Below the pieces are notes generated by a model, which saw nothing but the letters and a program-made list of their open reading frames with translations, did not search any database and was not told the origin of the DNA. The position numbers were made by a program, and so were the translations under genes. Source: a candidate division WOR-3 bacterium (GTDB lineage: Bacteria > Hydrothermota > Tepidihabitantia > Tepidihabitantales > Tepidihabitantaceae). Taken from it: a DNA stretch of 64,000 bases. The stretch is taken from contig CBFGKH010000003.1 in NCBI GenBank assembly GCA_965649295.1, positions 190,615 through 254,614 on the forward strand, in the 5' to 3' direction. Numbering within the stretch: the stretch's first letter is position 1; every line of letters starts with the position of its first letter. Shown here piece after piece: positions 1 through 64,000 of this stretch.

Positions 1-567
1 CCATACACGGGCTGCGTCTGCCTGAATGTTGCGAACCCGGTTATGCCCCAGACGGTCGACTCGCTCTGGCTGACTGACACGCTATGGTGGAATGACATCG
101 TCATCGCCGGTTCCCGCGCGTATGTGGGTGGCGAACGCATACTCACCATTGACATATCGGACCCTGCAAATCTACGGGTGCGCGGTTCCTGGACTCCGCC
201 GTATCTTGTCGAGCGTCTGGAGTACTGTTCACCGTACTTGTATCCGGCCTGCTACGAAGCCGGGGTCTGCGTGCTGGAGTCGACCGCAGTCGGAATCAGT
301 GAACACCGGACAGAACAACCCGCTGCTCGACTTGAGGTCACCCCGAACCCGACGCGGAGTGGGGTGCTCATACGACTGACTCAGGCCGCAGGGACGGAAG
401 GTATTTGGACCGTAAGAGACGTTGCCGGTCGCATCGTCGGCAGTGGCCCGGTGGCAAGAGGGTCGCATTCGGCCACGATACGCCTGCCTGCCGGACCGTC
501 CGGTGTGTACATAGTCGAACTGGAGGTGGACAACCGAAAGACCATCGGTCGGGTAATCAAGCTCTAG
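1..567 (+). CDS. LVIVD-repeat beta-propeller protein with T9SS-like C-terminal domain (5' partial; array unit 0)
   Basis: Frame is open from base 1. LTIDISDPANL-type repeats and YPACYEAGVCVLESTAVG match the C-termini of 1172-3385 and 3980-6205. CTD motif TPNP...SGVYIVEL...KTIGRVIKL. Confidence 0.85.
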   Translation, partial: PYTGCVCLNVANPVMPQTVDSLWLTDTLWWNDIVIAGSRAYVGGERILTIDISDPANLRVRGSWTPPYLVERLEYCSPYLYPACYEAGVCVLESTAVGISEHRTEQPAARLEVTPNPTRSGVLIRLTQAAGTEGIWTVRDVAGRIVGSGPVARGSHSATIRLPAGPSGVYIVELEVDNRKTIGRVIKL

Positions 568-583
568 AAGAAAGGAGGCGACT

Positions 584-1141
584 ATGCGGCGGTTGTTTAT
601 GCTTGCAGTTCTGGTTCTGATGACGCCGAACGTGGTGTCTGCGCTTGTCCAAGCGTACTCAGTCGTACCGGTCAAGGCTGTGTGGTCAGGCCTAGCTGAC
701 CCGGAGGACGGCGTCTCCCAGACCCTGACCTGCAACTTCGACTCGCTGGTGTATGTCGAGCTGTTCTGCGGCGAGCAAGGCGCAGGCGGGACCTACGACT
801 GCGAAGTGCATGATGGCCAGACCGGTGCTCGAGTGGCTCACCGGCGCGGAGTTGTACCCGGGCAAGCCTGCAATTGGCTGGCGTTCAAAGACTTCACGGT
901 CATGGGGACCTTCACCAAAGGCAAGGTGTATGAGTTCCGCTTCACGCGGGCTGGGACAGACAGCATCAACTACTTCTGGCAGGATGGCGACCCGTATCGT
1001 TACGGTGACATCGTTGTCGGCAGTGAATCGATTCCCGGCCGCGACCTCTGTCTGCGGGTGTATGGCACACTCAACCCGGCGCCGCCGGCGTTCTGGGGCA
1101 TGGATGAGTGTAGTCTCATCCCGTCGGTTTCGGCGGCTTGA
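584..1141 (+). CDS. Secreted 185-aa protein; stand-alone copy A of the N-terminal domain of 6215-9316
   Basis: AAGGAGG SD, signal peptide. Shares VSQTLTCNFDSL and FTKGKVYEFRFTR...FWGMD blocks with 3395-3949 and 6215-9316. Confidence 0.85.
   Translation: MRRLFMLAVLVLMTPNVVSALVQAYSVVPVKAVWSGLADPEDGVSQTLTCNFDSLVYVELFCGEQGAGGTYDCEVHDGQTGARVAHRRGVVPGQACNWLAFKDFTVMGTFTKGKVYEFRFTRAGTDSINYFWQDGDPYRYGDIVVGSESIPGRDLCLRVYGTLNPAPPAFWGMDECSLIPSVSAA
712..765 (+). repeat. Array block R1 copy A (also 3514-3567 and 6346-6399)
   Basis: cgtctcccagaccctgacctgcaacttcgactcgctgg(t/c)gtatgtcgagctgtt occurs three times, with periods of 2802 and 2832 bp. Confidence 0.95.
911..1110 (+). repeat. Array block R2 copy A (also ~3739-3912 and 6554-6753)
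   Basis: About 200 bp. Copies A and C differ at about 5 positions by eye. Confidence 0.95.
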
Positions 1142-1165
1142 CGCCAGTCGGCCCTGGCCGACAAT
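1138..1165 (+). promoter_or_regulatory. Putative sigma70-type promoter, leaderless, for 1172-3385
   Basis: TTGACG-16 nt-GACAAT-6 nt-ATG, with no SD. The same elements recur at 3946-3973. Confidence 0.6.
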
Positions 1166-1171
1166 GAAGCC

Positions 1172-3385
1172 ATGAGACTGCGGCTACTGGTCCTGGCTGG
1201 GCTGGTGATGGTCGGTGCAGGTTGGGGAATCGACTGGAACGAAGATGCAGCCATCCGTGAATCCCTGGCGATCAAGGGCTCACTCCTCGGCCAGCGGTGG
1301 CTTGCGAAGATCGGCCGCCGCGACTATCTGTTGCGTCAGAGCCGCAAGCCCACCGCCGACAGTGGCCTGCGCTGTGTGGGCCGCTGGAGTTACGGTCCGT
1401 CACTGAAGGTATCAGTGCGCGTCACCGCCGACGACACCGTCATCTGCCTGACCCGTGGCTCGGGGGCATCGCTTGTCCGGCTCCGCTCCCAGAAGGGCGT
1501 CCGCCTGGAGTTACTGGGCGACGTCAACTTCGACGGCCTGCCGCGTCGGGCCGTGCTCAGCGACACGCTGGTTGTGGCCGGGATTAGCTTCGGCAGCTCC
1601 GGTATCGAAGTGCACGGTGTGTCAAACCCCGCCTCGCCCAACCGGTTGAGCCGCATCGACCTGCCGACGGTCAACGACATCGCGGTCAACGGCACGCTGG
1701 TCTATGCCGCCTGTGCCGACGACACGCTCCGAATCTACAGCATTGCCGACCCGCGCAACCCGGTCCGGGTCGGAGCCTGCCGCGACAGCTGCGACCTCTA
1801 CCTGAGCTACGCAGACGGCTACTGCTACCTGGTGCACGTCTCCGGCGTCAACATCGTTGACGTCCGCAACCCGACTCAGCCGCGCCGCGTGGGCCGGATC
1901 ACTGGCGGCGAACCGCTGGCGGTCATGGCACGGGACACCCTCTGCTATGTCACCGTCTACGAGTCAGGTCTGCGTATCTACAGCATCGCCAGCCCGACCG
2001 CGCCACGCCTGCTCGGCTCGCTCAATGGGCCGGATGCAATGGACGTGACGATGGCCCCGGGCACCGACAACCTGCTCTACACATCGTGGCTGGACATCAT
2101 CAACGTCGCCAGCCCGGCGTCACCATTCCTTGTCGGCCGGCTGCCGCGGCCGGCAAACGGCGTCGCGGTACTACCGGCACGCAACAAGGCCCTGCTCGCA
2201 GTCGATGGGCTGACGGTAGTTGACATCACCGAACCGGCCGCGCCGCGCGCAGACACCAACGCCTACTCAGCCGGGTCGGCATTGGACATAGCGCTGGACG
2301 ACACGAAGGCATACCTTGGTAGCTACCACTCCGGGCTGGCGATTCTCGACGTCTCCCGGCCGGAGCAGCCCTGCCAGCTCGGCGGCCTCGACTACATCGG
2401 CGCACTGCCCTCCTGCCTATCCGTCGCCGCGCGTGACTCCTTTGCCTTCGTCAGTTGGGACTCGGTGCCACAACTGCGCTCGGTGGACGTCACCGACCCA
2501 TATCACCCGGTGCAGGCTGGCGGCTGCGACGTCTGGGACCGTCCCGCCGACATGGTCCTGCGTGACACACTGCTCTACTGTGCGATGCCGCGCCGCTTCC
2601 AAATTGTCAACGTCGCCCGGCCGCGCCAGCCGGTGCTGATCGGAAGCTGCGCCGGTGACGGTGTGGCTGTCGTCGTGCAGGATAGCTTCGCCTATACTGC
2701 CGCCGGAGCCATTCGCATCACCAACATCGCACGGCCCGACAGTCCGTTCGTGGTCAGCACCATATCCGGCCACAATGCCACCGGAATAGCAGTTCGTGAC
2801 ACTTTCCTTTACTTGCCCTACGTCTATGACACCATCTTCGTCTACAGCATCGCCAACCCAGCGCAGCCACGGCTGCTCTCGACTGTCCAGTCGCTCGTCT
2901 GGCCAACCGACATCGTCTTGGGCGACGCCCGCGCCTACGTCGGTGGAGCCTACAACATCGATGTCTATGACCTGAGCCGGCCCGAGCTGCCCCGGCGAAT
3001 CGGAAGAGTCGGGCTACCCAGCAGCGGACTGCGGCGACTGTGTTACGCCGACGGCCTGCTGTACGCTGCGCTATGGGACGCGGGCGTGGCAATCTACGAG
3101 ACAACAGCCGTAGCCGTTGCCGAGCCGACGTGGCCCAAAGTCGGCAACACGTCGCTCAAATTGACACCCAACCCCACAAAGGGCCCACTGCGAGTCCGAC
3201 TTCCGGCATCCGGGTCGGGACGAATCACAGTGCGCGACGTTATCGGCCGCAGTGTAACAGAGACCGTATCAACAGCCAGCGGGCATGAGTGCTGGGTGGA
3301 CATCAGTGGCCAGCCTGACGGCGTCTACCTCGTCGAGACGGTGTGCAATGGCACGAGATGCTTTGCCAAGATTGTCAAAGACTAG
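1172..3385 (+). CDS. Secreted LVIVD-repeat beta-propeller protein with T9SS-like CTD (unit 1)
   Basis: Signal peptide, many GLxIxDVSxPxxP repeats, CTD TPNPTKG...DGVYLVE...AKIVKD. Confidence 0.9.
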   Translation: MRLRLLVLAGLVMVGAGWGIDWNEDAAIRESLAIKGSLLGQRWLAKIGRRDYLLRQSRKPTADSGLRCVGRWSYGPSLKVSVRVTADDTVICLTRGSGASLVRLRSQKGVRLELLGDVNFDGLPRRAVLSDTLVVAGISFGSSGIEVHGVSNPASPNRLSRIDLPTVNDIAVNGTLVYAACADDTLRIYSIADPRNPVRVGACRDSCDLYLSYADGYCYLVHVSGVNIVDVRNPTQPRRVGRITGGEPLAVMARDTLCYVTVYESGLRIYSIASPTAPRLLGSLNGPDAMDVTMAPGTDNLLYTSWLDIINVASPASPFLVGRLPRPANGVAVLPARNKALLAVDGLTVVDITEPAAPRADTNAYSAGSALDIALDDTKAYLGSYHSGLAILDVSRPEQPCQLGGLDYIGALPSCLSVAARDSFAFVSWDSVPQLRSVDVTDPYHPVQAGGCDVWDRPADMVLRDTLLYCAMPRRFQIVNVARPRQPVLIGSCAGDGVAVVVQDSFAYTAAGAIRITNIARPDSPFVVSTISGHNATGIAVRDTFLYLPYVYDTIFVYSIANPAQPRLLSTVQSLVWPTDIVLGDARAYVGGAYNIDVYDLSRPELPRRIGRVGLPSSGLRRLCYADGLLYAALWDAGVAIYETTAVAVAEPTWPKVGNTSLKLTPNPTKGPLRVRLPASGSGRITVRDVIGRSVTETVSTASGHECWVDISGQPDGVYLVETVCNGTRCFAKIVKD

Positions 3386-3394
3386 GAGGAATAC

Positions 3395-3949
3395 TTGAGA
3401 AAGCCAGTGCTGCTACTTGCGGCAGCAGTCGGAATCAGCTCGGCGTACGTTCAAGCCTACTCAGTCACTCCTATCAAGGCAGCATGGAGCGGATGGACTA
3501 GCCGTGGAGACACCGTCTCCCAGACCCTGACCTGCAACTTCGACTCGCTGGCGTATGTCGAGCTGTTTGTCGGGGACCATAACGGTAGTGAAGCATACAA
3601 CTTGCTGGTCGTGACGTACCCCGGTGGTGCGCCGGTTGCAAGTCAGGATGGCGGCAGCTACCTGCGACCGTGCCACTGGGTAAGGTTCGACCGAATCTCG
3701 GTAACGCATCCCCAGAGAATCGTCAAAGGGACACTTCTTGAGTTCCGCTTCACGCGGTCGGGTTCGGACAGCATCAACTACTTCTGGCAGGATGGCGACC
3801 CGTATCGTTACGGTGACATCGTTGTCGGCAGTGAGCCGATTCCCGGCCGCGACCTCTGTCTGCGGGTGTATGGCACACTCAACCCAGTGCCACCGGCGTT
3901 CTGGGGGATGGATAAGTGGAACTTCATCCCCTCGGTTTCGGCGGCTTGA
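3395..3949 (+). CDS. Secreted 184-aa protein; stand-alone copy B of the N-terminal domain of 6215-9316
   Basis: AGGAGG SD, TTG start, signal peptide. Same conserved blocks and same IPSVSAA* end as copy A. Confidence 0.85.
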   Translation: MRKPVLLLAAAVGISSAYVQAYSVTPIKAAWSGWTSRGDTVSQTLTCNFDSLAYVELFVGDHNGSEAYNLLVVTYPGGAPVASQDGGSYLRPCHWVRFDRISVTHPQRIVKGTLLEFRFTRSGSDSINYFWQDGDPYRYGDIVVGSEPIPGRDLCLRVYGTLNPVPPAFWGMDKWNFIPSVSAA

Positions 3950-3973
3950 CGCAGGTGGGACCTGGCCGACAAT
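3946..3973 (+). promoter_or_regulatory. Putative leaderless promoter for 3980-6205
   Basis: TTGACG-16 nt-GACAAT-6 nt-ATG. Hexamers are conserved with 1138-1165 while the spacer has diverged. Confidence 0.6.
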
Positions 3974-3979
3974 GAAGCC

Positions 3980-6205
3980 ATGACTACCAGGAGCCGCTGG
4001 GCCGGACTGACCATCCTGCTCCTGGCCGCAACAGCCGGGCTATCGGCCGAGCTCGACTACCGGCAGCACGGGGCGGTGCAGGAGAGCTTGAGCCGGGTTC
4101 CACCGAAGTGGCGATATCAGTGGCTGCAGTCGCGCGACATCGACGTCCCGGGCGTCACACGCTACCGCCCTGCCAGTACCGACTCCGGCCTGCGGCTCGT
4201 CGGTAAGTACGGCCGTGGCCGGTCCTGGGATGTCGAAGGACAGGACAGCATTGTCGCGCTGGCGCTGGGCAGCGAGGTGGCACTCTTCAACTTCGCCGAC
4301 CCGAGCCGGCCCGAGCTGCTATCCGAGACCCAACTGGACTACCTGCCTGCCCAGGCCATCATCGGTGACAACCTGCTCTTTACCGGCCGCAACGGCATCG
4401 ACATCTGGAATGTCAGCGACCCGCAGCAGCCATTGCGGCTCAGTCACCTTCCCTACATTGTCAGCGGCTTCGCAGTGACCGACAGCCTGCTCTGCTTTGT
4501 CAGTGGCGACTCGTTCTACTGCTACAACGTCGCCAACCCGGCAGCGCCGGCTCGGCTGGGCGCCTGCCGGGACAGCGGCTACGTTGTCACGGCGACGTCT
4601 GCCGTTGCCGTGCTCCTCACCCGCGACCTGCTGGCCTTCATCGACATCACCAATCCGCGAGCGCCGCGCCGCGCCGGCGGCTTTGGCGGCAACCCGCTGG
4701 CAGCCCAAGCGCGCGGCAGCCTTCTCTGCGCCACCTTTGCCAACCCCAACCAGCCGTCCGCGTCGCAATTCAAGACCATCGACATCCGCGACCCGGCCCA
4801 TCCGGTGCAACTGGCCAGCCTTGACTCGGTCTGCGGCGTCGGCCTCTGCCTGACCGGGCAATACGCCTTCACCTCCGGGCGCGCCCACTACGAGCCGATG
4901 CGCATCGTCAACATCGCTGACTCGGCGCGTCCGTTTGTGGCCGGCGAGCTTGCGCTGCCGTCGTCCGGCGAAGGCTGGGGAACGTGGGCTGACCTAGGCC
5001 GCAACCGCGCGTATGTCGCCTGGGACTACTGCGGCCTACAAGTCATCGACATCGCCAGCATCAGCTCGCCGGTGCTCGACACTGCCCTGCTGGTAGCCGA
5101 CATGGCGCTCGACATCACCGTTGACGGCAACCGAGCCTACGTGGCAGCCTGCCGGGCCGGGCTGCGCGTGCTCGACGTCTCGGACCCGGCCAACCCGGTG
5201 GAACTGGGTGGATTCGACACGATTGCAAGCACGGTCGAAAGCAGAACGGTCGTGGCCCGGGACAGCTTCGCCTACATCGGCTGGTGGCCACTGCCGGCAT
5301 TCCGGGTGGTGTCGGTAGCCGACCCCTCTAACCCGCAGCAAGTCGCAACCTGCAGTGTTCCGACCATCCCCGAGGACATGGTGTTGCGCGACACGCTCAT
5401 CTACGGCGCCGGGCGGCTGCGGTTCTTCGTCGTCAACGTCGCCCGGCCGCGCCAGCCGGTGCTGATCGGGAGCTGTGTGCTGCCGGGGGACGTATGGGAC
5501 TTAGACATCGAGGATACGCTGGCCTATGTGACCAGTAGCACGGTGGTTGTTGTGAACATCGCCCGTCCGAACAACCCCTTCATCACCGCAACGTGGCGCA
5601 CAATGGTGGCGCTCGACGTCGTTGATACCATCCTCTACACCATTGGCAGTAGCTATGTCTGGTCCGTGGACATGACGCAGCCAAGCCAGCCAGCAGTACT
5701 GGACTCACTAGCCATCCCGAGTTGGGTGTCGGATATCGCAGTCGAAGGCACACGCGCATATGCGGGCGGGGTAGTTGCGCACGTGTTGGACGTCAGCGAT
5801 CAGCGGAACCTGAGAGAAGTCGGACGATGGACGCCGCCGCAAGCGTTCCGCCGCCTGCTAGCCACCGACCAATACGTGTATGCGGCCTGCTATGACGCGG
5901 GAGTCTGTATCCTGGAGACAACTGCGGTTGGCGTGGCGGAGGCACCGGTTGCCGGTGCCCGGCTGCTCGAGGTGTACGTTCGCCCCAGCCCGACATCGGG
6001 ACGGGCGGCGATCGAGTTGGCGCCGAACGTGGACTGCGCAGTTTCAGTCCTAGACGCGACTGGTCGGCGAATCCAGCTTGCTCCTAGTTGTCACAGGGAT
6101 GGGCGCGTGGTCTCGCTGGACATCACTCGACTAAGAGGAGGCGTGTACTTTGTGGAGGTCAGTACCGACAAGAAACGTCTTACGACCAAGATCGTGAAGC
6201 AATAG
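3980..6205 (+). CDS. Secreted LVIVD-repeat beta-propeller protein with T9SS-like CTD (unit 2)
   Basis: Signal peptide, GLRVLDVSDPANP repeats, CTD ...GGVYFVEV...TTKIVKQ. Paralog of 1172-3385. Confidence 0.9.
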   Translation: MTTRSRWAGLTILLLAATAGLSAELDYRQHGAVQESLSRVPPKWRYQWLQSRDIDVPGVTRYRPASTDSGLRLVGKYGRGRSWDVEGQDSIVALALGSEVALFNFADPSRPELLSETQLDYLPAQAIIGDNLLFTGRNGIDIWNVSDPQQPLRLSHLPYIVSGFAVTDSLLCFVSGDSFYCYNVANPAAPARLGACRDSGYVVTATSAVAVLLTRDLLAFIDITNPRAPRRAGGFGGNPLAAQARGSLLCATFANPNQPSASQFKTIDIRDPAHPVQLASLDSVCGVGLCLTGQYAFTSGRAHYEPMRIVNIADSARPFVAGELALPSSGEGWGTWADLGRNRAYVAWDYCGLQVIDIASISSPVLDTALLVADMALDITVDGNRAYVAACRAGLRVLDVSDPANPVELGGFDTIASTVESRTVVARDSFAYIGWWPLPAFRVVSVADPSNPQQVATCSVPTIPEDMVLRDTLIYGAGRLRFFVVNVARPRQPVLIGSCVLPGDVWDLDIEDTLAYVTSSTVVVVNIARPNNPFITATWRTMVALDVVDTILYTIGSSYVWSVDMTQPSQPAVLDSLAIPSWVSDIAVEGTRAYAGGVVAHVLDVSDQRNLREVGRWTPPQAFRRLLATDQYVYAACYDAGVCILETTAVGVAEAPVAGARLLEVYVRPSPTSGRAAIELAPNVDCAVSVLDATGRRIQLAPSCHRDGRVVSLDITRLRGGVYFVEVSTDKKRLTTKIVKQ

Positions 6206-6214
6206 GCGAAGACG

Positions 6215-9200
6215 ATGACGAAGTGTCTAGGGTTGCTTCTACTCGCCTCTGCGGGCATTAGTCTAGGGCTCGTACAGGCGTACTCGGTTACCCCAACCCG
6301 CGGGCAGTGGTCTGACTGGGCACCGAGCCAGTTCCCGTACAACTACGTCTCCCAGACCCTGACCTGCAACTTCGACTCGCTGGCGTATGTCGAGCTGTTT
6401 GTCGGGGACAGAGGCGCCAATCCGGACCTGTCCTACAAGGCAGAAGTGTATGAACCCGGCGGTGTGCATCCAGTTGCGTCCAGCGACCGAGTCACGGCTC
6501 AGCAGAACTGGGCCTGGCTCAAGTTCCCGCTGAGGGCACAGTCCGGCTACTCATTCACCAAAGGCAAGGTGTATGAGTTCCGCTTCACGCGGGCTGGGAC
6601 AGACAGCATCAACTACTTCTGGCAGGATGGCGACCCGTATCGTTACGGCGACATCGTTGTCGGCGGCGAACCGATTCTCGGCCGCGACCTCTGTCTGCGG
6701 GTGTATGGCACACTCAACCCGGCGCCGCCGGCGTTCTGGGGCATGGATGAGTGGAACTTCGTGCCGTGGAGCGACAACGACTCTGCCAACCGCGACCGAC
6801 TGCGCCAAGAGTGCGGAGCGCTTGCCCGCGCCGCTGGTGTCGGCACGATGATGACCTACGCACGCTGGCACACCCAAGATTCTCTCACCATACTGCAGCG
6901 GAGAAGCCGACCGGACTCGGCGCGCTGGAACTGGCTCGACTTCGACGCCCGGCTCTGGGCAATTGCCCATGATGCACAGTGCCGGCCAGTGATTAACATT
7001 CAGGGCGTACACAAGATTGCCAGTTCGCGGCATGCCTTCATCAAGGCCAGAGAGCCGGCTAACACCGATTACTACTTGGTCTGGGATACAGCAACGTACT
7101 GCGCGCCACGTGGTCTTTGGAAGCCTCTCTACTCCGAGGAGAACTCCTGGTCGCGCTACATCCGTGAACTCGTGACCCATCTGGAACAGGACACCCAGCG
7201 ACGGCGCTGGCCCGGACCGCCCTGCAGTACGGTTCATGTCTGGGAGATATGGAACGAGCCGAACGACACCTGTATCAGGAGCGAGCGCTACATCGAGGAC
7301 TTCGTGACCGGCTGGTGGCGCCGACCGACCATTGAGTACACGTCCGGGTTTGACGGATTGCGGGGGTTGTGCTCATTATATGTGCAGATGGCGTGGGTTG
7401 CGGCTAAGGTCATTCGCGACCAGCCGGGACATCAGCACGACACGATTGTCATTGGCAGCACCAACCGCGCGTTCTACCCGCGGCCAGTTGACGATGCTTG
7501 CTCAGGCATTGACTTCATCCGCACCTGCTATCAGATTGCGGCCGCCGATACGACCAAGGGCATCTTCTGGGATGGGGTTTCGTTCCATCCCTACCAGTCT
7601 CACTTTGGCTTCGACCCAGAGGACTTCGCGGCCCAGGCTGAGTCGGTGCTGGCTGTAGCCCGTGAGTTCGGTGATTTCGACTGTCTTCTCTGGAACTCGG
7701 AATGTGGACTGGTGAACTACGACTGGCGCAACATCTCGGACATCAATAGGCACTATCAGACTGATGCAACCCAATACCTTCCCCAGATCTACACCTCGGC
7801 GCTGGCGTCACAGGCGTCACCCGGCGCCCGCTACTATGCCTGCCAGTGGTGGTGGTTCAGCAACACAGACACGGCATCGAATTACGGGCTGGTCTGCTTG
7901 CGCAACTTCTACCCGGACAGCACCGGAACCGGCCGCTGGGAGACGCTACCGAGCTACAACGAGTTCGGGCGCCTGACTAGGGCACTGAGCGGGCTGCGGT
8001 TTGAACGAAGAGTGTTGGCAGGTGACATTGCGCAGGATACTGGGTTCCGGATGTATGAGTTCAGCAACCCGGCACAGGACAACCGCCGAACCTGGGTCGG
8101 CTGGGCAGTTGATAGCAAAGGTCGAACTCCCAAGACGGTTGCGGCACGGTTTCCCGTGCGGACCGACTCAGTCATTCTCGGTACGCTTGGCGCAGCGCAC
8201 GGCGCTGCGCCGGCCGACCCTGACGGCTGGTTGCGGTTAACTCTCAGTGCGCAGACGATGCAGGTTGACGAGTATGCCGGGCAGCCCGTGCGTCCGGACT
8301 TCGTCGTGGACTCGGTGCGGGTGCGGCCATTACGACCACAGGTGAACAGACCGTGCACGCTGCTGGCCTACGTGCGAGACCACGGAACAAGAAACAGACC
8401 TGGCATTCGCCCGCTGGTCCGATTCGGATGGGATGAAGACTCGGTGGCAACAGTGCCAATGGATACCTCGCATGACGCCGGTCCGGTGCGCTTCGTCATC
8501 GCTGCCGTGCCACCGGCAATGCACGGTATCAGGCTGTTCACGGCCTTGGTCAATCCCAAGCAGGAGTTTGTTGAGCTAGGAATGGACGACAACACCGGCT
8601 ACCAAAAGACCAGGGTCGTGCGCCCACCAGAAGGCAGCATCGCGATTGCCAGCCACGACAGCCGACACAAGCTGCCCATCGTGCCGGTGCGGTTGCGCAC
8701 CGAAAGCAGAGAACGAGACACGACGGGCAATACTCCAGCGGACTCGGCCCGGCTGATCCAGGTGCTGGTTAGCAATGCCGATTCGGTGCTGGCTACAGAC
8801 ACTGGCGCGTGGTTCTCGGGCGCGGTCAGGGACACGACGCTCCGGTTTCTGCTTGGCCAGGGCCGGTATCGCATCCTATTCCAGGTGCGCGACTCTGGCG
8901 ACAACTACAGCCTGCCGATTGCGGACACGCTGCATCCGACTATCCTCTTCGACTCAACCTCGGCAACCGGCACCTTGGAGTTGTATATCGGGCAGAGGTT
9001 CTCGACCATGCAGCAATACACCCTCTCACTGTCTGCGACCAACAGGCTCTCCGACAGGTGGATAGTGCGGCTTGGCCACGAGGCACAGTTGTGGCAAGCG
9101 CTGTACGACCTTCCAGTCTCGACGCAAGAACTCTTTCCGGCTAACGACATACCGCAATCACTGATTTGCGAGGAAAGAGAACAAGATGAGCAGTCAGCAG

Positions 9201-9316
9201 CCGGGATGCGATTCACAGACGAGATGACAGGACTCAACATCCCGCATCGGCCAGTTATTGTTGTGTACTTAAAAGTACACAATGACAAAGGGCCGGGTTC
9301 GGACAGAAGTACATGA
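6215..9316 (+). CDS. Secreted multidomain protein: cassette domain (copy C) + clan GH-A-like glycoside hydrolase (GH39/GH5-like) + CARDB/Ig-like domains
   Basis: Signal peptide. WEIWNEPN acid/base motif, DGVSFHPY, WNSECG nucleophile-like motif, CARDB-like RPDFVVDSV...VNPKQEFVELGMDDN. Confidence 0.75.
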   Translation: MTKCLGLLLLASAGISLGLVQAYSVTPTRGQWSDWAPSQFPYNYVSQTLTCNFDSLAYVELFVGDRGANPDLSYKAEVYEPGGVHPVASSDRVTAQQNWAWLKFPLRAQSGYSFTKGKVYEFRFTRAGTDSINYFWQDGDPYRYGDIVVGGEPILGRDLCLRVYGTLNPAPPAFWGMDEWNFVPWSDNDSANRDRLRQECGALARAAGVGTMMTYARWHTQDSLTILQRRSRPDSARWNWLDFDARLWAIAHDAQCRPVINIQGVHKIASSRHAFIKAREPANTDYYLVWDTATYCAPRGLWKPLYSEENSWSRYIRELVTHLEQDTQRRRWPGPPCSTVHVWEIWNEPNDTCIRSERYIEDFVTGWWRRPTIEYTSGFDGLRGLCSLYVQMAWVAAKVIRDQPGHQHDTIVIGSTNRAFYPRPVDDACSGIDFIRTCYQIAAADTTKGIFWDGVSFHPYQSHFGFDPEDFAAQAESVLAVAREFGDFDCLLWNSECGLVNYDWRNISDINRHYQTDATQYLPQIYTSALASQASPGARYYACQWWWFSNTDTASNYGLVCLRNFYPDSTGTGRWETLPSYNEFGRLTRALSGLRFERRVLAGDIAQDTGFRMYEFSNPAQDNRRTWVGWAVDSKGRTPKTVAARFPVRTDSVILGTLGAAHGAAPADPDGWLRLTLSAQTMQVDEYAGQPVRPDFVVDSVRVRPLRPQVNRPCTLLAYVRDHGTRNRPGIRPLVRFGWDEDSVATVPMDTSHDAGPVRFVIAAVPPAMHGIRLFTALVNPKQEFVELGMDDNTGYQKTRVVRPPEGSIAIASHDSRHKLPIVPVRLRTESRERDTTGNTPADSARLIQVLVSNADSVLATDTGAWFSGAVRDTTLRFLLGQGRYRILFQVRDSGDNYSLPIADTLHPTILFDSTSATGTLELYIGQRFSTMQQYTLSLSATNRLSDRWIVRLGHEAQLWQALYDLPVSTQELFPANDIPQSLICEEREQDEQSAAGMRFTDEMTGLNIPHRPVIVVYLKVHNDKGPGSDRST

Positions 9317-9353
9317 TTTTTCAACTGGTTGGATGCATCGGTCGCTTTTTGCG

Positions 9354-9381
9354 ACCCCATCCCCGGGACTGTCCCCGGAGT
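9354..9381. repeat. Dispersed 28-bp intergenic repeat, copy 1
   Basis: accccatccccgggactgtccccggagt is identical to 49099-49126. Confidence 0.9.
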
Positions 9382-9649
9382 GGTCTCCGGAACCTACTAT
9401 TAAACTGCCCTCCAAGGCATCGCTGTTGCTGTCTCGGGCTTGGCTGGTGAGGCTGCCTGCCAACCCCTCTCGCCGTCTGCCTAAGACCGAGCTCTGCCAG
9501 CCCTTCTCAATTGGGCCTGTGGAAAAGCTGCTGACTCTCCCTAACAGAAGACCCTAGCCACCCCTTCGGCCCGCGCTACCGAGTCTCACTGCCAAGCGGT
9601 CTGTGATATCCCTTCCGTAAGGCCTGACTAAGGTGCTGGGCAAACCTGC

Positions 9650-11575
9650 TCAGTCGAGCCTGACCACCTTGGCCCTAGCAACCCGACGCCCGTCCGTGGC
9701 AGCCACAAAGTAAACGCCAGGACCTACCTGTCGCCCGTGCCCGTCGCAACCATCCCAGAAGAACGTTAGACCGTCTGCTGCCAATTGATTGGATGCCAGC
9801 GAACGAATTAGCCGGCCGCTTCTATCAAACACTGAGATACGCGACCGGCCAAGACCGAACCCGGCTGCCGTAATCGCAAGCCTGCCACGAAAAGGAGCCG
9901 GTGTGCAGATGAGCTCTGGCTGTTCCCCGCTACTTGCAGTCGGTTCAGCCTGACCGGTCTGGGACGGCTGCCGAAACGCAACTGCCCGGCCCGGTGCAAC
10001 CGGTGCCGCAGTGGCTGGGTAGTTGTCATTGAAACAGTATTGAATCGCACTGGCGCAGTCAAGGTCCTGGATGCCGACGGTTGACGAATAGAAACCGGCA
10101 CCAGTCAGATATTGAAGAAGAATAGTATTGTCCTCGGTAGGCCGGCACCACGACCGGCCATAGATTACAATCTCGAACTTGTCTGGCGGATAGGGATTGG
10201 CGTAGTAGCCAACTGAGTCCCATTCGATGACCAACCAGTCGAACAAGGAATCGTAGTGCCACCAGACGCCGTTGCCTGTGGCAGGATAGAGGTCGTCCCA
10301 ATTCACGGCAATGAGGCCAGGTGGCATTGCTACATTCGGCAGCGGAGTATTGGCATAGGCGCTATTGGTCGTCGCGCCCGGTGCGACCCAGCCATTCGAG
10401 CAGATGGCGAGTCGGTCGAAAAAGGTGCCATAGCGCCGGAACCCAAAACCCGGCGGCAGATTGACAACTACGGTCTGGTCGTCAGCTAGGACAAGCCGCG
10501 TGCCCAGGCCATTGACCTCTATCCAATTGAAGCTCGGTGCCTCGGCAGCAAAATCGCCGTCGTCATAGGCATACTCGTTGTGCCGATTCGGCCCAGTTGG
10601 AAAGGAGACGCTATCGCCAATCGGTACCCGAATGTGCAGAGTCTCGACCACGACCAGTGACCCGAACAGGGTAATGTCGAAAACTGCGGTATCACCCGGC
10701 CAGGGAAAGTAGTAGCTGGCCCTTACCCGGAACCGATTGCCGTAGTTGGCCGCGGTCCCAGCCGGTGCGAGCGTGCCCCAGGCTCCGAGACTATCAAGCA
10801 CCTGACAACGGGGATGGCCGGTCCTCATTTCGCCGACAACAGCGACAAGGTTCGGACCGGTGTTGCGCAGCCCGAGCACGATGTCAGCCGCCTCGCCCGG
10901 GTCGAGCACGCCGTTGCGGCCGTCGTCAATCAATACCCACTCGCACTCGAGGTCGCGGCCAAGCGTATCAAAGAGACTGATGTCGTCAGCATAGGCCCAG
11001 GCCTCGCTGTGCTGCCTAGCGGTCGCCTCGCCGCTGGCGACCACGCCAACACTAATCGAACGAATCTGGGCACGGTTCACTTCAGGCAGGCTGTCGAGCT
11101 CGGTATTGATGGCCAGCACCCAGGAATCCCACCTCGCCGGAGCCGGAATGATGTGCAGCGCCGGGTTACTCCGCCACGGACAGCGCTGGGACAGGTTGGC
11201 AATTCGGGTCTCGCCCAGCACCGCGCCAGTTGAATCCCGGTAGGACAGAACGATTGCCGCTGCTGCCCATGCGCCCGGCGCGGTATCGAGTTCCCTTGCC
11301 CACAGGCTGGCACGGCACGAGAAATAGAGGTCGGTGCCGGTGACGGAGAGATTCTGTTCGAGCTTGGTGATTCCGCCATCATAGCGGTAGGCCAATAGCT
11401 CATAGTCAGGGTCGCGGACATAGCGCCGGCTGCGGCTGACTCTCCCCTGACCCGGACCGCCAATCGTGACTGTCCAGCCCGAATCAGTCCCTAGCTCGAA
11501 TCCGCCATTCTGCACCAGTTCAGTGGCAACGCTAACTGCCACCCCCAACATGAACGCAAGCAGAAACCGCAGCAT
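9650..11575 (-). CDS. Secreted protein: CBM-like jelly-roll + NGVLDPGE Ig-like + nidogen-like domain + FlgD-like CTD
   Basis: Signal peptide, ELVQNGGFE start, ICSNGW and WDDL motifs, WDGCDGHGRQVGPGVYF CTD. Paralog of the N-terminal third of 58043-63040. Confidence 0.85.
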   Translation of the reverse strand: MLRFLLAFMLGVAVSVATELVQNGGFELGTDSGWTVTIGGPGQGRVSRSRRYVRDPDYELLAYRYDGGITKLEQNLSVTGTDLYFSCRASLWARELDTAPGAWAAAAIVLSYRDSTGAVLGETRIANLSQRCPWRSNPALHIIPAPARWDSWVLAINTELDSLPEVNRAQIRSISVGVVASGEATARQHSEAWAYADDISLFDTLGRDLECEWVLIDDGRNGVLDPGEAADIVLGLRNTGPNLVAVVGEMRTGHPRCQVLDSLGAWGTLAPAGTAANYGNRFRVRASYYFPWPGDTAVFDITLFGSLVVVETLHIRVPIGDSVSFPTGPNRHNEYAYDDGDFAAEAPSFNWIEVNGLGTRLVLADDQTVVVNLPPGFGFRRYGTFFDRLAICSNGWVAPGATTNSAYANTPLPNVAMPPGLIAVNWDDLYPATGNGVWWHYDSLFDWLVIEWDSVGYYANPYPPDKFEIVIYGRSWCRPTEDNTILLQYLTGAGFYSSTVGIQDLDCASAIQYCFNDNYPATAAPVAPGRAVAFRQPSQTGQAEPTASSGEQPELICTPAPFRGRLAITAAGFGLGRSRISVFDRSGRLIRSLASNQLAADGLTFFWDGCDGHGRQVGPGVYFVAATDGRRVARAKVVRLD

Positions 11576-11584
11576 GACTAAGAC

Positions 11585-11658
11585 ATTCTATTACCCGCCC
11601 TGTCACTGTCAAAAACACTGACTGCCGGTTTGACGGGTTCGCACCGTGCCGCTACAAT
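11585..11658. promoter_or_regulatory. Back-to-back promoters
   Basis: Minus strand: TTGACA(11612-11607)-16-TAGAAT-9 nt-ATG. Plus strand: TTGACG(11630)-17-TACAAT-10 nt-ATG. Confidence 0.7.
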
Positions 11659-11668
11659 CAGGCCGCTG

Positions 11669-13054
11669 ATGAAGCTCTACGACACCCTATCCCGCCAGAA
11701 GACTGAGTTTGTGCCGCTGCGGCCTGGCCGCGTTGGCATCTACACCTGTGGCCCAACAGTCTATATGTACGCCCATATCGGCAACTTCCGCGCCTACGTC
11801 TTCAGCGACACCCTCCGTCGTGTCCTTGAGTATCTTGGCTACCAGGTTGAGCACGTGATGAACATCACCGACGTCGGTCATCTCACGAGCGACGGGGACA
11901 CCGGTGAGGACAAACTCGAAAAGGGGGCGCGCGCCAGCGGCCGCACCCCTGAGGAGATTGCCCGTTTCTACGAGGCCGCGTTCTGGCAGGACGCGGACAG
12001 ATTGAACATCCTGCGGCCAACTCGGGTCTGCCGGGCCACCGAGCACATCAGCGACATGATTGAACTCATCAAGCGCATCGAGGCCAACGGTTTTGCCTAC
12101 AAGACGAGTGTCGGCCTGATATTCGACACCGGCAAGTACCCCGACTACGCCCGCCTGGCGCGCCTCAATCTGGCTGAGCAACAGGCCGGTGCCCGGGTCG
12201 CAGTCGACCCAGAACGCCGCAACCCAGCCGACTTTGCTCTCTGGATTACTAACCAGCCGAATCACCTGATGCAATGGGACTCGCCCTGGGGTCGGGGTTT
12301 TCCTGGCTGGCATATCGAGTGCTCGGCGATGTCAATCAAGTATCTCGGTGAGGAGTTCGACATTCACACCGGTGGCATTGACCACGTGCCGGTCCACCAC
12401 ACCAACGAACGTGCCCAGAACTTCGCTGCCACCGGCAAGGAAGTGGTCCGACGCTGGATGCACAACGCCTTTCTCACTATTGGCGATGCCCGGATGGGTA
12501 AGTCCGAAGGCAACCTTATCACCCTTTCCGAACTGGCTGAACGCGGGTTCTCACCTGCCGCTTTTCGCTACCTCTGCCACACCGCGCTCTACCGAATGCC
12601 ACTCAGCTATACTGTTGAGTCAATTACCAGCGCCCGCAATTCGCTGGCTGGCCTAGTTGAGTTCGGCCGCAACGCCCAAACCTGGCCAACCAAGGATACT
12701 GATTGGACCAGTGGCTATCGCACCGAGTTCGAAGCCGCGATTGCCGATGACCTGAACATTCCCCAGGCTCTGGCCACAGTCTGGAGCGTGGTGAAAGAAG
12801 GCAACAAGCGCCAGGATCGTGCTGCTTGGCAGACACTACTCGACTTTGACCGAGTGCTCGGGCTTGGGCTGGACCGGCTGGTTGCTGGCCAAGCTGAAGT
12901 GCCAAGCGAGGTAGTCGAGCTGGCCAGACAGCGCGAAGCCGCTCGCCAGACCAAGAACTGGCCTGAGTCCGACCGCCTCCGCCAACTGATTGCCGAAAAA
13001 GGCTTTCTTGTCGAGGACACGCCCCAGGGCTTTCGACTGAAACCGCGTCCTTGA
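11669..13054 (+). CDS. cysS: Cysteine--tRNA ligase
   Basis: [25 protein letters not shown] motifs. Start moved to ATG 11669 because the TTG at 11630 is the -35 box. Confidence 0.97.
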
Positions 13055-13163
13055 CTCCAACCCCCAGTTTCGTATCATTTGCCCAGTCAGGTTCAGGAAG
13101 CGTCCGGTAAACGCTGAGGGCCGTTGGCCTGTCAGCATTCCGGAACGCTTGGAGCCTTGTCAC

Positions 13164-13236
<73 letters not shown>

Positions 13237-13243
13237 TTCTCCC

Positions 13244-14119
13244 ATGACCAGAACTCAGACCATTATCCTCGTCAGTGTTGCCATCGGCCTTGTCCTCATC
13301 CTCTCGGTTATCATTGGTCTCATCACTGTCAGCCGTCTCTTGGGCGACGGGCTTCAGTTCGGCCGGGGCCTTGGCTACCTTGAGGTTGAAGGCACCATCG
13401 TTGCCGCCGACGACATCGTTGATGACCTAAAAGAACTCGCTGCCAACCCAGCGGTCAAGGGAATCCTGATTCGGGTCAATAGTCCGGGCGGCGTCGTAAC
13501 GCCCTCCCACGAAATCTACTCGGAAATCCGACGTATCCGCGACGAGGGCACACCGGTAATCGTGGCGATGGGTTCACTGGCTGCCTCTGGCGGTTACTAC
13601 ATCGCCGCACCGGCCAACCTGATTATCGCTAACCCCCAGACCTTAACTGGCTCGATTGGCGTGATTATGGAGTTTCCTGAGGTCACCGGCGCAATGCAGA
13701 AACTTGGGCTCAAGGTTGAGGTCGTCAAATCGTCTGCCCACAAAGACATCGGCTCACCGTTCCGGCCGATGACTGATTCCGACCGGACTCTGCTCCAGTC
13801 AGTCGTCAACGACGCCTACGAGCAGTTCGTCACGATTGTCAGCACTGAACGGAAGATACCCGAGGACTCGGTTCGCAAGTTTGCCGATGGCCGGATTCTG
13901 ACCGGCCGCCAGGCCTTAGCTTTTGGCCTTGTTGATACGCTTGCGACATTCGAAGAAGCCAAGCTGATTGCTGCCGAGTACTGTGGAATCAAAGGCGAGC
14001 CACGCCTGATCAAGCCGGCCCGCAAACTTCGCTTCTGGCTTCGGCGACTGCTGGAAGAAACTTCGAGTCGGTTGCTGGGTGGGTTGCGCTCTCCCCGCCT
14101 CAGCTACCTCTGCTACTGA
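13244..14119 (+). CDS. sppA: Signal peptide peptidase SppA, 36K type (S49)
   Basis: NSPGG, AASGGYYIA and TGSIGV motifs; N-terminal TM helix. Confidence 0.93.
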   Translation: MTRTQTIILVSVAIGLVLILSVIIGLITVSRLLGDGLQFGRGLGYLEVEGTIVAADDIVDDLKELAANPAVKGILIRVNSPGGVVTPSHEIYSEIRRIRDEGTPVIVAMGSLAASGGYYIAAPANLIIANPQTLTGSIGVIMEFPEVTGAMQKLGLKVEVVKSSAHKDIGSPFRPMTDSDRTLLQSVVNDAYEQFVTIVSTERKIPEDSVRKFADGRILTGRQALAFGLVDTLATFEEAKLIAAEYCGIKGEPRLIKPARKLRFWLRRLLEETSSRLLGGLRSPRLSYLCY

Positions 14120-14134
14120 CCAGGCTAGCTCTGG

Positions 14135-14512
14135 TCACAGTCCGGTCGGCGCTGGCCGTCCCTTGACCGCCACTTCAACCTGGCGCCGCGCCCGCCGCAG
14201 CAACTGTTTCGCTTCGCGCAGACTGGCCTCGGCCGGACCAAGCTCAGTCGCCGAGCTGATTTGACCAAGTCGGGCCCGGACATCGGCGAGTAACTGACCG
14301 GCCTCAACCGCACCTGGCGCGTTCGGGACTGCTCGAGCCAGCTTCTTCTCCAAACGCTCAACCTGCCGCAACGATTGCACCGCGTCAGCCCGAATCGTCT
14401 CAATCGTCACCGTCCGGACCGGAACCGGCCGACTGCGCGGCGAAAAAATGAAAACCAGACCGGCAATAACAATAATCGCCACTAACGACCAGACAATGAT
14501 TCGGGTTTTCAA
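14135..14512 (-). CDS. Small membrane-anchored helical protein
   Basis: GAGGAGG SD plus TTG start, N-terminal TM, coiled-coil-like body, own TTGACG/TATACT promoter. Confidence 0.75.
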   Translation of the reverse strand: MKTRIIVWSLVAIIVIAGLVFIFSPRSRPVPVRTVTIETIRADAVQSLRQVERLEKKLARAVPNAPGAVEAGQLLADVRARLGQISSATELGPAEASLREAKQLLRRARRQVEVAVKGRPAPTGL

Positions 14513-14593
14513 CCGAACCTCCTCAAAGAAAAGAAACCGTTGCTCACGCGGTCAGTATAGCCGGGCTCAAGGCCCCGTCAACACCAAACCGAT

Positions 14594-14621
14594 GCCGGCC
14601 CGGTAGTCGTACCGGGCCGGC
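14594..14621. terminator. GC-rich hairpin, probable terminator
   Basis: gccggcccggta-gtcg-taccgggccggc, a 12-bp perfect stem downstream of 14645-15016. Confidence 0.6.
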
Positions 14622-14644
14622 CGGAATACAGTTAGCTTCGCAAC

Positions 14645-15016
14645 TCACTCTTCGTCGCCACCGCGGCCGGTCGCCTCCCGCAAGAGCCTCTTGGCCTCAC
14701 GCATCGCCGTGTTGACTTCCTCCATCTTCTGCTTTGACTGAGCAGCCGGTGCATCAGTCATGCCCTGCAGTTCCTGCAAAGCGGTCCTGGCCTTGTTAAT
14801 CTCGTCGGTAATCTTCTGGGCAACATCAGGTGCGAGTCCAGCCTTACTGACCCTCGTTTCAAGCTTGTCCAGCCGCGGGCCGGTGACCTCAACAAACCGC
14901 GACGCATCCAACGGCTTGCCTTCTTTGGGTCGAGTTATCAGCAGTATGGCGGCCACGACAACCAGCACGCCCACTATAACCCAGATTACCACCCGGCTCT
15001 TGCTACCTTGTGCCAT
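14645..15016 (-). CDS. Small membrane-anchored helical protein, paralog of 14135-14512
   Basis: AAGGAGGAG SD. KSRVVIW/KTRIIVW TM start and REAKRLLR/REAKQLLR are shared. Confidence 0.8.
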   Translation of the reverse strand: MAQGSKSRVVIWVIVGVLVVVAAILLITRPKEGKPLDASRFVEVTGPRLDKLETRVSKAGLAPDVAQKITDEINKARTALQELQGMTDAPAAQSKQKMEEVNTAMREAKRLLREATGRGGDEE

Positions 15017-15100
15017 TGCTCCTCCTTTGTGAGCTCTTGCCGGACCGTCGCGCCGGGCGGCGTGTCGGTCCGGGTTCGTTTTCTCGCTGCGACCGAGTCT

Positions 15101-18091
15101 TCACTCGGCCACATTCTTACCACAACAACGTTTATATTTCTTGCCCGATCCACACGGGCAAGGGTCGTTTCTACCCACCTTCGGCGCGTCACGCCGAGCC
15201 GGTACAACCGTCGGCGCCGCTGTTTCGGCTTCCTCGGTAGCACCGGCGTCCGGCTTGTAGGCCCGCACCGCTGCTCGAGTAGTTGGTTTTGGTCGCCGGT
15301 CATCAGCCTGGACCTGGGCGCGAAACAACACCGTCAGCGCCTCGCGATAGAGGTCGCCAAGCATCTCATCGAACATCCGGAAAGACTCCTGCTTATATTC
15401 AATCAAGGGGTCTTTCTGGCCATACGCCCGCAGACCGATGCCCTCCCGCAGCAGGTCAAGCGAATAGAGATGGTCCCGCCACTTACTGTCAATCGTCCGC
15501 AGAAAGACATAGCGGGCCACATCCCGAAACAACTCGGCGCCCAGCTCCTCCTGGCGCTCATCATAGCGACGAGCGGCAATGTCTGTCAACATCTGACGCA
15601 GGCTCGCGGCCGTTACCCGCTGCCGTTCCTCCTCCCCTAGCGAAAGGTCGGCAAGCAAAGTCACCCCTAGCTCGGCACGCAGCCCTTCCCAGTCCCACTC
15701 CGCCGGATACTTGGAATTGGCGCTGATTCTGGCCACCAGCCGCTCTGCCAATCCGGCTGCCATTTCCTCAAAAACCGGCCGCAGGTCCGCCTCACGCAGC
15801 ACCGTATCCCGCATCGTGTAGATAACATCACGCTGTCGGTTCATCACATCATCGTATTCCAGTAGATGGCGCCGAATCTCAGCATTCCGAATCTCCACCC
15901 GCCTCTGGGCTCCTTCCAGCGCCCGCGTGACCAGCGGATGCTCAATCGGCTCATCCTCCTTGGCGCCAAACCGGTCCATGATTGCCGCCACTCGCTCGGA
16001 ACCGAACAGCCGCATCAGGTCGTCCTCCAGCGAAAGGTAGAAGCGTGACGAACCCGGGTCACCCTGACGACCGGCACGACCCCGCAACTGATTGTCAATC
16101 CGCCGAGCCTCGTGTCGTTCGGTGCCGATGATATGGAGTCCACAGGGCACCTCGGCAAGGCAGCGTCCCGGCTGCTCTTCCCAGTAGGCGCAAGGACGCC
16201 CACTGGGTTTGACAAGGTAGCAGCCCTCCCCCTTGACCACACCCGGCCCCAGCTTGATATCGGTACCGCGGCCGGCCATGTTCGTCGCGATTGTCACTGC
16301 ACCGGCCTGACCGGCCTTGGCCACAATCTCGGCCTCCCGTTGATGCTGCTTGGCATTTAGCACCTCATGGTTGATGCCCCGACGCCGTAACATGCGCGAG
16401 ATAACTTCTGATACTTCAACCGACGTTGTGCCGACCAGCACCGGCCGGCCGAGCTTGTGCCATTTCTCGATCTCATTGAGCACAGCGTCATATTTGGCCG
16501 CTCTCGTCTTGTAAACCACATCGGAGTAGTCAATACGACGCACCGGCTCATTAGTCGGAATCGTGACTACGTCCAGCTTGTAAGTACGGTAAAACTCGTC
16601 AGCCGAAGTCAGAGCTGTACCAGTCATCCCAGCCAGCTTGTGATACATCCGGAAGTAATTCTGCAGCGTGATGGTTGCAAACGTTTGGGTTTCGCCTTGA
16701 ACCACAACGTTCTCTTTCGCCTCCAGCGCTGAATGCAATCCGTCGGAGAAACGTCGTCCCGGCATCAGTCGGCCGGTGAACTCATCCACGATAATCACCT
16801 TGCCGTCCTGAATCACGTAGTCCACGTCTTTCTCAAAAAGCGAGAACGCCTTGAGCAGGGCATGAAAGCTATGCAGCATGTCGCTTTTCTGGGCATAGCG
16901 CAGGTAGGCTTGCTCGCGTTTGTGCGCCTTCTCTCGCGGCGAGAGAGTCTCGTCTTTGTCAATTCGACCAAGCTCCTCGCTCAGGTCAGGCAGAATAAAA
17001 GCATTAGGGTCATTGGGCGCCAGTTCCTGCCGGCCTTTCTCCGAAAGATTGATCGAGTGGTCCCGTTCGTCAATCACGAAGTAGAGACTCTCATCAATCT
17101 CCGGGAACCGCTTGTCACGAATAAAGCTGAGTTCGGTTGAGTCAACGAGCTTCTTTACCCCCTCCTGGCGCTCCACCTTAACCAGCCGCTTGTTCTTGGG
17201 TGAACCACGCCGGGCCTGCAGCAGTTTTACTGCCGCCTCCGCTTGTTTACCCTCAGCCAGCAGCTTTTCCGCCTCATCAACCAGCCGGTTCACCAGCAGC
17301 TGCTGCTGGTTGAAAAGCCGCCGCACCAGCGGTGTCAGCCGCTCGTAGCCCTTGTCCTGGGTTTCAACCGGACCTGAGATAATCAGTGGTGTTCGGGCCT
17401 CGTCAATCAGGATTGAGTCAACCTCATCAACAATCGCATAGTGGTGTCCGCGCTGTACCTTGTCCTCCCAGCGACCGACCATGTTGTCGCGCAGGTAATC
17501 GAATCCGAACTCATTATTCGTACCGTAGGTGACGTCTGCCGCATACTGAGGCTTGCGCTCTTCCGGCTCCATCCCCTGCTGAATACAGCCTACCGTCAGG
17601 CCCAGTTGTTCAAGTACCGGCCCCATCCACTCCCGGTCGCGCCGGGCCAAGTAGTCATTGACTGTTACTAGATGGGCACCCTTCTTCTGCAGCGCGTTCA
17701 GATAGAGCGGCATCGTCGCCACCAGTGTTTTGCCTTCACCGGTTCGCATCTCCGCAATCTTGCCCTCGTGTAGCACCACACCGCCGATTAGCTGTACGTC
17801 GAAAGGCACCATCTGCCATTCCTGCATCGTGTCCACTACCGGCCAGCTCTTGCCCACCAGCAGCTTGCAGGAGAGCTTCACCAGCGCAAACGCCTCTGGC
17901 ACGAGGTCGTCAAGTGACTCACCATCAGCCACTCGCTTCACTAGCTCTTCGGTCTTCTTTGGCAGGTCACTGGCCGACAGCCCAGCGAGCGAATCATACG
18001 TCCGGTTGATATCGGCGACAACCTGCCAGAGCCGCTTTAGTTCGCGGTCGTTATTGGTGCCAAACAGTGCGCCCAGTATCTTATCGAGCAT
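15101..18091 (-). CDS. secA: Preprotein translocase ATPase SecA
   Basis: [38 protein letters not shown]-terminal [17 protein letters not shown]. Start ATG 18091; the TTG at 18136 is a TTGACA box. Confidence 0.98.
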
Positions 18092-18181
18092 CGCTTTGAA
18101 AGATGATGATTCTAGTCTTCGCCAGAAGACTGTCAAGGAACCGTCAGAAAGACAAGGACTTGGGTGAGGAGGCGATTCTAT

Positions 18182-18209
18182 TTGACAGAACTGTTAGTTT
18201 TGATATAAT
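18182..18209 (+). promoter_or_regulatory. Consensus promoter
   Basis: TTGACA-16 nt-TATAAT with extended -10 TG. Confidence 0.8.
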
Positions 18210-18215
18210 CTCTTA

Positions 18216-18360
18216 CGAATTGGAACGGACTGAACGCGGTGCGTTCCCAGAAATTGGTTCTTTACACAGAGTGAGTGGCGACCTGCTGCCACTCGGCAGG
18301 AGTGAGAGGCGGCTTCTAGCTGCTGAAACCCGGGGAGGTCCCCGGGTTTCGCTTTCTCTT
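18216..18360 (+). ncRNA. Candidate small structured RNA or attenuated leader
   Basis: Lies between a consensus promoter and an intrinsic terminator. Contains three hairpins; no family recognised. Confidence 0.45.
18325..18360 (+). terminator. Intrinsic terminator
   Basis: gaaacccgggga-gg-tccccgggtttc followed by gctttctctt. Confidence 0.75.
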
Positions 18361-18393
18361 CCCTGACTTGTTTGTGCCGGCTATAATTGCCTG

Positions 18394-19725
18394 ATGCCGC
18401 GGCTCAAACATCCTACAACCCCAGCGCCTCCGGTGATCACGGAACTTGGTGACTCGCCGCTTGCCGACCGAATCCGGCCGACAACTCTCGACGAAATAGT
18501 CGGCCAGGCCCACCTGCTTGGCAAGGGCAAACCCTTCCGCCGGATGATTGAACGCGGCGAGCCTCACTCGATGATCCTCTGGGGACCACCTGGCTCTGGC
18601 AAGACCACGCTAGCCCTTGCCATTGCCCGCTACACTCAGGCTCGGTTCGTCCAACTCTCGGCAGTGACATCCTCAATCGCTGATGTCAGAGATGTAGTAA
18701 AACAGGCGGAGTTCGAGCGGAAAGCCCACAATCGCCGAACCATTCTCTTCATTGATGAAATCCACCGCTTCAACAAAGCCCAGCAAGATGCATTTCTGCC
18801 GCACGTCGAATCCGGCCGCATCATCCTCATCGGCGCAACGACCGAGAATCCGTCCTTCGAGGTCATTGCCCCTCTCCTATCTCGTTGCCGTGTCTATGTG
18901 CTCGAACCGCTTGCCCCGGACGACATCAAAACCCTGCTCAACCGGGCACTCAGAAGTGGAACCGGTCTTGGCCCTGCCGAGTGTCGTATTACTGCTGACG
19001 CGCTCGATTATATCGTCATGGTGGCTCAAGGTGATGCCCGTTCCGCACTGACCGCACTCGAACTGGCCGTCAGCAGTCCCGAACCCGACCCTAGGGGCCG
19101 AAGAACAGTCACCTCCCAACTCGTCAAAGACGTCATCCAACGCAAGTTCTTGCTCTACGACAAGTCGGGTGAACAACACTTCAACCTAATATCGGCGCTA
19201 CACAAATCACTGCGCGACTCTGACCCGGATGGTGCCCTCTACTGGCTGGCACGAATGCTCGAAGCCGGCGAAGACCCGCTCTACATCGCCCGCCGGTTGG
19301 TCCGCTTCGCCTCCGAGGACATCGGTCTTGCCAGTCCCAACGCGCTTGTCATCGCCAACGCTGCCCGTGAGGCCTGCGAGTTCATCGGCATGCCTGAAGG
19401 TAACACTGCACTTGCCCAGGCTGTCATCTATCTTGCGCTCGCGCCGAAATCTAACAGTGTCTATGTCGCCTACACCGCAGCCAAGGAAGATGCGCTCAAC
19501 ACTGTTACCGAACCGGTACCACTTCACCTCCGCAACGCACCCACCACCCTAATGAAACGTCTCGACTACGGTAAAGGCTACAAGTATGCCCACGATTTCG
19601 AAGGCGCGATCGTGGACCAGGAGCACTTGCCAGAAGCGCTCAGAGGCCGTAGGTATTACCAGCCGACCGACCGCGGTTTCGAGGCGGAACTGCGCAAGCG
19701 TCACAAGCCCGAGACCAAAGCATAG
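18394..19725 (+). CDS. rarA: Replication-associated recombination protein A (MgsA/RarA AAA+ ATPase)
   Basis: [50 protein letters not shown]. Confidence 0.96.
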
Positions 19726-19803
19726 CCCCGGCTAGACCAGCAACAACGGTTGCGAACCTAGCCGTCAATTACCCCAGGTCGCTGTCCCCAAGGCAACAGA
19801 AAA

Positions 19804-19838
19804 GCACACAGCAGCCGGTGTTCCCAGCTGCTGTGTGC
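19804..19838 (-). terminator. Intrinsic terminator
   Basis: 12-bp stem gcacacagcagc/gctgctgtgtgc, followed by TTTTCTGTT on the minus strand. Confidence 0.7.
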
Positions 19839-19858
19839 GGAACTCGCTATTCCAGGCG

Positions 19859-22729
19859 CTACTTCTCAACAACCAGTTTCTGTGTTCGTACCTCACTCCC
19901 CGCCAGCAGTTTGACGAGATAGACTCCTGCCGGCAGCTGGCGTAAGTCAAGAGACTGTGTCCGCGGGCTAACAGGATGTATCGGTAGCGTAAAAACACGA
20001 CGACCTAGAGCGTCATAGATCGATATCGAACCCACCTGTCCGATAGGCCCAGTATTGAGGCAAGCGAAGCCGGAGCGGAGTGGATTCGGCCCAAGCGTGA
20101 TAGCGAATTGCTGACCGTCGCTTACCGGCCTGCCAGCTACTCCTTCCCCTAGGCGGCTCACTCTATCAGCATCACTTCCTATGTTATAGGCGTAGAAATC
20201 AAATGTCTTGTTACCACGAAAAGCCCAGACCCGACCATCACCGAAGGCAAGCGCACCACCACCTTTGACAACTTTCGTGTTGGGGACGCGCGGCATCGAC
20301 TCCAGTTCTACCCACGTATCGACATCGGTATAGTAAGCCCAGAATTCAGTTGAGCCGCCCTTCAAACAGTAGATGACGTTATTGTTGTAAGCAAGTGCGG
20401 TGCCGAGCTTGGCCTTGCGTTTCTTGGCCGCGGCGCCAACTATTGGCAGTGAACGTTTCTCATACCAAGTGTCCAGCTCCATGTCGTATTGGAAGAACTC
20501 ATTGTAACCGCCTTTGAGCGCGTAAAGAGTACCACCAGCATTGATGAGACAACTCCCATCACCCATCCCTCGTCGTGACGCACCCTGGGCACCTGGCATC
20601 GGTCGTTTTGCAACCCAGGAATCGCCCTGTACGTGGAAGGCATAGAACTCAAAAGTCTTGCTGCCTTTCATCGCGTAAACCCAGTACTGACCGCTGGGAG
20701 TATGACGATAGAAGGCCAGTCCGGAACCACCCTTGAGCCGCTTGCGGTCTGGACCGATTGGCATCGTCTCCAAAGGAATCCAGGTATCGCGGATGATATC
20801 ATACTTCCAAAACTCACTTGTACCGTTCCCCTTGAGAGCAAAGACAAGGGTGTCATAGCGGTCATAGGCTAGAGCCGCACCCTTCTTGACTGCCTTACGC
20901 TTGCTACCGGAATAGCGCAACGATTCAAGGGTCACCCAAGAGTCGCCCGTAACATCAAAACGGTAGAACTCATTCGTTCCGTTGCCCTTGAGGGCAAAGA
21001 CCGAGAAACGGCTCGCGTTGTGCCGACCATAGCAGAGCGACGCGCCATCCTTCACTGCCTTGCCCAATGGACCGCCTGGCACCGACCGCATCTGCACCCA
21101 GCCCGGCGTTACTGTCCAACGGAAGGTAAATACTCCTGACGCGGTATCGTTCTGGTGATAAAGGTCACCGGTCAGTGCAGTGGAACAGCGAATCGTATAG
21201 TCACCCTCACCACCGGTGAATGCCTTGAATGCCACCGTCTGCTGGCTGTTAGCAGCTAGACCATAGACATACTGGATGTCATCGTAGATTAGTGTCGCCC
21301 CCAGGAAAATCCGTAGCCTGACTGCGGCAGTCTCGGCCTTCACACCATAGTTGCGGATGGTCGCCTGAGGCGCAACTGGCCGTGGCGGCATGGTGCCTTG
21401 CGGCGCGGTGATCGCAACGACACCGAAGTCACGTTCACAGTACTTCAGTGTTAGGAGGTCGAAACCCGATGCATCAGCGTGACTCTCACCTGTCACGTAG
21501 AAAACACCGTCACTGGCCACGGCAATTGCCAACGCCTCGTCGTCGAATGGCGGCGAATTGTAGTAACGCGTTACCCAGAGCTGATTCCCAAGCGTATCAT
21601 ACCCAACCGTGGCGATCTCCGGATTGTCGGCCCGGACGCTGAAACCAGTCACATAGACTCGGTTTCCACGCACCGCGATCGCCGTGGCACTGTCCTGGTT
21701 GTTCCCCTGACCAGTGTAACGGGCACTCCAGCGCTGATTGCCATCCTTGTCAAAACTGATTGTCAGGTAGTCCTCATCGTTACCGACACCGACAGACCAG
21801 CCGGTGACGTAGCTGGTGAAGTTTGGTGCAATGACAACCGCCGTGGGCCAGTCCTCGTCATTGACCGGGCCGTTATAGGTGCGGGTCCAGCGGAGACTTC
21901 CAGTAGCTGAGAACTTCGCGACCATGTAGTCATCCATCGTTGCACCAGCCCAGATCGCTCCTGCAACTACAACATGGCCAGAGTCATCCACCGCGACAGC
22001 AGTGCCGATATCGTCGTTGTTGGCAGGCCCATCGAGCGATTGCCGCCAGTCAAGAGTCCCGTTCTCAAGAACCCGCGCAACCATGATGTCGTAGGTCCCA
22101 TACAGGTCGCGGCAAGAACCGCCGATGTAGATGTTACGACTAGGACTAACCGCGATAGCAGCAGCCATTGAGCTACCATCGCCATAGGCTGATGGCACCA
22201 ATGTTGCCCAAGACTGCAGCCCGGCCGGGCTATACTTAACTACAACTGCCTGGTCAACACTACCAACCCGAGCACGGCCAGCAACACAGACGTAACCCAG
22301 ATTGTCAACGCAGAGCGCGGCCGGACTATCGCTGCCGCTGGCCGGGCCGTTGTAGCGTCGTGTCCAGAGTGTATCACCGCTCACAGCATCATATTTGATT
22401 GTAAGAAAGTCGTCCCCACTCGGTCCCGTCACCAACACACCGGCAGTGACTGGGTCATAGGCAATGGCAACGCCCTCATCATCACTAGCGCTGCCAAACT
22501 GATGCTGCCAGAGAACCGTTCCGGTTGGACTATACTTTATCGTGATAAAATCTTTACCGGTGCCAGCAGTAGTCACGTAGCCAGTGACATAGGCATTGCC
22601 CAATGGATCAGTGGCAATTGCCTGGGCACGGTCGTAGGCGGCACCAGCACTGCTGTGACGAGCCGACCATGTCCAACCAAACAGCAGTGCCGGCACAAGT
22701 CCGAACAGCACAATCCGTCTTCCCATCAC
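19859..22729 (-). CDS. Secreted protein: SBBP-like propeller + CARDB-like + Kelch-like propeller + T9SS-like CTD
   Basis: AIAxDxxGNxYVTG repeats, ALKGNGTNEFY repeats, LPAGVYLVKL...TQKLVVEK. Confidence 0.88.
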   Translation of the reverse strand: MMGRRIVLFGLVPALLFGWTWSARHSSAGAAYDRAQAIATDPLGNAYVTGYVTTAGTGKDFITIKYSPTGTVLWQHQFGSASDDEGVAIAYDPVTAGVLVTGPSGDDFLTIKYDAVSGDTLWTRRYNGPASGSDSPAALCVDNLGYVCVAGRARVGSVDQAVVVKYSPAGLQSWATLVPSAYGDGSSMAAAIAVSPSRNIYIGGSCRDLYGTYDIMVARVLENGTLDWRQSLDGPANNDDIGTAVAVDDSGHVVVAGAIWAGATMDDYMVAKFSATGSLRWTRTYNGPVNDEDWPTAVVIAPNFTSYVTGWSVGVGNDEDYLTISFDKDGNQRWSARYTGQGNNQDSATAIAVRGNRVYVTGFSVRADNPEIATVGYDTLGNQLWVTRYYNSPPFDDEALAIAVASDGVFYVTGESHADASGFDLLTLKYCERDFGVVAITAPQGTMPPRPVAPQATIRNYGVKAETAAVRLRIFLGATLIYDDIQYVYGLAANSQQTVAFKAFTGGEGDYTIRCSTALTGDLYHQNDTASGVFTFRWTVTPGWVQMRSVPGGPLGKAVKDGASLCYGRHNASRFSVFALKGNGTNEFYRFDVTGDSWVTLESLRYSGSKRKAVKKGAALAYDRYDTLVFALKGNGTSEFWKYDIIRDTWIPLETMPIGPDRKRLKGGSGLAFYRHTPSGQYWVYAMKGSKTFEFYAFHVQGDSWVAKRPMPGAQGASRRGMGDGSCLINAGGTLYALKGGYNEFFQYDMELDTWYEKRSLPIVGAAAKKRKAKLGTALAYNNNVIYCLKGGSTEFWAYYTDVDTWVELESMPRVPNTKVVKGGGALAFGDGRVWAFRGNKTFDFYAYNIGSDADRVSRLGEGVAGRPVSDGQQFAITLGPNPLRSGFACLNTGPIGQVGSISIYDALGRRVFTLPIHPVSPRTQSLDLRQLPAGVYLVKLLAGSEVRTQKLVVEK

Positions 22730-22894
22730 TTACCTCCAGATTGCGGCTATCGATAGCGAAAGACAATCCGGCAGAGTATCAACTGCGCTGCCGTCCGAAA
22801 AGCTAACTCTTGCCGGTATCGTAATATATACTACCACCAACCCATTGCGAGTCAATCTAGCTTTACAGCTGCACATTGACAAGTATATTAGACC

Positions 22895-23599
22895 ATGCGT
22901 ACCACCATCGCCATCATCCTTGGCCTAAGCATGGTAATTGCCGCCGCCGTTTTCGGTAACTATTTCTACCGCAGCCGCAGTCACAGTAGCACAATCAGAG
23001 TCGTCGGTTCGGCTAGCCGCCGGTTTGATTCTGATGTTGTCAAGTGGCGGATTACAGTCGGCCGCACGGTTAGCCTCGCTGATGCACGTGTCGGCTACGC
23101 TCAAACTCGAGCAGAGTTCGAGTCAGTACTCGAATTCCTGCGTGCAGCCGGAGTTCCTGACACGGCGATTCAGGCTCAGCCCCTCAGCCGCAACTACAGC
23201 TACGACAACAGCGGTAACGTAATCGGCTACACCTTTCAACAGAGTCTGTTTGTGGTCTATCGTGACGTCAACCTCGTCGAGAAACTGGCTCTCGATCCCG
23301 AGACGCTCGCTGCCCGAGGTATTGCTCCACAGTTTTCTAGTCTCGAGTACTACCTGTCTGGCCTCGCCGACATCAAACGTGAACTGCTGGCCGAAGCTAC
23401 CCGTGATGCTAAAGCTAGGGCAGTCGAAATTGCCAGCAATGCCGGCGCTCGGATTGGCTCGCTGATCGCAGCAAGGTCCGGTGTTTTCCAAATTACCGAA
23501 CCCTTTTCGACCGAAGTCAGTGATTACGGCATCTACAGCACAACTACTCGGCAGAAGGACGTCACAATAACCGTCACTACTGAGTTTCGGCTACGATAA
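22895..23599 (+). CDS. SIMPL (DUF541) domain protein
   Basis: N-terminal TM, TIRVVGSA, EATRDAKARA...IA, GVFQIT...YGIYSTT pattern. Confidence 0.85.
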   Translation: MRTTIAIILGLSMVIAAAVFGNYFYRSRSHSSTIRVVGSASRRFDSDVVKWRITVGRTVSLADARVGYAQTRAEFESVLEFLRAAGVPDTAIQAQPLSRNYSYDNSGNVIGYTFQQSLFVVYRDVNLVEKLALDPETLAARGIAPQFSSLEYYLSGLADIKRELLAEATRDAKARAVEIASNAGARIGSLIAARSGVFQITEPFSTEVSDYGIYSTTTRQKDVTITVTTEFRLR

Positions 23600-23603
23600 T
23601 GAG

Positions 23604-23630
23604 ACGGGGGCAGGCAGTGCCTGCCCCCGT
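23604..23630. terminator. Hairpin between convergent genes
   Basis: acgggggcaggc-agt-gcctgcccccgt. Confidence 0.7.
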
Positions 23631-23644
23631 ACCTACCTGAGTGC

Positions 23645-26641
23645 TTATCGGCTGATAGTGACGCGCCGGACAATGCGCTTGTCTCTGGTTTCCAGGCAAA
23701 GCAGGTACACTCCAGACGGGAATCGGCGCAAGTCCATCACGACCGGACCATTGACCGGTCCCGGCGATTGGTGCAACACGCTCCTGCCGGCAGCATCGTA
23801 TAGCCGAATATCCGCCTCTCCCGGCGCACCCAGTTCCAACTGCAATCTAAGCCAACCATCTGTCAGGATCGGCGCCAACTCGCTAAACATCTTGCCCAGT
23901 CGCGGCTCAGTCTGCTGAAATCGCGGTTCGTTTGCAGTCGGCCCAGGTCGAAGCGAACCAGGCTGACGGTACGCCCAGAACTCCAGCGACTTGTTTCCCT
24001 TCAAAACATAGATACGGCCCTGAGCGGCTACAATATCCGCACCGGCCTTGACTGTCTTCCTCCGGCCATCGCGGCCAATCGCCGGTATCGGATCGAGTGC
24101 AACCCACGAATTGTGCCAGGTCTCATAACGCCAGCACTCGGTCGTGTTGCCGCCTTTGAGGGCATAGATTGCTCCGTCAAGCCAAGTCCCCGCACTGCCG
24201 TCCTTGGCCTTTCGAGATTCACCAGAAGGACCAATGTAAGGCATTCCCGCCAGTGGCTGCGAACTCCATGTCTCACCAACCACATCATACCGCCACAGTT
24301 CGTGGATGCGCGGTTTATGGGCGTAGATCGTTCGATTGCCGTCATAGACCAAGAACGACCCATCGTTCCAACGAACACTAGGATTCGGCGCTCCCGGCAA
24401 GGGTTCCCAACTGTCATGCTCGGGCAGATAGCGCAGAAACTCGGCTGACGGCCCTTTCATCAAGTAGAGCCGCGCTGTTCCACCAGTTCCGACACAGACA
24501 ATATCGGCCCCAGCCTTGATCTTGCCTTTGCTTGTGTATGATGGCACATCCCGCAGACGAAGCCACGAATCACTGGCGATGTCATAACGCCAAAACTCCT
24601 GCGTATTGCCGCCCTTAATTGCATAAACGGCGTTCTGCCCATCAAAGTTCGCAGTCGCGCCCTTACCAAAGAACGCACGACCTTTCTCGCCAGCCGGCAC
24701 TGCCGTGCGCAGCTGCCAGCGGCCGGAACTAAGGTCAAAACTGTAGAAATCGGAGGTCCGGTTCCCCTTGGCCGCTAGGATTCGACCCGGACAGGCAACA
24801 AGCCAAGCTCCATCCTTTACCATCTTTGCCGAAGGCTCGGCTGTCAACGATGCAAGCTCCTCCCAGCCGCCAGCCGGCACCGATAGAACCGTGACCGTGG
24901 CCGTTGCCGAATCATTCGTTGGATTCTGATCCTGGTCCAACACCGTTCTAGCACTAACTGAGTACTCACCGGTCGCCGTCGGCGTCCAGCCTGCTGACAA
25001 TGTCCGAACGAGCGATGCGCCTGCAGCCAATGGAATGCCTGTTTCGGTGGTATCGTAAACAACGATACCCTGGCGTCGAATCACCACGCGCAACCCGAAA
25101 GTGGCGCTGTATACGCCGAAATTGCGAACAACCACCTCGGGTTGGACCACGCGACCCTGATAGATAGTGCCAGCCGGCTGGACAACCGTCGTGACGCCGA
25201 CGTCTTGGCCGGTCTGTCTCATAACCCAGATATCGTCAACGATCAGCTGGTTCAGACTCATGCCGCGCTTACGCAACGCAAGATGAATTGTCGTACCACT
25301 GTACCACTCAAGCGACGCACCCAATTCGAGGTAACTTGTTGACCCGACTGCTACACGCCGCAGCCGGGCAATTGTATCGGCAATGTTCTGGCCAGACATT
25401 ACCCAAAGCTCTAGCGTGTCGACCGGGCTCACCCCAGCAGTTCGCACAAAGAGCCCCACCGAGTCAACGAAACCTGCAGCCAGCACAAGCGGTGGCGAAA
25501 TAAGCCAGTCGTCATTCGGCAAGGTTGTTTCGAAGATGCAACGGACAAAAGACGCCCCGGTGTGCGCCTGGGAACCCGAAGACCGCGCCCAGAGGTAGTT
25601 ACCACCGTCGTTCGAGCGCGCAACCCAGCCGTTTGGTAGCGAAGCTGTGGTCCGGTCGAAACCCTCCGCAAAGTAGGTGCCGACTGGAAAAAGCCAGTCA
25701 TCGAAACGTGCCGTGTCGTTCGGCCGGGCCGGTTCCCCGCTGTTCCGAACCGCAGCCGCGAATGACCGTGGACCCGGCAACGTTCCACCATAGCGGTAGT
25801 TGAACACCACTGTTGTCTCCACGCCGGGACCGACCTGCGAAAGCAGAATCGAATCAAAGGGCACGTTATCAACTAGCCCCGTCACCCTAACGCTATGGGC
25901 CACATTCGTGCCGAGGTTTGCAATCCGTGCCCAGATTGTCTCGTCCTGTCCCGCCACCAGCGGATAGGAACTTGTGCTGCAGGCCAGCACACGGACGTCC
26001 ACTGGCAGATAATAAGTGACTATCAGCCGGGGCCGGCGCGATGAGCTGTTCCAGCCGTAGAACTGTCCGCCATAATCGGGGTCTTCGCTTGTCTCATCAA
26101 ATCCAAAGGCAATCCAATCCGCGGCCAGCCGACCCTGAATCGCTGCCACCGCTGCTGAATTCAATTGCTGCAGCACCCAAATCGGCACCGCCTGGTACGG
26201 AATCGGCAATGGCTCTGCCATCTCTGGCCCGGTCGTGATCTGTTGCATCAGCACGGCGCCCGAGTTTTCGACTACTGGGTCAACAGAAAGCAACCGCGGC
26301 ACAACTCCTGCACCATAGGGTTGCAGCTGACTTGCGCTGTAGCGCAGAGCCGCCGATACGATCACCGCATCGTCGGGAATCGCAGAAAGGTCGAACTTCG
26401 CCCACCCACGTTCAACCGCATTGACCAGATTACGACTGGAGATTGTTGCTGTGCTTGTTGATTGCTTTACATAACTCGTCCCGTCGAAACGAACGAAACC
26501 AGTCCAGTGGCCCTGCCACTGAGGGAAGACACTGTCACAGGCATCAACTGAAACGATATCGGTTGCGCTGCCCAATCCAACACCAGCAGCAACGCTACCC
26601 AGGCCTAACACAAGGCTCAACGTACTGAAGCACCTACCCAT
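23645..26641 (-). CDS. Secreted protein: DNRLRE-like + CARDB-like + cleaved-adhesin-like + Kelch-like propeller + T9SS-like CTD
   Basis: AKFDLSAIPDDAVIVSAAL...RPRLIVTY, NDDWLISPPL, ALKGGNT repeats, PSGVYLL CTD. Confidence 0.85.
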   Translation of the reverse strand: MGRCFSTLSLVLGLGSVAAGVGLGSATDIVSVDACDSVFPQWQGHWTGFVRFDGTSYVKQSTSTATISSRNLVNAVERGWAKFDLSAIPDDAVIVSAALRYSASQLQPYGAGVVPRLLSVDPVVENSGAVLMQQITTGPEMAEPLPIPYQAVPIWVLQQLNSAAVAAIQGRLAADWIAFGFDETSEDPDYGGQFYGWNSSSRRPRLIVTYYLPVDVRVLACSTSSYPLVAGQDETIWARIANLGTNVAHSVRVTGLVDNVPFDSILLSQVGPGVETTVVFNYRYGGTLPGPRSFAAAVRNSGEPARPNDTARFDDWLFPVGTYFAEGFDRTTASLPNGWVARSNDGGNYLWARSSGSQAHTGASFVRCIFETTLPNDDWLISPPLVLAAGFVDSVGLFVRTAGVSPVDTLELWVMSGQNIADTIARLRRVAVGSTSYLELGASLEWYSGTTIHLALRKRGMSLNQLIVDDIWVMRQTGQDVGVTTVVQPAGTIYQGRVVQPEVVVRNFGVYSATFGLRVVIRRQGIVVYDTTETGIPLAAGASLVRTLSAGWTPTATGEYSVSARTVLDQDQNPTNDSATATVTVLSVPAGGWEELASLTAEPSAKMVKDGAWLVACPGRILAAKGNRTSDFYSFDLSSGRWQLRTAVPAGEKGRAFFGKGATANFDGQNAVYAIKGGNTQEFWRYDIASDSWLRLRDVPSYTSKGKIKAGADIVCVGTGGTARLYLMKGPSAEFLRYLPEHDSWEPLPGAPNPSVRWNDGSFLVYDGNRTIYAHKPRIHELWRYDVVGETWSSQPLAGMPYIGPSGESRKAKDGSAGTWLDGAIYALKGGNTTECWRYETWHNSWVALDPIPAIGRDGRRKTVKAGADIVAAQGRIYVLKGNKSLEFWAYRQPGSLRPGPTANEPRFQQTEPRLGKMFSELAPILTDGWLRLQLELGAPGEADIRLYDAAGRSVLHQSPGPVNGPVVMDLRRFPSGVYLLCLETRDKRIVRRVTISR

Positions 26642-26768
26642 TAACCGGCTCCTTCCACAAAATCTCGCCGTTGTTTTCCCTGCTTTACAATCTTACCCAT
26701 CTTGTCCCGAGTCGTCAAACTTGACCGACACAATGGACACGGACGATTCCTGCCCTATAATCCTGCCG

Positions 26769-27638
26769 ATGTCCCATTGTTTCCGAACCATCGTACTGAT
26801 GAGCCTCATTGGGCTCGCTACCTCAGCCCTTGGTCAGTACAGCCGCGAGTGGCAGAGCGGCAACCTCGGCTACGGTGCTTGGGGTGCGAGCTACGGCTAT
26901 GACTTGGACGGAGATGGTTTTCCCAACTTCTGGATTCGATCCCCCGGCCAGCTTGTCGTTTATGGAACAAACTATACTCCCTGGTGGACGATCAGCTTCC
27001 CCGGATATGAGTACCCGATGCTCATCACGCCTCGCGACATCGATGGTGACGGTCTTGTCCGGCCTGTCCAGCTGGATAGTGACCCGGCCGGTGAGATTGT
27101 CGTCACCGCCTACAAGACCAGCCCGAGTGTTGCCGGTATCGTTCGCGTCTACGATGCCACATCACGGACACTGGAATGGCAGAGTGCCGAGTGCGCAGGC
27201 TTCAGCGGCTCCCTATCACTTGACGATGTTGACGGCGATGGCCGTCACGAGCTGATCCTCACCCGTTCTGACTACTCCGGCAATTGGGGTTACGTCGAGA
27301 TATGGGGCTTCTCCGGCGCCGGCTGTACCGAAGAAGCCAGCTTTGTGCCCAAGATGTCGATACCGGTCACCACCACGACGCCGGTTGGAGAATCGTCCCG
27401 CATCCGGTTCGAACTAGCTACTGCCGGTCAAGTGAAACTGCAGATACACAACCAGACCGGCCAAATTGTGCAGACTCTAATCGCCGCCAAGTTACCAGCC
27501 GGTCACTACGATGTTACCTGGGACTGCCGAGACAATAGCGGTATCCCAGTTCCAGCCGGCACCTACATCTATCGTCTCGAGTGCGACCGAAGAGTGGGAA
27601 CCGGCACCATTCAGGTTGTTCGCGGCCGCCAGAATTGA
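26769..27638 (+). CDS. Secreted FG-GAP/DxDGDG-repeat protein with FlgD-like CTD
   Basis: DLDGDG, DIDGDG and DVDGDG motifs, WDCRDNSGIPVPAGTYIY. ATG lies 7 nt after TATAAT. Confidence 0.8.
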   Translation: MSHCFRTIVLMSLIGLATSALGQYSREWQSGNLGYGAWGASYGYDLDGDGFPNFWIRSPGQLVVYGTNYTPWWTISFPGYEYPMLITPRDIDGDGLVRPVQLDSDPAGEIVVTAYKTSPSVAGIVRVYDATSRTLEWQSAECAGFSGSLSLDDVDGDGRHELILTRSDYSGNWGYVEIWGFSGAGCTEEASFVPKMSIPVTTTTPVGESSRIRFELATAGQVKLQIHNQTGQIVQTLIAAKLPAGHYDVTWDCRDNSGIPVPAGTYIYRLECDRRVGTGTIQVVRGRQN

Positions 27639-27697
27639 CTTGACCTTCTGCCTTCCCTAGATTGAACAGATAGCGTTGAGTAGCGCTCACAGCCACC

Positions 27698-27784
27698 GGA
27701 GGGCTAGCCTAACTGGTAAGGCAGCAGACTTGAAATCTGCCGGCTCAGCGATGGGCCTTGCGGGTTCGAATCCTGCGCCCTCCG
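27698..27784 (+). tRNA. tRNA-Ser (TGA)
   Basis: 7-bp acceptor GGAGGGC, GCAGA-CTTGAAA-TCTGC anticodon arm, long variable arm, G discriminator. Confidence 0.93.
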
Positions 27785-27832
27785 TCTGCCTTGCTCGTAA
27801 CGATGGCACTGTTTGCCGAGCTCCTTTGTCCT

Positions 27833-27921
27833 GGAGAGGTGGCCGAGTGGTCGAAGGCGATCGCTTGCTAAGCGGTTGTACGGGTAAAACTGTACCGTGG
27901 GTTCGAATCCCACCCTCTCCG
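27833..27921 (+). tRNA. tRNA-Ser (GCT)
   Basis: GGAGAGG acceptor, TTGCTAA anticodon loop, long variable arm, GTTCGAATCC. Confidence 0.95.
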
Positions 27922-28000
27922 TCAAATACCCACCGCATGTATTCCTGCACCAAGCGCAAACTAGGTGCTACTGGCTCACCTCACCCCATCCGATAGTCCG

Positions 28001-29587
28001 ATGATAGCACCGGTGCGCGTTCGAATCGCTCCTTCACCAACCGGAGCACTGCACCTTGGCCTGGTACGCACGGCACTATACAACTGGCTTTTTGCCCGTC
28101 ACCATGGCGGTAGCTTCGTCCTACGTATTGACGATACCGATCCACAGCGAAACCGGGCCGAAATGATTGCTCCGATTCAGGATGGGCTACGCTGGCTGGG
28201 CATTGATTGGGACGAAGGCCCTGACAAGGGTGGGCCTCATGCACCCTACTTCCAGTCAGAACGAGCTGACTTTCACCGCGCAGCGGTCGAACAGCTACTG
28301 GCCGTCGGCGCTGCTTACTGGGACTATGCCACTGCTGAAGAGATTGCTGCCGAACGCCAACAGGCCATCGAATCCAAACAAGGCGTATTCCGCTACAGCC
28401 GCCGTTGGATGGCAACTTCAGAAGCCGAGCGCCGTCGATTCGAAGCCCAAGGTCGCCGAGGTGTGGTGCGGCTGAAGATGCCAAGCAATGGCACATTGGT
28501 CATTGATGACATCGTCCGCGGACGAGTCGAGTTTGGGTGGCAACGCGAACAGGACCACGTCGTGATGCGCTCGGATGGTACCTGTCTTTACCACTTAGCC
28601 AGCACGATTGACGATAACGCAATGGGCATCACCCATGTGATTCGCGCCGAGGAACATCTCTCCAACACCCCCCGTCAGGTATTCATACTTCAGTCACTCG
28701 GCTGCCCACTGCCGCAATATGCGCATCTCCCCTATGTTGCCGAACCAGGAACGAAGAACAAATTGAGCAAACGCAAGGTGAAACAGTACCTACAGAACAA
28801 GGACTTCGCCGAACTCGTCGAGCGCGGTAACCGCATCGCCACCACTCTCGGGATTAACACTGACCCAGACCTGTTCAGCCCTGTACTGGTCGGATTCTAC
28901 GAACAGATTGGATTCTTGCCTGAAGCGCTGATTAACTACATTGCCCTGCTAGGCTGGTCATGGGACGACCGCACTGAATGGTTCAGCCGTGACGAACTGA
29001 TCCAACGGTTCAGTCTCGAAAGAGTCAACCGTGCGCCAGCCAGTTTCGACCCTGGCAAACTTCTTGCCTTCCAGGTGCGGAGCATGATGTCATTGTCAGT
29101 AGAAGAACGCTGCAAGTTGGTTCTGCCCTTCCTGGTTCGGGCCGGCTTGCTGGCCGCTGAACCGAGTCCACAGGACCGCGCCCAACTCGCCAGTGTCGTA
29201 GCGGCTGCTGGTGACCGTATCAAGGTAGCTGGTGACATACTCGAGTACACCTACTTCTTTGTGCCAGATGCCGAACTGACCTTCGACGCTGACGCGTGGA
29301 ACCGAGAACTTAGCCGCCCCAGCGCGGTCGAGAGACTAGCGAAAATCAGACCACTGCTAGCCACAGCGGCTGATTTCTCCGGGCCAGCACTGGAGAATCT
29401 GGTCTTCGAGTTCATCAATCGCGAAGGCATCAAACCAGCCCAGATTGTCCACATTCTCCGCCTAGCGATAACCGGCAAAGCCATTGGGTTCGGACTGTAT
29501 GATACCATGGCCATCCTTGGCAAGCAGTCCGTCCTCTCACGAATTGATCTAGCACTGGCGCGTGCGCGAGGAGCAAGCAATGACTGA
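28001..29587 (+). CDS. gltX: Glutamate--tRNA ligase
   Basis: [33 protein letters not shown]. Confidence 0.95.
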
Positions 29588-31271
29588 AGTTCGAACGCCC
29601 AAGAACTTTATCGAAGAAGCAGTCGAACAGGACCTAGCCAGCGGTCGTTTCAGCCGGGTACGTACCAGGTTCCCACCCGAGCCCAACGGACGATTGCATA
29701 TCGGCCATGCCAAAGCAATCTCGATAGACTTTGGCATCGCCGAGAAGTACGGCGGCACCTGCAACCTCCGCTTCGACGATACCAATCCGACCAAGGAAGA
29801 AACCCATTACGTCGAGGCAATCAAAGAAGACATCCGCTGGTTGGGCTATGACTGGCAGGGCCGGGAGTTTTACGCTTCGGACTATTTTGAGCAACTCTAC
29901 CAGTGGGCGGTGCAACTCATTAAGGCGGGCAAGGCCTACGTCTGCGACCTCTCTCCAGACGAAGTGCGGCAGATGCGCGGAACCCTAACCGAGCCAGGCA
30001 AGAACAGTCCTTACCGTGACCGTTCGGTTGAGGAAAACCTCAATCTGTTTGAGCGAATGCGCGCCGGAGAATTTCCTGACGGCTCACGAACACTGCGCGC
30101 TAAGATCGACATGGCCTCGCCTAATCTCAATCTGCGTGACCCGGTGATGTACCGCATTCTCCACGCTCACCATCATCGAACTGGTGACCGCTGGTGTATT
30201 TATCCGACCTACGACTGGGCCCACGGCCAGTCTGACTCGATCGAAGGCGTAACCCATTCACTCTGCTCGCTTGAGTTCGAGGACCATCGACCGCTCTACG
30301 AGTGGTTTATCCGCGAACTGGGCATCTTTCCCTCTCGACAGATTGAGTTTGCCCGCCTCAACCTGACCTACACCGTGATGAGCAAACGTCGGCTACTCGA
30401 GCTTGTCGAAACCGGCATCGTCAAAGGCTGGGACGACCCGCGTATGCCAACTCTCTGTGGCCTGCGCCGCCGTGGCTATCCGCCCGCAGCGATTCGGGAG
30501 TTCCTACGTCGTATCGGAGTGGCGAAGGCTGACACCATTGTTGACATCGAGCTCCTCGAACACTGCGTCCGTGAGAAACTGAACCGCACTGCCCTGCGAG
30601 CGATGGCCGTGCTGCGACCGTTGCGGCTAGTGATCGTCAACTATCCCGAATCTCAGGTTGAATGGTTCGAAGCGTTGAACAACCCTGAGAACCCTGCTGC
30701 CGGTACCCGCCCAGTCCCATTCTCGCGCGTGCTCTACATCGAACAGGACGATTTCCGAGAAACGCCGCCACCAAAGTACTACCGTCTCGCCCCTGGCCGC
30801 GAGGTTCGGTTGCGGGCGGCGTACTTCGTCCGCTGTATCGAGGTAGTCAAAGACGAAAGCACTGGCGCGGTGAAAGAACTACGCTGTACCTATGACCCTG
30901 CAACTCGTGGTGGCGACGCGCCTGATGGCAGACGAGTGAAAGCTACGATTCATTGGGTTTCGGCTGAACACGCGCTTACTGCCACGGTGCGCGAATACGG
31001 TCACCTCTTCACCAAGCCTGACCCGGACGAAGCACCACCAGGTCAGGACTGGCGGGCAAACGTCAACCCGAGGTCGCTGGTCGAACTATCTGACTGCAAA
31101 CTCGAACCCAGCCTCAAGTCGGTCCGACCAGGCGACGTGCGGCAGTTCGAAAGACTCGGCTACTTCTGCGTTGACCCGGATTCAACCCCCCAACGGCTCG
31201 TCTTCAATCGCACCGTGACGCTCAAAGACGAGTGGGCGCGGCTGTCGAAACAAATCGAGGGAACAAAGTGA
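29580..31271 (+). CDS. glnS: Glutamine--tRNA ligase
   Basis: [41 protein letters not shown]. Confidence 0.97.
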
Positions 31272-31906
31272 ACGACTTCTTTGCGAGGCTCGGTTCGACC
31301 CAGCATGTCCGCCTGCTCTGTGGCATCACCTTGGTCTGGGGAGACGCCGATAACGGCCGTCGCTGGTTCGGTGCGATTCCGGCTGCCGTGAAGGTGAGCC
31401 GTGTTTCCGACTACGTTCTTCTTGGCTTACACTATATCGGTCACATTCTTAGTCGCTATTCCCGAAACCGCTCCGACACCTACGTGCTTGCCGGCCGCCT
31501 CAATGAGTTAGTCTATCACATCATTGAAGACGGAGTCTGGCCCGGTTCGAACCTGATCGAATCGGCCCGGGTCGCTGATTGCATGGAGTTCCGACCTCTG
31601 GTCTCCCTGCCAGCGGATGTGGCTGCCGTAGTCCGGGTGGCGCTAATTCGCCCCCTGCTCAGCGATGACATCAGCCTCGCCTGCGAACCACCGACCACGG
31701 CGACCGAGGATGAACTAATCCTGTCGGTCGTTGCCCTACTGCAGGGTATCCTACCACTGCTCGACGGCCCGGCCATCGAGCTGCTCGACAAATCGCTCCG
31801 CTACCTGCAATCGTTCCACGAAGAAGAACCGGACTGGACCACGCCTGGCGTCGCCCAGACACTGGCTAACCGGGCATTCCGCTCTGCTGGCGGCGATGCC
31901 GGCTAG
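31268..31906 (+). CDS. Hypothetical protein
   Basis: GTGA overlap with the glnS stop. Fills the gap up to the convergent RND gene. Confidence 0.65.
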
Positions 31907-31909
31907 CGA

Positions 31910-34900
31910 CTAGTCGCCAAGACTAGCAGCATCACTCTCCGCCACTGCTTGGGCCTGCGCTGCCCGCCGCAGTCTTGCCCGTTCGGCCCGATTCTCAAAG
32001 ATGACATATAGCACCGGGATAAAGACTAGCGGCAGCAGGGTTGACACCAGCATTCCACCGACAATCGCTCGACCGAGCGGTGCCCACATCTCTGCGCCCT
32101 GCCCAATCTCCAGCGCCAGCGGTATCAGACCGAAGATGGTTGTCAATGACGTCATTAGGATCGGCCGCAGCCTTACCCGGCCGGCCTCTTTCACTGCATC
32201 GACCAGCGCCAGCCCTTTTTCACGACGGAGCTGATTCACATAGTCAACATATACGATGCCGTTATTGACGACAACGCCCACGAGCACAAGAATGCCGAGT
32301 CCGGAAGTTACCGACAGTGCTGTGCCGGTCAGTAGCAAGGCCAGTATAGCCCCGATAGCAGCAAATGGCACTGAAAAAACAATGATGAATGGGTCCCGGA
32401 ACGACTCGAACTGCGAGGCCATCACCATAAAGACAAGCAGAAAGGCAATGACGACGACCAAGCCAAGGTCCTTGAACGTGTTCACCATGTCTTCGTAGGA
32501 ACCGGAGAGTCGGATATCGAATCCGGCCGGCACCGCAATCCCACGCAGAGCTCGACCCACTCGCTGTGCCAACTGTCCTGGCGACGTGCCTTCGGCCTTG
32601 CCGGTTATCTGGACGATACGCTGCGTGTTCTTGTGCTCAATCTGTTTTGGCCCGGTGCCGCGTTCAACCGTGACCAGCGAACGCAGTGGCACCGGTCCGG
32701 TTGGACTGTTGACAACAAGCCCAAGTATGCCAGTCATATCTGACCGGCTCGCCAGCGGCAATCGCACCAGTACGTCATACTCGGTGCCGGCACGACGGAA
32801 AGTGGTCGCGGCAACACCCTGCAACTGCGCCCGCAGGGCAGTGCCGATCTGATAAGGCGTCAGACCGTAGAGGGCTGCCTTCTGTCTGTCCACTACCAAC
32901 CGCAGCTCTGGACTTCCCGGCTCCCGACTTGAGCGCAGATCAACCAGCCCGGGAATCGTCTCAATCGCACTCATCACCTGCCGTGTCAGCGAATCGGCAA
33001 GGGCAAGGTCGTGGCCGGTGATGTCAACCTGGACTGCCGCACTCCCCATCCCCGCCATCGAAGTGAAAGAACGTTCCTCGGTACGCACCCGCAGGCCAGG
33101 AATCCGCCCTGCCTCGCGCCGGATGGCCGCGTCAATCGCGGCGACCGACAGCGCGCGTTTCTCCTTGGGCAGCAGCAGCAGATTGATTGAAGCCGAGTTC
33201 GGTCCGGCTGCACCAAAGATCGTCGAATAGACACTGGCTCCGGCCCCAACCTGCACCGCCATTCCATCAACACTCGTACCGAGGCTGTCCCTGATGAAAG
33301 CCTCCAAGCGCCGAACAGCCGCATCGGTCGTGGCGAGATTAGTGCCAATCGGCATCTCGGCAGTCAGCTGGTGAAAACGACTCTCGCCTGCCGGCATGAA
33401 CTCTGACCGCAGTAACGGCACGGTCGCAAACGAGCCTAGTAGCACTGCTAGCGCCCCGAACACGACCAGTCGGCGGTGCCCCACTGCCCAACCGATGAGT
33501 CGAGAATAGCCATTCTCGATCCGACAGTAGAACCGCTCGGCCCAAGCACGGATGCCGCGCTCTTCAACGCCCTTTGCCGGCACAGTAAGAAAACGGCTGG
33601 CAAGCATCGGAATCAAAGTAAGAGCAACACCTAGCGAGGCGACGAGCGAACCGACCACTGCCCAGACTAACTCACGGAAGAAAATCTGCAGCAGGCCGCG
33701 CACGAGTAGCATCGGCAGAAACACAACAATCGTTGTCAGCGTTGAGGCAGTGATTGCCATCGCCACCTGCCCGGTGCCAGTCGCGGCAGCGGTCAGCGCT
33801 GACTCACCCTGCTCGCGCCGGCGGAAAATGCTCTCGAAAACAACGATGCCGTTGTCCACCACCATTCCAACTGCAATCGCCAGGCCAGCCATGGACAGAA
33901 TATTGATGGAGAATCCGAAGACATACATGAAGAAAACCGCGAAGAATATCGAGATTGGGATGGCAAACGCCACGAACATTGTTGCCCGGAAACGCCGCAG
34001 AAAGAGAAAAAGCACCAGCACCGCCAAGATGCCGCCGAAAAGAATGCTCGTCGCCACGTTAGCGATTGAACTGGTAATCTCGTCCGAAGAATCAAAAAAG
34101 AGTCGGGCGTCCGCTCCCGCCGGCAGCCCGGTCCGCAGCTTCTCGAACTCACGGCGCGCGGCTCGGGCAACCTGGACGGTGTTGGCATCAGGCCGGCGCT
34201 GGACCACAATGAAGACACAGTTCTGACCGTTATACCTGGCCAAAGCCTCCTTCTCCTCTGCCTGCCAGAAGATATCAGCCACCTGGCTAAGCAGCACTGG
34301 TGCTGTCCCTTTCATTCCAACAATCGTGCGACCGACATCGGTCGAGTCCTGATACTCGCCCATCAGACGGATTATGAACCGCCGATCAAGCACTGAAACA
34401 TCGCCAAGCGGAAAGTTCAAGTTCTGAGCTCGCAGCGCACCAGTCACCTGCTCGAGCGTAACCCCGGCGGCTGCCAGTCGCGCCGGATCAATCTCAACCC
34501 GCAACTGGCGCCGCGCCCCACCCGCCACGCTCGCGGCTGCCACGCCACCGACCCGTTGCAACCCGTCAGCCAGGTTCTTGCCGATGTCGTAAAGCTCGGT
34601 CTCGGGCAGATTGCCAAACAGACCAATCTGTAGCACGGGAATCATTGACGGGTCGAACTTGAAGATGAATGGCCGAGCCACATCATCGGGCAGCAGCGAG
34701 GCAACCATGTCCAGTCGGTCGCGAATATCAGCCGAGGCCGCATCAAGGCTTGTGCCCCATTCCATCTCCAGCTGAATAATGGAGACATTCTCACCCGAAC
34801 GTGAAGTCAGTTTACGGATATTGGGAATCGTACCCACCCGTTGCTCGATTCGCTCCGTCACCTCAGACTCAACCTCAAGTGGCCCAGCTCCAGGATAGAA

Positions 34901-35047
34901 CGTGGCGATCACGACCATCGGCAGAGTTACGTTGGGATAGATGTCCACCGGCATTCTCGTTACCCCGACCACCCCAAACACTAACAGGCCGATGGCCACC
35001 ATCGCAGTCGTGACCGGACGGCGGATTGCGGTATCGGTCAGTCTCAT
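31910..35047 (-). CDS. RND efflux permease (AcrB/AcrD/AcrF family)
   Basis: AIRRPVTT start, GMVVDNGIVV, RLRPILMTSLTT; 1045 aa. Confidence 0.95.
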   Translation of the reverse strand: MRLTDTAIRRPVTTAMVAIGLLVFGVVGVTRMPVDIYPNVTLPMVVIATFYPGAGPLEVESEVTERIEQRVGTIPNIRKLTSRSGENVSIIQLEMEWGTSLDAASADIRDRLDMVASLLPDDVARPFIFKFDPSMIPVLQIGLFGNLPETELYDIGKNLADGLQRVGGVAAASVAGGARRQLRVEIDPARLAAAGVTLEQVTGALRAQNLNFPLGDVSVLDRRFIIRLMGEYQDSTDVGRTIVGMKGTAPVLLSQVADIFWQAEEKEALARYNGQNCVFIVVQRRPDANTVQVARAARREFEKLRTGLPAGADARLFFDSSDEITSSIANVATSILFGGILAVLVLFLFLRRFRATMFVAFAIPISIFFAVFFMYVFGFSINILSMAGLAIAVGMVVDNGIVVFESIFRRREQGESALTAAATGTGQVAMAITASTLTTIVVFLPMLLVRGLLQIFFRELVWAVVGSLVASLGVALTLIPMLASRFLTVPAKGVEERGIRAWAERFYCRIENGYSRLIGWAVGHRRLVVFGALAVLLGSFATVPLLRSEFMPAGESRFHQLTAEMPIGTNLATTDAAVRRLEAFIRDSLGTSVDGMAVQVGAGASVYSTIFGAAGPNSASINLLLLPKEKRALSVAAIDAAIRREAGRIPGLRVRTEERSFTSMAGMGSAAVQVDITGHDLALADSLTRQVMSAIETIPGLVDLRSSREPGSPELRLVVDRQKAALYGLTPYQIGTALRAQLQGVAATTFRRAGTEYDVLVRLPLASRSDMTGILGLVVNSPTGPVPLRSLVTVERGTGPKQIEHKNTQRIVQITGKAEGTSPGQLAQRVGRALRGIAVPAGFDIRLSGSYEDMVNTFKDLGLVVVIAFLLVFMVMASQFESFRDPFIIVFSVPFAAIGAILALLLTGTALSVTSGLGILVLVGVVVNNGIVYVDYVNQLRREKGLALVDAVKEAGRVRLRPILMTSLTTIFGLIPLALEIGQGAEMWAPLGRAIVGGMLVSTLLPLVFIPVLYVIFENRAERARLRRAAQAQAVAESDAASLGD

Positions 35048-35919
35048 TGGCTACCTACCTCGATTGGGTTGACCGTCTCGCCTTCGCGCACCCGTTCCTT
35101 GCCGACAGTTATAATCTTTTCGCCATCGGCGAGACCGGCAACGATCTCGAGATACTCATCCCCAGCAAGCCCGATGCGCACCGGCCGCATCCGCACCGTG
35201 GTCCCTTCCAGCACCGCCACCCTGGGCTCACCGTCGGTGAACAACGCGCTGATTGGCACAGCCATCACATCCCGCCGTTCCTCGGCCCGCAGCCGAACAG
35301 CAGCCGTCATCCCCGGCACGAGCTTGCGTCCAGGATTGGGCAGTGTCAGCTCGACCGTGGCCGAACGGCTCAGCGGATCCACCATCGGCGACACCAGCGC
35401 GACTGCGGCCGAAAAAGTATCGCCCGGCACAGCTGAGCTTGTCACTGTCGCCAGCGCACCGCGCCGCGCAAACCTAAGGTCAGCATCGCTGATGTTTGCT
35501 TTGACCCGTACCCGGCTGCCGAACCGTGCCACTGCGGCAACCGGCGCTGCCTGACTCACCATCGAACCCACCTCGGTATAGACCTTGCCCACCACTCCGT
35601 CAATTGGCGAGACGACTGGGCCGGGCTTGTAGTCCATCCCGGGAATGTCATTCTGAACAAAGAGAATCGGTTCACCGGCCTTCACTTCGCTGCCCTCGGG
35701 GCGGACAATACTTGTGACGCGACCGGCAATCTTCGACATTACCATTGCTTGCTCTTCACCGACAACCGTGCCGAGCAGACTGATTGAACGCACCACTGTC
35801 CGGCGTTCAACCGGCGTAACCTGAACTGCCGGTGGAATCCGCTCTCTCGTTGCCGACTGCCGCTGACCACAGGCCCCCAGCAGCACCAACAAAACAAACA
35901 GAAGTCTCTTGGACAACAT
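35044..35919 (-). CDS. RND periplasmic adaptor (MFP) lipoprotein
   Basis: AGGAG SD before ATG 35919, LGAC lipobox, SPIDGVV, LVPGMTA. The helical hairpin appears very short. Confidence 0.88.
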   Translation of the reverse strand: MLSKRLLFVLLVLLGACGQRQSATRERIPPAVQVTPVERRTVVRSISLLGTVVGEEQAMVMSKIAGRVTSIVRPEGSEVKAGEPILFVQNDIPGMDYKPGPVVSPIDGVVGKVYTEVGSMVSQAAPVAAVARFGSRVRVKANISDADLRFARRGALATVTSSAVPGDTFSAAVALVSPMVDPLSRSATVELTLPNPGRKLVPGMTAAVRLRAEERRDVMAVPISALFTDGEPRVAVLEGTTVRMRPVRIGLAGDEYLEIVAGLADGEKIITVGKERVREGETVNPIEVGSQ

Positions 35920-36008
35920 GCTACCTAGACTCCTTCTCTTTCTTGCTTTGCCTCCCGTCTCTTCACCACCAGAGGAACGGACGGGGCTGACACTAATCGC
36001 TGCCATTA

Positions 36009-37388
36009 TCATCTCTCCTCACCTATTTCGGCGCCGATCGCCCGCAATACCTGAGCTCGGGCAACGGCATAGTTGGCCAGCGCGGTCTCGTGCGCCAATC
36101 GGGCTTGAGTCGCCGCCAGTTGAGCATCAAGGTACTCAAGATTTGTTAGTAATCCGTTCTGATAACGTTGGTCAGCCAGCACCAAGGCCGAATCGGCTAC
36201 TGCTCGGCTCTGGGCCGTGTATTCAATATTGCGAGCCTCCTGCTCCAGCGCGGTCAGACTCGACTGCACCTCCAGCCGCAGCGCTTCTTCAACCTGACGC
36301 AGGCTGATTTCTGCCTGCCGTCGGCGCGACTCGGCAGCCCGGAGCTTGCCGTAGTTTGCCCCACCGCTAAAGAGCGGCCACGTCACTCCCGCAGTCACGT
36401 TCCAATCTCTACCCCAGCCCGCGGCGAAGCCGACCGGATTCTTGTAATCGTAGTTGAACTGCGCAAACGCCGTCGGCAGATTGGCGGTGCGGGCAACTGC
36501 TACCGCCCGCTCGGCAATTCCCAACGCTGCTCGTAACTGAACCAATTCGGGCCGGTATTGCCGGGCCTGCTCCACTGCCGTCTCCAGCCCAATTGCCAGC
36601 GTCTCAGCCCGAAAATCTCCTACCAGTTCGAGCGTCGTCTCAGGTTCCAAACCAAGCATAAGTCGCAGGCCGGCGAGCGCCAGTTCGGCACCGCTGCGAA
36701 CCTGCGCAGCCTGGGCGGTGATATTGGTCAGCCCAAGCTGGGCCTTCATCACATCAAGTCGTGTAGCCAGACCATTGTCGTACAGCGCCTGCACACGATT
36801 GACATGCCGTTCGAGTTGAGCCCGCGACTCCTCCACGACCTCGGCCGAACGCTGCGCCAGTAACGCCCCATAGAAACTACTCAGCGCCTCCACGCGCACC
36901 TGCTCGCGGGCCATAACTAACGCCGCCCGCTGCATCTCAACCGTCAGACCAGCAATCCGGTAGGCGTTCAGCAGCTTACCCCAGGTAAAGATTGTCTGCT
37001 GGGCGGTCCCGCGCAACACAAAGTTGTCCGCTGACCCCAGCCGCAACGTCTCCAGTCCGACCGCCATGGGCACCGAATCAGTGTAGCCAATCACTTGACC
37101 GGTGGCCGGGTCATAGACCCGCAGCGGGAACCTCCCATACTTGGGCATATAGAACTGATTGACTGTCCCCAACCTGGTGTAGCTACCCGACGCCGACACC
37201 TGGGGCAAGAAGGAGCCAAACTGAGCCGCCTTGTTCGCGGCAGCCTCAACTAGCCGCTCCTTAGCCAAAGCTACCGAACGATTGTTCGCCAGTGCCAGTC
37301 GAACCGCGTCATCGGCAGTCAACTGGAGGCCGCTGGCCCAACCAGCCACAATCACCAATAGCACTAATGACAAGTGAAAAGACCTCAT
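36009..37388 (-). CDS. TolC-family outer membrane efflux protein
   Basis: Signal peptide, ALANNR, FLPQVS, YDNGLAT/YQNGLLT repeats. Confidence 0.9.
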   Translation of the reverse strand: MRSFHLSLVLLVIVAGWASGLQLTADDAVRLALANNRSVALAKERLVEAAANKAAQFGSFLPQVSASGSYTRLGTVNQFYMPKYGRFPLRVYDPATGQVIGYTDSVPMAVGLETLRLGSADNFVLRGTAQQTIFTWGKLLNAYRIAGLTVEMQRAALVMAREQVRVEALSSFYGALLAQRSAEVVEESRAQLERHVNRVQALYDNGLATRLDVMKAQLGLTNITAQAAQVRSGAELALAGLRLMLGLEPETTLELVGDFRAETLAIGLETAVEQARQYRPELVQLRAALGIAERAVAVARTANLPTAFAQFNYDYKNPVGFAAGWGRDWNVTAGVTWPLFSGGANYGKLRAAESRRRQAEISLRQVEEALRLEVQSSLTALEQEARNIEYTAQSRAVADSALVLADQRYQNGLLTNLEYLDAQLAATQARLAHETALANYAVARAQVLRAIGAEIGEER

Positions 37389-37417
37389 CTTACCACCTTC
37401 AGTCTTCAATCCTCAAT

Positions 37418-38059
37418 CTACCACCGTGACACTCTGGCATTTCGTATCCTGCATCCTGCCCTTCGTGTTGGGCCATTCGCTCTCAGTCCACAGAAGAACA
37501 GCTCCTGGGCACTCTGAACGATGCTTGGGTCGGACCGCCCAAACCGCGCTGCAAAGATGCCGGCCCGAAAAGCATTCATAAACATAATCGCTGCTAGTCG
37601 CGGCTCGACCGGCCGGAACTCACCAGCTTCGATGCCCTCGGCAACCACCGCCGCAATCTCATCAGTCATCTTGCGAATGTGCGGCAGCACCTGCCGCCGA
37701 AACCGCTGCATCACCCGGTTCGACTGCTCGACGTTCTCCATCGAAAGCAGACCAACCACTGCCGGCCGCGAAAAAACACCTTGCGCCCACTCGCCAAACA
37801 TCCGTTCGAGCTTTGCTTGCGACGATATCCGCTCAGCCCGGATCCGACTAACCACCGCCAGCGCCTGCTCCAGCAACCAGTCCACCAAGCCGACATAGAT
37901 GGCCGGTTTATCCCGAAAATAGAGATAGACCGTGCCTTTTGCCACGCCGGCCCGCCGCGCAATCTCCTCCACCTTGGTATCAATGAAGCCGCGCTCGCAG
38001 ACCACAGCAAACGCCGCCCGGACAATCGCTAGGCGCTTTTCCGCTGATTTGATTCTCAA
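37418..38059 (-). CDS. TetR/AcrR-family regulator
   Basis: IARRAGVAKGTVYLYFRDK helix-turn-helix. Confidence 0.93.
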   Translation of the reverse strand: MRIKSAEKRLAIVRAAFAVVCERGFIDTKVEEIARRAGVAKGTVYLYFRDKPAIYVGLVDWLLEQALAVVSRIRAERISSQAKLERMFGEWAQGVFSRPAVVGLLSMENVEQSNRVMQRFRRQVLPHIRKMTDEIAAVVAEGIEAGEFRPVEPRLAAIMFMNAFRAGIFAARFGRSDPSIVQSAQELFFCGLRANGPTRRAGCRIRNARVSRW

Positions 38060-38079
38060 TTCTTGCGTCCTTAGTGAAA

Positions 38080-38093
38080 ACTGACCGGTCAGT
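38080..38093. promoter_or_regulatory. Probable TetR operator
   Basis: Perfect palindrome ACTGACCGGTCAGT directly downstream of a minus-strand TTGACT-16-TATAAT promoter. Confidence 0.75.
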
Positions 38094-38259
38094 CATTATA
38101 GCATCGCCCTCCCAGCAGTCAATAGTCTTTCGTGCTGCTCCCCTCGACACCACCGCCAATCATAAGTGAACCATCCGCTACCGATGCGGTGGTTCGCTTG
38201 ACACCGTGACTACTACTAGCTAACTTCAGTCGGTTCGAATGCTCACTGCAGGAGGCCTG

Positions 38260-38733
38260 ATGGATGCAAAGCAGTTCCTGAAGACCATTCCCGAGTTTGC
38301 CGCGCTCGGCGACGAACATCTTGATAAGATTGCCGGGATGGCACGTTTTGGTTCGGTCAAGGCAAACGGACTGATTGATGTGCAGGGCCAGCCCGCCGAC
38401 AAGTTCTACATCCTTGTCAGCGGCCGACTTGGGGTCATTCTCGACCTCGACCTTGGCGTCACGAAAAAGAGCTATCTCGTCACCACTATCGGTCCGGGCC
38501 AGCTCTTTGCTTGGTCAGGCCTAGTCGGCAACCCGCATTACACTGCTGGCAGCCGGGCACTTACTGACTGCACCTACCTGGAGTTCGACGTCGCCAAGTT
38601 GAACGAGGCCTTTCTCAGCGACCCGCAACTTGGGTTTGTGGTGATGAAGATGGTCGCTCAGACCATCGCCTCGCGGCTGCGAGCGATGCAGCTCCAGCTT
38701 GCCCAGCAGTATGCCCTGAGCGAGGCCGAGTAG
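38260..38733 (+). CDS. Stand-alone cyclic nucleotide-binding domain protein
   Basis: QGQPADKFYILVSGRL, IGPGQLFAWSGL; no HTH; AGGAGG SD. Confidence 0.85.
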   Translation: MDAKQFLKTIPEFAALGDEHLDKIAGMARFGSVKANGLIDVQGQPADKFYILVSGRLGVILDLDLGVTKKSYLVTTIGPGQLFAWSGLVGNPHYTAGSRALTDCTYLEFDVAKLNEAFLSDPQLGFVVMKMVAQTIASRLRAMQLQLAQQYALSEAE

Positions 38734-38772
38734 CCTCTTTCCCCCATCGCCCGTCACTCCCGACGGTCACGA

Positions 38773-39450
38773 ATGCGACGCGGTTTCATTATTGCGATTG
38801 ACGGCCCGGCCGGCTCCGGCAAGAGCACGACTGCTCGGCTTGTGGCTCGAAAACTCGGTTTCTGCCACCTCGACACCGGAGCAATGTATCGGGCCATCAC
38901 CCTCAAGGCTATCAGCACTCAGACCGACATCACCGACAGCCGCCAGCTCAACCGACTGCTGGCGACGACAACCGTCCAACTCGACTGGCAGAACGGAAAA
39001 GTTCGTGTCCGACTCGACGGTCGCGACGTCAGCGCTGCTATTCGCGAACCGCAAGTCAATGCCTTGGTCTCAGATGTAGCCGCCATTCCTGCGGTCCGAC
39101 AGCGGCTCGTAGCTCAGCAGCGCCAAATCGCCCGCGACCGCAACATTGTCTGCGAGGGCCGCGACATCGGCTCTGTTGTCTTCCCCAAAGCCCAACTCAA
39201 GATATTCCTCGTCTGTGACGATGCGACACGGGCCGAACGACGCCGCCAGGAACTAGCTGCCCAAGGCCGGAAACTGAGCCTAACGACGGTGCTCGCCAAT
39301 CTCCGGCAGCGCGACCGAATTGACTCCGGTCGCCAGCACAGCCCGCTTGTCCGGACGCCTGATGCAGTACTGATTGATACTACGCGGCTTTCGATTCCCG
39401 AACAGGTAGCGATTGTCTGCGGACTGGCCCGAAAACGGATGGCGAGTTGA
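38773..39450 (+). CDS. cmk: Cytidylate kinase
   Basis: AIDGPAGSGKST, LDTGAMYR, EGRDIGSVVFP. Confidence 0.96.
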   Translation: MRRGFIIAIDGPAGSGKSTTARLVARKLGFCHLDTGAMYRAITLKAISTQTDITDSRQLNRLLATTTVQLDWQNGKVRVRLDGRDVSAAIREPQVNALVSDVAAIPAVRQRLVAQQRQIARDRNIVCEGRDIGSVVFPKAQLKIFLVCDDATRAERRRQELAAQGRKLSLTTVLANLRQRDRIDSGRQHSPLVRTPDAVLIDTTRLSIPEQVAIVCGLARKRMAS

Positions 39451-40139
39451 AACTCCGCTGGCGCCTCGCCTGGCTAGCAGTCTATCCCTGGGCGCGACTG
39501 CTCATTCCTCTCCGTGTGACCGGCCGCAACCGACTCCGGCGGTCCGGGCCTCAGATACTCGCTGCCAACCATTCCGCCAACGTTGACCCAATACTCGTCG
39601 GCCTGGCTGCCGGCCGCGAGATTCACTTCCTTGCCAAAGAGGAGCTGTTCCGCTACCGGCGCTGGTTCGCCTGGCTCATTCGCACCTGGAACGCCTGGCC
39701 GGTACGGCGCCAGGGCGGCGATGCAGCGGCAATCCGACGCTGCTCGTGGCTGCTGCAGCATGGCCAGACCCTCGTACTCTTTCCCGAAGGAACCCGTTCC
39801 CGTACCGGCGAGCTCCAGCCGTTTCGACCCGGCGTTGGTCTGCTCGCAATCCGGAACCAGGCTCCGGTCGTACCAACCCTGATCAGCGGCATCAGTCGCT
39901 CGCTGATCTCCTACCTGACCGACAAGGATTTCGTCCGGCACGGCTACCGCCGCCGACCAACCAGCCGGATACCGGTGTCGGTTACGTTCGGCGAGCCGGT
40001 TCAGCCCACCGGTTTTGCCGACACCCGCACCGATCATATCGCCTTTACCGCCTGCGTTGAGCAACGGCTGCGCGAGCTGGCCGCGGCCACTCCTCGTCAT
40101 TCCCTACCGTCAACAACCCAGTCTTTCGGACGCCAATGA
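39447..40139 (+). CDS. plsC: 1-acyl-sn-glycerol-3-phosphate acyltransferase
   Basis: NHSANVD, FLAKEELF, FPEGTRS. Confidence 0.88.
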   Translation: MKLRWRLAWLAVYPWARLLIPLRVTGRNRLRRSGPQILAANHSANVDPILVGLAAGREIHFLAKEELFRYRRWFAWLIRTWNAWPVRRQGGDAAAIRRCSWLLQHGQTLVLFPEGTRSRTGELQPFRPGVGLLAIRNQAPVVPTLISGISRSLISYLTDKDFVRHGYRRRPTSRIPVSVTFGEPVQPTGFADTRTDHIAFTACVEQRLRELAAATPRHSLPSTTQSFGRQ

Positions 40140-40984
40140 CCACTAGGCACCCGCGAGTTACCGTCGCCCGCCCCTACGGCTTCTGCTTTGGTGTCGAACG
40201 CGCCATTCGCCTAGCCCGAGCTGGCAAAAAACGGACTGGCCAGGCTTACACGCTCGGCGAGCTTGTCCATAATCCCCAGGTGCTCACCGACCTGGCCCAG
40301 GAGGGCATCAGAGTTGTACGGCGACCAACCGAGGCCAAAGACGGCCCGCTCGTCATTCGTGCCCACGGCTGTCCGCCGGCAACGTTGGCTGAGTGCCAGC
40401 GCCTCGGGCTTGAAGTCATCGATGCCACCTGTCCCTATGTCCGCAAGGTCCAGAACGTGGCCCGCCGACTCCAGGCCGAGGGTTACGTTGTCGTCGTGGT
40501 CGGTGAGCGTAACCACCCTGAGGTGCGGTCGATTCTCGGCTATTGCCAAGGCGCTGGCCGGGTCTATTCCCCGCGACTGCGACTGCCTGCTGGCCGTATC
40601 GGCGTTGTCGCCCAGACCACGATGTCACGCGAAGGTCTGGCCGAAGCAGTTGCCAACCTTGCCCACCTCCGCTATACTGAGCTTCGGGTTTTCGATACCA
40701 TCTGTGCGGCAGTGGTCGCCCGCCAGCGAGCAGCGGCGCGTGTCGCTCGGAACGCCGACCTCGTCATCGTGGTGGGCGGCCGCAGCAGTGCCAACACCGC
40801 GCGTCTCGCCGAGATTGCCCGCCGTGCCGGCTGTGCAGTAGCCCTGGTTGAACAGGCTCAAGAACTGCGCCGGCTGCCGGTCCTGCGCACTCGGCGTCCG
40901 GCATCAGTCGGCATCGTCGGCGGTTCGTCCACACCTGCTCAGGTGGTTGAGGAAATCGCTTCGCTTGTCAGAAATCCCTGCTAA
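40136..40984 (+). CDS. ispH: 4-hydroxy-3-methylbut-2-enyl diphosphate reductase
   Basis: GFCFGVERA, IRAHG, DATCPYV, DTIC, SSAN. Confidence 0.95.
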   Translation: MTTRHPRVTVARPYGFCFGVERAIRLARAGKKRTGQAYTLGELVHNPQVLTDLAQEGIRVVRRPTEAKDGPLVIRAHGCPPATLAECQRLGLEVIDATCPYVRKVQNVARRLQAEGYVVVVVGERNHPEVRSILGYCQGAGRVYSPRLRLPAGRIGVVAQTTMSREGLAEAVANLAHLRYTELRVFDTICAAVVARQRAAARVARNADLVIVVGGRSSANTARLAEIARRAGCAVALVEQAQELRRLPVLRTRRPASVGIVGGSSTPAQVVEEIASLVRNPC

Positions 40985-40999
40985 GGAGGACCGTTTTCA

Positions 41000-42796
41000 A
41001 TGTCTGTTGAGCAAACCAACGGGACCGGGCCTGATGCCCAGTCCACTTCGCAGCCCCCGACCCAGCCGGCCACGCCGTCGATGGCCGACATCTACGCCCA
41101 GTCTTTTCCGACCCTGCGTTCCGGCGAGATTATCACCGGCCGGATAATCAAACGCCTACCCAACGCGGTACTGGTTGATATCGGCCTCAAGGCTGAAGGC
41201 GTACTGCCGCTGACCGAGTTTCGCCGCCCCGAAGAAATCCAGGAAGGCCAGGAAGTAAAGGTCTATCTTGATGCCCTCGAGGACCGCGACGGCTTTCCGG
41301 TCATTTCCAAAAAGAAGGCCGACTTCCAGCTAGCCTGGGAGACGATCAAGCAGAAGTCGGAGAGCGCTGAAGGTGTGCCAGCCACGGTCACCAAGCGTGT
41401 CAAAGGCGGACTACAGGTCGAGGTATTGGGACTGGATGCCTTCCTGCCCGGTTCCCAAGTTGACCTGCGGCCGGTGCCCAATCTTGACGAACTGATTGGC
41501 CGGCAACTCGAGGTCAAGATTCTCTCGGTCAACTGGTACAAGAAGAACATCGTCGTCTCGCGCCGGCTGCTGCTCGAAGAGCGCCAGGAGCAGATTCGCA
41601 AAGAAATCTTCAGCCGGGTTCAGGTCGGTGATGTGATTGATGCGACCGTCAAGACGATTACCGACTTCGGCGCGTTTGTTGACATCGGCGGGATTGACGC
41701 CCTGCTCCACATCTCGGACCTGGCCTGGAACAAGGTCGTCCATCCGAGTGAAGTGGTCAACATCGGCGATGCCCTCAAGGTCAAGGTACTGTCGCTTGAC
41801 CAGCAGACCGGTCGGATTACTGTCGGTCTGAAACAGCTCACCCCCCATCCCTGGGAGAACATCGAACAGCGCTACCCAATCGGCTCGCGCGTTCGGGGCC
41901 GAGTCAGCACCTTGGCAGAATACGGCGCGTTTGTCGAAATCGAGCGCGGCATCGAAGGGTTGGTTCACATCTCCGAGATGTCCTGGACCAAGCAGATTCA
42001 CCATCCATCGCAGATTCTCGAACCCGGCCAGGAGATTGAGACGGTTATCCTCAATATTGACAAGGAAAACCGCCGCATCTCGCTCGGCCTGAAGCAGACG
42101 ATGCCCGACCCCTGGTCGTTGGTTGACGAGAAGTTCCAGGTTGGCCAGCGGGTCACGGGACGGATTCGAGCGCTGAAGGACTTTGGGGCGTTCGTCGAAC
42201 TGGACGAAGGGATTGATGGCCTGATTCACATTGCCGACATCTCCTGGACCAAACGGATCAAACATCCCCGCGAGGAGCTGAAGAAAGGCCAGACCGTCGA
42301 GACCATCATCCTCGGCATTGACAAAGAAAACCGCCGCATCTCGCTCGGCCTGAAGCAGCTGCAAGAGGACCCGTTCTACGCGGTCAGCCGCGAGCTGAAA
42401 GAGGGCGACATCGTCAAGGCTCGGGTGGTTGACCTGCCCAAGCCGGGCGTCGTCGTTGCCCTGCCCCAGGAAATCGAGGGCTTTGTGCCGCTGGCCTATC
42501 TTGCCCGCGGCGGCAAGAAGGCAAAGGAGAACTACCAGATTGGTGAGGAGCTCGAACTGCGGGTGATGCGGGTTGACTCTGAACACCGCCGAATCTACCT
42601 GAGTGAACGCGACCTGGCGACGCCGACGGAACCGACCGTCGAAACCGCTGAGGCCGAACGCGGCGAGCCACGCCGCCGTGGCGGCCGGGACCGCCGTGAC
42701 CGCCGCCGCCTGCGCGATGACATCTACGACGAAGAACAGGAGAGCAGCAAGTTCACGCTTGAAGACCACCTGCGCGAACTCGACGACGAAGAATAG
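41000..42796 (+). CDS. rpsA: 30S ribosomal protein S1
   Basis: Six S1 repeats (FGAFV...GLxHISE/D), AAGGAGG SD. Confidence 0.97.
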   Translation: MSVEQTNGTGPDAQSTSQPPTQPATPSMADIYAQSFPTLRSGEIITGRIIKRLPNAVLVDIGLKAEGVLPLTEFRRPEEIQEGQEVKVYLDALEDRDGFPVISKKKADFQLAWETIKQKSESAEGVPATVTKRVKGGLQVEVLGLDAFLPGSQVDLRPVPNLDELIGRQLEVKILSVNWYKKNIVVSRRLLLEERQEQIRKEIFSRVQVGDVIDATVKTITDFGAFVDIGGIDALLHISDLAWNKVVHPSEVVNIGDALKVKVLSLDQQTGRITVGLKQLTPHPWENIEQRYPIGSRVRGRVSTLAEYGAFVEIERGIEGLVHISEMSWTKQIHHPSQILEPGQEIETVILNIDKENRRISLGLKQTMPDPWSLVDEKFQVGQRVTGRIRALKDFGAFVELDEGIDGLIHIADISWTKRIKHPREELKKGQTVETIILGIDKENRRISLGLKQLQEDPFYAVSRELKEGDIVKARVVDLPKPGVVVALPQEIEGFVPLAYLARGGKKAKENYQIGEELELRVMRVDSEHRRIYLSERDLATPTEPTVETAEAERGEPRRRGGRDRRDRRRLRDDIYDEEQESSKFTLEDHLRELDDEE

Positions 42797-43970
42797 CGAG
42801 CTGCCAACCGCTGCAGTTCTGACTGCCGGTTGCCGACTCAATCAGGCTGAAAGCGACGCCCTGCGGCACCAACTGGTGCAGCAGGGCGTCCGACTGGTTG
42901 GGCCCGGCACCCCAGTCACCACCAGCTACGTCAACACCTGCGCTGTAACCGCTGCTGCCGAGCGGAGCTCAATTGCGTTGCTCCGGCAGGCCCGCCGGCA
43001 CTCAGCGCAGGTCATCGCCCTAGGTTGCCTGGCCGAACTGGCGCCGGCCCGGCTACGAGCGGCCGGTGCCGATATTGTCTGGACCACCCAACAAAAACGG
43101 GCGCTGCTCGATGGCCTGCTGCCCAAGCCAGCTCGCAGTCGTGCCCTAGTCAAAGTGCAGGATGGTTGCACCCGCCGCTGTGCCTACTGCATTGTCTCGA
43201 GCCTACGGGGCCAGCAATGGTCACTGCCTGTGGCCCAGGCAGTCGCGATTTTTCGCAACCTTGCCGACCAGGGCTATCGCGAAATTGTTCTCACCGGGCT
43301 CAACCTTGGCCGCTATGCCGACTCCGGTCTAGGACTGGCCGGACTGGTCCGGGCCCTGCTGGCAGCCGCGCCAGCACCGCGTATTCGGCTGGGCTCGCTC
43401 GAACCGGATACGATTGACGCTGAACTCATCAGCCTGATTGCTGACCCGCGCCTCTGTCCCCATCTCCACCTGCCGCTCCAGTCCGGCGACGATGTGATTC
43501 TTCGCAAAATGCACCGTGCCTACACATCTGCCGACTACCAAGAGCTCGTCCGGCGCCTGCGAAGAGTTCGTCCCGACATCAATATCGGCGCTGATGTTAT
43601 TGTCGGATTCCCCGGTGAGGACGACGCTTCATTCGCCCGCACTGTTGAGTTTCTGGACTGCTCCGGCATCAGCTATCTCCACGTCTTTCGCTTCTCTCCC
43701 CGTCCCGGCCTGAGCTTGACAGACCAGCCGCCACCAGCAGCCGCCGTCCGGAAACGAGTTCACTTGCTCCGGGAGTGGTCCGCGGCCCGCCGCCACCAAT
43801 ACGAGCTTAGCTTCGTTGGAACCGTGCGCCCGGCAATCATCGAACCGCAGCAAAAGGCCCTTACCGACAACTACCTTCGTATTCAAGTCGCAGCCAGTCT
43901 TGCCCCGGGCCAGCTGGTTCCGTTGATGCTCGGCTCAAACAATGGCCGAATCTGGGGTCGTCCAGTTTGA
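42759..43970 (+). CDS. mtaB: MtaB/MiaB-family radical SAM methylthiotransferase (start uncertain)
   Basis: GCRLNQAES, NTCAVT, KVQDGCTRRCAYC, HLPLQSG, IVGFPGE. Confidence 0.8.
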   Translation: MKTTCANSTTKNSELPTAAVLTAGCRLNQAESDALRHQLVQQGVRLVGPGTPVTTSYVNTCAVTAAAERSSIALLRQARRHSAQVIALGCLAELAPARLRAAGADIVWTTQQKRALLDGLLPKPARSRALVKVQDGCTRRCAYCIVSSLRGQQWSLPVAQAVAIFRNLADQGYREIVLTGLNLGRYADSGLGLAGLVRALLAAAPAPRIRLGSLEPDTIDAELISLIADPRLCPHLHLPLQSGDDVILRKMHRAYTSADYQELVRRLRRVRPDINIGADVIVGFPGEDDASFARTVEFLDCSGISYLHVFRFSPRPGLSLTDQPPPAAAVRKRVHLLREWSAARRHQYELSFVGTVRPAIIEPQQKALTDNYLRIQVAASLAPGQLVPLMLGSNNGRIWGRPV

Positions 43971-44062
43971 CAACCCAGCTACCGGCTCTAAGCTGAAGAT
44001 AGCCCACAACCGATGGCCGTATGCTGCCTAACCAGTCGCTCACCTGTCAAGGAGAGAAAGAG

Positions 44063-45013
44063 ATGAGACCAATCGTTTCGCTGCTGCTCGTCACCCTGGC
44101 CGCGCTACCGGCCCTGGGCCGCGACAGCAAAGTCGGTTATGTTAATGTCGAGCGCGTCATCGAGCGTTACGAAGGAGCAATCGAGGCCAAACGCCTGCTC
44201 AATGAGGCCATCGCCAAGTTCGAGGCCACTGCCGATACCCTGCGTTCCGAATACGAACGCATCCGCGCCGAGTACGAATCCCAGCAACTTACCCTCTCCG
44301 AAGAAGGCAAACGTGCCAAGGCCGCCGAAGTTGACGCGGCCAAACGCCGCTACGACAGCTATCTGACCGAAGTCTATTCTACCAATGGCCGAATTGACCA
44401 GAAGAACCGCGAACTGATTGCCCCGATTGTCGAAAAGATTGACTCGGTTGTCTCCCGCCTCGCCGCCAGCGAGGGCTATGACTTAGTACTCGACGCAACC
44501 AAAGCCGGCATCGTCTATAGCGCCGCCGGTCTCGACCTTACCCAGCTCGTGATTGCCGAGCTGAACCGTGAGTACGAACCGGTCGCGCCCACGCCAACAG
44601 CCAAGCTGGTCTATGCCATCATGCCCATCTTCAACAGCAACGACCAGGCGATTGCAGACCGCATTGGCGCCCAGATTCGCCAATTCTGCTACACCCTGAT
44701 TGCGGCTGAACCGAAGACCGACATGGCGGCTAATTCCCGCGTTGACCAGGAACTGGCCAGCCGCGGCTACTCGACCGGTGAGGTTACCCAGCAGCAGGCG
44801 ATTGATGTTGCCCGCGCTCTCAACGCCGACTACGCGGTCTATGGTCGCTGTTCCAAGCAGGACCGCCGTATCAGCTTTGAGCTGACCATTGCCAGTGTCC
44901 GGCTCAGTACCACACTGAAGAGTCAGACCGGTGAGGCGGCCCGAATCGAAGACCTGCAGCAGCAGGTGGCCGAAGTCGTCCGGGTCCTGCTCGCCGCGGT
45001 CGAGAAGCCCTAA
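44063..45013 (+). CDS. OmpH/Skp-like chaperone with an extra C-terminal alpha/beta domain
   Basis: Signal peptide, KVGYVNVERVI, GYDLVLD, DLTQLVI, then about 150 additional aa. Confidence 0.8.
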   Translation: MRPIVSLLLVTLAALPALGRDSKVGYVNVERVIERYEGAIEAKRLLNEAIAKFEATADTLRSEYERIRAEYESQQLTLSEEGKRAKAAEVDAAKRRYDSYLTEVYSTNGRIDQKNRELIAPIVEKIDSVVSRLAASEGYDLVLDATKAGIVYSAAGLDLTQLVIAELNREYEPVAPTPTAKLVYAIMPIFNSNDQAIADRIGAQIRQFCYTLIAAEPKTDMAANSRVDQELASRGYSTGEVTQQQAIDVARALNADYAVYGRCSKQDRRISFELTIASVRLSTTLKSQTGEAARIEDLQQQVAEVVRVLLAAVEKP

Positions 45014-45019
45014 CCCCGA

Positions 45020-45673
45020 TTGGAACCCGGCCCCACTGCCGTCAGTCCGACTGCCCGTATCGCTCCTGGTGTTACGCTGTCGCCGTTTGTCGTCATCGGC
45101 CCGGCCGTGGTCATTGGCCCGGACACAATCGTTGGCCCCAATGTCACGATTCTCGGACGCACCACGATCGGCGCCGAATGTCGAATCGGTCCGGGCAGTG
45201 TCATTGGCTGTGACGGCTTCGGCTACGAACGGCAGGGTGAGGGGTATCGTCTGGCCGAGCACGATGGCGAGCTCATCATTGAGGATGACGTCCACATCGG
45301 TGCTCTTGTCACGATTGCCCGGGCCCGTACCGGCCGCGAGACCCGTATCGGCACCGGCACCCGAATTGACGCCCATGTCCACATCGGCCACAACGTCGTC
45401 ATCGGCCGGCACTGCATCATCACCGGCCAGGTCGGCATCGCCGGCAGTGCCCGGCTTGGCGACCGGGTCATTCTTGCTGGACAGGTCGGGATTCGTGACC
45501 ATGTGACGGTTGGCGACGACAGCATCATCTACGCCAAATCCGCCCTGTTCCGCTCAATACCGCCCGGTTCCCGCTATTCCGGCATCCCGGCCCGACCCCA
45601 CTCGCTTACCACTCGTTTTTGGGCCTGGCTTTGGCAACAGTTCGGACAGCGCAACGATGGGCTACACGATTAG
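45020..45673 (+). CDS. lpxD: LpxD-like hexapeptide acyltransferase, N-terminally short
   Basis: IGCDGFGY, VHIGHNVVIG, GQVGIAGS, YSGIPARP; upstream of lpxC-fabZ-lpxA. Confidence 0.8.
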   Translation: MEPGPTAVSPTARIAPGVTLSPFVVIGPAVVIGPDTIVGPNVTILGRTTIGAECRIGPGSVIGCDGFGYERQGEGYRLAEHDGELIIEDDVHIGALVTIARARTGRETRIGTGTRIDAHVHIGHNVVIGRHCIITGQVGIAGSARLGDRVILAGQVGIRDHVTVGDDSIIYAKSALFRSIPPGSRYSGIPARPHSLTTRFWAWLWQQFGQRNDGLHD

Positions 45674-46427
45674 CCGATCAGTCCGTCTGGGCAGGATGAC
45701 CAATGGCCGAGCAACGTCGGCTTCGATTATCTTCACTCCAACCGCTAACCCTGGCATCACCGTCAACGGCATTCCCGCCACGATTGCCAATGCTTATTGT
45801 CATAACCACTCCACCACGCTCAGACGCGGCCAGCGCTCAGTAGCGATGGTCGAGCATCTGCTCGCTGCCTGTGCTGGCCTGGGCATCACTGGCTTGGCTG
45901 TCCTTTTTGCCGGCAGTCGTCTGCCCCTGCTCGACGGCAGCAGTCTGCCCTATGCCCGGGCACTAGCCCAGGCCGGGCTCGTGCCGATGGCCTCACCGTC
46001 TGGCCGACTGCGACAGCCGGTAACGGTCCGCCGCGGTAATAGCTTTGCCACGGCGATACCAGCCCAGCGCCTGCGCCTGACGGTCACAATTGGACCACCG
46101 GCAGTGCCGGCTAACCAACGCTGTACCGCTACTATCACTCCGGCAACTTTTCTTCGCCGCATTGCGCCAGCCCGCACCTTTGGTCCGCCGACCGGCATTG
46201 ACCATCTTCCTGCCCTACCCTGCCGGTTCCGGCTCCGTAACGGCTTCCTCTTTCCAGCCCGCCAGCGCCTGCCCAATGAACCCTGTCGGCACAAGCTCCT
46301 TGACCTGCTCGGTGACCTCTGGTTGCTTGGCCGACCATTGCTGGCCGACGTCTGCGCGTTCCGCCCGAGTCACGCCCTCAACCTTGCCTTAGTTCGGGCA
46401 GTTAGACCCCACCTGGAGGAAAACTGA
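45657..46427 (+). CDS. lpxC: UDP-3-O-acyl-GlcNAc deacetylase, divergent
   Basis: VEHLLAA, PLLDGSS, IAPARTFG, RHKLLDLLGDL, SHALN. Confidence 0.85.
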   Translation: MGYTISRSVRLGRMTNGRATSASIIFTPTANPGITVNGIPATIANAYCHNHSTTLRRGQRSVAMVEHLLAACAGLGITGLAVLFAGSRLPLLDGSSLPYARALAQAGLVPMASPSGRLRQPVTVRRGNSFATAIPAQRLRLTVTIGPPAVPANQRCTATITPATFLRRIAPARTFGPPTGIDHLPALPCRFRLRNGFLFPARQRLPNEPCRHKLLDLLGDLWLLGRPLLADVCAFRPSHALNLALVRAVRPHLEEN

Positions 46428-46861
46428 TGGATACAATCGTAATGGACCGCGAAAAGATAAAAGAGCTCTTGCCCCACCGCGAGCCGTTTCTCTTTGTTGA
46501 CGCAGTCACCCGTATTGATGGCCGCTCCCTTACTGCCTACCGCGACATTCGACCCGATGAAGTCTGGTTTGCCGGTCACTTTCCTGGTTACCCAGTCCTG
46601 CCCGGCGTGCTAATGGTCGAGGCGATTGCCCAAGCCGGCATCCTGATTGTCCTCATCACCGAAGAAGAACGACGTGGCCGCAAGACCCTCTTTGCCGGTA
46701 TCGAGAATGTCCGGTTTCGACGCCAGGTGCGACCTGGCGAACGGCTGCTCCTTTTTGCCGAAATCCTCTCTGGCCGGTCCGGAGTTTACAAGATTCACGG
46801 CACTGCCCGGGTGGGCGACGAGCTGGCCTGTGACGCTATTGTAACCGGTGCCCTGCGCTGA
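46427..46861 (+). CDS. fabZ: 3-hydroxyacyl-ACP dehydratase
   Basis: LPHREPFLFVD, GHFPGYPVLPGVLMVEAIAQ. Confidence 0.95.
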   Translation: MDTIVMDREKIKELLPHREPFLFVDAVTRIDGRSLTAYRDIRPDEVWFAGHFPGYPVLPGVLMVEAIAQAGILIVLITEEERRGRKTLFAGIENVRFRRQVRPGERLLLFAEILSGRSGVYKIHGTARVGDELACDAIVTGALR

Positions 46862-47603
46862 CCAGCCCTCGGTCGAGCCGACGATTCACCCGACCGCGAT
46901 TATCTCGCCGGCGGCAGTTATTGGCCCGGGCTCAACTGTCGGCCCCTACTGTGTCTTCTCTGACCAAGTGACCACCGGTGCTGGTAACCGTTTCCTCACT
47001 GGTGTCAGCATCGGCGGCCCACCAATGGACCGCCACTACGCTGGCGAAGCTACCGCGGTCATCATCGGCAACGAGAATACTTTCTACGAATACAGCACTG
47101 TCCACCGTTCCACTGGTCATGGCACTGCCACCATCATCGGTGACCGGAACATCGTCATGACCTACGTTCATATTGCCCACAACTGCCGCATCGGTTCCGA
47201 CTGCGTGCTCACGAGCGGGGTGATGCTTGGCGGCCACGTTGTAGTTTACGACCTAGCAACAATCGGCGGTCTCACTGGTGTCCACCAGTTCTGCCGCATC
47301 GGCACATTGGCAATGGTCGGGGCCTGCTCCTATATCAACAAGGACATCCCGCCCTTTCTGCTGGCTGCTGGCAACCCCTGCCGCATACGCGGTATCAATC
47401 ATGTCGGTCTGCGCCGCGCCGGCTTCACTGCTGCCGACATCGCGGCGATTCGTCAGGCCTATCGGCTCATCTACCGTTCCCAGCTCAACCTGACCCAAGC
47501 TTTACATGAGGTTGAAAGGATACCCTGTGCCCGGCTGCAGGTGCTGCTCGACTTTGTCGGTTCGAGCCGCCGCGGCATCGAACTCCGCACCCATCAAGAG
47601 TGA
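46848..47603 (+). CDS. lpxA: Acyl-ACP--UDP-GlcNAc O-acyltransferase
   Basis: IHPTAII, HIAHNC, VHQFCRIG, KDIPPF, GINHVGLRRAGF. Confidence 0.93.
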   Translation: MPCADQPSVEPTIHPTAIISPAAVIGPGSTVGPYCVFSDQVTTGAGNRFLTGVSIGGPPMDRHYAGEATAVIIGNENTFYEYSTVHRSTGHGTATIIGDRNIVMTYVHIAHNCRIGSDCVLTSGVMLGGHVVVYDLATIGGLTGVHQFCRIGTLAMVGACSYINKDIPPFLLAAGNPCRIRGINHVGLRRAGFTAADIAAIRQAYRLIYRSQLNLTQALHEVERIPCARLQVLLDFVGSSRRGIELRTHQE

Positions 47604-48922
47604 ACTACCGGCAGGCGGTCCGCTTTCTCGATTCACTTGTCAACTACGAGAAACAGGCTCGGCCGCGCGATGAGTTCAAACTCGACAACATCCGCCGGCT
47701 GCTCGACCGCTGCGGCAACCCGCAACAGCGCTTGCCGCCGACGATTCTTGTTGCCGGCACCAAGGGCAAAGGCTCGGTCTGCTACCAGCTCGAGGCCGCC
47801 CTCCGTGGTTGTGGCCTTGATACCGGCCTCTTTGTCTCACCCCATGTTCTCAGCGTGCGCGAACGGGTCGGCATCAATGGCCGGCCCATCTCCGAGTCGC
47901 TCTTTGCCCGCGCTGTCGAGCGCGTCGCCCCCCACGTCGGTCAACTGCCGGTGTCCTACTTTGAGTTCACCACCGCCATGGCCTTTGACAGTTTTGCCCG
48001 CCTCCGGCCAGACTACTGCATAATCGAAGTCGGCCTTGGCGGCCGACTCGATGCAACCAACCTCTCCGACCCCCAAATCTCGGTCATCACCCGCATCGGT
48101 TACGACCACCTGAACGTACTTGGCCGCACCCTGCCCAAAATCGCCCGCGAAAAAGCTGGTATCATGCGAAAGAACCGTCCAGCCGTTGTCAGCCAGCAGG
48201 AACCTGCGGCCTTACGGTCGCTCGTTACCTGCGCCCAACGCACCGGCGCTCACCTTATTCGGGCTGACGAGACTGTCGCCATTACCGGTCTCCGTCTCAC
48301 TTCGACCGGCTCCCGTTTCCAGGCTCACTGGTCTTACTGCTCACCGTTCAGTCCGGCCCACGCGACCTTCCACCTGCCACTTCTCGGCCGCCACCAAGTC
48401 GAGAACTTCCGAACTGTCCTGACCACGCTCCTGCTGCTGGCCAAATCAGACCGGCGCATCACCATTAGCGGCATCAGACAGGGCCTGCGCTCGGTTCGAA
48501 TTCCTGCCCGCTGCCAGCTTGTATCATGTCGGCCCCTCACCATTGTTGACTCCTGCCACAATCCTGAGTCCGGCGCTGCCCTTGCCGATGCCTTACGTGA
48601 CCACCTGCTCCCCTTTCAACCCTCGGCCCACCGCTCCGGCATCGTGCTTGTTTACGGTTCGCTACGGGGCAAACTTGTCCTGCGCACGGTTCGGCCACTT
48701 GCGCCCCTGGTCCATCAGGCCGTGCTAGTCAAACCTGACTCACCTCGCGCAATGCCGCTCGCACTTCTCAAATCGGCCTTCACCCGGCTTGGTATCACTC
48801 ACACAACCGCTCCTGACCTAACCACTGCCCTCGCCCTTGCCCGCCAGTCGTCACTGCCGATTGTCATCGCCGGTTCCTTCTATTTGGCTGGTGACGCACT
48901 ACGACTACTAGACCAAAACTAG
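47600..48922 (+). CDS. folC: Folylpolyglutamate/dihydrofolate synthase
   Basis: VAGTKGKGS, SPH...RER, EVGLGGRLDATN, DSCHN, AGSFYLAG. Confidence 0.93.
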   Translation: MNYRQAVRFLDSLVNYEKQARPRDEFKLDNIRRLLDRCGNPQQRLPPTILVAGTKGKGSVCYQLEAALRGCGLDTGLFVSPHVLSVRERVGINGRPISESLFARAVERVAPHVGQLPVSYFEFTTAMAFDSFARLRPDYCIIEVGLGGRLDATNLSDPQISVITRIGYDHLNVLGRTLPKIAREKAGIMRKNRPAVVSQQEPAALRSLVTCAQRTGAHLIRADETVAITGLRLTSTGSRFQAHWSYCSPFSPAHATFHLPLLGRHQVENFRTVLTTLLLLAKSDRRITISGIRQGLRSVRIPARCQLVSCRPLTIVDSCHNPESGAALADALRDHLLPFQPSAHRSGIVLVYGSLRGKLVLRTVRPLAPLVHQAVLVKPDSPRAMPLALLKSAFTRLGITHTTAPDLTTALALARQSSLPIVIAGSFYLAGDALRLLDQN

Positions 48923-49098
48923 TCCGCTGCCCGCATACTGTTATACAACAAGAACAATTCCAGCGAGCGGAAAAATACCGACCAGAGACCGACCTAGCCA
49001 GCTCGGTTGTATACTATGAAGTACACAGCCACCGGACGGCTTCGCTGAACCTATCATTTGGCTTCTCAACAAGTTAGCCACCATACTCGTCTTCTGAT

Positions 49099-49126
49099 AC
49101 CCCATCCCCGGGACTGTCCCCGGAGT
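49099..49126. repeat. Dispersed 28-bp intergenic repeat, copy 2
   Basis: Identical to 9354-9381. Confidence 0.9.
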
Positions 49127-49440
49127 CGTCATCCCGATTACCACCGAACCTATCATTGGCACCTACCCTGAGGGAGTTCTCCTCGCCACTCACGGACAAA
49201 CTCGCCACCTAGTCTCCTAACCTCTCAGCTTCTGGGCGTCGAACACGGTTGCGGACTGCACCCCAAGGAACAGAATCCGACCGACCATCACCACTCTCCG
49301 AACCTCTACCTTGGTCTTCGTCTGTCTGGTTCCTTCCCAACACCTGCTGGACACCACTTCGCCACGCGCCCCAGAGACAATACCTGAGCTGCTGCTGACC
49401 GCTCGTTGACTCGTAGCACAACGACTTCTATGATTGGCCG

Positions 49441-50460
49441 ATGAGTAAGACCAGCCCGGTAGTCGCCCGGTACTGGCAGGCTGAGGGTGAGAATGTCCGC
49501 TGCCAACTCTGCCCGAACTTCTGCCTGATTGGCGAGGGCAAGACCGGTCGCTGTCTTGGCCGCCGCAACATCGCCGGCCGACTAATCGCCGAGAACTACG
49601 CCGCTGTCGTCTCCATCGCCGTTGACCCGATCGAAAAGAAGCCGCTCTACCACTTCCTGCCCGGCACCCAGATACTCTCAATCGCCACCTATGGCTGCAA
49701 CCTCCTCTGCCCGTTCTGCCAAAACGCCGAAATCTCCCAGCGCATTGCTCCGACGCGACCGCTGCCACCGACCGAGCTGCTGGCGCTTGCCCGCAGGCAC
49801 CAAACTCCGGCTGTCGCCTTCACCTACACCGAGCCACTCTGCTGGTTCGAATACCTTCTTGACGCCTGCCGCCTGCTCCGGGCCGAGGGTATCAAGACCG
49901 TGCTGGTGACCAACGGCATGATCAATCCCGAGCCGTTGGCCGAGCTGCTGCCGCTCGTCAGCGCGATGAATATTGACCTAAAGTCAATTCGACCTGAGTT
50001 CTACCGTGACTATGTCAAGGGTGACCTTGCGGCTGTGCTGGCAACCATCCAGGCCAGTTACCGCCGCTGCCATGTCGAGCTAACCAATCTGCTGATACCC
50101 GGCCGCAACGACTCCACCGCCGACATCAGCGCGCTGGTTGACTTCGTCGCCGGCCTCGACCGCCGAACCGTCCTTCATTTCTCGCGCTACTTTCCCCGCC
50201 ACCGTGCTACCGAACCGCCGACCCCAGCGAGTACCCTCGAACAGGCCGCTGCCATCGCCCGCAAGAAACTCGACTATGTCTATCTCGGCAATGTCGTCGC
50301 CACGCCCCGCGATCGTGACAGCTACTGCCCGCACTGCGGCAACTGGCTAGTTGACCGCTCTGCCTACTCTGGCCTGATTGTCGGCATCAACCTGCCCCGG
50401 CCGCACCAACCGCCCCGCTGCGCCCGGTGTGGCCAGCCTGCCGACTTCATCCTCAGTTAG
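49441..50460 (+). CDS. amrS: AmmeMemoRadiSam radical SAM enzyme
   Basis: CQLCPNFC, DPIEKKPLYHF, GCNLLCPFCQN, FTYTEP. Upstream TTGACT-17-TATGAT-6 nt-ATG. Confidence 0.9.
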   Translation: MSKTSPVVARYWQAEGENVRCQLCPNFCLIGEGKTGRCLGRRNIAGRLIAENYAAVVSIAVDPIEKKPLYHFLPGTQILSIATYGCNLLCPFCQNAEISQRIAPTRPLPPTELLALARRHQTPAVAFTYTEPLCWFEYLLDACRLLRAEGIKTVLVTNGMINPEPLAELLPLVSAMNIDLKSIRPEFYRDYVKGDLAAVLATIQASYRRCHVELTNLLIPGRNDSTADISALVDFVAGLDRRTVLHFSRYFPRHRATEPPTPASTLEQAAAIARKKLDYVYLGNVVATPRDRDSYCPHCGNWLVDRSAYSGLIVGINLPRPHQPPRCARCGQPADFILS

Positions 50461-50508
50461 CCACTGACCAGGCTTGATTGCCGCCCGTAGCTGCGTAGTA
50501 TTCGAGCG

Positions 50509-50793
50509 ATGCCAATGAACCAGCGTGTCCGGGCTGGCGGCCGTTCAGTCGGCCTGCTTGTGCTAGCAGTCTTGGTTGCCGGCATATTGGGCAGCGTCAT
50601 CTCCCACTTCGTGGCTGGAGCATTTCCGGACGGCCCGGTTCGCGACTTCTTCTTCAAGTCGCTCTCCGTCGGCATACCGACCTTGACCGTCAACCTCGGT
50701 TTTGCCTCTTTCACCTTTGGCCTGTCGCTTTCGGTGACGACTGCGGCAATTCTGCTAGTCATCCTCGCCATTTATCTCTGGTACAAGTTCTAG
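50509..50793 (+). CDS. Small membrane protein (DUF4321-like)
   Basis: Two TM segments around TVNLGFASFTFGLSLSV. Confidence 0.75.
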   Translation: MPMNQRVRAGGRSVGLLVLAVLVAGILGSVISHFVAGAFPDGPVRDFFFKSLSVGIPTLTVNLGFASFTFGLSLSVTTAAILLVILAIYLWYKF

Positions 50794-50807
50794 TTACCGC
50801 CTGAAAA

Positions 50808-50835
50808 GGCAGGGCGGGCCAAAGCCCGCCCTGCC
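50808..50835. terminator. Terminator hairpin between convergent genes
   Basis: ggcagggcgggc-caaa-gcccgccctgcc, followed by TTTT on the minus strand. Confidence 0.75.
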
Positions 50836-50852
50836 AACAGCAACTGCAGTTA

Positions 50853-53800
50853 CTACCGCTCGATAACGAGCTTTCGGCTAAGCCGAACATCGCCGAACTC
50901 GAACACCGCAAAATAAACCCCGGCGGCAACCGCCTGGCGGTCACGGCCACGACCGTCCCAGCTAACGTGATGCCGGCCGCTCAGTCTTGGCCCATCAACC
51001 AGGCTCGTAACCAGTCGGCCAGCAGCGTCGTGGATACGAACCCGGACATTGGCCGGACTGGGCAGGTTGTAGCTGAGGACAATGCCGGCCCGGGTTGGGT
51101 TCGGTCGCACAGTAAGCCAGGGCTGCGTCAGGTCCTCGGCCGAACCAGCCTGCACCCCTTCCCGCTCCGGCCGACCGCTGAACCGGAATCCACTCGCCGT
51201 GTCACCAGCCGGCTTGTACTCCCAGAACTCATAGCCATAGCTGCCTTTGAGACAGAAGAGCGTTGTCTCAGCCGCAGCTAGGGCAGCGCCGCGCTTCACC
51301 TTCACCCGCGGCCCAGTCGGCGAATACGGAATATCGGTACGCCGGAACCAGGAGTCACCGGCAAAGTCGTAGCGCCAGAACTCGAGGGTGTTGCCGCCCT
51401 TGAGCGCATAGAGATAGCCGTTGTGGTAGGCCATCGCGCCACCGGCCTTCACCCGGCGGTTGGTCGGCCCAATCAGGGTTGTCTGGTCCAGTGACTCTGA
51501 CCAGACATTGAGCCGCAGGTCGAGACCATAGAACTCAGTTGTGTTCGAGCCTTTCATCACATAGAGAATCGAGTCACCATCATAGGCCAGGTCACCAGCC
51601 ACCCGCACGGTACGACGCCGCAGCGGGTCCGACGGAATATCAAGCACACCCGAGCCACCCACAATCGTATTCCACGAATCCCGCTGAATATCATAGCGCC
51701 AGAGATAGTTCGTACCGTTGCCCGGCATTAGATAGACCGAGCCTTGCGGCCCAGCCCCGAATGGGCCAGGCGAGACATAGGCCAGGGCTGCCCCCCGCTT
51801 GGGTGGGAAATAAGGCCGACCATCGTTGATTATTGGCTGCCTGATTTCTGGCGACGTGTGCCAAGTGCGGGTAGCGATATCGTAGTAGTAGAAGTCGGTT
51901 CGGCCTCCAGCCTTGATCGCCCAGATTCGGCCCCGGTCACCATCATAGGCCAGGTCACAGCCATCCTTGGCCCGGAATCCCGAAGGTAGCATCGGCATTG
52001 GCGGCAGAGTATCCCACTGACCGGTCGTAACGTCAAACCGCCAGAACTCGTTGGTATTCGAACCCTTCAACGCATAGACTGCTGCTTCATTCGGGACATA
52101 AACGAGCGATCCGCTCTTGACCTTCTTCCGATTCAGTCCTGGCGGAATGTTCTCCCGATTGGCCCATGACGAAATCCGAATCGTTGCGCTGACCACATCG
52201 TTGGTGCTGTCCACGTCGTTGGCAACATAGACCGAACAGACTGCGGTGAACGTCCCGATATCAGCCGGCCACGGCCGGGTCACAAAGGAGACAAGCGTAC
52301 TCTCACCTGGCCCCAGTCCGGGAATGACCGTATCTGCCGCATAGGCGGTACCGATGCGCAAAAACACTCGGATTGGGTTCCGAGTCGTGCCGTAGTTCTG
52401 CACCATCACCTTGGGGATAATCGTCCCGGGGAAGGAGTAGCCGCTTGGCTCAACAATCCGCCTTGCCGCTGCATCGGTCACGAGCTGATAGAAGAGAATC
52501 GCCCGGCCAGAATCAAGCCGGTTTCCCGGATCGTTGGTGGCGGCTGACATTGGCGGCATCGCGTAGAGATAATTCAACCCGTCGGTCCCGCCGCTATTCT
52601 CCAGACCAATTGACGCGCAACGGCCCCGGTTGTAGCGCAAGTCACCACAGTCAACATCAAGGTACTGGAACTTGAACAAGCCGTTCTCGGTAATCACCAC
52701 CTCAAACGAGATGGGGTTGGTCGTGTCCTGCGAACGCTCCCGGATCATGTCCTTCCAGAGGATGACACAGTAACGATTGGGCGCAACTCCGCCGTACCCA
52801 TACCAGACCTTGCCGCGACTGAAATCAGGCCTGCCTCCCAAGTCATCCCAATAGACGTAAAGCGAACGATTGGGCAGCACCGAATTGGGCAGTGGCCGCG
52901 GCAGCGAGTCATCGGTTCCGCCCGGGTTGCTCACGCCCACTCCCATCCAACCATTAGCTGAGACGTAAACATAGTTGTAGAGCGAATCGTAATACGGAAA
53001 ATCAAACCCGGTCGGGATATTGATCCGCCCCTGCCTGCCGAGCGCAATCGAACCACTCATCCGGGTCGTATCGAACCACTCGAAGGTCGGGCCACCGGCC
53101 GTGTCCGAATCAATCCAGGCATAACCCAAGGCGCTGGTGCCGGTGTGCTGGCCGCGAATGATATCGCAGGCATAGCGCTTGTCGTCGTTCTCCGGAATCG
53201 AGTCCTGCGGTGCTCCCAAGTGCCAGCTCCAGAGCCGAACACTGCACCGACCGGCCACATCCAGTACCCGGCCCGGAAAGACGATTACCGTATCCTGACC
53301 CGGCCGAAGCGAGTCAATCACTACGAGTTGTGAATAGACCATCACTGCACCGGTCGGGTCAACAATGTCGCACTGGGCAGCAACGCTATAGACCGTGGTC
53401 GTGCCAAAGTTCTCAAATCGGCCCCGCGGCACAATCGGCCGGTCGAACGGCCGCTGAATAAAGTCATACTCCGGTGCCAGCAGGGCGATCGTCCGCACGT
53501 CGAAAAGCGGCGGCACCACCGGCTCCAGATTCATCACTGCCCGCAGCATGTAATCGCCATTGGCTGCATCCGGCACAAACGTTCCATTCCGATACTGCCA
53601 GTAGGCAGCACCCGGACTTCGGCCGGCATCGCGGCCGATTGCCGGCGACTCCGGCGGCTCACCCACCTGCAAATAGAATAGATAGAAACTGCCCGAACCT
53701 GCCTGCCGAACGATCTTCTCACCTGAATCGGCCATGAAAACCGACTGCCAGCCAGTTGAACCCGGCGGAGCATACTGAACCGGCGAAATGTACAGCATCT

Positions 53801-54908
53801 CACCGGGCCGGCCCGTTCCGTCGTCCTCGAAAATGGCAAGCTGATAGCCGCAATGGGCCGGATTAGCCGGCGCCTGGAGATAGACACTGAGCGACTCGAA
53901 ATAGACCGGGAAGGTGTCAGGATCAAACTTCACGCCCCAGCCGTAGTGACCAACCGGCCACGACTCAAAACTGGCTGCAGTACCGTCGTCATAACGCAGC
54001 GTACGCGTGTTCGTCACCCGAAAGTTTCGCGTCAGGGTATCATTTGTCGTCACGAAATTCGACTCTGCCCAACACCAGACCTTGAAGAAGTAATCGCCGA
54101 TAGTCACCGGGAAAGGAGGTTCGAAGACCGTCTCCCGCTCAGCCGCGCCCGCCGCGAGATTGTAGATAGTATCTTCCCAGTAGGCGAGGCCGTTCATCGC
54201 ATCGTCATACAGGCTGCAGGCGGCGAAGACAGTGTCATAATCGTTAAGTCCGAGATTGCGGAATCTGACAACCGGAGTTAGCTGACCCGGCAGCATTGAG
54301 CTCGGCGGCGCGATGATGCCGGTGCAGGCCACGTCCCAACGCACAATCGAATCGGCAACGACCTCGACATTATCAACAAACCAGCAGTTGATGTAGGCCA
54401 GATTGCCGTCAAACACCCAGGCCACAACGACACTCTCGCGGTTGGTTGCTGCCGGCATTGGCAACGACTCCCTCACCGCCTGATTGACGCTGCTTAGGTA
54501 GTAGTCATGCAGGACATAGGGAAAAGTCTGACCGCCGTCAATTGAATAGACCAGCCGGGCCACGTATGGGTTCGATGACCAGCGCCAGAAATAGGTGCTA
54601 CAGATCAAGGCCACATTCTCCATACCCCGACAGTCAATCATCGGCGAGATTAGCGAATCTGGTGGCGGGTCGGCCAGGGCCGTGAAACTTATCGCCGCGA
54701 AGGGTGTCGGATGACCTCCCCAGGGCGCGCGAGCGCTGTCACGGTGCCAGTCATCGAACCGCGACTGGCCCGAGTCAGCCGGATAGATTCGCCAGCCTGC
54801 TGGCGGCGCGTTGGGTGACCATCCTGGTGCATCAAATGTTTCGGTGAAAAGACTGACGCCCAGACCGATGCTGGTCAGCAGGGCAACTCCAAGTAGCAAA
54901 CGACGCAT
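50853..54908 (-). CDS. Large secreted protein: adhesin-like, CARDB-like and nidogen-like domains + Kelch-like propeller + FlgD-like CTD
   Basis: AGGAG SD, signal peptide, VSANGW and WDDL motifs, ALKGSNTNEFW repeats, WDGRGRDRQAVAAGVYF. Confidence 0.88.
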   Translation of the reverse strand: MRRLLLGVALLTSIGLGVSLFTETFDAPGWSPNAPPAGWRIYPADSGQSRFDDWHRDSARAPWGGHPTPFAAISFTALADPPPDSLISPMIDCRGMENVALICSTYFWRWSSNPYVARLVYSIDGGQTFPYVLHDYYLSSVNQAVRESLPMPAATNRESVVVAWVFDGNLAYINCWFVDNVEVVADSIVRWDVACTGIIAPPSSMLPGQLTPVVRFRNLGLNDYDTVFAACSLYDDAMNGLAYWEDTIYNLAAGAAERETVFEPPFPVTIGDYFFKVWCWAESNFVTTNDTLTRNFRVTNTRTLRYDDGTAASFESWPVGHYGWGVKFDPDTFPVYFESLSVYLQAPANPAHCGYQLAIFEDDGTGRPGEMLYISPVQYAPPGSTGWQSVFMADSGEKIVRQAGSGSFYLFYLQVGEPPESPAIGRDAGRSPGAAYWQYRNGTFVPDAANGDYMLRAVMNLEPVVPPLFDVRTIALLAPEYDFIQRPFDRPIVPRGRFENFGTTTVYSVAAQCDIVDPTGAVMVYSQLVVIDSLRPGQDTVIVFPGRVLDVAGRCSVRLWSWHLGAPQDSIPENDDKRYACDIIRGQHTGTSALGYAWIDSDTAGGPTFEWFDTTRMSGSIALGRQGRINIPTGFDFPYYDSLYNYVYVSANGWMGVGVSNPGGTDDSLPRPLPNSVLPNRSLYVYWDDLGGRPDFSRGKVWYGYGGVAPNRYCVILWKDMIRERSQDTTNPISFEVVITENGLFKFQYLDVDCGDLRYNRGRCASIGLENSGGTDGLNYLYAMPPMSAATNDPGNRLDSGRAILFYQLVTDAAARRIVEPSGYSFPGTIIPKVMVQNYGTTRNPIRVFLRIGTAYAADTVIPGLGPGESTLVSFVTRPWPADIGTFTAVCSVYVANDVDSTNDVVSATIRISSWANRENIPPGLNRKKVKSGSLVYVPNEAAVYALKGSNTNEFWRFDVTTGQWDTLPPMPMLPSGFRAKDGCDLAYDGDRGRIWAIKAGGRTDFYYYDIATRTWHTSPEIRQPIINDGRPYFPPKRGAALAYVSPGPFGAGPQGSVYLMPGNGTNYLWRYDIQRDSWNTIVGGSGVLDIPSDPLRRRTVRVAGDLAYDGDSILYVMKGSNTTEFYGLDLRLNVWSESLDQTTLIGPTNRRVKAGGAMAYHNGYLYALKGGNTLEFWRYDFAGDSWFRRTDIPYSPTGPRVKVKRGAALAAAETTLFCLKGSYGYEFWEYKPAGDTASGFRFSGRPEREGVQAGSAEDLTQPWLTVRPNPTRAGIVLSYNLPSPANVRVRIHDAAGRLVTSLVDGPRLSGRHHVSWDGRGRDRQAVAAGVYFAVFEFGDVRLSRKLVIER

Positions 54909-55133
54909 CTTCTCCTCCTACGAGGGCAAGTTTCAGACCGATGCGGCCAGTGGCGAAAGAAACCACCGTCTCCTTCGCCGCGCCCGAGCCGGACAACAAA
55001 CGCATCCGCGGGCATCGTATTGATTATAGAATGCCGGTCACGGCTGTCAAACTAGCTGCTCTGGCAGCAAAGTCTTGACACTAGCTTCACTTGTCCGATA
55101 ATTGCCGCGCCGCTAACGGCGAAAGGAAAGAAC

Positions 55134-55502
55134 ATGAAATACCTGTCCGTGCTTGCCCTAGCACTACTCATCGCTGCCTGTGGCGGCCAAAAGACCGAGC
55201 CGGCCAAAGCACCGGCAACCGACTCAACTGCGGTAGCCGCTGACGTCTCCTATAGCAAGGAGATTCAGCCCATCTTTGCCAATAGCTGCATGCCTTGCCA
55301 CTCTGGCGCTACCGATGCCAAGTCGAAATACGACCTCTCGAAATACGAAGGGGTGATGGCCAAGGTCGTGGCTGGCAAAGCCGACTCCAGCCTCTTGTAT
55401 GTCATCCTCAAAGACGGCAAGATGCCGCCATCTGGCCCGCTGCCTGCTGCCACAGTCGAACTAGTCAAGAAATGGATTGACCAGGGCGCCAAGAATAACT
55501 AG
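55134..55502 (+). CDS. Monoheme c-type cytochrome lipoprotein (Planctomycete cytochrome c-like)
   Basis: IAAC lipobox, CMPCH, distal KMPP, WIDQGA. Confidence 0.88.
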   Translation: MKYLSVLALALLIAACGGQKTEPAKAPATDSTAVAADVSYSKEIQPIFANSCMPCHSGATDAKSKYDLSKYEGVMAKVVAGKADSSLLYVILKDGKMPPSGPLPAATVELVKKWIDQGAKNN

Positions 55503-55516
55503 CGTTCCCCATCGTA

Positions 55517-55550
55517 GTAACGCCGGCCGCTCGAAAACGGCCGGCGTTAC
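55517..55550. terminator. Hairpin, probable terminator
   Basis: gtaacgccggccg...cggccggcgttac, a 13-bp stem. Confidence 0.65.
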
Positions 55551-55613
55551 CTTGACTCCACTGTCAGCCGCCCAATAATAGTTCGGTCCTGATAAGTACA
55601 AAGGAGCCAACCC

Positions 55614-55970
55614 ATGCGCTTAGTCCTTTCCGTCCTGCTGCTAGTCGGTTGCAGCACCCAGCCTGACGCAATCCCTGACAGTCCCTCATTCTCAGGTCAT
55701 GTGCTGCCAATACTCACCGGCAAGTGCGCCAGCTGCCACGCTGGTACATCGGCCAGTGGCAACTACGACCTGACCAGTTACACCGGAACCATCTCGTCGG
55801 GTTCTGACTCAATCGCCAATGTCATCGCTGGCCAGGCTGATTCGAGCGTCCTCTACCGCCGTATCACTGGCGCTGACCAACCCCAGATGCCAATCGGCGC
55901 CCCGCCGCTCGACACTATCGCGACCGGCACCATCAGAAACTGGATAAACCGCGGTGCCCAGAACAACTAG
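55614..55970 (+). CDS. Monoheme c-type cytochrome lipoprotein, paralog
   Basis: LVGC lipobox, CASCH, QMP, WINRGAQNN. Confidence 0.88.
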   Translation: MRLVLSVLLLVGCSTQPDAIPDSPSFSGHVLPILTGKCASCHAGTSASGNYDLTSYTGTISSGSDSIANVIAGQADSSVLYRRITGADQPQMPIGAPPLDTIATGTIRNWINRGAQNN

Positions 55971-55979
55971 GAGCATGCT

Positions 55980-56795
55980 GTGTCTCGAACATTACTCACA
56001 CTTCTGCTGATTGTCGGCACGCTCCTTGCGAACGCTGCCAATCCGCCAAACGGCAAGACCGGCCGACCGACCGAAGGCACTTGCGCTGACTGCCATTCTG
56101 GGCCTGCCGGCAGCGCCGATTCGACCGAACTCGCCGGCTTCCCAACCGGCGGCTACGTGCCCGATTCGTTCTATCTCCTTACACTGTCGGTCCGCTATGC
56201 CGGCCAGACACGTTGGGGCTTCGCGCTAACAGCAGTGAACGCGGCCAACACCCGCGCTGGCCAACTGGTTGTGACCGACTCGGTCAACACCCAGTACTCA
56301 AGTATCGAACCCGGCTACCTCAAACAAACCAGTACCGGCACACGCCGTGGCCAGAACGGCCCCATAACCTGGACATTCGGCTGGCGTGCGCCGGCGGCTG
56401 GCACCGGCCCAGTCAAGTTCTACTGGTGCGCCAATGCCGCCAATAACAACTCCTCGACCAGCGGCGATGCCATCTGTCGTGACAGTTTGACAATCGCCGA
56501 GTGGAGCGCAATCGAGGAGCCGGCACCAGCAGCAAGGCGAGTTGTCTGGCAGCTACGCAACCCAGCCCGGGACCGCGTCACTATCAGCTACGACGGCGAC
56601 GCCACGAGACCGGTCGAGGTTTACTCTGCTGCTGGTCGCCTGCTGCGGCGACTCCAACCGGTAGCTAGCCACGGGACATTGCTGGTCACTTGGGATGGTC
56701 GCGACCAACGCGGACGCCTGGTGCCTGCGGGCAACTACTTTGTCCGCCTCGGTAATGGCATCAATCGCCTGCTCAAGGTTCAAATTGCCCGTTAG
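55980..56795 (+). CDS. Reeler/choice-of-anchor-V-like protein with CxxCH and FlgD-like CTD
   Basis: TGRPTEGTCADCHSG, WTFGWRAP, NAANNN, WDGRDQRGRLVPAGNYF. Confidence 0.75.
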   Translation: MSRTLLTLLLIVGTLLANAANPPNGKTGRPTEGTCADCHSGPAGSADSTELAGFPTGGYVPDSFYLLTLSVRYAGQTRWGFALTAVNAANTRAGQLVVTDSVNTQYSSIEPGYLKQTSTGTRRGQNGPITWTFGWRAPAAGTGPVKFYWCANAANNNSSTSGDAICRDSLTIAEWSAIEEPAPAARRVVWQLRNPARDRVTISYDGDATRPVEVYSAAGRLLRRLQPVASHGTLLVTWDGRDQRGRLVPAGNYFVRLGNGINRLLKVQIAR

Positions 56796-56816
56796 GACAA
56801 AACCAAGGAGTCAATC

Positions 56817-57548
56817 GTGCCCCTTCTCTTGGTCTTCTTAGCAGCATTTCCCGGCGAACGTATTGCCAATCTGCCAACCGGTCAACTTCCCGAACCTGGT
56901 CTCTGGCAGATAAACATCTCCCATCGGTTTCTGCCGTCAGTCACTGCTCAAGGCTGGGGTGAGGATATCCTCCAATTCCTCAACGGCGCCGATGTCCGCG
57001 ATGTCATTGACAGGTCTTTGACCGAGCGTTTGACAATCGGCGCATCGCTTACCGTCGCGACTCGCGAGCTCGGACTGCACGCAGCTTGGGCTCCGCTTGA
57101 CTGGCTCACATTCTACCCCGAAGTCAGTGCCGATATCCGCCAGTTCGCCATCGAACGCACCTGGGCCAACATCGGCATTGCCGTTCATCGTCCATTCTCG
57201 GGCCGGCTAGCGCTGGTCGGCCAGCCCCGCCTGACAACCAACACCAAGCAGTTCTACGGGTCACTCGGCCTCGGGCTGAAGGCCGCGGTCCTGCCATCGT
57301 GGTGGCTTGGCATTGAGACCGAACCGGTCCTTGTCGGCCGCGACACCACAACAACCCTCGTTCCCTGGACATTGACGATCGACCGCCAGCAAGGTTGGCA
57401 CAACTTTGTGTTGACCCTTGGTTCATCACTGCGTCAGTCTGCACCAGGCTGGTTTCGCACCTATCGCCATGCCGACGCCTACGACGATATCGTTGATGTT
57501 ACCAAAGGCCACTTCCGCGTCGGTTTCAACATCCTCCGTAAGCTCTAA
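56817..57548 (+). CDS. Outer membrane beta-barrel (DUF5777-like)
   Basis: ISHRF, GWHNFVLTL, C-terminal GFNILRKL. Confidence 0.7.
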   Translation: MPLLLVFLAAFPGERIANLPTGQLPEPGLWQINISHRFLPSVTAQGWGEDILQFLNGADVRDVIDRSLTERLTIGASLTVATRELGLHAAWAPLDWLTFYPEVSADIRQFAIERTWANIGIAVHRPFSGRLALVGQPRLTTNTKQFYGSLGLGLKAAVLPSWWLGIETEPVLVGRDTTTTLVPWTLTIDRQQGWHNFVLTLGSSLRQSAPGWFRTYRHADAYDDIVDVTKGHFRVGFNILRKL

Positions 57549-57560
57549 AAAGGAGAAATC

Positions 57561-57983
57561 ATGCAACTCACTGCTGATATCCGTTGGGCCGGCCGAATGA
57601 CCTTCATCGGCAAGGCCGGTTCGAACCATCTTGTTCCGATGGACACTACCGCCGACTTTGAAGGCGACTCGTCCGCGACCAAACCTCTCGAGCTGGTGTT
57701 GATTGCCTTGGGTGGTTGCACCGGCATGGACGTTGTGCCGCTGCTCAAGAAGATGCGCCAATATGTTACTGGCGTCACCTTGAACATCACTGCGGAAAGG
57801 AGCGAGGAACACCCACGCGTCTTCACGAGCATTGCCATTGAATACGTCGTGACCGGCCGCGGCATTGAGGAAGAAAAGGTCAAACGAGCGGTTGAACTAT
57901 CCCAGGAGAAATACTGCTCAGTTTCGGCCATGCTGAAAAAGGCCTGCCCGATTAGCTATCGCTGGCGGATCGTCGAAGCCTAG
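57561..57983 (+). CDS. OsmC family protein (YhfA-like)
   Basis: LGGCTGMDV, KYCSVSAML. Confidence 0.9.
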   Translation: MQLTADIRWAGRMTFIGKAGSNHLVPMDTTADFEGDSSATKPLELVLIALGGCTGMDVVPLLKKMRQYVTGVTLNITAERSEEHPRVFTSIAIEYVVTGRGIEEEKVKRAVELSQEKYCSVSAMLKKACPISYRWRIVEA

Positions 57984-57995
57984 TTCTGACAGACG

Positions 57996-58025
57996 ACCGG
58001 CGGCGAGCAGATGCTCGCCGCCGGT
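57996..58025. terminator. Terminator hairpin between convergent genes
   Basis: accggcggcgagca-ga-tgctcgccgccggt followed by attgttttc. Confidence 0.75.
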
Positions 58026-58042
58026 ATTGTTTTCGCTTCTCG

Positions 58043-61000
58043 CTACCGCTCCACGACCAGCTTGGCAACCGCGGTAGAGCGAACGTTCTCGATGGTCACA
58101 AGATAGACACCAACCGCAAGTTGAGGCAGGTCAACCGCAACCATACCAGTCCTAAAGTGCCCGAGCGACATCCCCAAGACGCGCCGACCAAGAGCATCAT
58201 GGACAACAAGCTGAGTCGAGGGACCAAGCAACCCGGCAGTCAGGTAGAGGGTACCGGACTTAAACGGATTGGGGAAGATGCTGAACGCTGGCTCGTCATT
58301 CTCGAATCGGCCCGCCTGCACCCCTTCCTGGCTGACCGCCGGCTGATACCCGAAAGCCGCTCCTGGTACATACATCCAGAACTGATTGGTCTTGTTTCCC
58401 TTCTGAGCAAAGAAGGCAGCGCTGTCCGAATGATAGGCAACTCCGGCCCCAGCCTTCGGCTTCTTCTTGCGTGTGCCGCCGGCCATCGTCTGGGGCATTG
58501 ATTCATGTTCGACCCAGGTACCGGCCCCTGAATCAGGCAGGTAACGCCACCACTCCTGGGTGTTGTTACCCTTCAAGGCCCAGATGCTTGTTCCGTCCCA
58601 AGCCGCCGACGAACCGTCGCCGACCTTCTTGTTGCGTCGGCCAGTGACCGCACTGTTGAATGGTAGCGGCGTCAGGCCGACACTGTCCCAAGCCTGCGCC
58701 TGAACGTCATACCGGAACAGCGCGTTGAACCGACTCTGCATGACATAGATGTACCGAAAGCCATCGTAACAGAGCCAGGAGCCGGCATCGTACTTCGACT
58801 TGGTACTGTAGGGCAGATTCGGAACCGAGTAGTAGGTGTCACGCGCCACGTCGTAGCAGAAGAAGTCGAGCGTACCCGAGCCCTTGAGAAGATAGACGAA
58901 ACCAGAGTCACCACGGCTGACATAGACCATACTCCCACCACCCCGTGGTGCCTTGCCGCGCTGCTGCGACTGGTCCATCGCCAGCGGTATCGGCCGTAGC
59001 GCTTGCGACCAGGTCTGATTCGCAACATCGAACTTGTAAAGCTCGCGAGTGTTGTTGCCCTTCATCACAAAGACAAACCCACCACCCGCTGCCAGCGCCG
59101 CACCCTTGCCCACCGGCTTGGTGCCGACCGGTACGTCTGATAGCTTCCGCCAGACCGAATCAGCACCAACAAACTCGTAGAACTCGAGCGTCTTGTTTCC
59201 CCGCAGCTGGTAGATAGTCCGCGAGTCGGGCGAATACACCAGGCACCCCCCAGCACCAATCGGTGTTCCGGTTGCAGTATCAACCGCATGCCAGCCGCTC
59301 GGTTTCGGCGGACGGCTCGAATCCTCCTGAGTCACAAACTGCCACACTGCCGAAGCTGCTGTGCCACCCGGCCCGTTAGCCACCACCTGCCAGTAGTAAA
59401 CCTGACCGTGGTCGAGACCAGTGTACGCCACTGTCGTATCGGCGAGGCCGCCGGCCCACAAGCGGAGCGGAGGCATGATCGTATCAAGATAGACAGCGAA
59501 GTTCGCTGTCCCAGTTGCGCTGTGCCAGACGAGTGTGCCGGCAACCGGCAGTCCAGTCGCACCATTAGTCGGCAGTGCTAGTTCCGGTATGGCCGGAGCA
59601 GCAGCGACTGTTGTGAACGCCCAGACTGCCGACATGGTCTGACCACCTGCGTTCCTTGCCACCACTCGCCAGAAATACGTCCGGCTGTGCTGTAGTCCGC
59701 TGTAGCCGTAGCTCGTGCCTGCTTGATTAGGGCTGACAACCGCCACCGGTGGATTGACTGTGTCCAGATAGACATCGTAACCGGCCGCCCGCGCCGCCGC
59801 ATTCCAGACTAGCTGACCACTGACCGGCTGAGTGGTTGCCCCGTTACTCGGTGCCACCAGTACTGGCACCGCTGGCGCCTGAACAATCGTTACGAAGCTG
59901 TCTTGAGCGTAGGGCCCAACATTACCAAAGTCATCAGTTCCCCGTACCCGCCAGTAGTATCTTGTTCCGTAGTCTAGTGCAGCCGAATGCTGGTATTGCG
60001 AGACTATCGGTTCGGCATGGAACAGAAGATTGGCAAAGAGCCGGTCGGTCGCGACATCAATATCATAGCGTCCGATTGCGTCCTGACCTGACCTACCCAG
60101 CTTCGGTTTGGGTTCGCAGCCATCGCTCAGATCGGTCCAGTCGAAGACGACATCAACCGGTACTCCGGTACCATTTCCCGTCGGCGTCACCAGCACCGGT
60201 GCTGCCGGCGGGGTCCGGTCAAGGTCGAACTCCCAGACGCTTGACCAAGCACCGTAGGTGACGCCGCCATCAGCCGAAGCCCGCACCCGCCAGTAGTAGT
60301 GACCGTCAGCCAACGTCGCCGGCGCGTAGGTCAGCCCGGTCTGGCCGATGTCAATCGCACGGGGCGCTGCGAACCCGGCATCGGTGTCAACCTGAAGGTT
60401 GTAATAGTTTGCATCCGTGACCGCCTGCCAGGTAAATGTCGGCAACGTGTTCAAAAGAGCATTATGTGCCGGGGAGAGAAGCGTAGGAGTGCCGACCGAA
60501 AGCGTGGTGAATGCAAAGACTGTACTCCACGCGCCGGTATTGCCGGCATCATCAGTCGCCTGCACGCGCCAGTAGTAGGTTGTGCCGTATGCCAGCGTCG
60601 TCGGACAGACCAATGTCGTATTGGTCGTTGTCGTATTGACCACATAGGGCGAAGTCGGCGGATTATCAGTATCAACCTGCAAGCGATAGCTAATCGCATC
60701 CTTGCCCGAACCGCCGCCAAACGTGACTGCCGACCACTGAAACGTCGGTGTCCGCGATACGCCCGTCGCGCCGTTCGTCGGTAGCTGTAGGGTCGGCGCT
60801 GCTGGTGGCGTAGCATCGAGGCCGAACTGGGCTATCGCACTCCATGGGCCACTCAGATTGTTCACCCCCCGCACGCGCCAGTAGTAGTGGCCGTCCGGCA
60901 GGTCCTGACCTGGGACAACCTGTGACACAGTGAGCCCAGTTGCCGAATACTCAATCAAAGTGAATCCCGCATCATGGCTCACCTGAATCTCGTAACTGGT

Positions 61001-63040
61001 GGCTCCAGCCAGGTCGTTCCAGTCAAAGGTCGGCCGCCGCCCAGTCACCCAGCCGCCTATCGGCGATACCAGTGTTGGCTGGCCCATGACCAGCAACGCA
61101 CCGGTCTGCTGATTGTTGGCTGGATTCGCGTCACCGGCCAACGTGCTGGTGGCAGTCATCGTATAGTAACCCGGCGCCAGCGATGTCGTAATCGGGGCAA
61201 AGGATAGGCTACCTGAGGCACCGGCATTGAGCGCGATGCTCTGACTGTTGCTGTACCCGGACGAGATTGCGAAGGTGACCGGAATGTTCTCGCTCACGGT
61301 CCCGGCGTTACGAATCGTCGCTGTTGGCGTGAAGGTTGCCGTGCCCGGCGCATAGACGGTGCCACTAATCGGCACGGTAATCGCATCAACTGCCGCGTCG
61401 TGAATAACTGGACTGCTCCCCAGATACTTAATCGCCCGAGCCGTATCGAGCGGCAGCGCACCGGGATGGTAGCTGCCGTTGTAGAGGCACTGAATCGAGT
61501 GGCCCTGGCCGTTGTCCTGCATCCCGACGGTAGTTGACGTCGCACTGCCGTAGGCACGCTTGTATTGAGCAATTAGCACACTGTTGTCCGACCCACCCGC
61601 CGCATTACTGATAATGAGCTGAAACTTGTCGCGCAGCGGACTGCTGTAGTGCGCAATGCTGTCGTACTCGATTATGAAACGGTTGTTGGCCTGGTCATGG
61701 TAGTACCAGATGCCGTTACTGGCAGCCGGATTGAGGTCATCCCAAGCTAAGGCGACCATTGCCGGCATCAATCCGTTGGGCAGCGCGGTATTGTTCCAAG
61801 CGACGCTCGTCGTCACACCCGGTGCCACCCAGCCATTCGAGCAGATTGAGAGTTGGGTGTAATCCTGACCATACCATCGCCAGACAAAACCCGTTGGCAG
61901 AGTGAGCGTGATGGTCTGGTCGTCACCGATGCTCAGCCGCGTGCCGATTGGATTTATCTCAACCCAATTGTAGGTCGGCCGCTGTGGATAGCCGGTGTCG
62001 CCATCGTCATAGGCCTGGTAGATTGGTGGACAGGCGTCTGGAATCGGGTCGTTCGGCGTCATCACCCCAACAGTGATGTAGATCACCCTTGTTACGTTGT
62101 AGCCGCTGGCCGAAAGCAGCAGGGTGCAGGGCACAACTGTGCCCAAGGGCAGCAGCGGGCTGGCAGCCGCCGCGAACCGGTCACTGGCATTGCTCGCACT
62201 GCTGTTGGCCGGAATCGTTCCGAACGCGCTGGTCGAATCAGTGATTACGAAATAGGGGTTGCCGGATCGAAGAACGCCGGTGACGGTGTTGGCGGTCTGG
62301 TTGCCAACATTGTAGAGAACAAGCTGCAACTGGCCGCTTTCCCCTGGGTCCAACCGGCCGTTGTTGTTACCGCCTGGGGTCGGATCAAGCACGGTGAGCG
62401 GACCAGTGGTAAGATACGGCCCGTTACCAACACTCTGCAGCGAGAAGCTATCGGCGAGGACCCTCGCCACTGGGTTGGTTCAGCCGTCCTCAGTGTAGGT
62501 GTACAGCGATACCGTTACCTTTGCGACCTGGGTCGGGTTCACGCCCGGCAGATTGGCACTGAGCTCATCGGCGATGTTCAGTGTATAGCGCTCCCAGTTG
62601 TAGCTCGTCACATCAACCAGATGCAGGGTAGGGCTTGAAGTCCATGTGCAGTAACTGTCGTGCTTGTAGAAACGTGTTTCGCCTAGCACCACCGAAGCCG
62701 AGTTGCGATACTCAACGCAGACTGCGGCCACTGCCCAGCAAGTCGGCGAACTGCCGACAATCTGCATGTTGGCGGTGAATGATAGATTCAGCGCTGCACA
62801 GGGAACGGTGACTGTCTGGCTCAACCGTCCCCAGCCAGGGCCGTCGAACAACGAATCACGGGCCTCGTAATCAGGGTCCGGGTGGAACCCGGTGCTGCGG
62901 TCAATCGTAACTGTACCGACGCCGCCCTGCTGTGTAACCCATCCGGTACTCAGGCTCTGCTCGAACCCTCCGTTGATGAGCAGCTCCTGACCGAAAAGTC
63001 CGGTCACGACCAGGGCGACAAAAAGAACCACCTGTTTCAT
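58043..63040 (-). CDS. Putative 1665-aa secreted selenoprotein (U187): CBM-like + Ig-like + nidogen-like + CARDB + ~6 FN3-like + Kelch-like + T9SS-like CTD
   Basis: Joins ORFs 62480-63040 and 58043-62470 in frame across TGA 62482-62480. SECIS-like hairpin follows. Paralog 9650-11575 is continuous over this point. The signal peptide is only in the upstream ORF. Confidence 0.8.
62453..62468 (-). promoter_or_regulatory. Putative bacterial SECIS element
   Basis: UGA-ACCAACCCAGU(11 nt)-GGCGAG-GGUC-CUCGCC. Confidence 0.75.
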
Positions 63041-63158
63041 TCTGTCGCCTTCCTACACCCCAGAGATAATTATACACGACAGGAGCGGCATCGGTCAACC
63101 AGGACAACCAACTGGTGCAGGGGTTTTGACCAAATAGCAACTGGCGGCAAAAGAAAAC

Positions 63159-63275
63159 CCCGGCAGCGACCTACTCTCCCATGCCGTTACCAGCACAGTA
63201 CCATCGGCCCTGGAGGGCTTAACGACTCTGTTCGGAATGGGAAGAGGTGTGGCCCCTCCGGTAAAACCGCCGGGA
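63159..63275 (-). rRNA. rrf: 5S rRNA
   Basis: Reverse complement contains CCCATTCCGAAC, GCCGATGGTACT and GGGAGAGTAGGTCGCTGCC. Confidence 0.95.
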
Positions 63276-63304
63276 AAAACCTAATAAGGAGAAGAAGCAG
63301 ACCG

Positions 63305-64000
<696 letters not shown>

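Follow-up and report, generated by a model that had tools for sequence, protein, structure and literature searches.

Comparative evidence for a selenocysteine codon in the CBM-like domain of a probable cell-surface protein family from candidate division WOR-3 and allied phyla

Bacterial selenocysteine (Sec) is known almost exclusively from redox enzymes and thioredoxin-fold proteins (2026 review PMC13188914). Predicted Sec proteins that leave the cytoplasm for the outer membrane include a TonB-dependent receptor of the FCYXU type (deep-Sep, PMC12013277) and, in Table 1 of PMC13188914, the GSU2204/MtrB-like barrel and the ExtKL cytochrome. The same table lists the CU-motif families SaoC, SaoL, HgcA, MbdU, and KCU-star, and short Gly-flanked Sec motifs in DUF1573 (UGC) and selenobacteriocin (SGUG). 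In E. coli K-12 fdhF, the gene of the cytoplasmic molybdoenzyme formate dehydrogenase H, the UGA is followed by 11 nt and then by GGU(U)GCA-GGUC-UGCACC, a stem with a bulged U and a longer lower helix. A vicinal Cys-Sec motif is also present in the GCUG tail of thioredoxin reductase, and the known dyads of this kind either close into a selenenylsulfide or act as ligands of soft metals or organometals. In most established selenoprotein families, Cys homologs are numerous.

We analyzed a 64,000-nucleotide stretch (hereafter the window) from the genome of a candidate division WOR-3 bacterium, a 2.28-Mb draft in 19 contigs. The initial annotation had proposed that two ORFs in the window form one giant secreted selenoprotein, and the underlying split-ORF layout was confirmed from the ORFs and their translation. 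On the minus strand, an ORF of 186 aa with an ATG start (62480..63040) ends with ...YTYTEDG at a TGA (62482-62480), which is followed by ACC AAC CCA (T N P) and, in the unchanged frame, by a 1475-aa ORF (58043..62470). The frame spanning 58043..63040 contains this single in-frame TGA and terminates with TAG. Judged from the comparative evidence described below, 58043-63040 very probably represents one gene for a 1665-residue protein with UGA187 decoded as Sec; this degree of confidence covers both the decoding and the single-gene reading. The full-length protein (P0001) was handled as the translation with C written for U. The features of the locus and its paralog, in window coordinates, are:

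58043..63040, minus strand: putative selenoprotein gene, 1665 codons plus TAG, with TGA187 taken as Sec; homologs align across the TGA.
62990..63040, minus strand: signal-peptide-like N-terminus, residues 1-17 (MKQVVLFVALVVTGLFG), then Gln18 (-QE); by inspection.
62738..62740, minus strand: Cys101 codon TGC in the motif SSPTCWAV, putative partner of Sec187 according to column conservation and mutual exclusivity.
62426..62989, minus strand: predicted N-terminal Sec-containing beta-sandwich (CBM-like), residues ~18-205; AF2 model and Foldseek.
62480..62482, minus strand: in-frame TGA, putative Sec187 codon; same column in homologs.
62453..62468, minus strand: predicted SECIS hairpin GGCGAG-GGUC-CUCGCC, 6-bp stem and 4-nt loop, 11 nt past the UGA; covariation and folding.
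61406..62425, minus strand: Ig-like domain and conserved ~220-aa module, residues ~206-545; homolog search.
60503..60757, minus strand: best-scoring Ig/FN3-like repeat in a longer repeat run, residues 762-846; PF25788, E 6.1e-21.
58985..59098, minus strand: Kelch-motif matches, residues 1315-1352; Kelch_6 E 1.9e-9, Kelch_3 E 3.3e-4.
58052..58279, minus strand: T9SS type A C-terminal sorting domain, residues 1588-1663; TIGR04183.
9650..11575, minus strand: paralog of 641 aa with the same N-domain, no Sec and no partner Cys; alignment.

In the RNA, the UGA precedes 11 nt (ACCAACCCAGU, 62479-62469), GGCGAG (62468-62463), GGUC (62462-62459), and CUCGCC (62458-62453). The likeness to fdhF that had been claimed for this arrangement was verified on the E. 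coli K-12 sequence for the 11-nt spacing and the GGUC letters of the apical loop. Both signals have a short GC-rich upper stem, whereas the stem here consists of six perfect base pairs and has no conserved lower helix. The bSECIS criteria quoted in section 5 of PMC13188914 are a loop of 3-9 nt, an upper stem of 4-16 bp, an MFE of ≤ -7.5 kcal/mol, a G in the first two loop positions, and a UGA-to-loop distance of 16-37 nt. All values of the hairpin lie within these ranges, with a 4-nt loop whose positions 1-2 hold G, a 6-bp stem, a UGA-to-loop distance of 17 nt, and -9.5 kcal/mol when folded alone. The AA/UU variant by itself folds at -7.3 kcal/mol. A 53-nt local fold was no better than its shuffles (z 0.10).

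Covariation bore out the hairpin. Across 57 distinct sequences, 341 of the 342 stem cells were paired, and two-sided compensatory changes occurred at four of the six stem pairs. The changes of pairs 1 and 4, from G-C to A-U or C-G, fall on synonymous wobble positions, and pairs 5 and 6 impose coupled residue changes (K/F, E/S, R/L). None of 500 shuffles reached the covariation score, and slid controls paired at 18-66% only. Within the 2.28-Mb genome, the sequence GGCGRRGGTCYYCGCC is present at exactly four sites, all of them downstream of a family TGA, and its reversed control has no match genome-wide. The hairpin overlaps the strand A-x-V-x-A-D, which is conserved in non-Sec homologs too, and the conservation of the hairpin is therefore partly protein-level. 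What rules out chance is thus the conservation and not the folding energy.

The homologs carry names from candidate division WOR-3 and allied phyla. Among the homolog search rows starting within the first 70 query residues, 38 of 39 contain the TGA (counted by hand), the sole exception being the window paralog. The TGA occupies one common column in 19 of 21 aligned sequences and is shifted inside an insertion in the other two. The domain members in fetched loci with DNA have it at the same column in 61 of 62 cases. Several samples are biased towards Sec forms: one set of regions was chosen for showing the TGA, and one of the two patterns of a pattern search was the SECIS-encoded peptide. At order level (66 genomes), all but eight of the listed rows show one TGA, as does each of the 150 matches listed at phylum level (272 genomes). 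The genome itself holds four Sec copies, and up to nine matches per genome were obtained at order level. Of 336 representative proteins, the best 150 include 99 that stop precisely at the Sec column and 16 that continue past it. Cys stands at this column in five of the 16 (P0006, P0046, P0048, P0051, and P0072) and is the only recurring residue, the other 11 each having a different one. TGA and Cys, the two states to be looked for at position 187 according to the initial annotation, were both encountered, although Cys homologs are rare, with these five among the best 150 of 336 representatives.

The genome, which was scored 100% complete, also encodes the Sec machinery that such a protein had been expected to need. 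Profile searches detected, all above the curated cut-offs, selA (575.6 bits), selB (345.3 bits), and two selD genes with one in-frame TGA each, and aragorn located tRNA-SeC(tca) at C5:88305-88399. When 272 genomes of the phylum were tabulated by hand, 100 contained the domain and selA, seven the domain without selA, 20 selA without the domain, and 145 neither; selA is thus present in 100 of 107 genomes with the domain versus 20 of 165 without it. Two of the seven genomes with the domain but no selA hold selA fragments, and three domain-bearing genomes without any selA are 87-96% complete. These distributions point to a large family that occurs mainly in genomes with Sec machinery. On the comparative evidence, SelB and tRNA-Sec would decode UGA187 as Sec, with SelB presumably needed as for fdhF. 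Their recruitment would rely on a minimal fdhF-type SECIS (6-bp GC-rich stem, GGUC loop, 11 nt downstream) embedded in the codons of the last beta-strand of the N-domain (A-R-V-L-A-D). Termination at UGA187 would yield a 186-aa product without this last strand or the sorting domain, which should be non-functional; as proposed initially, selenium supply might govern how much short versus full-length product is made.

The N-domain was modeled with AF2 at a pLDDT of 92.0 and a pTM of 0.88, and comparison of its fold agreed with the proposed CBM-like nature of the Sec domain. The top Foldseek matches were CBMs (E 5e-8 to 1e-5, prob 1.00, TMq 0.45-0.57) at only 12-16% identity, and the 217-aa N-domain matched no Pfam family at E ≤ 10 and no NCBIfam family at E ≤ 0.1. 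With type B CBMs (CBM4, CBM11, CBM22, CBM61; PDB 2c26, 1v0a, 1k42, 4xup, 2xom) the domain shares the beta-sandwich jelly-roll and the N-terminal position on large secreted proteins, but no Pfam CBM model matches it even at E ≤ 10. Because the pLDDT remains at 89-93 throughout model residues 161-190, the post-Sec strand belongs to the N-domain. The stop had been suspected to fall inside a domain, and the model is indeed confidently folded on both sides of the TGA, placing Sec187 in the predicted last hairpin loop, between the final two strands of the CBM-type beta-sandwich. The window paralog aligns continuously through the junction, as stated initially (36% identity across 553 residues, E 1e-77), which pairs its AWAYADDISL with ARVLADSFSL and an Arg (AGG) with the TGA. 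CBMs are not among the selenoprotein families in Table 1 of PMC13188914, and this 2026 catalogue of 119 prokaryotic families has no CBM-like, lectin-like or T9SS entry.

Of residues ~206-545, the first ~120 form an Ig-like sandwich and the remainder was modeled with low confidence and no clear fold match; a Pfam search of this region gave no match. The Ig-like domain and the ~220-aa module are common as a pair to many non-Sec paralogs, and many homolog matches span only query residues 200-545 and lack the TGA, with 35 matches in the same genome. Matches of fn3 and Big_13 to the Ig/FN3-like repeat were weaker than that of PF25788, and the Kelch motifs are probably part of a beta-propeller. TIGR04183 scored 30.5 bits against a cut-off of 23, which upholds the assignment of a CTD to the downstream ORF, and Pfam PF18962 remained below its cut-off (24.5 versus 27 bits). 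All aligned homologs start with a similar signal-peptide-like N-terminus. With such an N-terminus and a T9SS sorting domain at the other end, this is probably an exported protein that is displayed at the cell surface. Profile searches of the genome recovered a SprA-like gene above its cut-off (445.8 bits summed), two PorU-like genes below the 420-bit cut-off (369.5 and 340.4 bits), and a PorV-like gene below the 250-bit cut-off (87.3 bits).

The column of Cys101 corresponds to position 85 of the profile A1, a biased sample built from Sec forms only, where Cys accounts for at least 90%. Among 116 representatives ending at the Sec codon, 16 have only Cys85, 83 only a Cys vicinal to Sec, one has both, and 16 have neither. 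With this rare exception the distant and the vicinal Cys are mutually exclusive, from which we infer that Cys101 is near Sec187. Paralogs without Sec also lack the Cys, as seen for P0015 and for the window paralog, which reads APGAWAA where the partner would stand. The protein described here represents the distant-Cys form (G-U-T with Cys101), most members have C-U-G in a Gly-rich flexible segment, and SGUG is the commonest local motif among the aligned family sequences. We lean towards a Cys-Sec dyad in this family, in which Sec187 would pair with Cys101 (STCW motif) here and with the vicinal Cys (C-U-G) in most relatives.

The C-U motif of most members resembles that of thioredoxin reductase and the CU-motif families of PMC13188914, but is located on a probable surface beta-sandwich with no flavin, Fe-S or transporter context. 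Neither the NCBIfam models of the CU-motif families nor any other NCBIfam or Pfam model named in Table 1 of PMC13188914 matches the protein; this includes PF07610 and TIGR04081, and the likeness to DUF1573 and selenobacteriocin ends at 3-4 residues. While the outer-membrane examples are barrels or cytochromes in single copy per genome, the present family appears as multi-copy, soluble, lectin-like T9SS cargo, and its surface location would also set it apart from the cytoplasmic fdhF product. Chemically, the dyad would most likely be a selenenylsulfide or else a site for soft ligands (metal, metalloid, chalcogen) on an exposed loop of the lectin-like surface module. A catalytic redox centre is less likely, because to our knowledge no reductant system exists outside the outer membrane.

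Translation table 11 yields two ORFs, public annotation treats the 186-187-aa products as separate hypothetical proteins, and stops at TGA are frequent in this genome, all of which would fit a true stop, either between two genes or as a nonsense mutation within one, that leaves a secreted fragment of 186 aa and a separate 1475-aa protein from GTG 62470. However, such a stop would interrupt a confidently folded domain and recur in 61 of 62 homologs at a single column flanked on either side by conserved protein, the downstream ORF has no signal peptide and the upstream ORF no sorting domain, and a nonsense mutation would not be shared by several of the phylum's families and classes and outside it, as this TGA is. 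We consider this reading highly improbable. The chance that sequencing or assembly created the TGA, conceivable in a 19-contig draft, is negligible given that the same TGA is found in dozens of independently assembled genomes. Contigs from four coded runs of two studies, ~92-93% identical, span the site with no difference listed at the TGA and with synonymous changes on either side; elsewhere in the 601-base stretch they show differences at 38-49 positions. This speaks against the sequencing error raised as a concern initially. The runs of these related contigs are labeled hot springs metagenome. Stimulatory hairpins just past leaky stops are known from other systems, and the UGA could be read by a near-cognate tRNA (Trp, Cys, Arg) or through a local code change, with the hairpin as a generic stimulator. 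We regard this as very unlikely, since the hairpin agrees with the bSECIS model and with the geometry of fdhF, the domain follows selA in its distribution over the 272 genomes, and Cys, the sulfur analogue of Sec, is the sole recurrent residue at the column (5/16). The code is also not reassigned, because TGA ends 244 of the 697 open frames of ≥400 codons (35%).

A different question is whether Sec, once inserted, merely serves with Cys as a reduction-resistant structural cross-link, a selenenylsulfide replacing a disulfide in a reducing habitat. Se-S bonds resist reduction more than S-S bonds do, few representatives lack a partner Cys (16 of 116 with neither), the protein is predicted to be extracytoplasmic, and the hot springs labels of the related contigs would suit this explanation. 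It is nonetheless unlikely, if worth keeping in mind: in 83 of the 116 representatives the partner adjoins Sec, and an adjacent C-U cannot staple two parts of a fold together. The vicinal form thus counts against a purely structural staple, and members without both residues, including the window paralog, retain the domain. Returning to the dyad as a surface site, we tentatively propose a joint reading in which a lectin-like surface module carries the Cys-Sec pair as a non-catalytic hook that captures a soft metal, metalloid or chalcogen, or forms a covalent Se-S link to a ligand, outside the cell. As parts of the same tentative reading, the family would be lost rather than Cys-converted when a lineage abandons Sec, the SECIS would dictate the coupled amino-acid pairs K/F, E/S, and R/L in the beta-strand, and the Sec family may exceed all other selenoprotein families of candidate division WOR-3 and allied phyla in copy number.

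Judging from these homologs, the TGA is almost certainly the hallmark of an extensive family of cell-surface selenoproteins that had gone unrecognised. Public records label 187-aa homologs that end at the Sec codon "hypothetical protein", and since at least 99 of the best 150 representatives end there, both halves of the gene are mis-annotated and the selenoproteomes of these phyla are undercounted. With the spacing and loop of fdhF and a length of 16 nt, the minimal SECIS may serve for Sec-protein expression, and the family offers a natural experiment on Sec versus Cys, in which the Cys partner moves and Sec stays. An exported, multi-copy, lectin-like family with Sec in one loop would carry selenium biology to the outer surface of the cell on a non-enzyme fold.

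On sequence evidence, the window gene (58043..63040, minus strand) genuinely encodes a selenoprotein that had escaped annotation, and it is the type member of a large family. The fused reading across the in-frame TGA yields a protein of 1665 residues (P0001), with selenocysteine (Sec) at position 187. The layout proposed in the initial annotation, with two ORFs in the same frame, a TGA, 11 nt, a hairpin and a paralog continuous across the junction, is present in the sequence in all its parts:

63040 to 62483, minus strand: upstream ORF with an ATG start and 186 codons, ending at the TGA at 62482-62480
From the TGA through ACC AAC CCA to the TAG at 58043-58045, minus strand: continuation in the frame of the upstream ORF
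62468-62453, minus strand: hairpin GGCGAG, GGUC, CUCGCC in the post-UGA RNA, preceded by the 11-nt spacer ACCAACCCAGU
N-terminus of P0001: hydrophobic stretch MKQVVLFVALVVTGLFG, then Gln (read by eye)
P0001: Ig/FN3-like repeats (PF25788, E 6e-21)
P0001: Kelch motifs (sequence-model matches)
P0001 residues 1588-1663: T9SS type A sorting domain (TIGR04183, 30.5 bits vs a cut-off of 23)

The window paralog (9650-11575, minus strand) shares 36% identity with the window gene over 553 residues, across the junction, and has Arg opposite the TGA. Judged by eye, MKQVVLFVALVVTGLFG is a probable signal peptide. Gln directly follows the predicted cleavage site in nearly all homologs (Gln18 in P0001, 62987-62989; pattern G/S/A-Q-E/N-L-L), which recalls the 'Q-rule', the pyroglutamate N-termini reported in Bacteroidota secreted proteins.

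Conservation of the TGA was assessed by a six-frame search of 40 related genomes with the first 560 residues of P0001 as query. Among the 39 listed rows starting within query residues 1-70, 38 contained an in-frame TGA (hand count), the sole TGA-less row being the window paralog; rows spanning only query residues about 200-545 contained none. When 21 of these sequences were aligned with MAFFT, the TGA occupied one column in 19 and was shifted inside a small insertion in two, and the common motif around Sec was Y-T-x-S-G-U-G-T-P-x-A-[KE]-V-[FS]-A-D-D. The TGA was at the expected place in 61 of the 62 domain members from all fetched loci (57 distinct DNA sequences), a sample in which 20 regions had been picked because they showed a TGA. 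With a profile of the N-terminal Sec domain (A1), the domain was found in 58 of 66 genomes at the order level, with exactly one TGA in all listed rows but eight; four of these eight had none, two of them being partial matches that end before the TGA site. At the phylum level, 107 of 272 genomes contained the domain, and one TGA was present in all of the best 150 rows, beyond which lie 112 weaker ones. Four coded runs from two studies also supplied contigs, about 92-93% identical, that span the site; among their listed differences, beyond which lie 19 more, none falls at 62480-62482, and synonymous changes occur at 62483 and 62471. The public runs listed included no RNA data set. A pseudogene, an assembly error or two separate genes are therefore untenable as explanations of the interrupted frame, because the TGA is conserved across relatives and recurs in these independent contigs. 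A simple CGA-to-TGA nonsense origin was rejected as well: the paralog codon at the site is AGG, and the TGA is ancient.

The 16-nt hairpin was found in all 57 distinct sequences of a hairpin-anchored alignment (A2), starting 11, 14 or 17 nt after the TGA. Covariation, suggested in the initial annotation as a check, was evident: standard pairs filled 341 of 342 stem cells, two-sided changes occurred at four of the six stem pairs, none of 500 shuffles matched the observed covariation, and sliding the partner by 1-3 columns as a control lowered pairing to 18-66%. The changes at pairs 1 and 4, which join synonymous wobble positions, are explicable only in terms of RNA: pair 1 switches from G-C to A-U or to C-G, and pair 4 from G-C to A-U. 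At pairs 5 and 6, a first codon position is bonded to a second one, so that coupled residue pairs are forced on the protein: A-K-V-F-A is encoded by GGCGAA/UUCGCC, A-E-V-S-A by GGCGGA/UCCGCC and, in the window gene only, A-R-V-L-A by GGCGAG/CUCGCC. In the last beta-strand, the RNA structure dictates the protein sequence: at 62453-62468 and across A2, residues two positions apart in this strand are coupled as K/F, E/S or R/L.

Of the loops, 54 read GGUC and three AGUU. The hairpin conforms to the published bacterial SECIS model on the four points cited in section 5 of PMC13188914: the loop has 4 nt and the stem 6 bp, G stands in loop positions 1-2, and UGA and loop are 17 nt apart. Folded alone, the window hairpin has −9.5 kcal/mol. 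The sequence GGCGRRGGTCYYCGCC occurs four times in the own genome, each time at a family TGA, and its reversed control not at all. In E. coli K-12 fdhF (UGA, 11 nt, GGU(U)GCA-GGUC-UGCACC), spacing and loop are identical to those of the window hairpin, so that the parallel drawn in the initial annotation is exact in both respects, whereas the bulged U of the fdhF stem is absent from the window hairpin. Counting against the SECIS reading, the 53-nt local fold was no more stable than shuffles (z 0.10); shuffle folding is uninformative in this GC-rich coding region, and covariation was therefore used as evidence instead. The strand A-x-V-x-A-D, moreover, is conserved in non-Sec homologs too, which also counts against this reading and indicates that part of the hairpin sequence conservation lies at the protein level. 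An Rfam scan of 62350-62550 gave just two chance-level matches (E 2.4 and 6.8), and no element model matched.

All the Sec machinery that was searched for is present in the own genome (G000; 19 contigs totalling 2.28 Mb, completeness score 100%), namely selA (575.6 bits), selB (345.3 bits; C1:356367-358244), tRNA-SeC(tca) and two selD genes (G000:C1:318451-319377 and G000:C1:355394-356299), the second directly adjoining selB; selB and both selD genes lie outside the window. Each selD has one in-frame TGA, and SelD itself is thus a selenoprotein in this genome. The stem-loops downstream of both selD TGAs look unlike the family hairpin. TGA is not reassigned in the own genome, where 697 stop-to-stop frames have 400 or more codons; of these, 244 close with TGA, 348 with TAG and 105 with TAA. 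Machinery, conserved TGA and covarying hairpin together support the selenoprotein interpretation put forward at the outset.

A HMMER scan of 1.84 billion representatives with A1 retrieved 336 proteins at E ≤ 1e-3, of which 189 passed E ≤ 1e-10 and 77 passed E ≤ 1e-30. Among the best 150 of the 336, 99 terminate at the Sec column, 16 continue through it, three are shorter fragments and 32 were unclassified by rule, many of the latter ending 7-10 residues past the last aligned position. Cys, the other residue expected at the site in homologs, is present at the Sec column in five of the 16 read-through proteins. Cluster look-ups identified 187-aa clipped homologs named 'hypothetical protein', some from candidate division WOR-3 bacterium records, and a peptide-pattern search added homologs from Candidatus Krumholzibacteriota and Candidatus Eisenbacteria records. 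Of the five domain copies in the own genome, four contain Sec: the window gene, C2:195115-196767, and two with Cys directly before Sec (C9:82054-83631 and C11 near 6271). The Sec-less copy is the window paralog. Family members also occur in pairs, with a ~300-aa form (Sec domain and tail) divergent beside a ~650-990-aa form at fetched loci L020 and L024 (G016:C114, G024:C24); at L035, two members lie about 1 kb apart.

In the same 272 genomes, selA was detected in 120 (E ≤ 1e-60). By hand tabulation, 100 genomes had both the domain and selA, seven the domain only, 20 selA only and 145 neither. Five of the seven were re-searched, with selA fragments found in two and none in three (92, 96 and 87% complete); the remaining two are 74% and 76% complete. 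Taxonomic families without any selA (0/11, 0/14, 0/12 and others) also lack the Sec domain. As kin are not independent, this co-occurrence is a pattern and not a statistic. In several related genomes, selA and a family member are 0.4-8 kb apart (G038:C37, G040:C59, G052:C14, G053:C133, G178:C48, G196:C137:7846-10114), and in G196 the two are adjacent; the own genome has no such proximity. Provisionally, the protein family appears to be tied to Sec. The claim is provisional because of the sampling: one of the two peptide patterns was the SECIS-encoded strand, regions had been picked for their TGA, and A1 was built from Sec forms, so that non-Sec relatives score lower and are thinly represented among its top matches.

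The N-terminal ~200 residues had no match in Pfam (E ≤ 10) or NCBIfam (E ≤ 0.1). An AlphaFold2 model from the 21-sequence alignment was all-beta (pLDDT 92.0, pTM 0.88), and Foldseek matched it to CBM-type beta-sandwiches (2c26, CBM61 2xom, CBM11 1v0a, CBM4-2 1k42, CBM22 4xup) and to lectin-like domains of phage tailspikes (E 5e-8 to 1e-5, TM 0.45 to 0.57, identity 12 to 16%), a fold that bears out the 'CBM-like domain' of the initial annotation. Sec is model position 171, in the loop between the last two strands; given the confidence of 89-93 across it, termination at the TGA would cost the domain an integral strand. Four settings of the domain were seen: ~650-aa proteins with Sec domain, Ig-like domain, a conserved ~220-aa module and sorting tail; ~300-aa proteins with Sec domain then tail only; ~230-250-aa proteins consisting of the Sec domain alone; and giants such as P0001. 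Its behaviour is therefore that of a self-standing surface module. The Ig-like domain and ~220-aa module (window 61406-62425) had 35 matches in the own genome, and the pair recurs without the Sec domain in dozens of large secreted proteins of the own genome and its relatives. In the predicted structure of residues about 207-558 (mean pLDDT 69.9), the first half is Ig-like; the pair had no Pfam match, and the ~220-aa module, which had no clear fold match, may resemble a NIDO-type domain.

About 85 residues before Sec stands another conserved motif, GG[ST]STCWP, which contains Cys101 of P0001. In more distant members, Ala replaces this Cys, and a Cys directly precedes Sec (D-C-U-G, G-C-U-G, N-C-U-G). 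Among 116 representative proteins ending at the Sec column and covering both positions, 16 had the distant Cys only, 83 the vicinal Cys only, one had both and 16 had neither, several of the last with a Cys two or three residues before the end. Sec-less members also lack the Cys, as in the window paralog (APGAWAA, Arg) and the read-through homolog P0015 (no Cys, Val at the column). We infer that Sec would work with a nearby thiol. The dominance of the vicinal form disfavours a mere structural staple, and the extracellular location disfavours a recycled redox catalyst. Our best guess, and only that, is that the Cys-Sec dyad forms a selenenylsulfide or a soft-ligand site on an exposed loop.

The own genome encodes an SprA-like translocon protein that scores over its cut-off, whereas its PorU-like and PorV-like proteins are divergent and score below theirs. 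A PorU-like gene and, after it, a PorV-like gene (C9:70389-75006) are about 7 kb upstream of the C-U-type member C9:82054-83631. The window (1-64000) is crowded with genes for very large secreted proteins that end in FlgD_ig or Por_Secre_tail domains and contain Kelch motifs and LVIVD repeats, for example at 50853-54908, 19859-22729, 23645-26641, 1172-3385 and 3980-6205. Next to the selenoprotein gene are:

57561-57983, plus strand: OsmC-like gene (PF02566, E 7.8e-20), converging on the 3' end of the selenoprotein gene
56817-57548: DUF5777 gene
55980-56795: gene for a small FlgD_ig-tail protein

OsmC-like proteins are a listed selenoprotein family; the gene at 57561-57983 has no in-frame TGA, and no functional link was found from these three neighbours.

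Table 1 of a 2026 review (PMC13188914) contains 119 selenoprotein families and subfamilies, with no CBM-like, lectin-like or T9SS entry in that table, and the deep-Sep paper (PMC12013277) describes at least nine other new families. A literature search, confined to titles, abstracts and article passages, returned no publication on this family. Sec decoding here follows the standard bacterial mechanism, and the novelty lies in the protein family, in its fold, location and copy number, in how scarce Cys forms are and in the shift of the Cys partner between positions.
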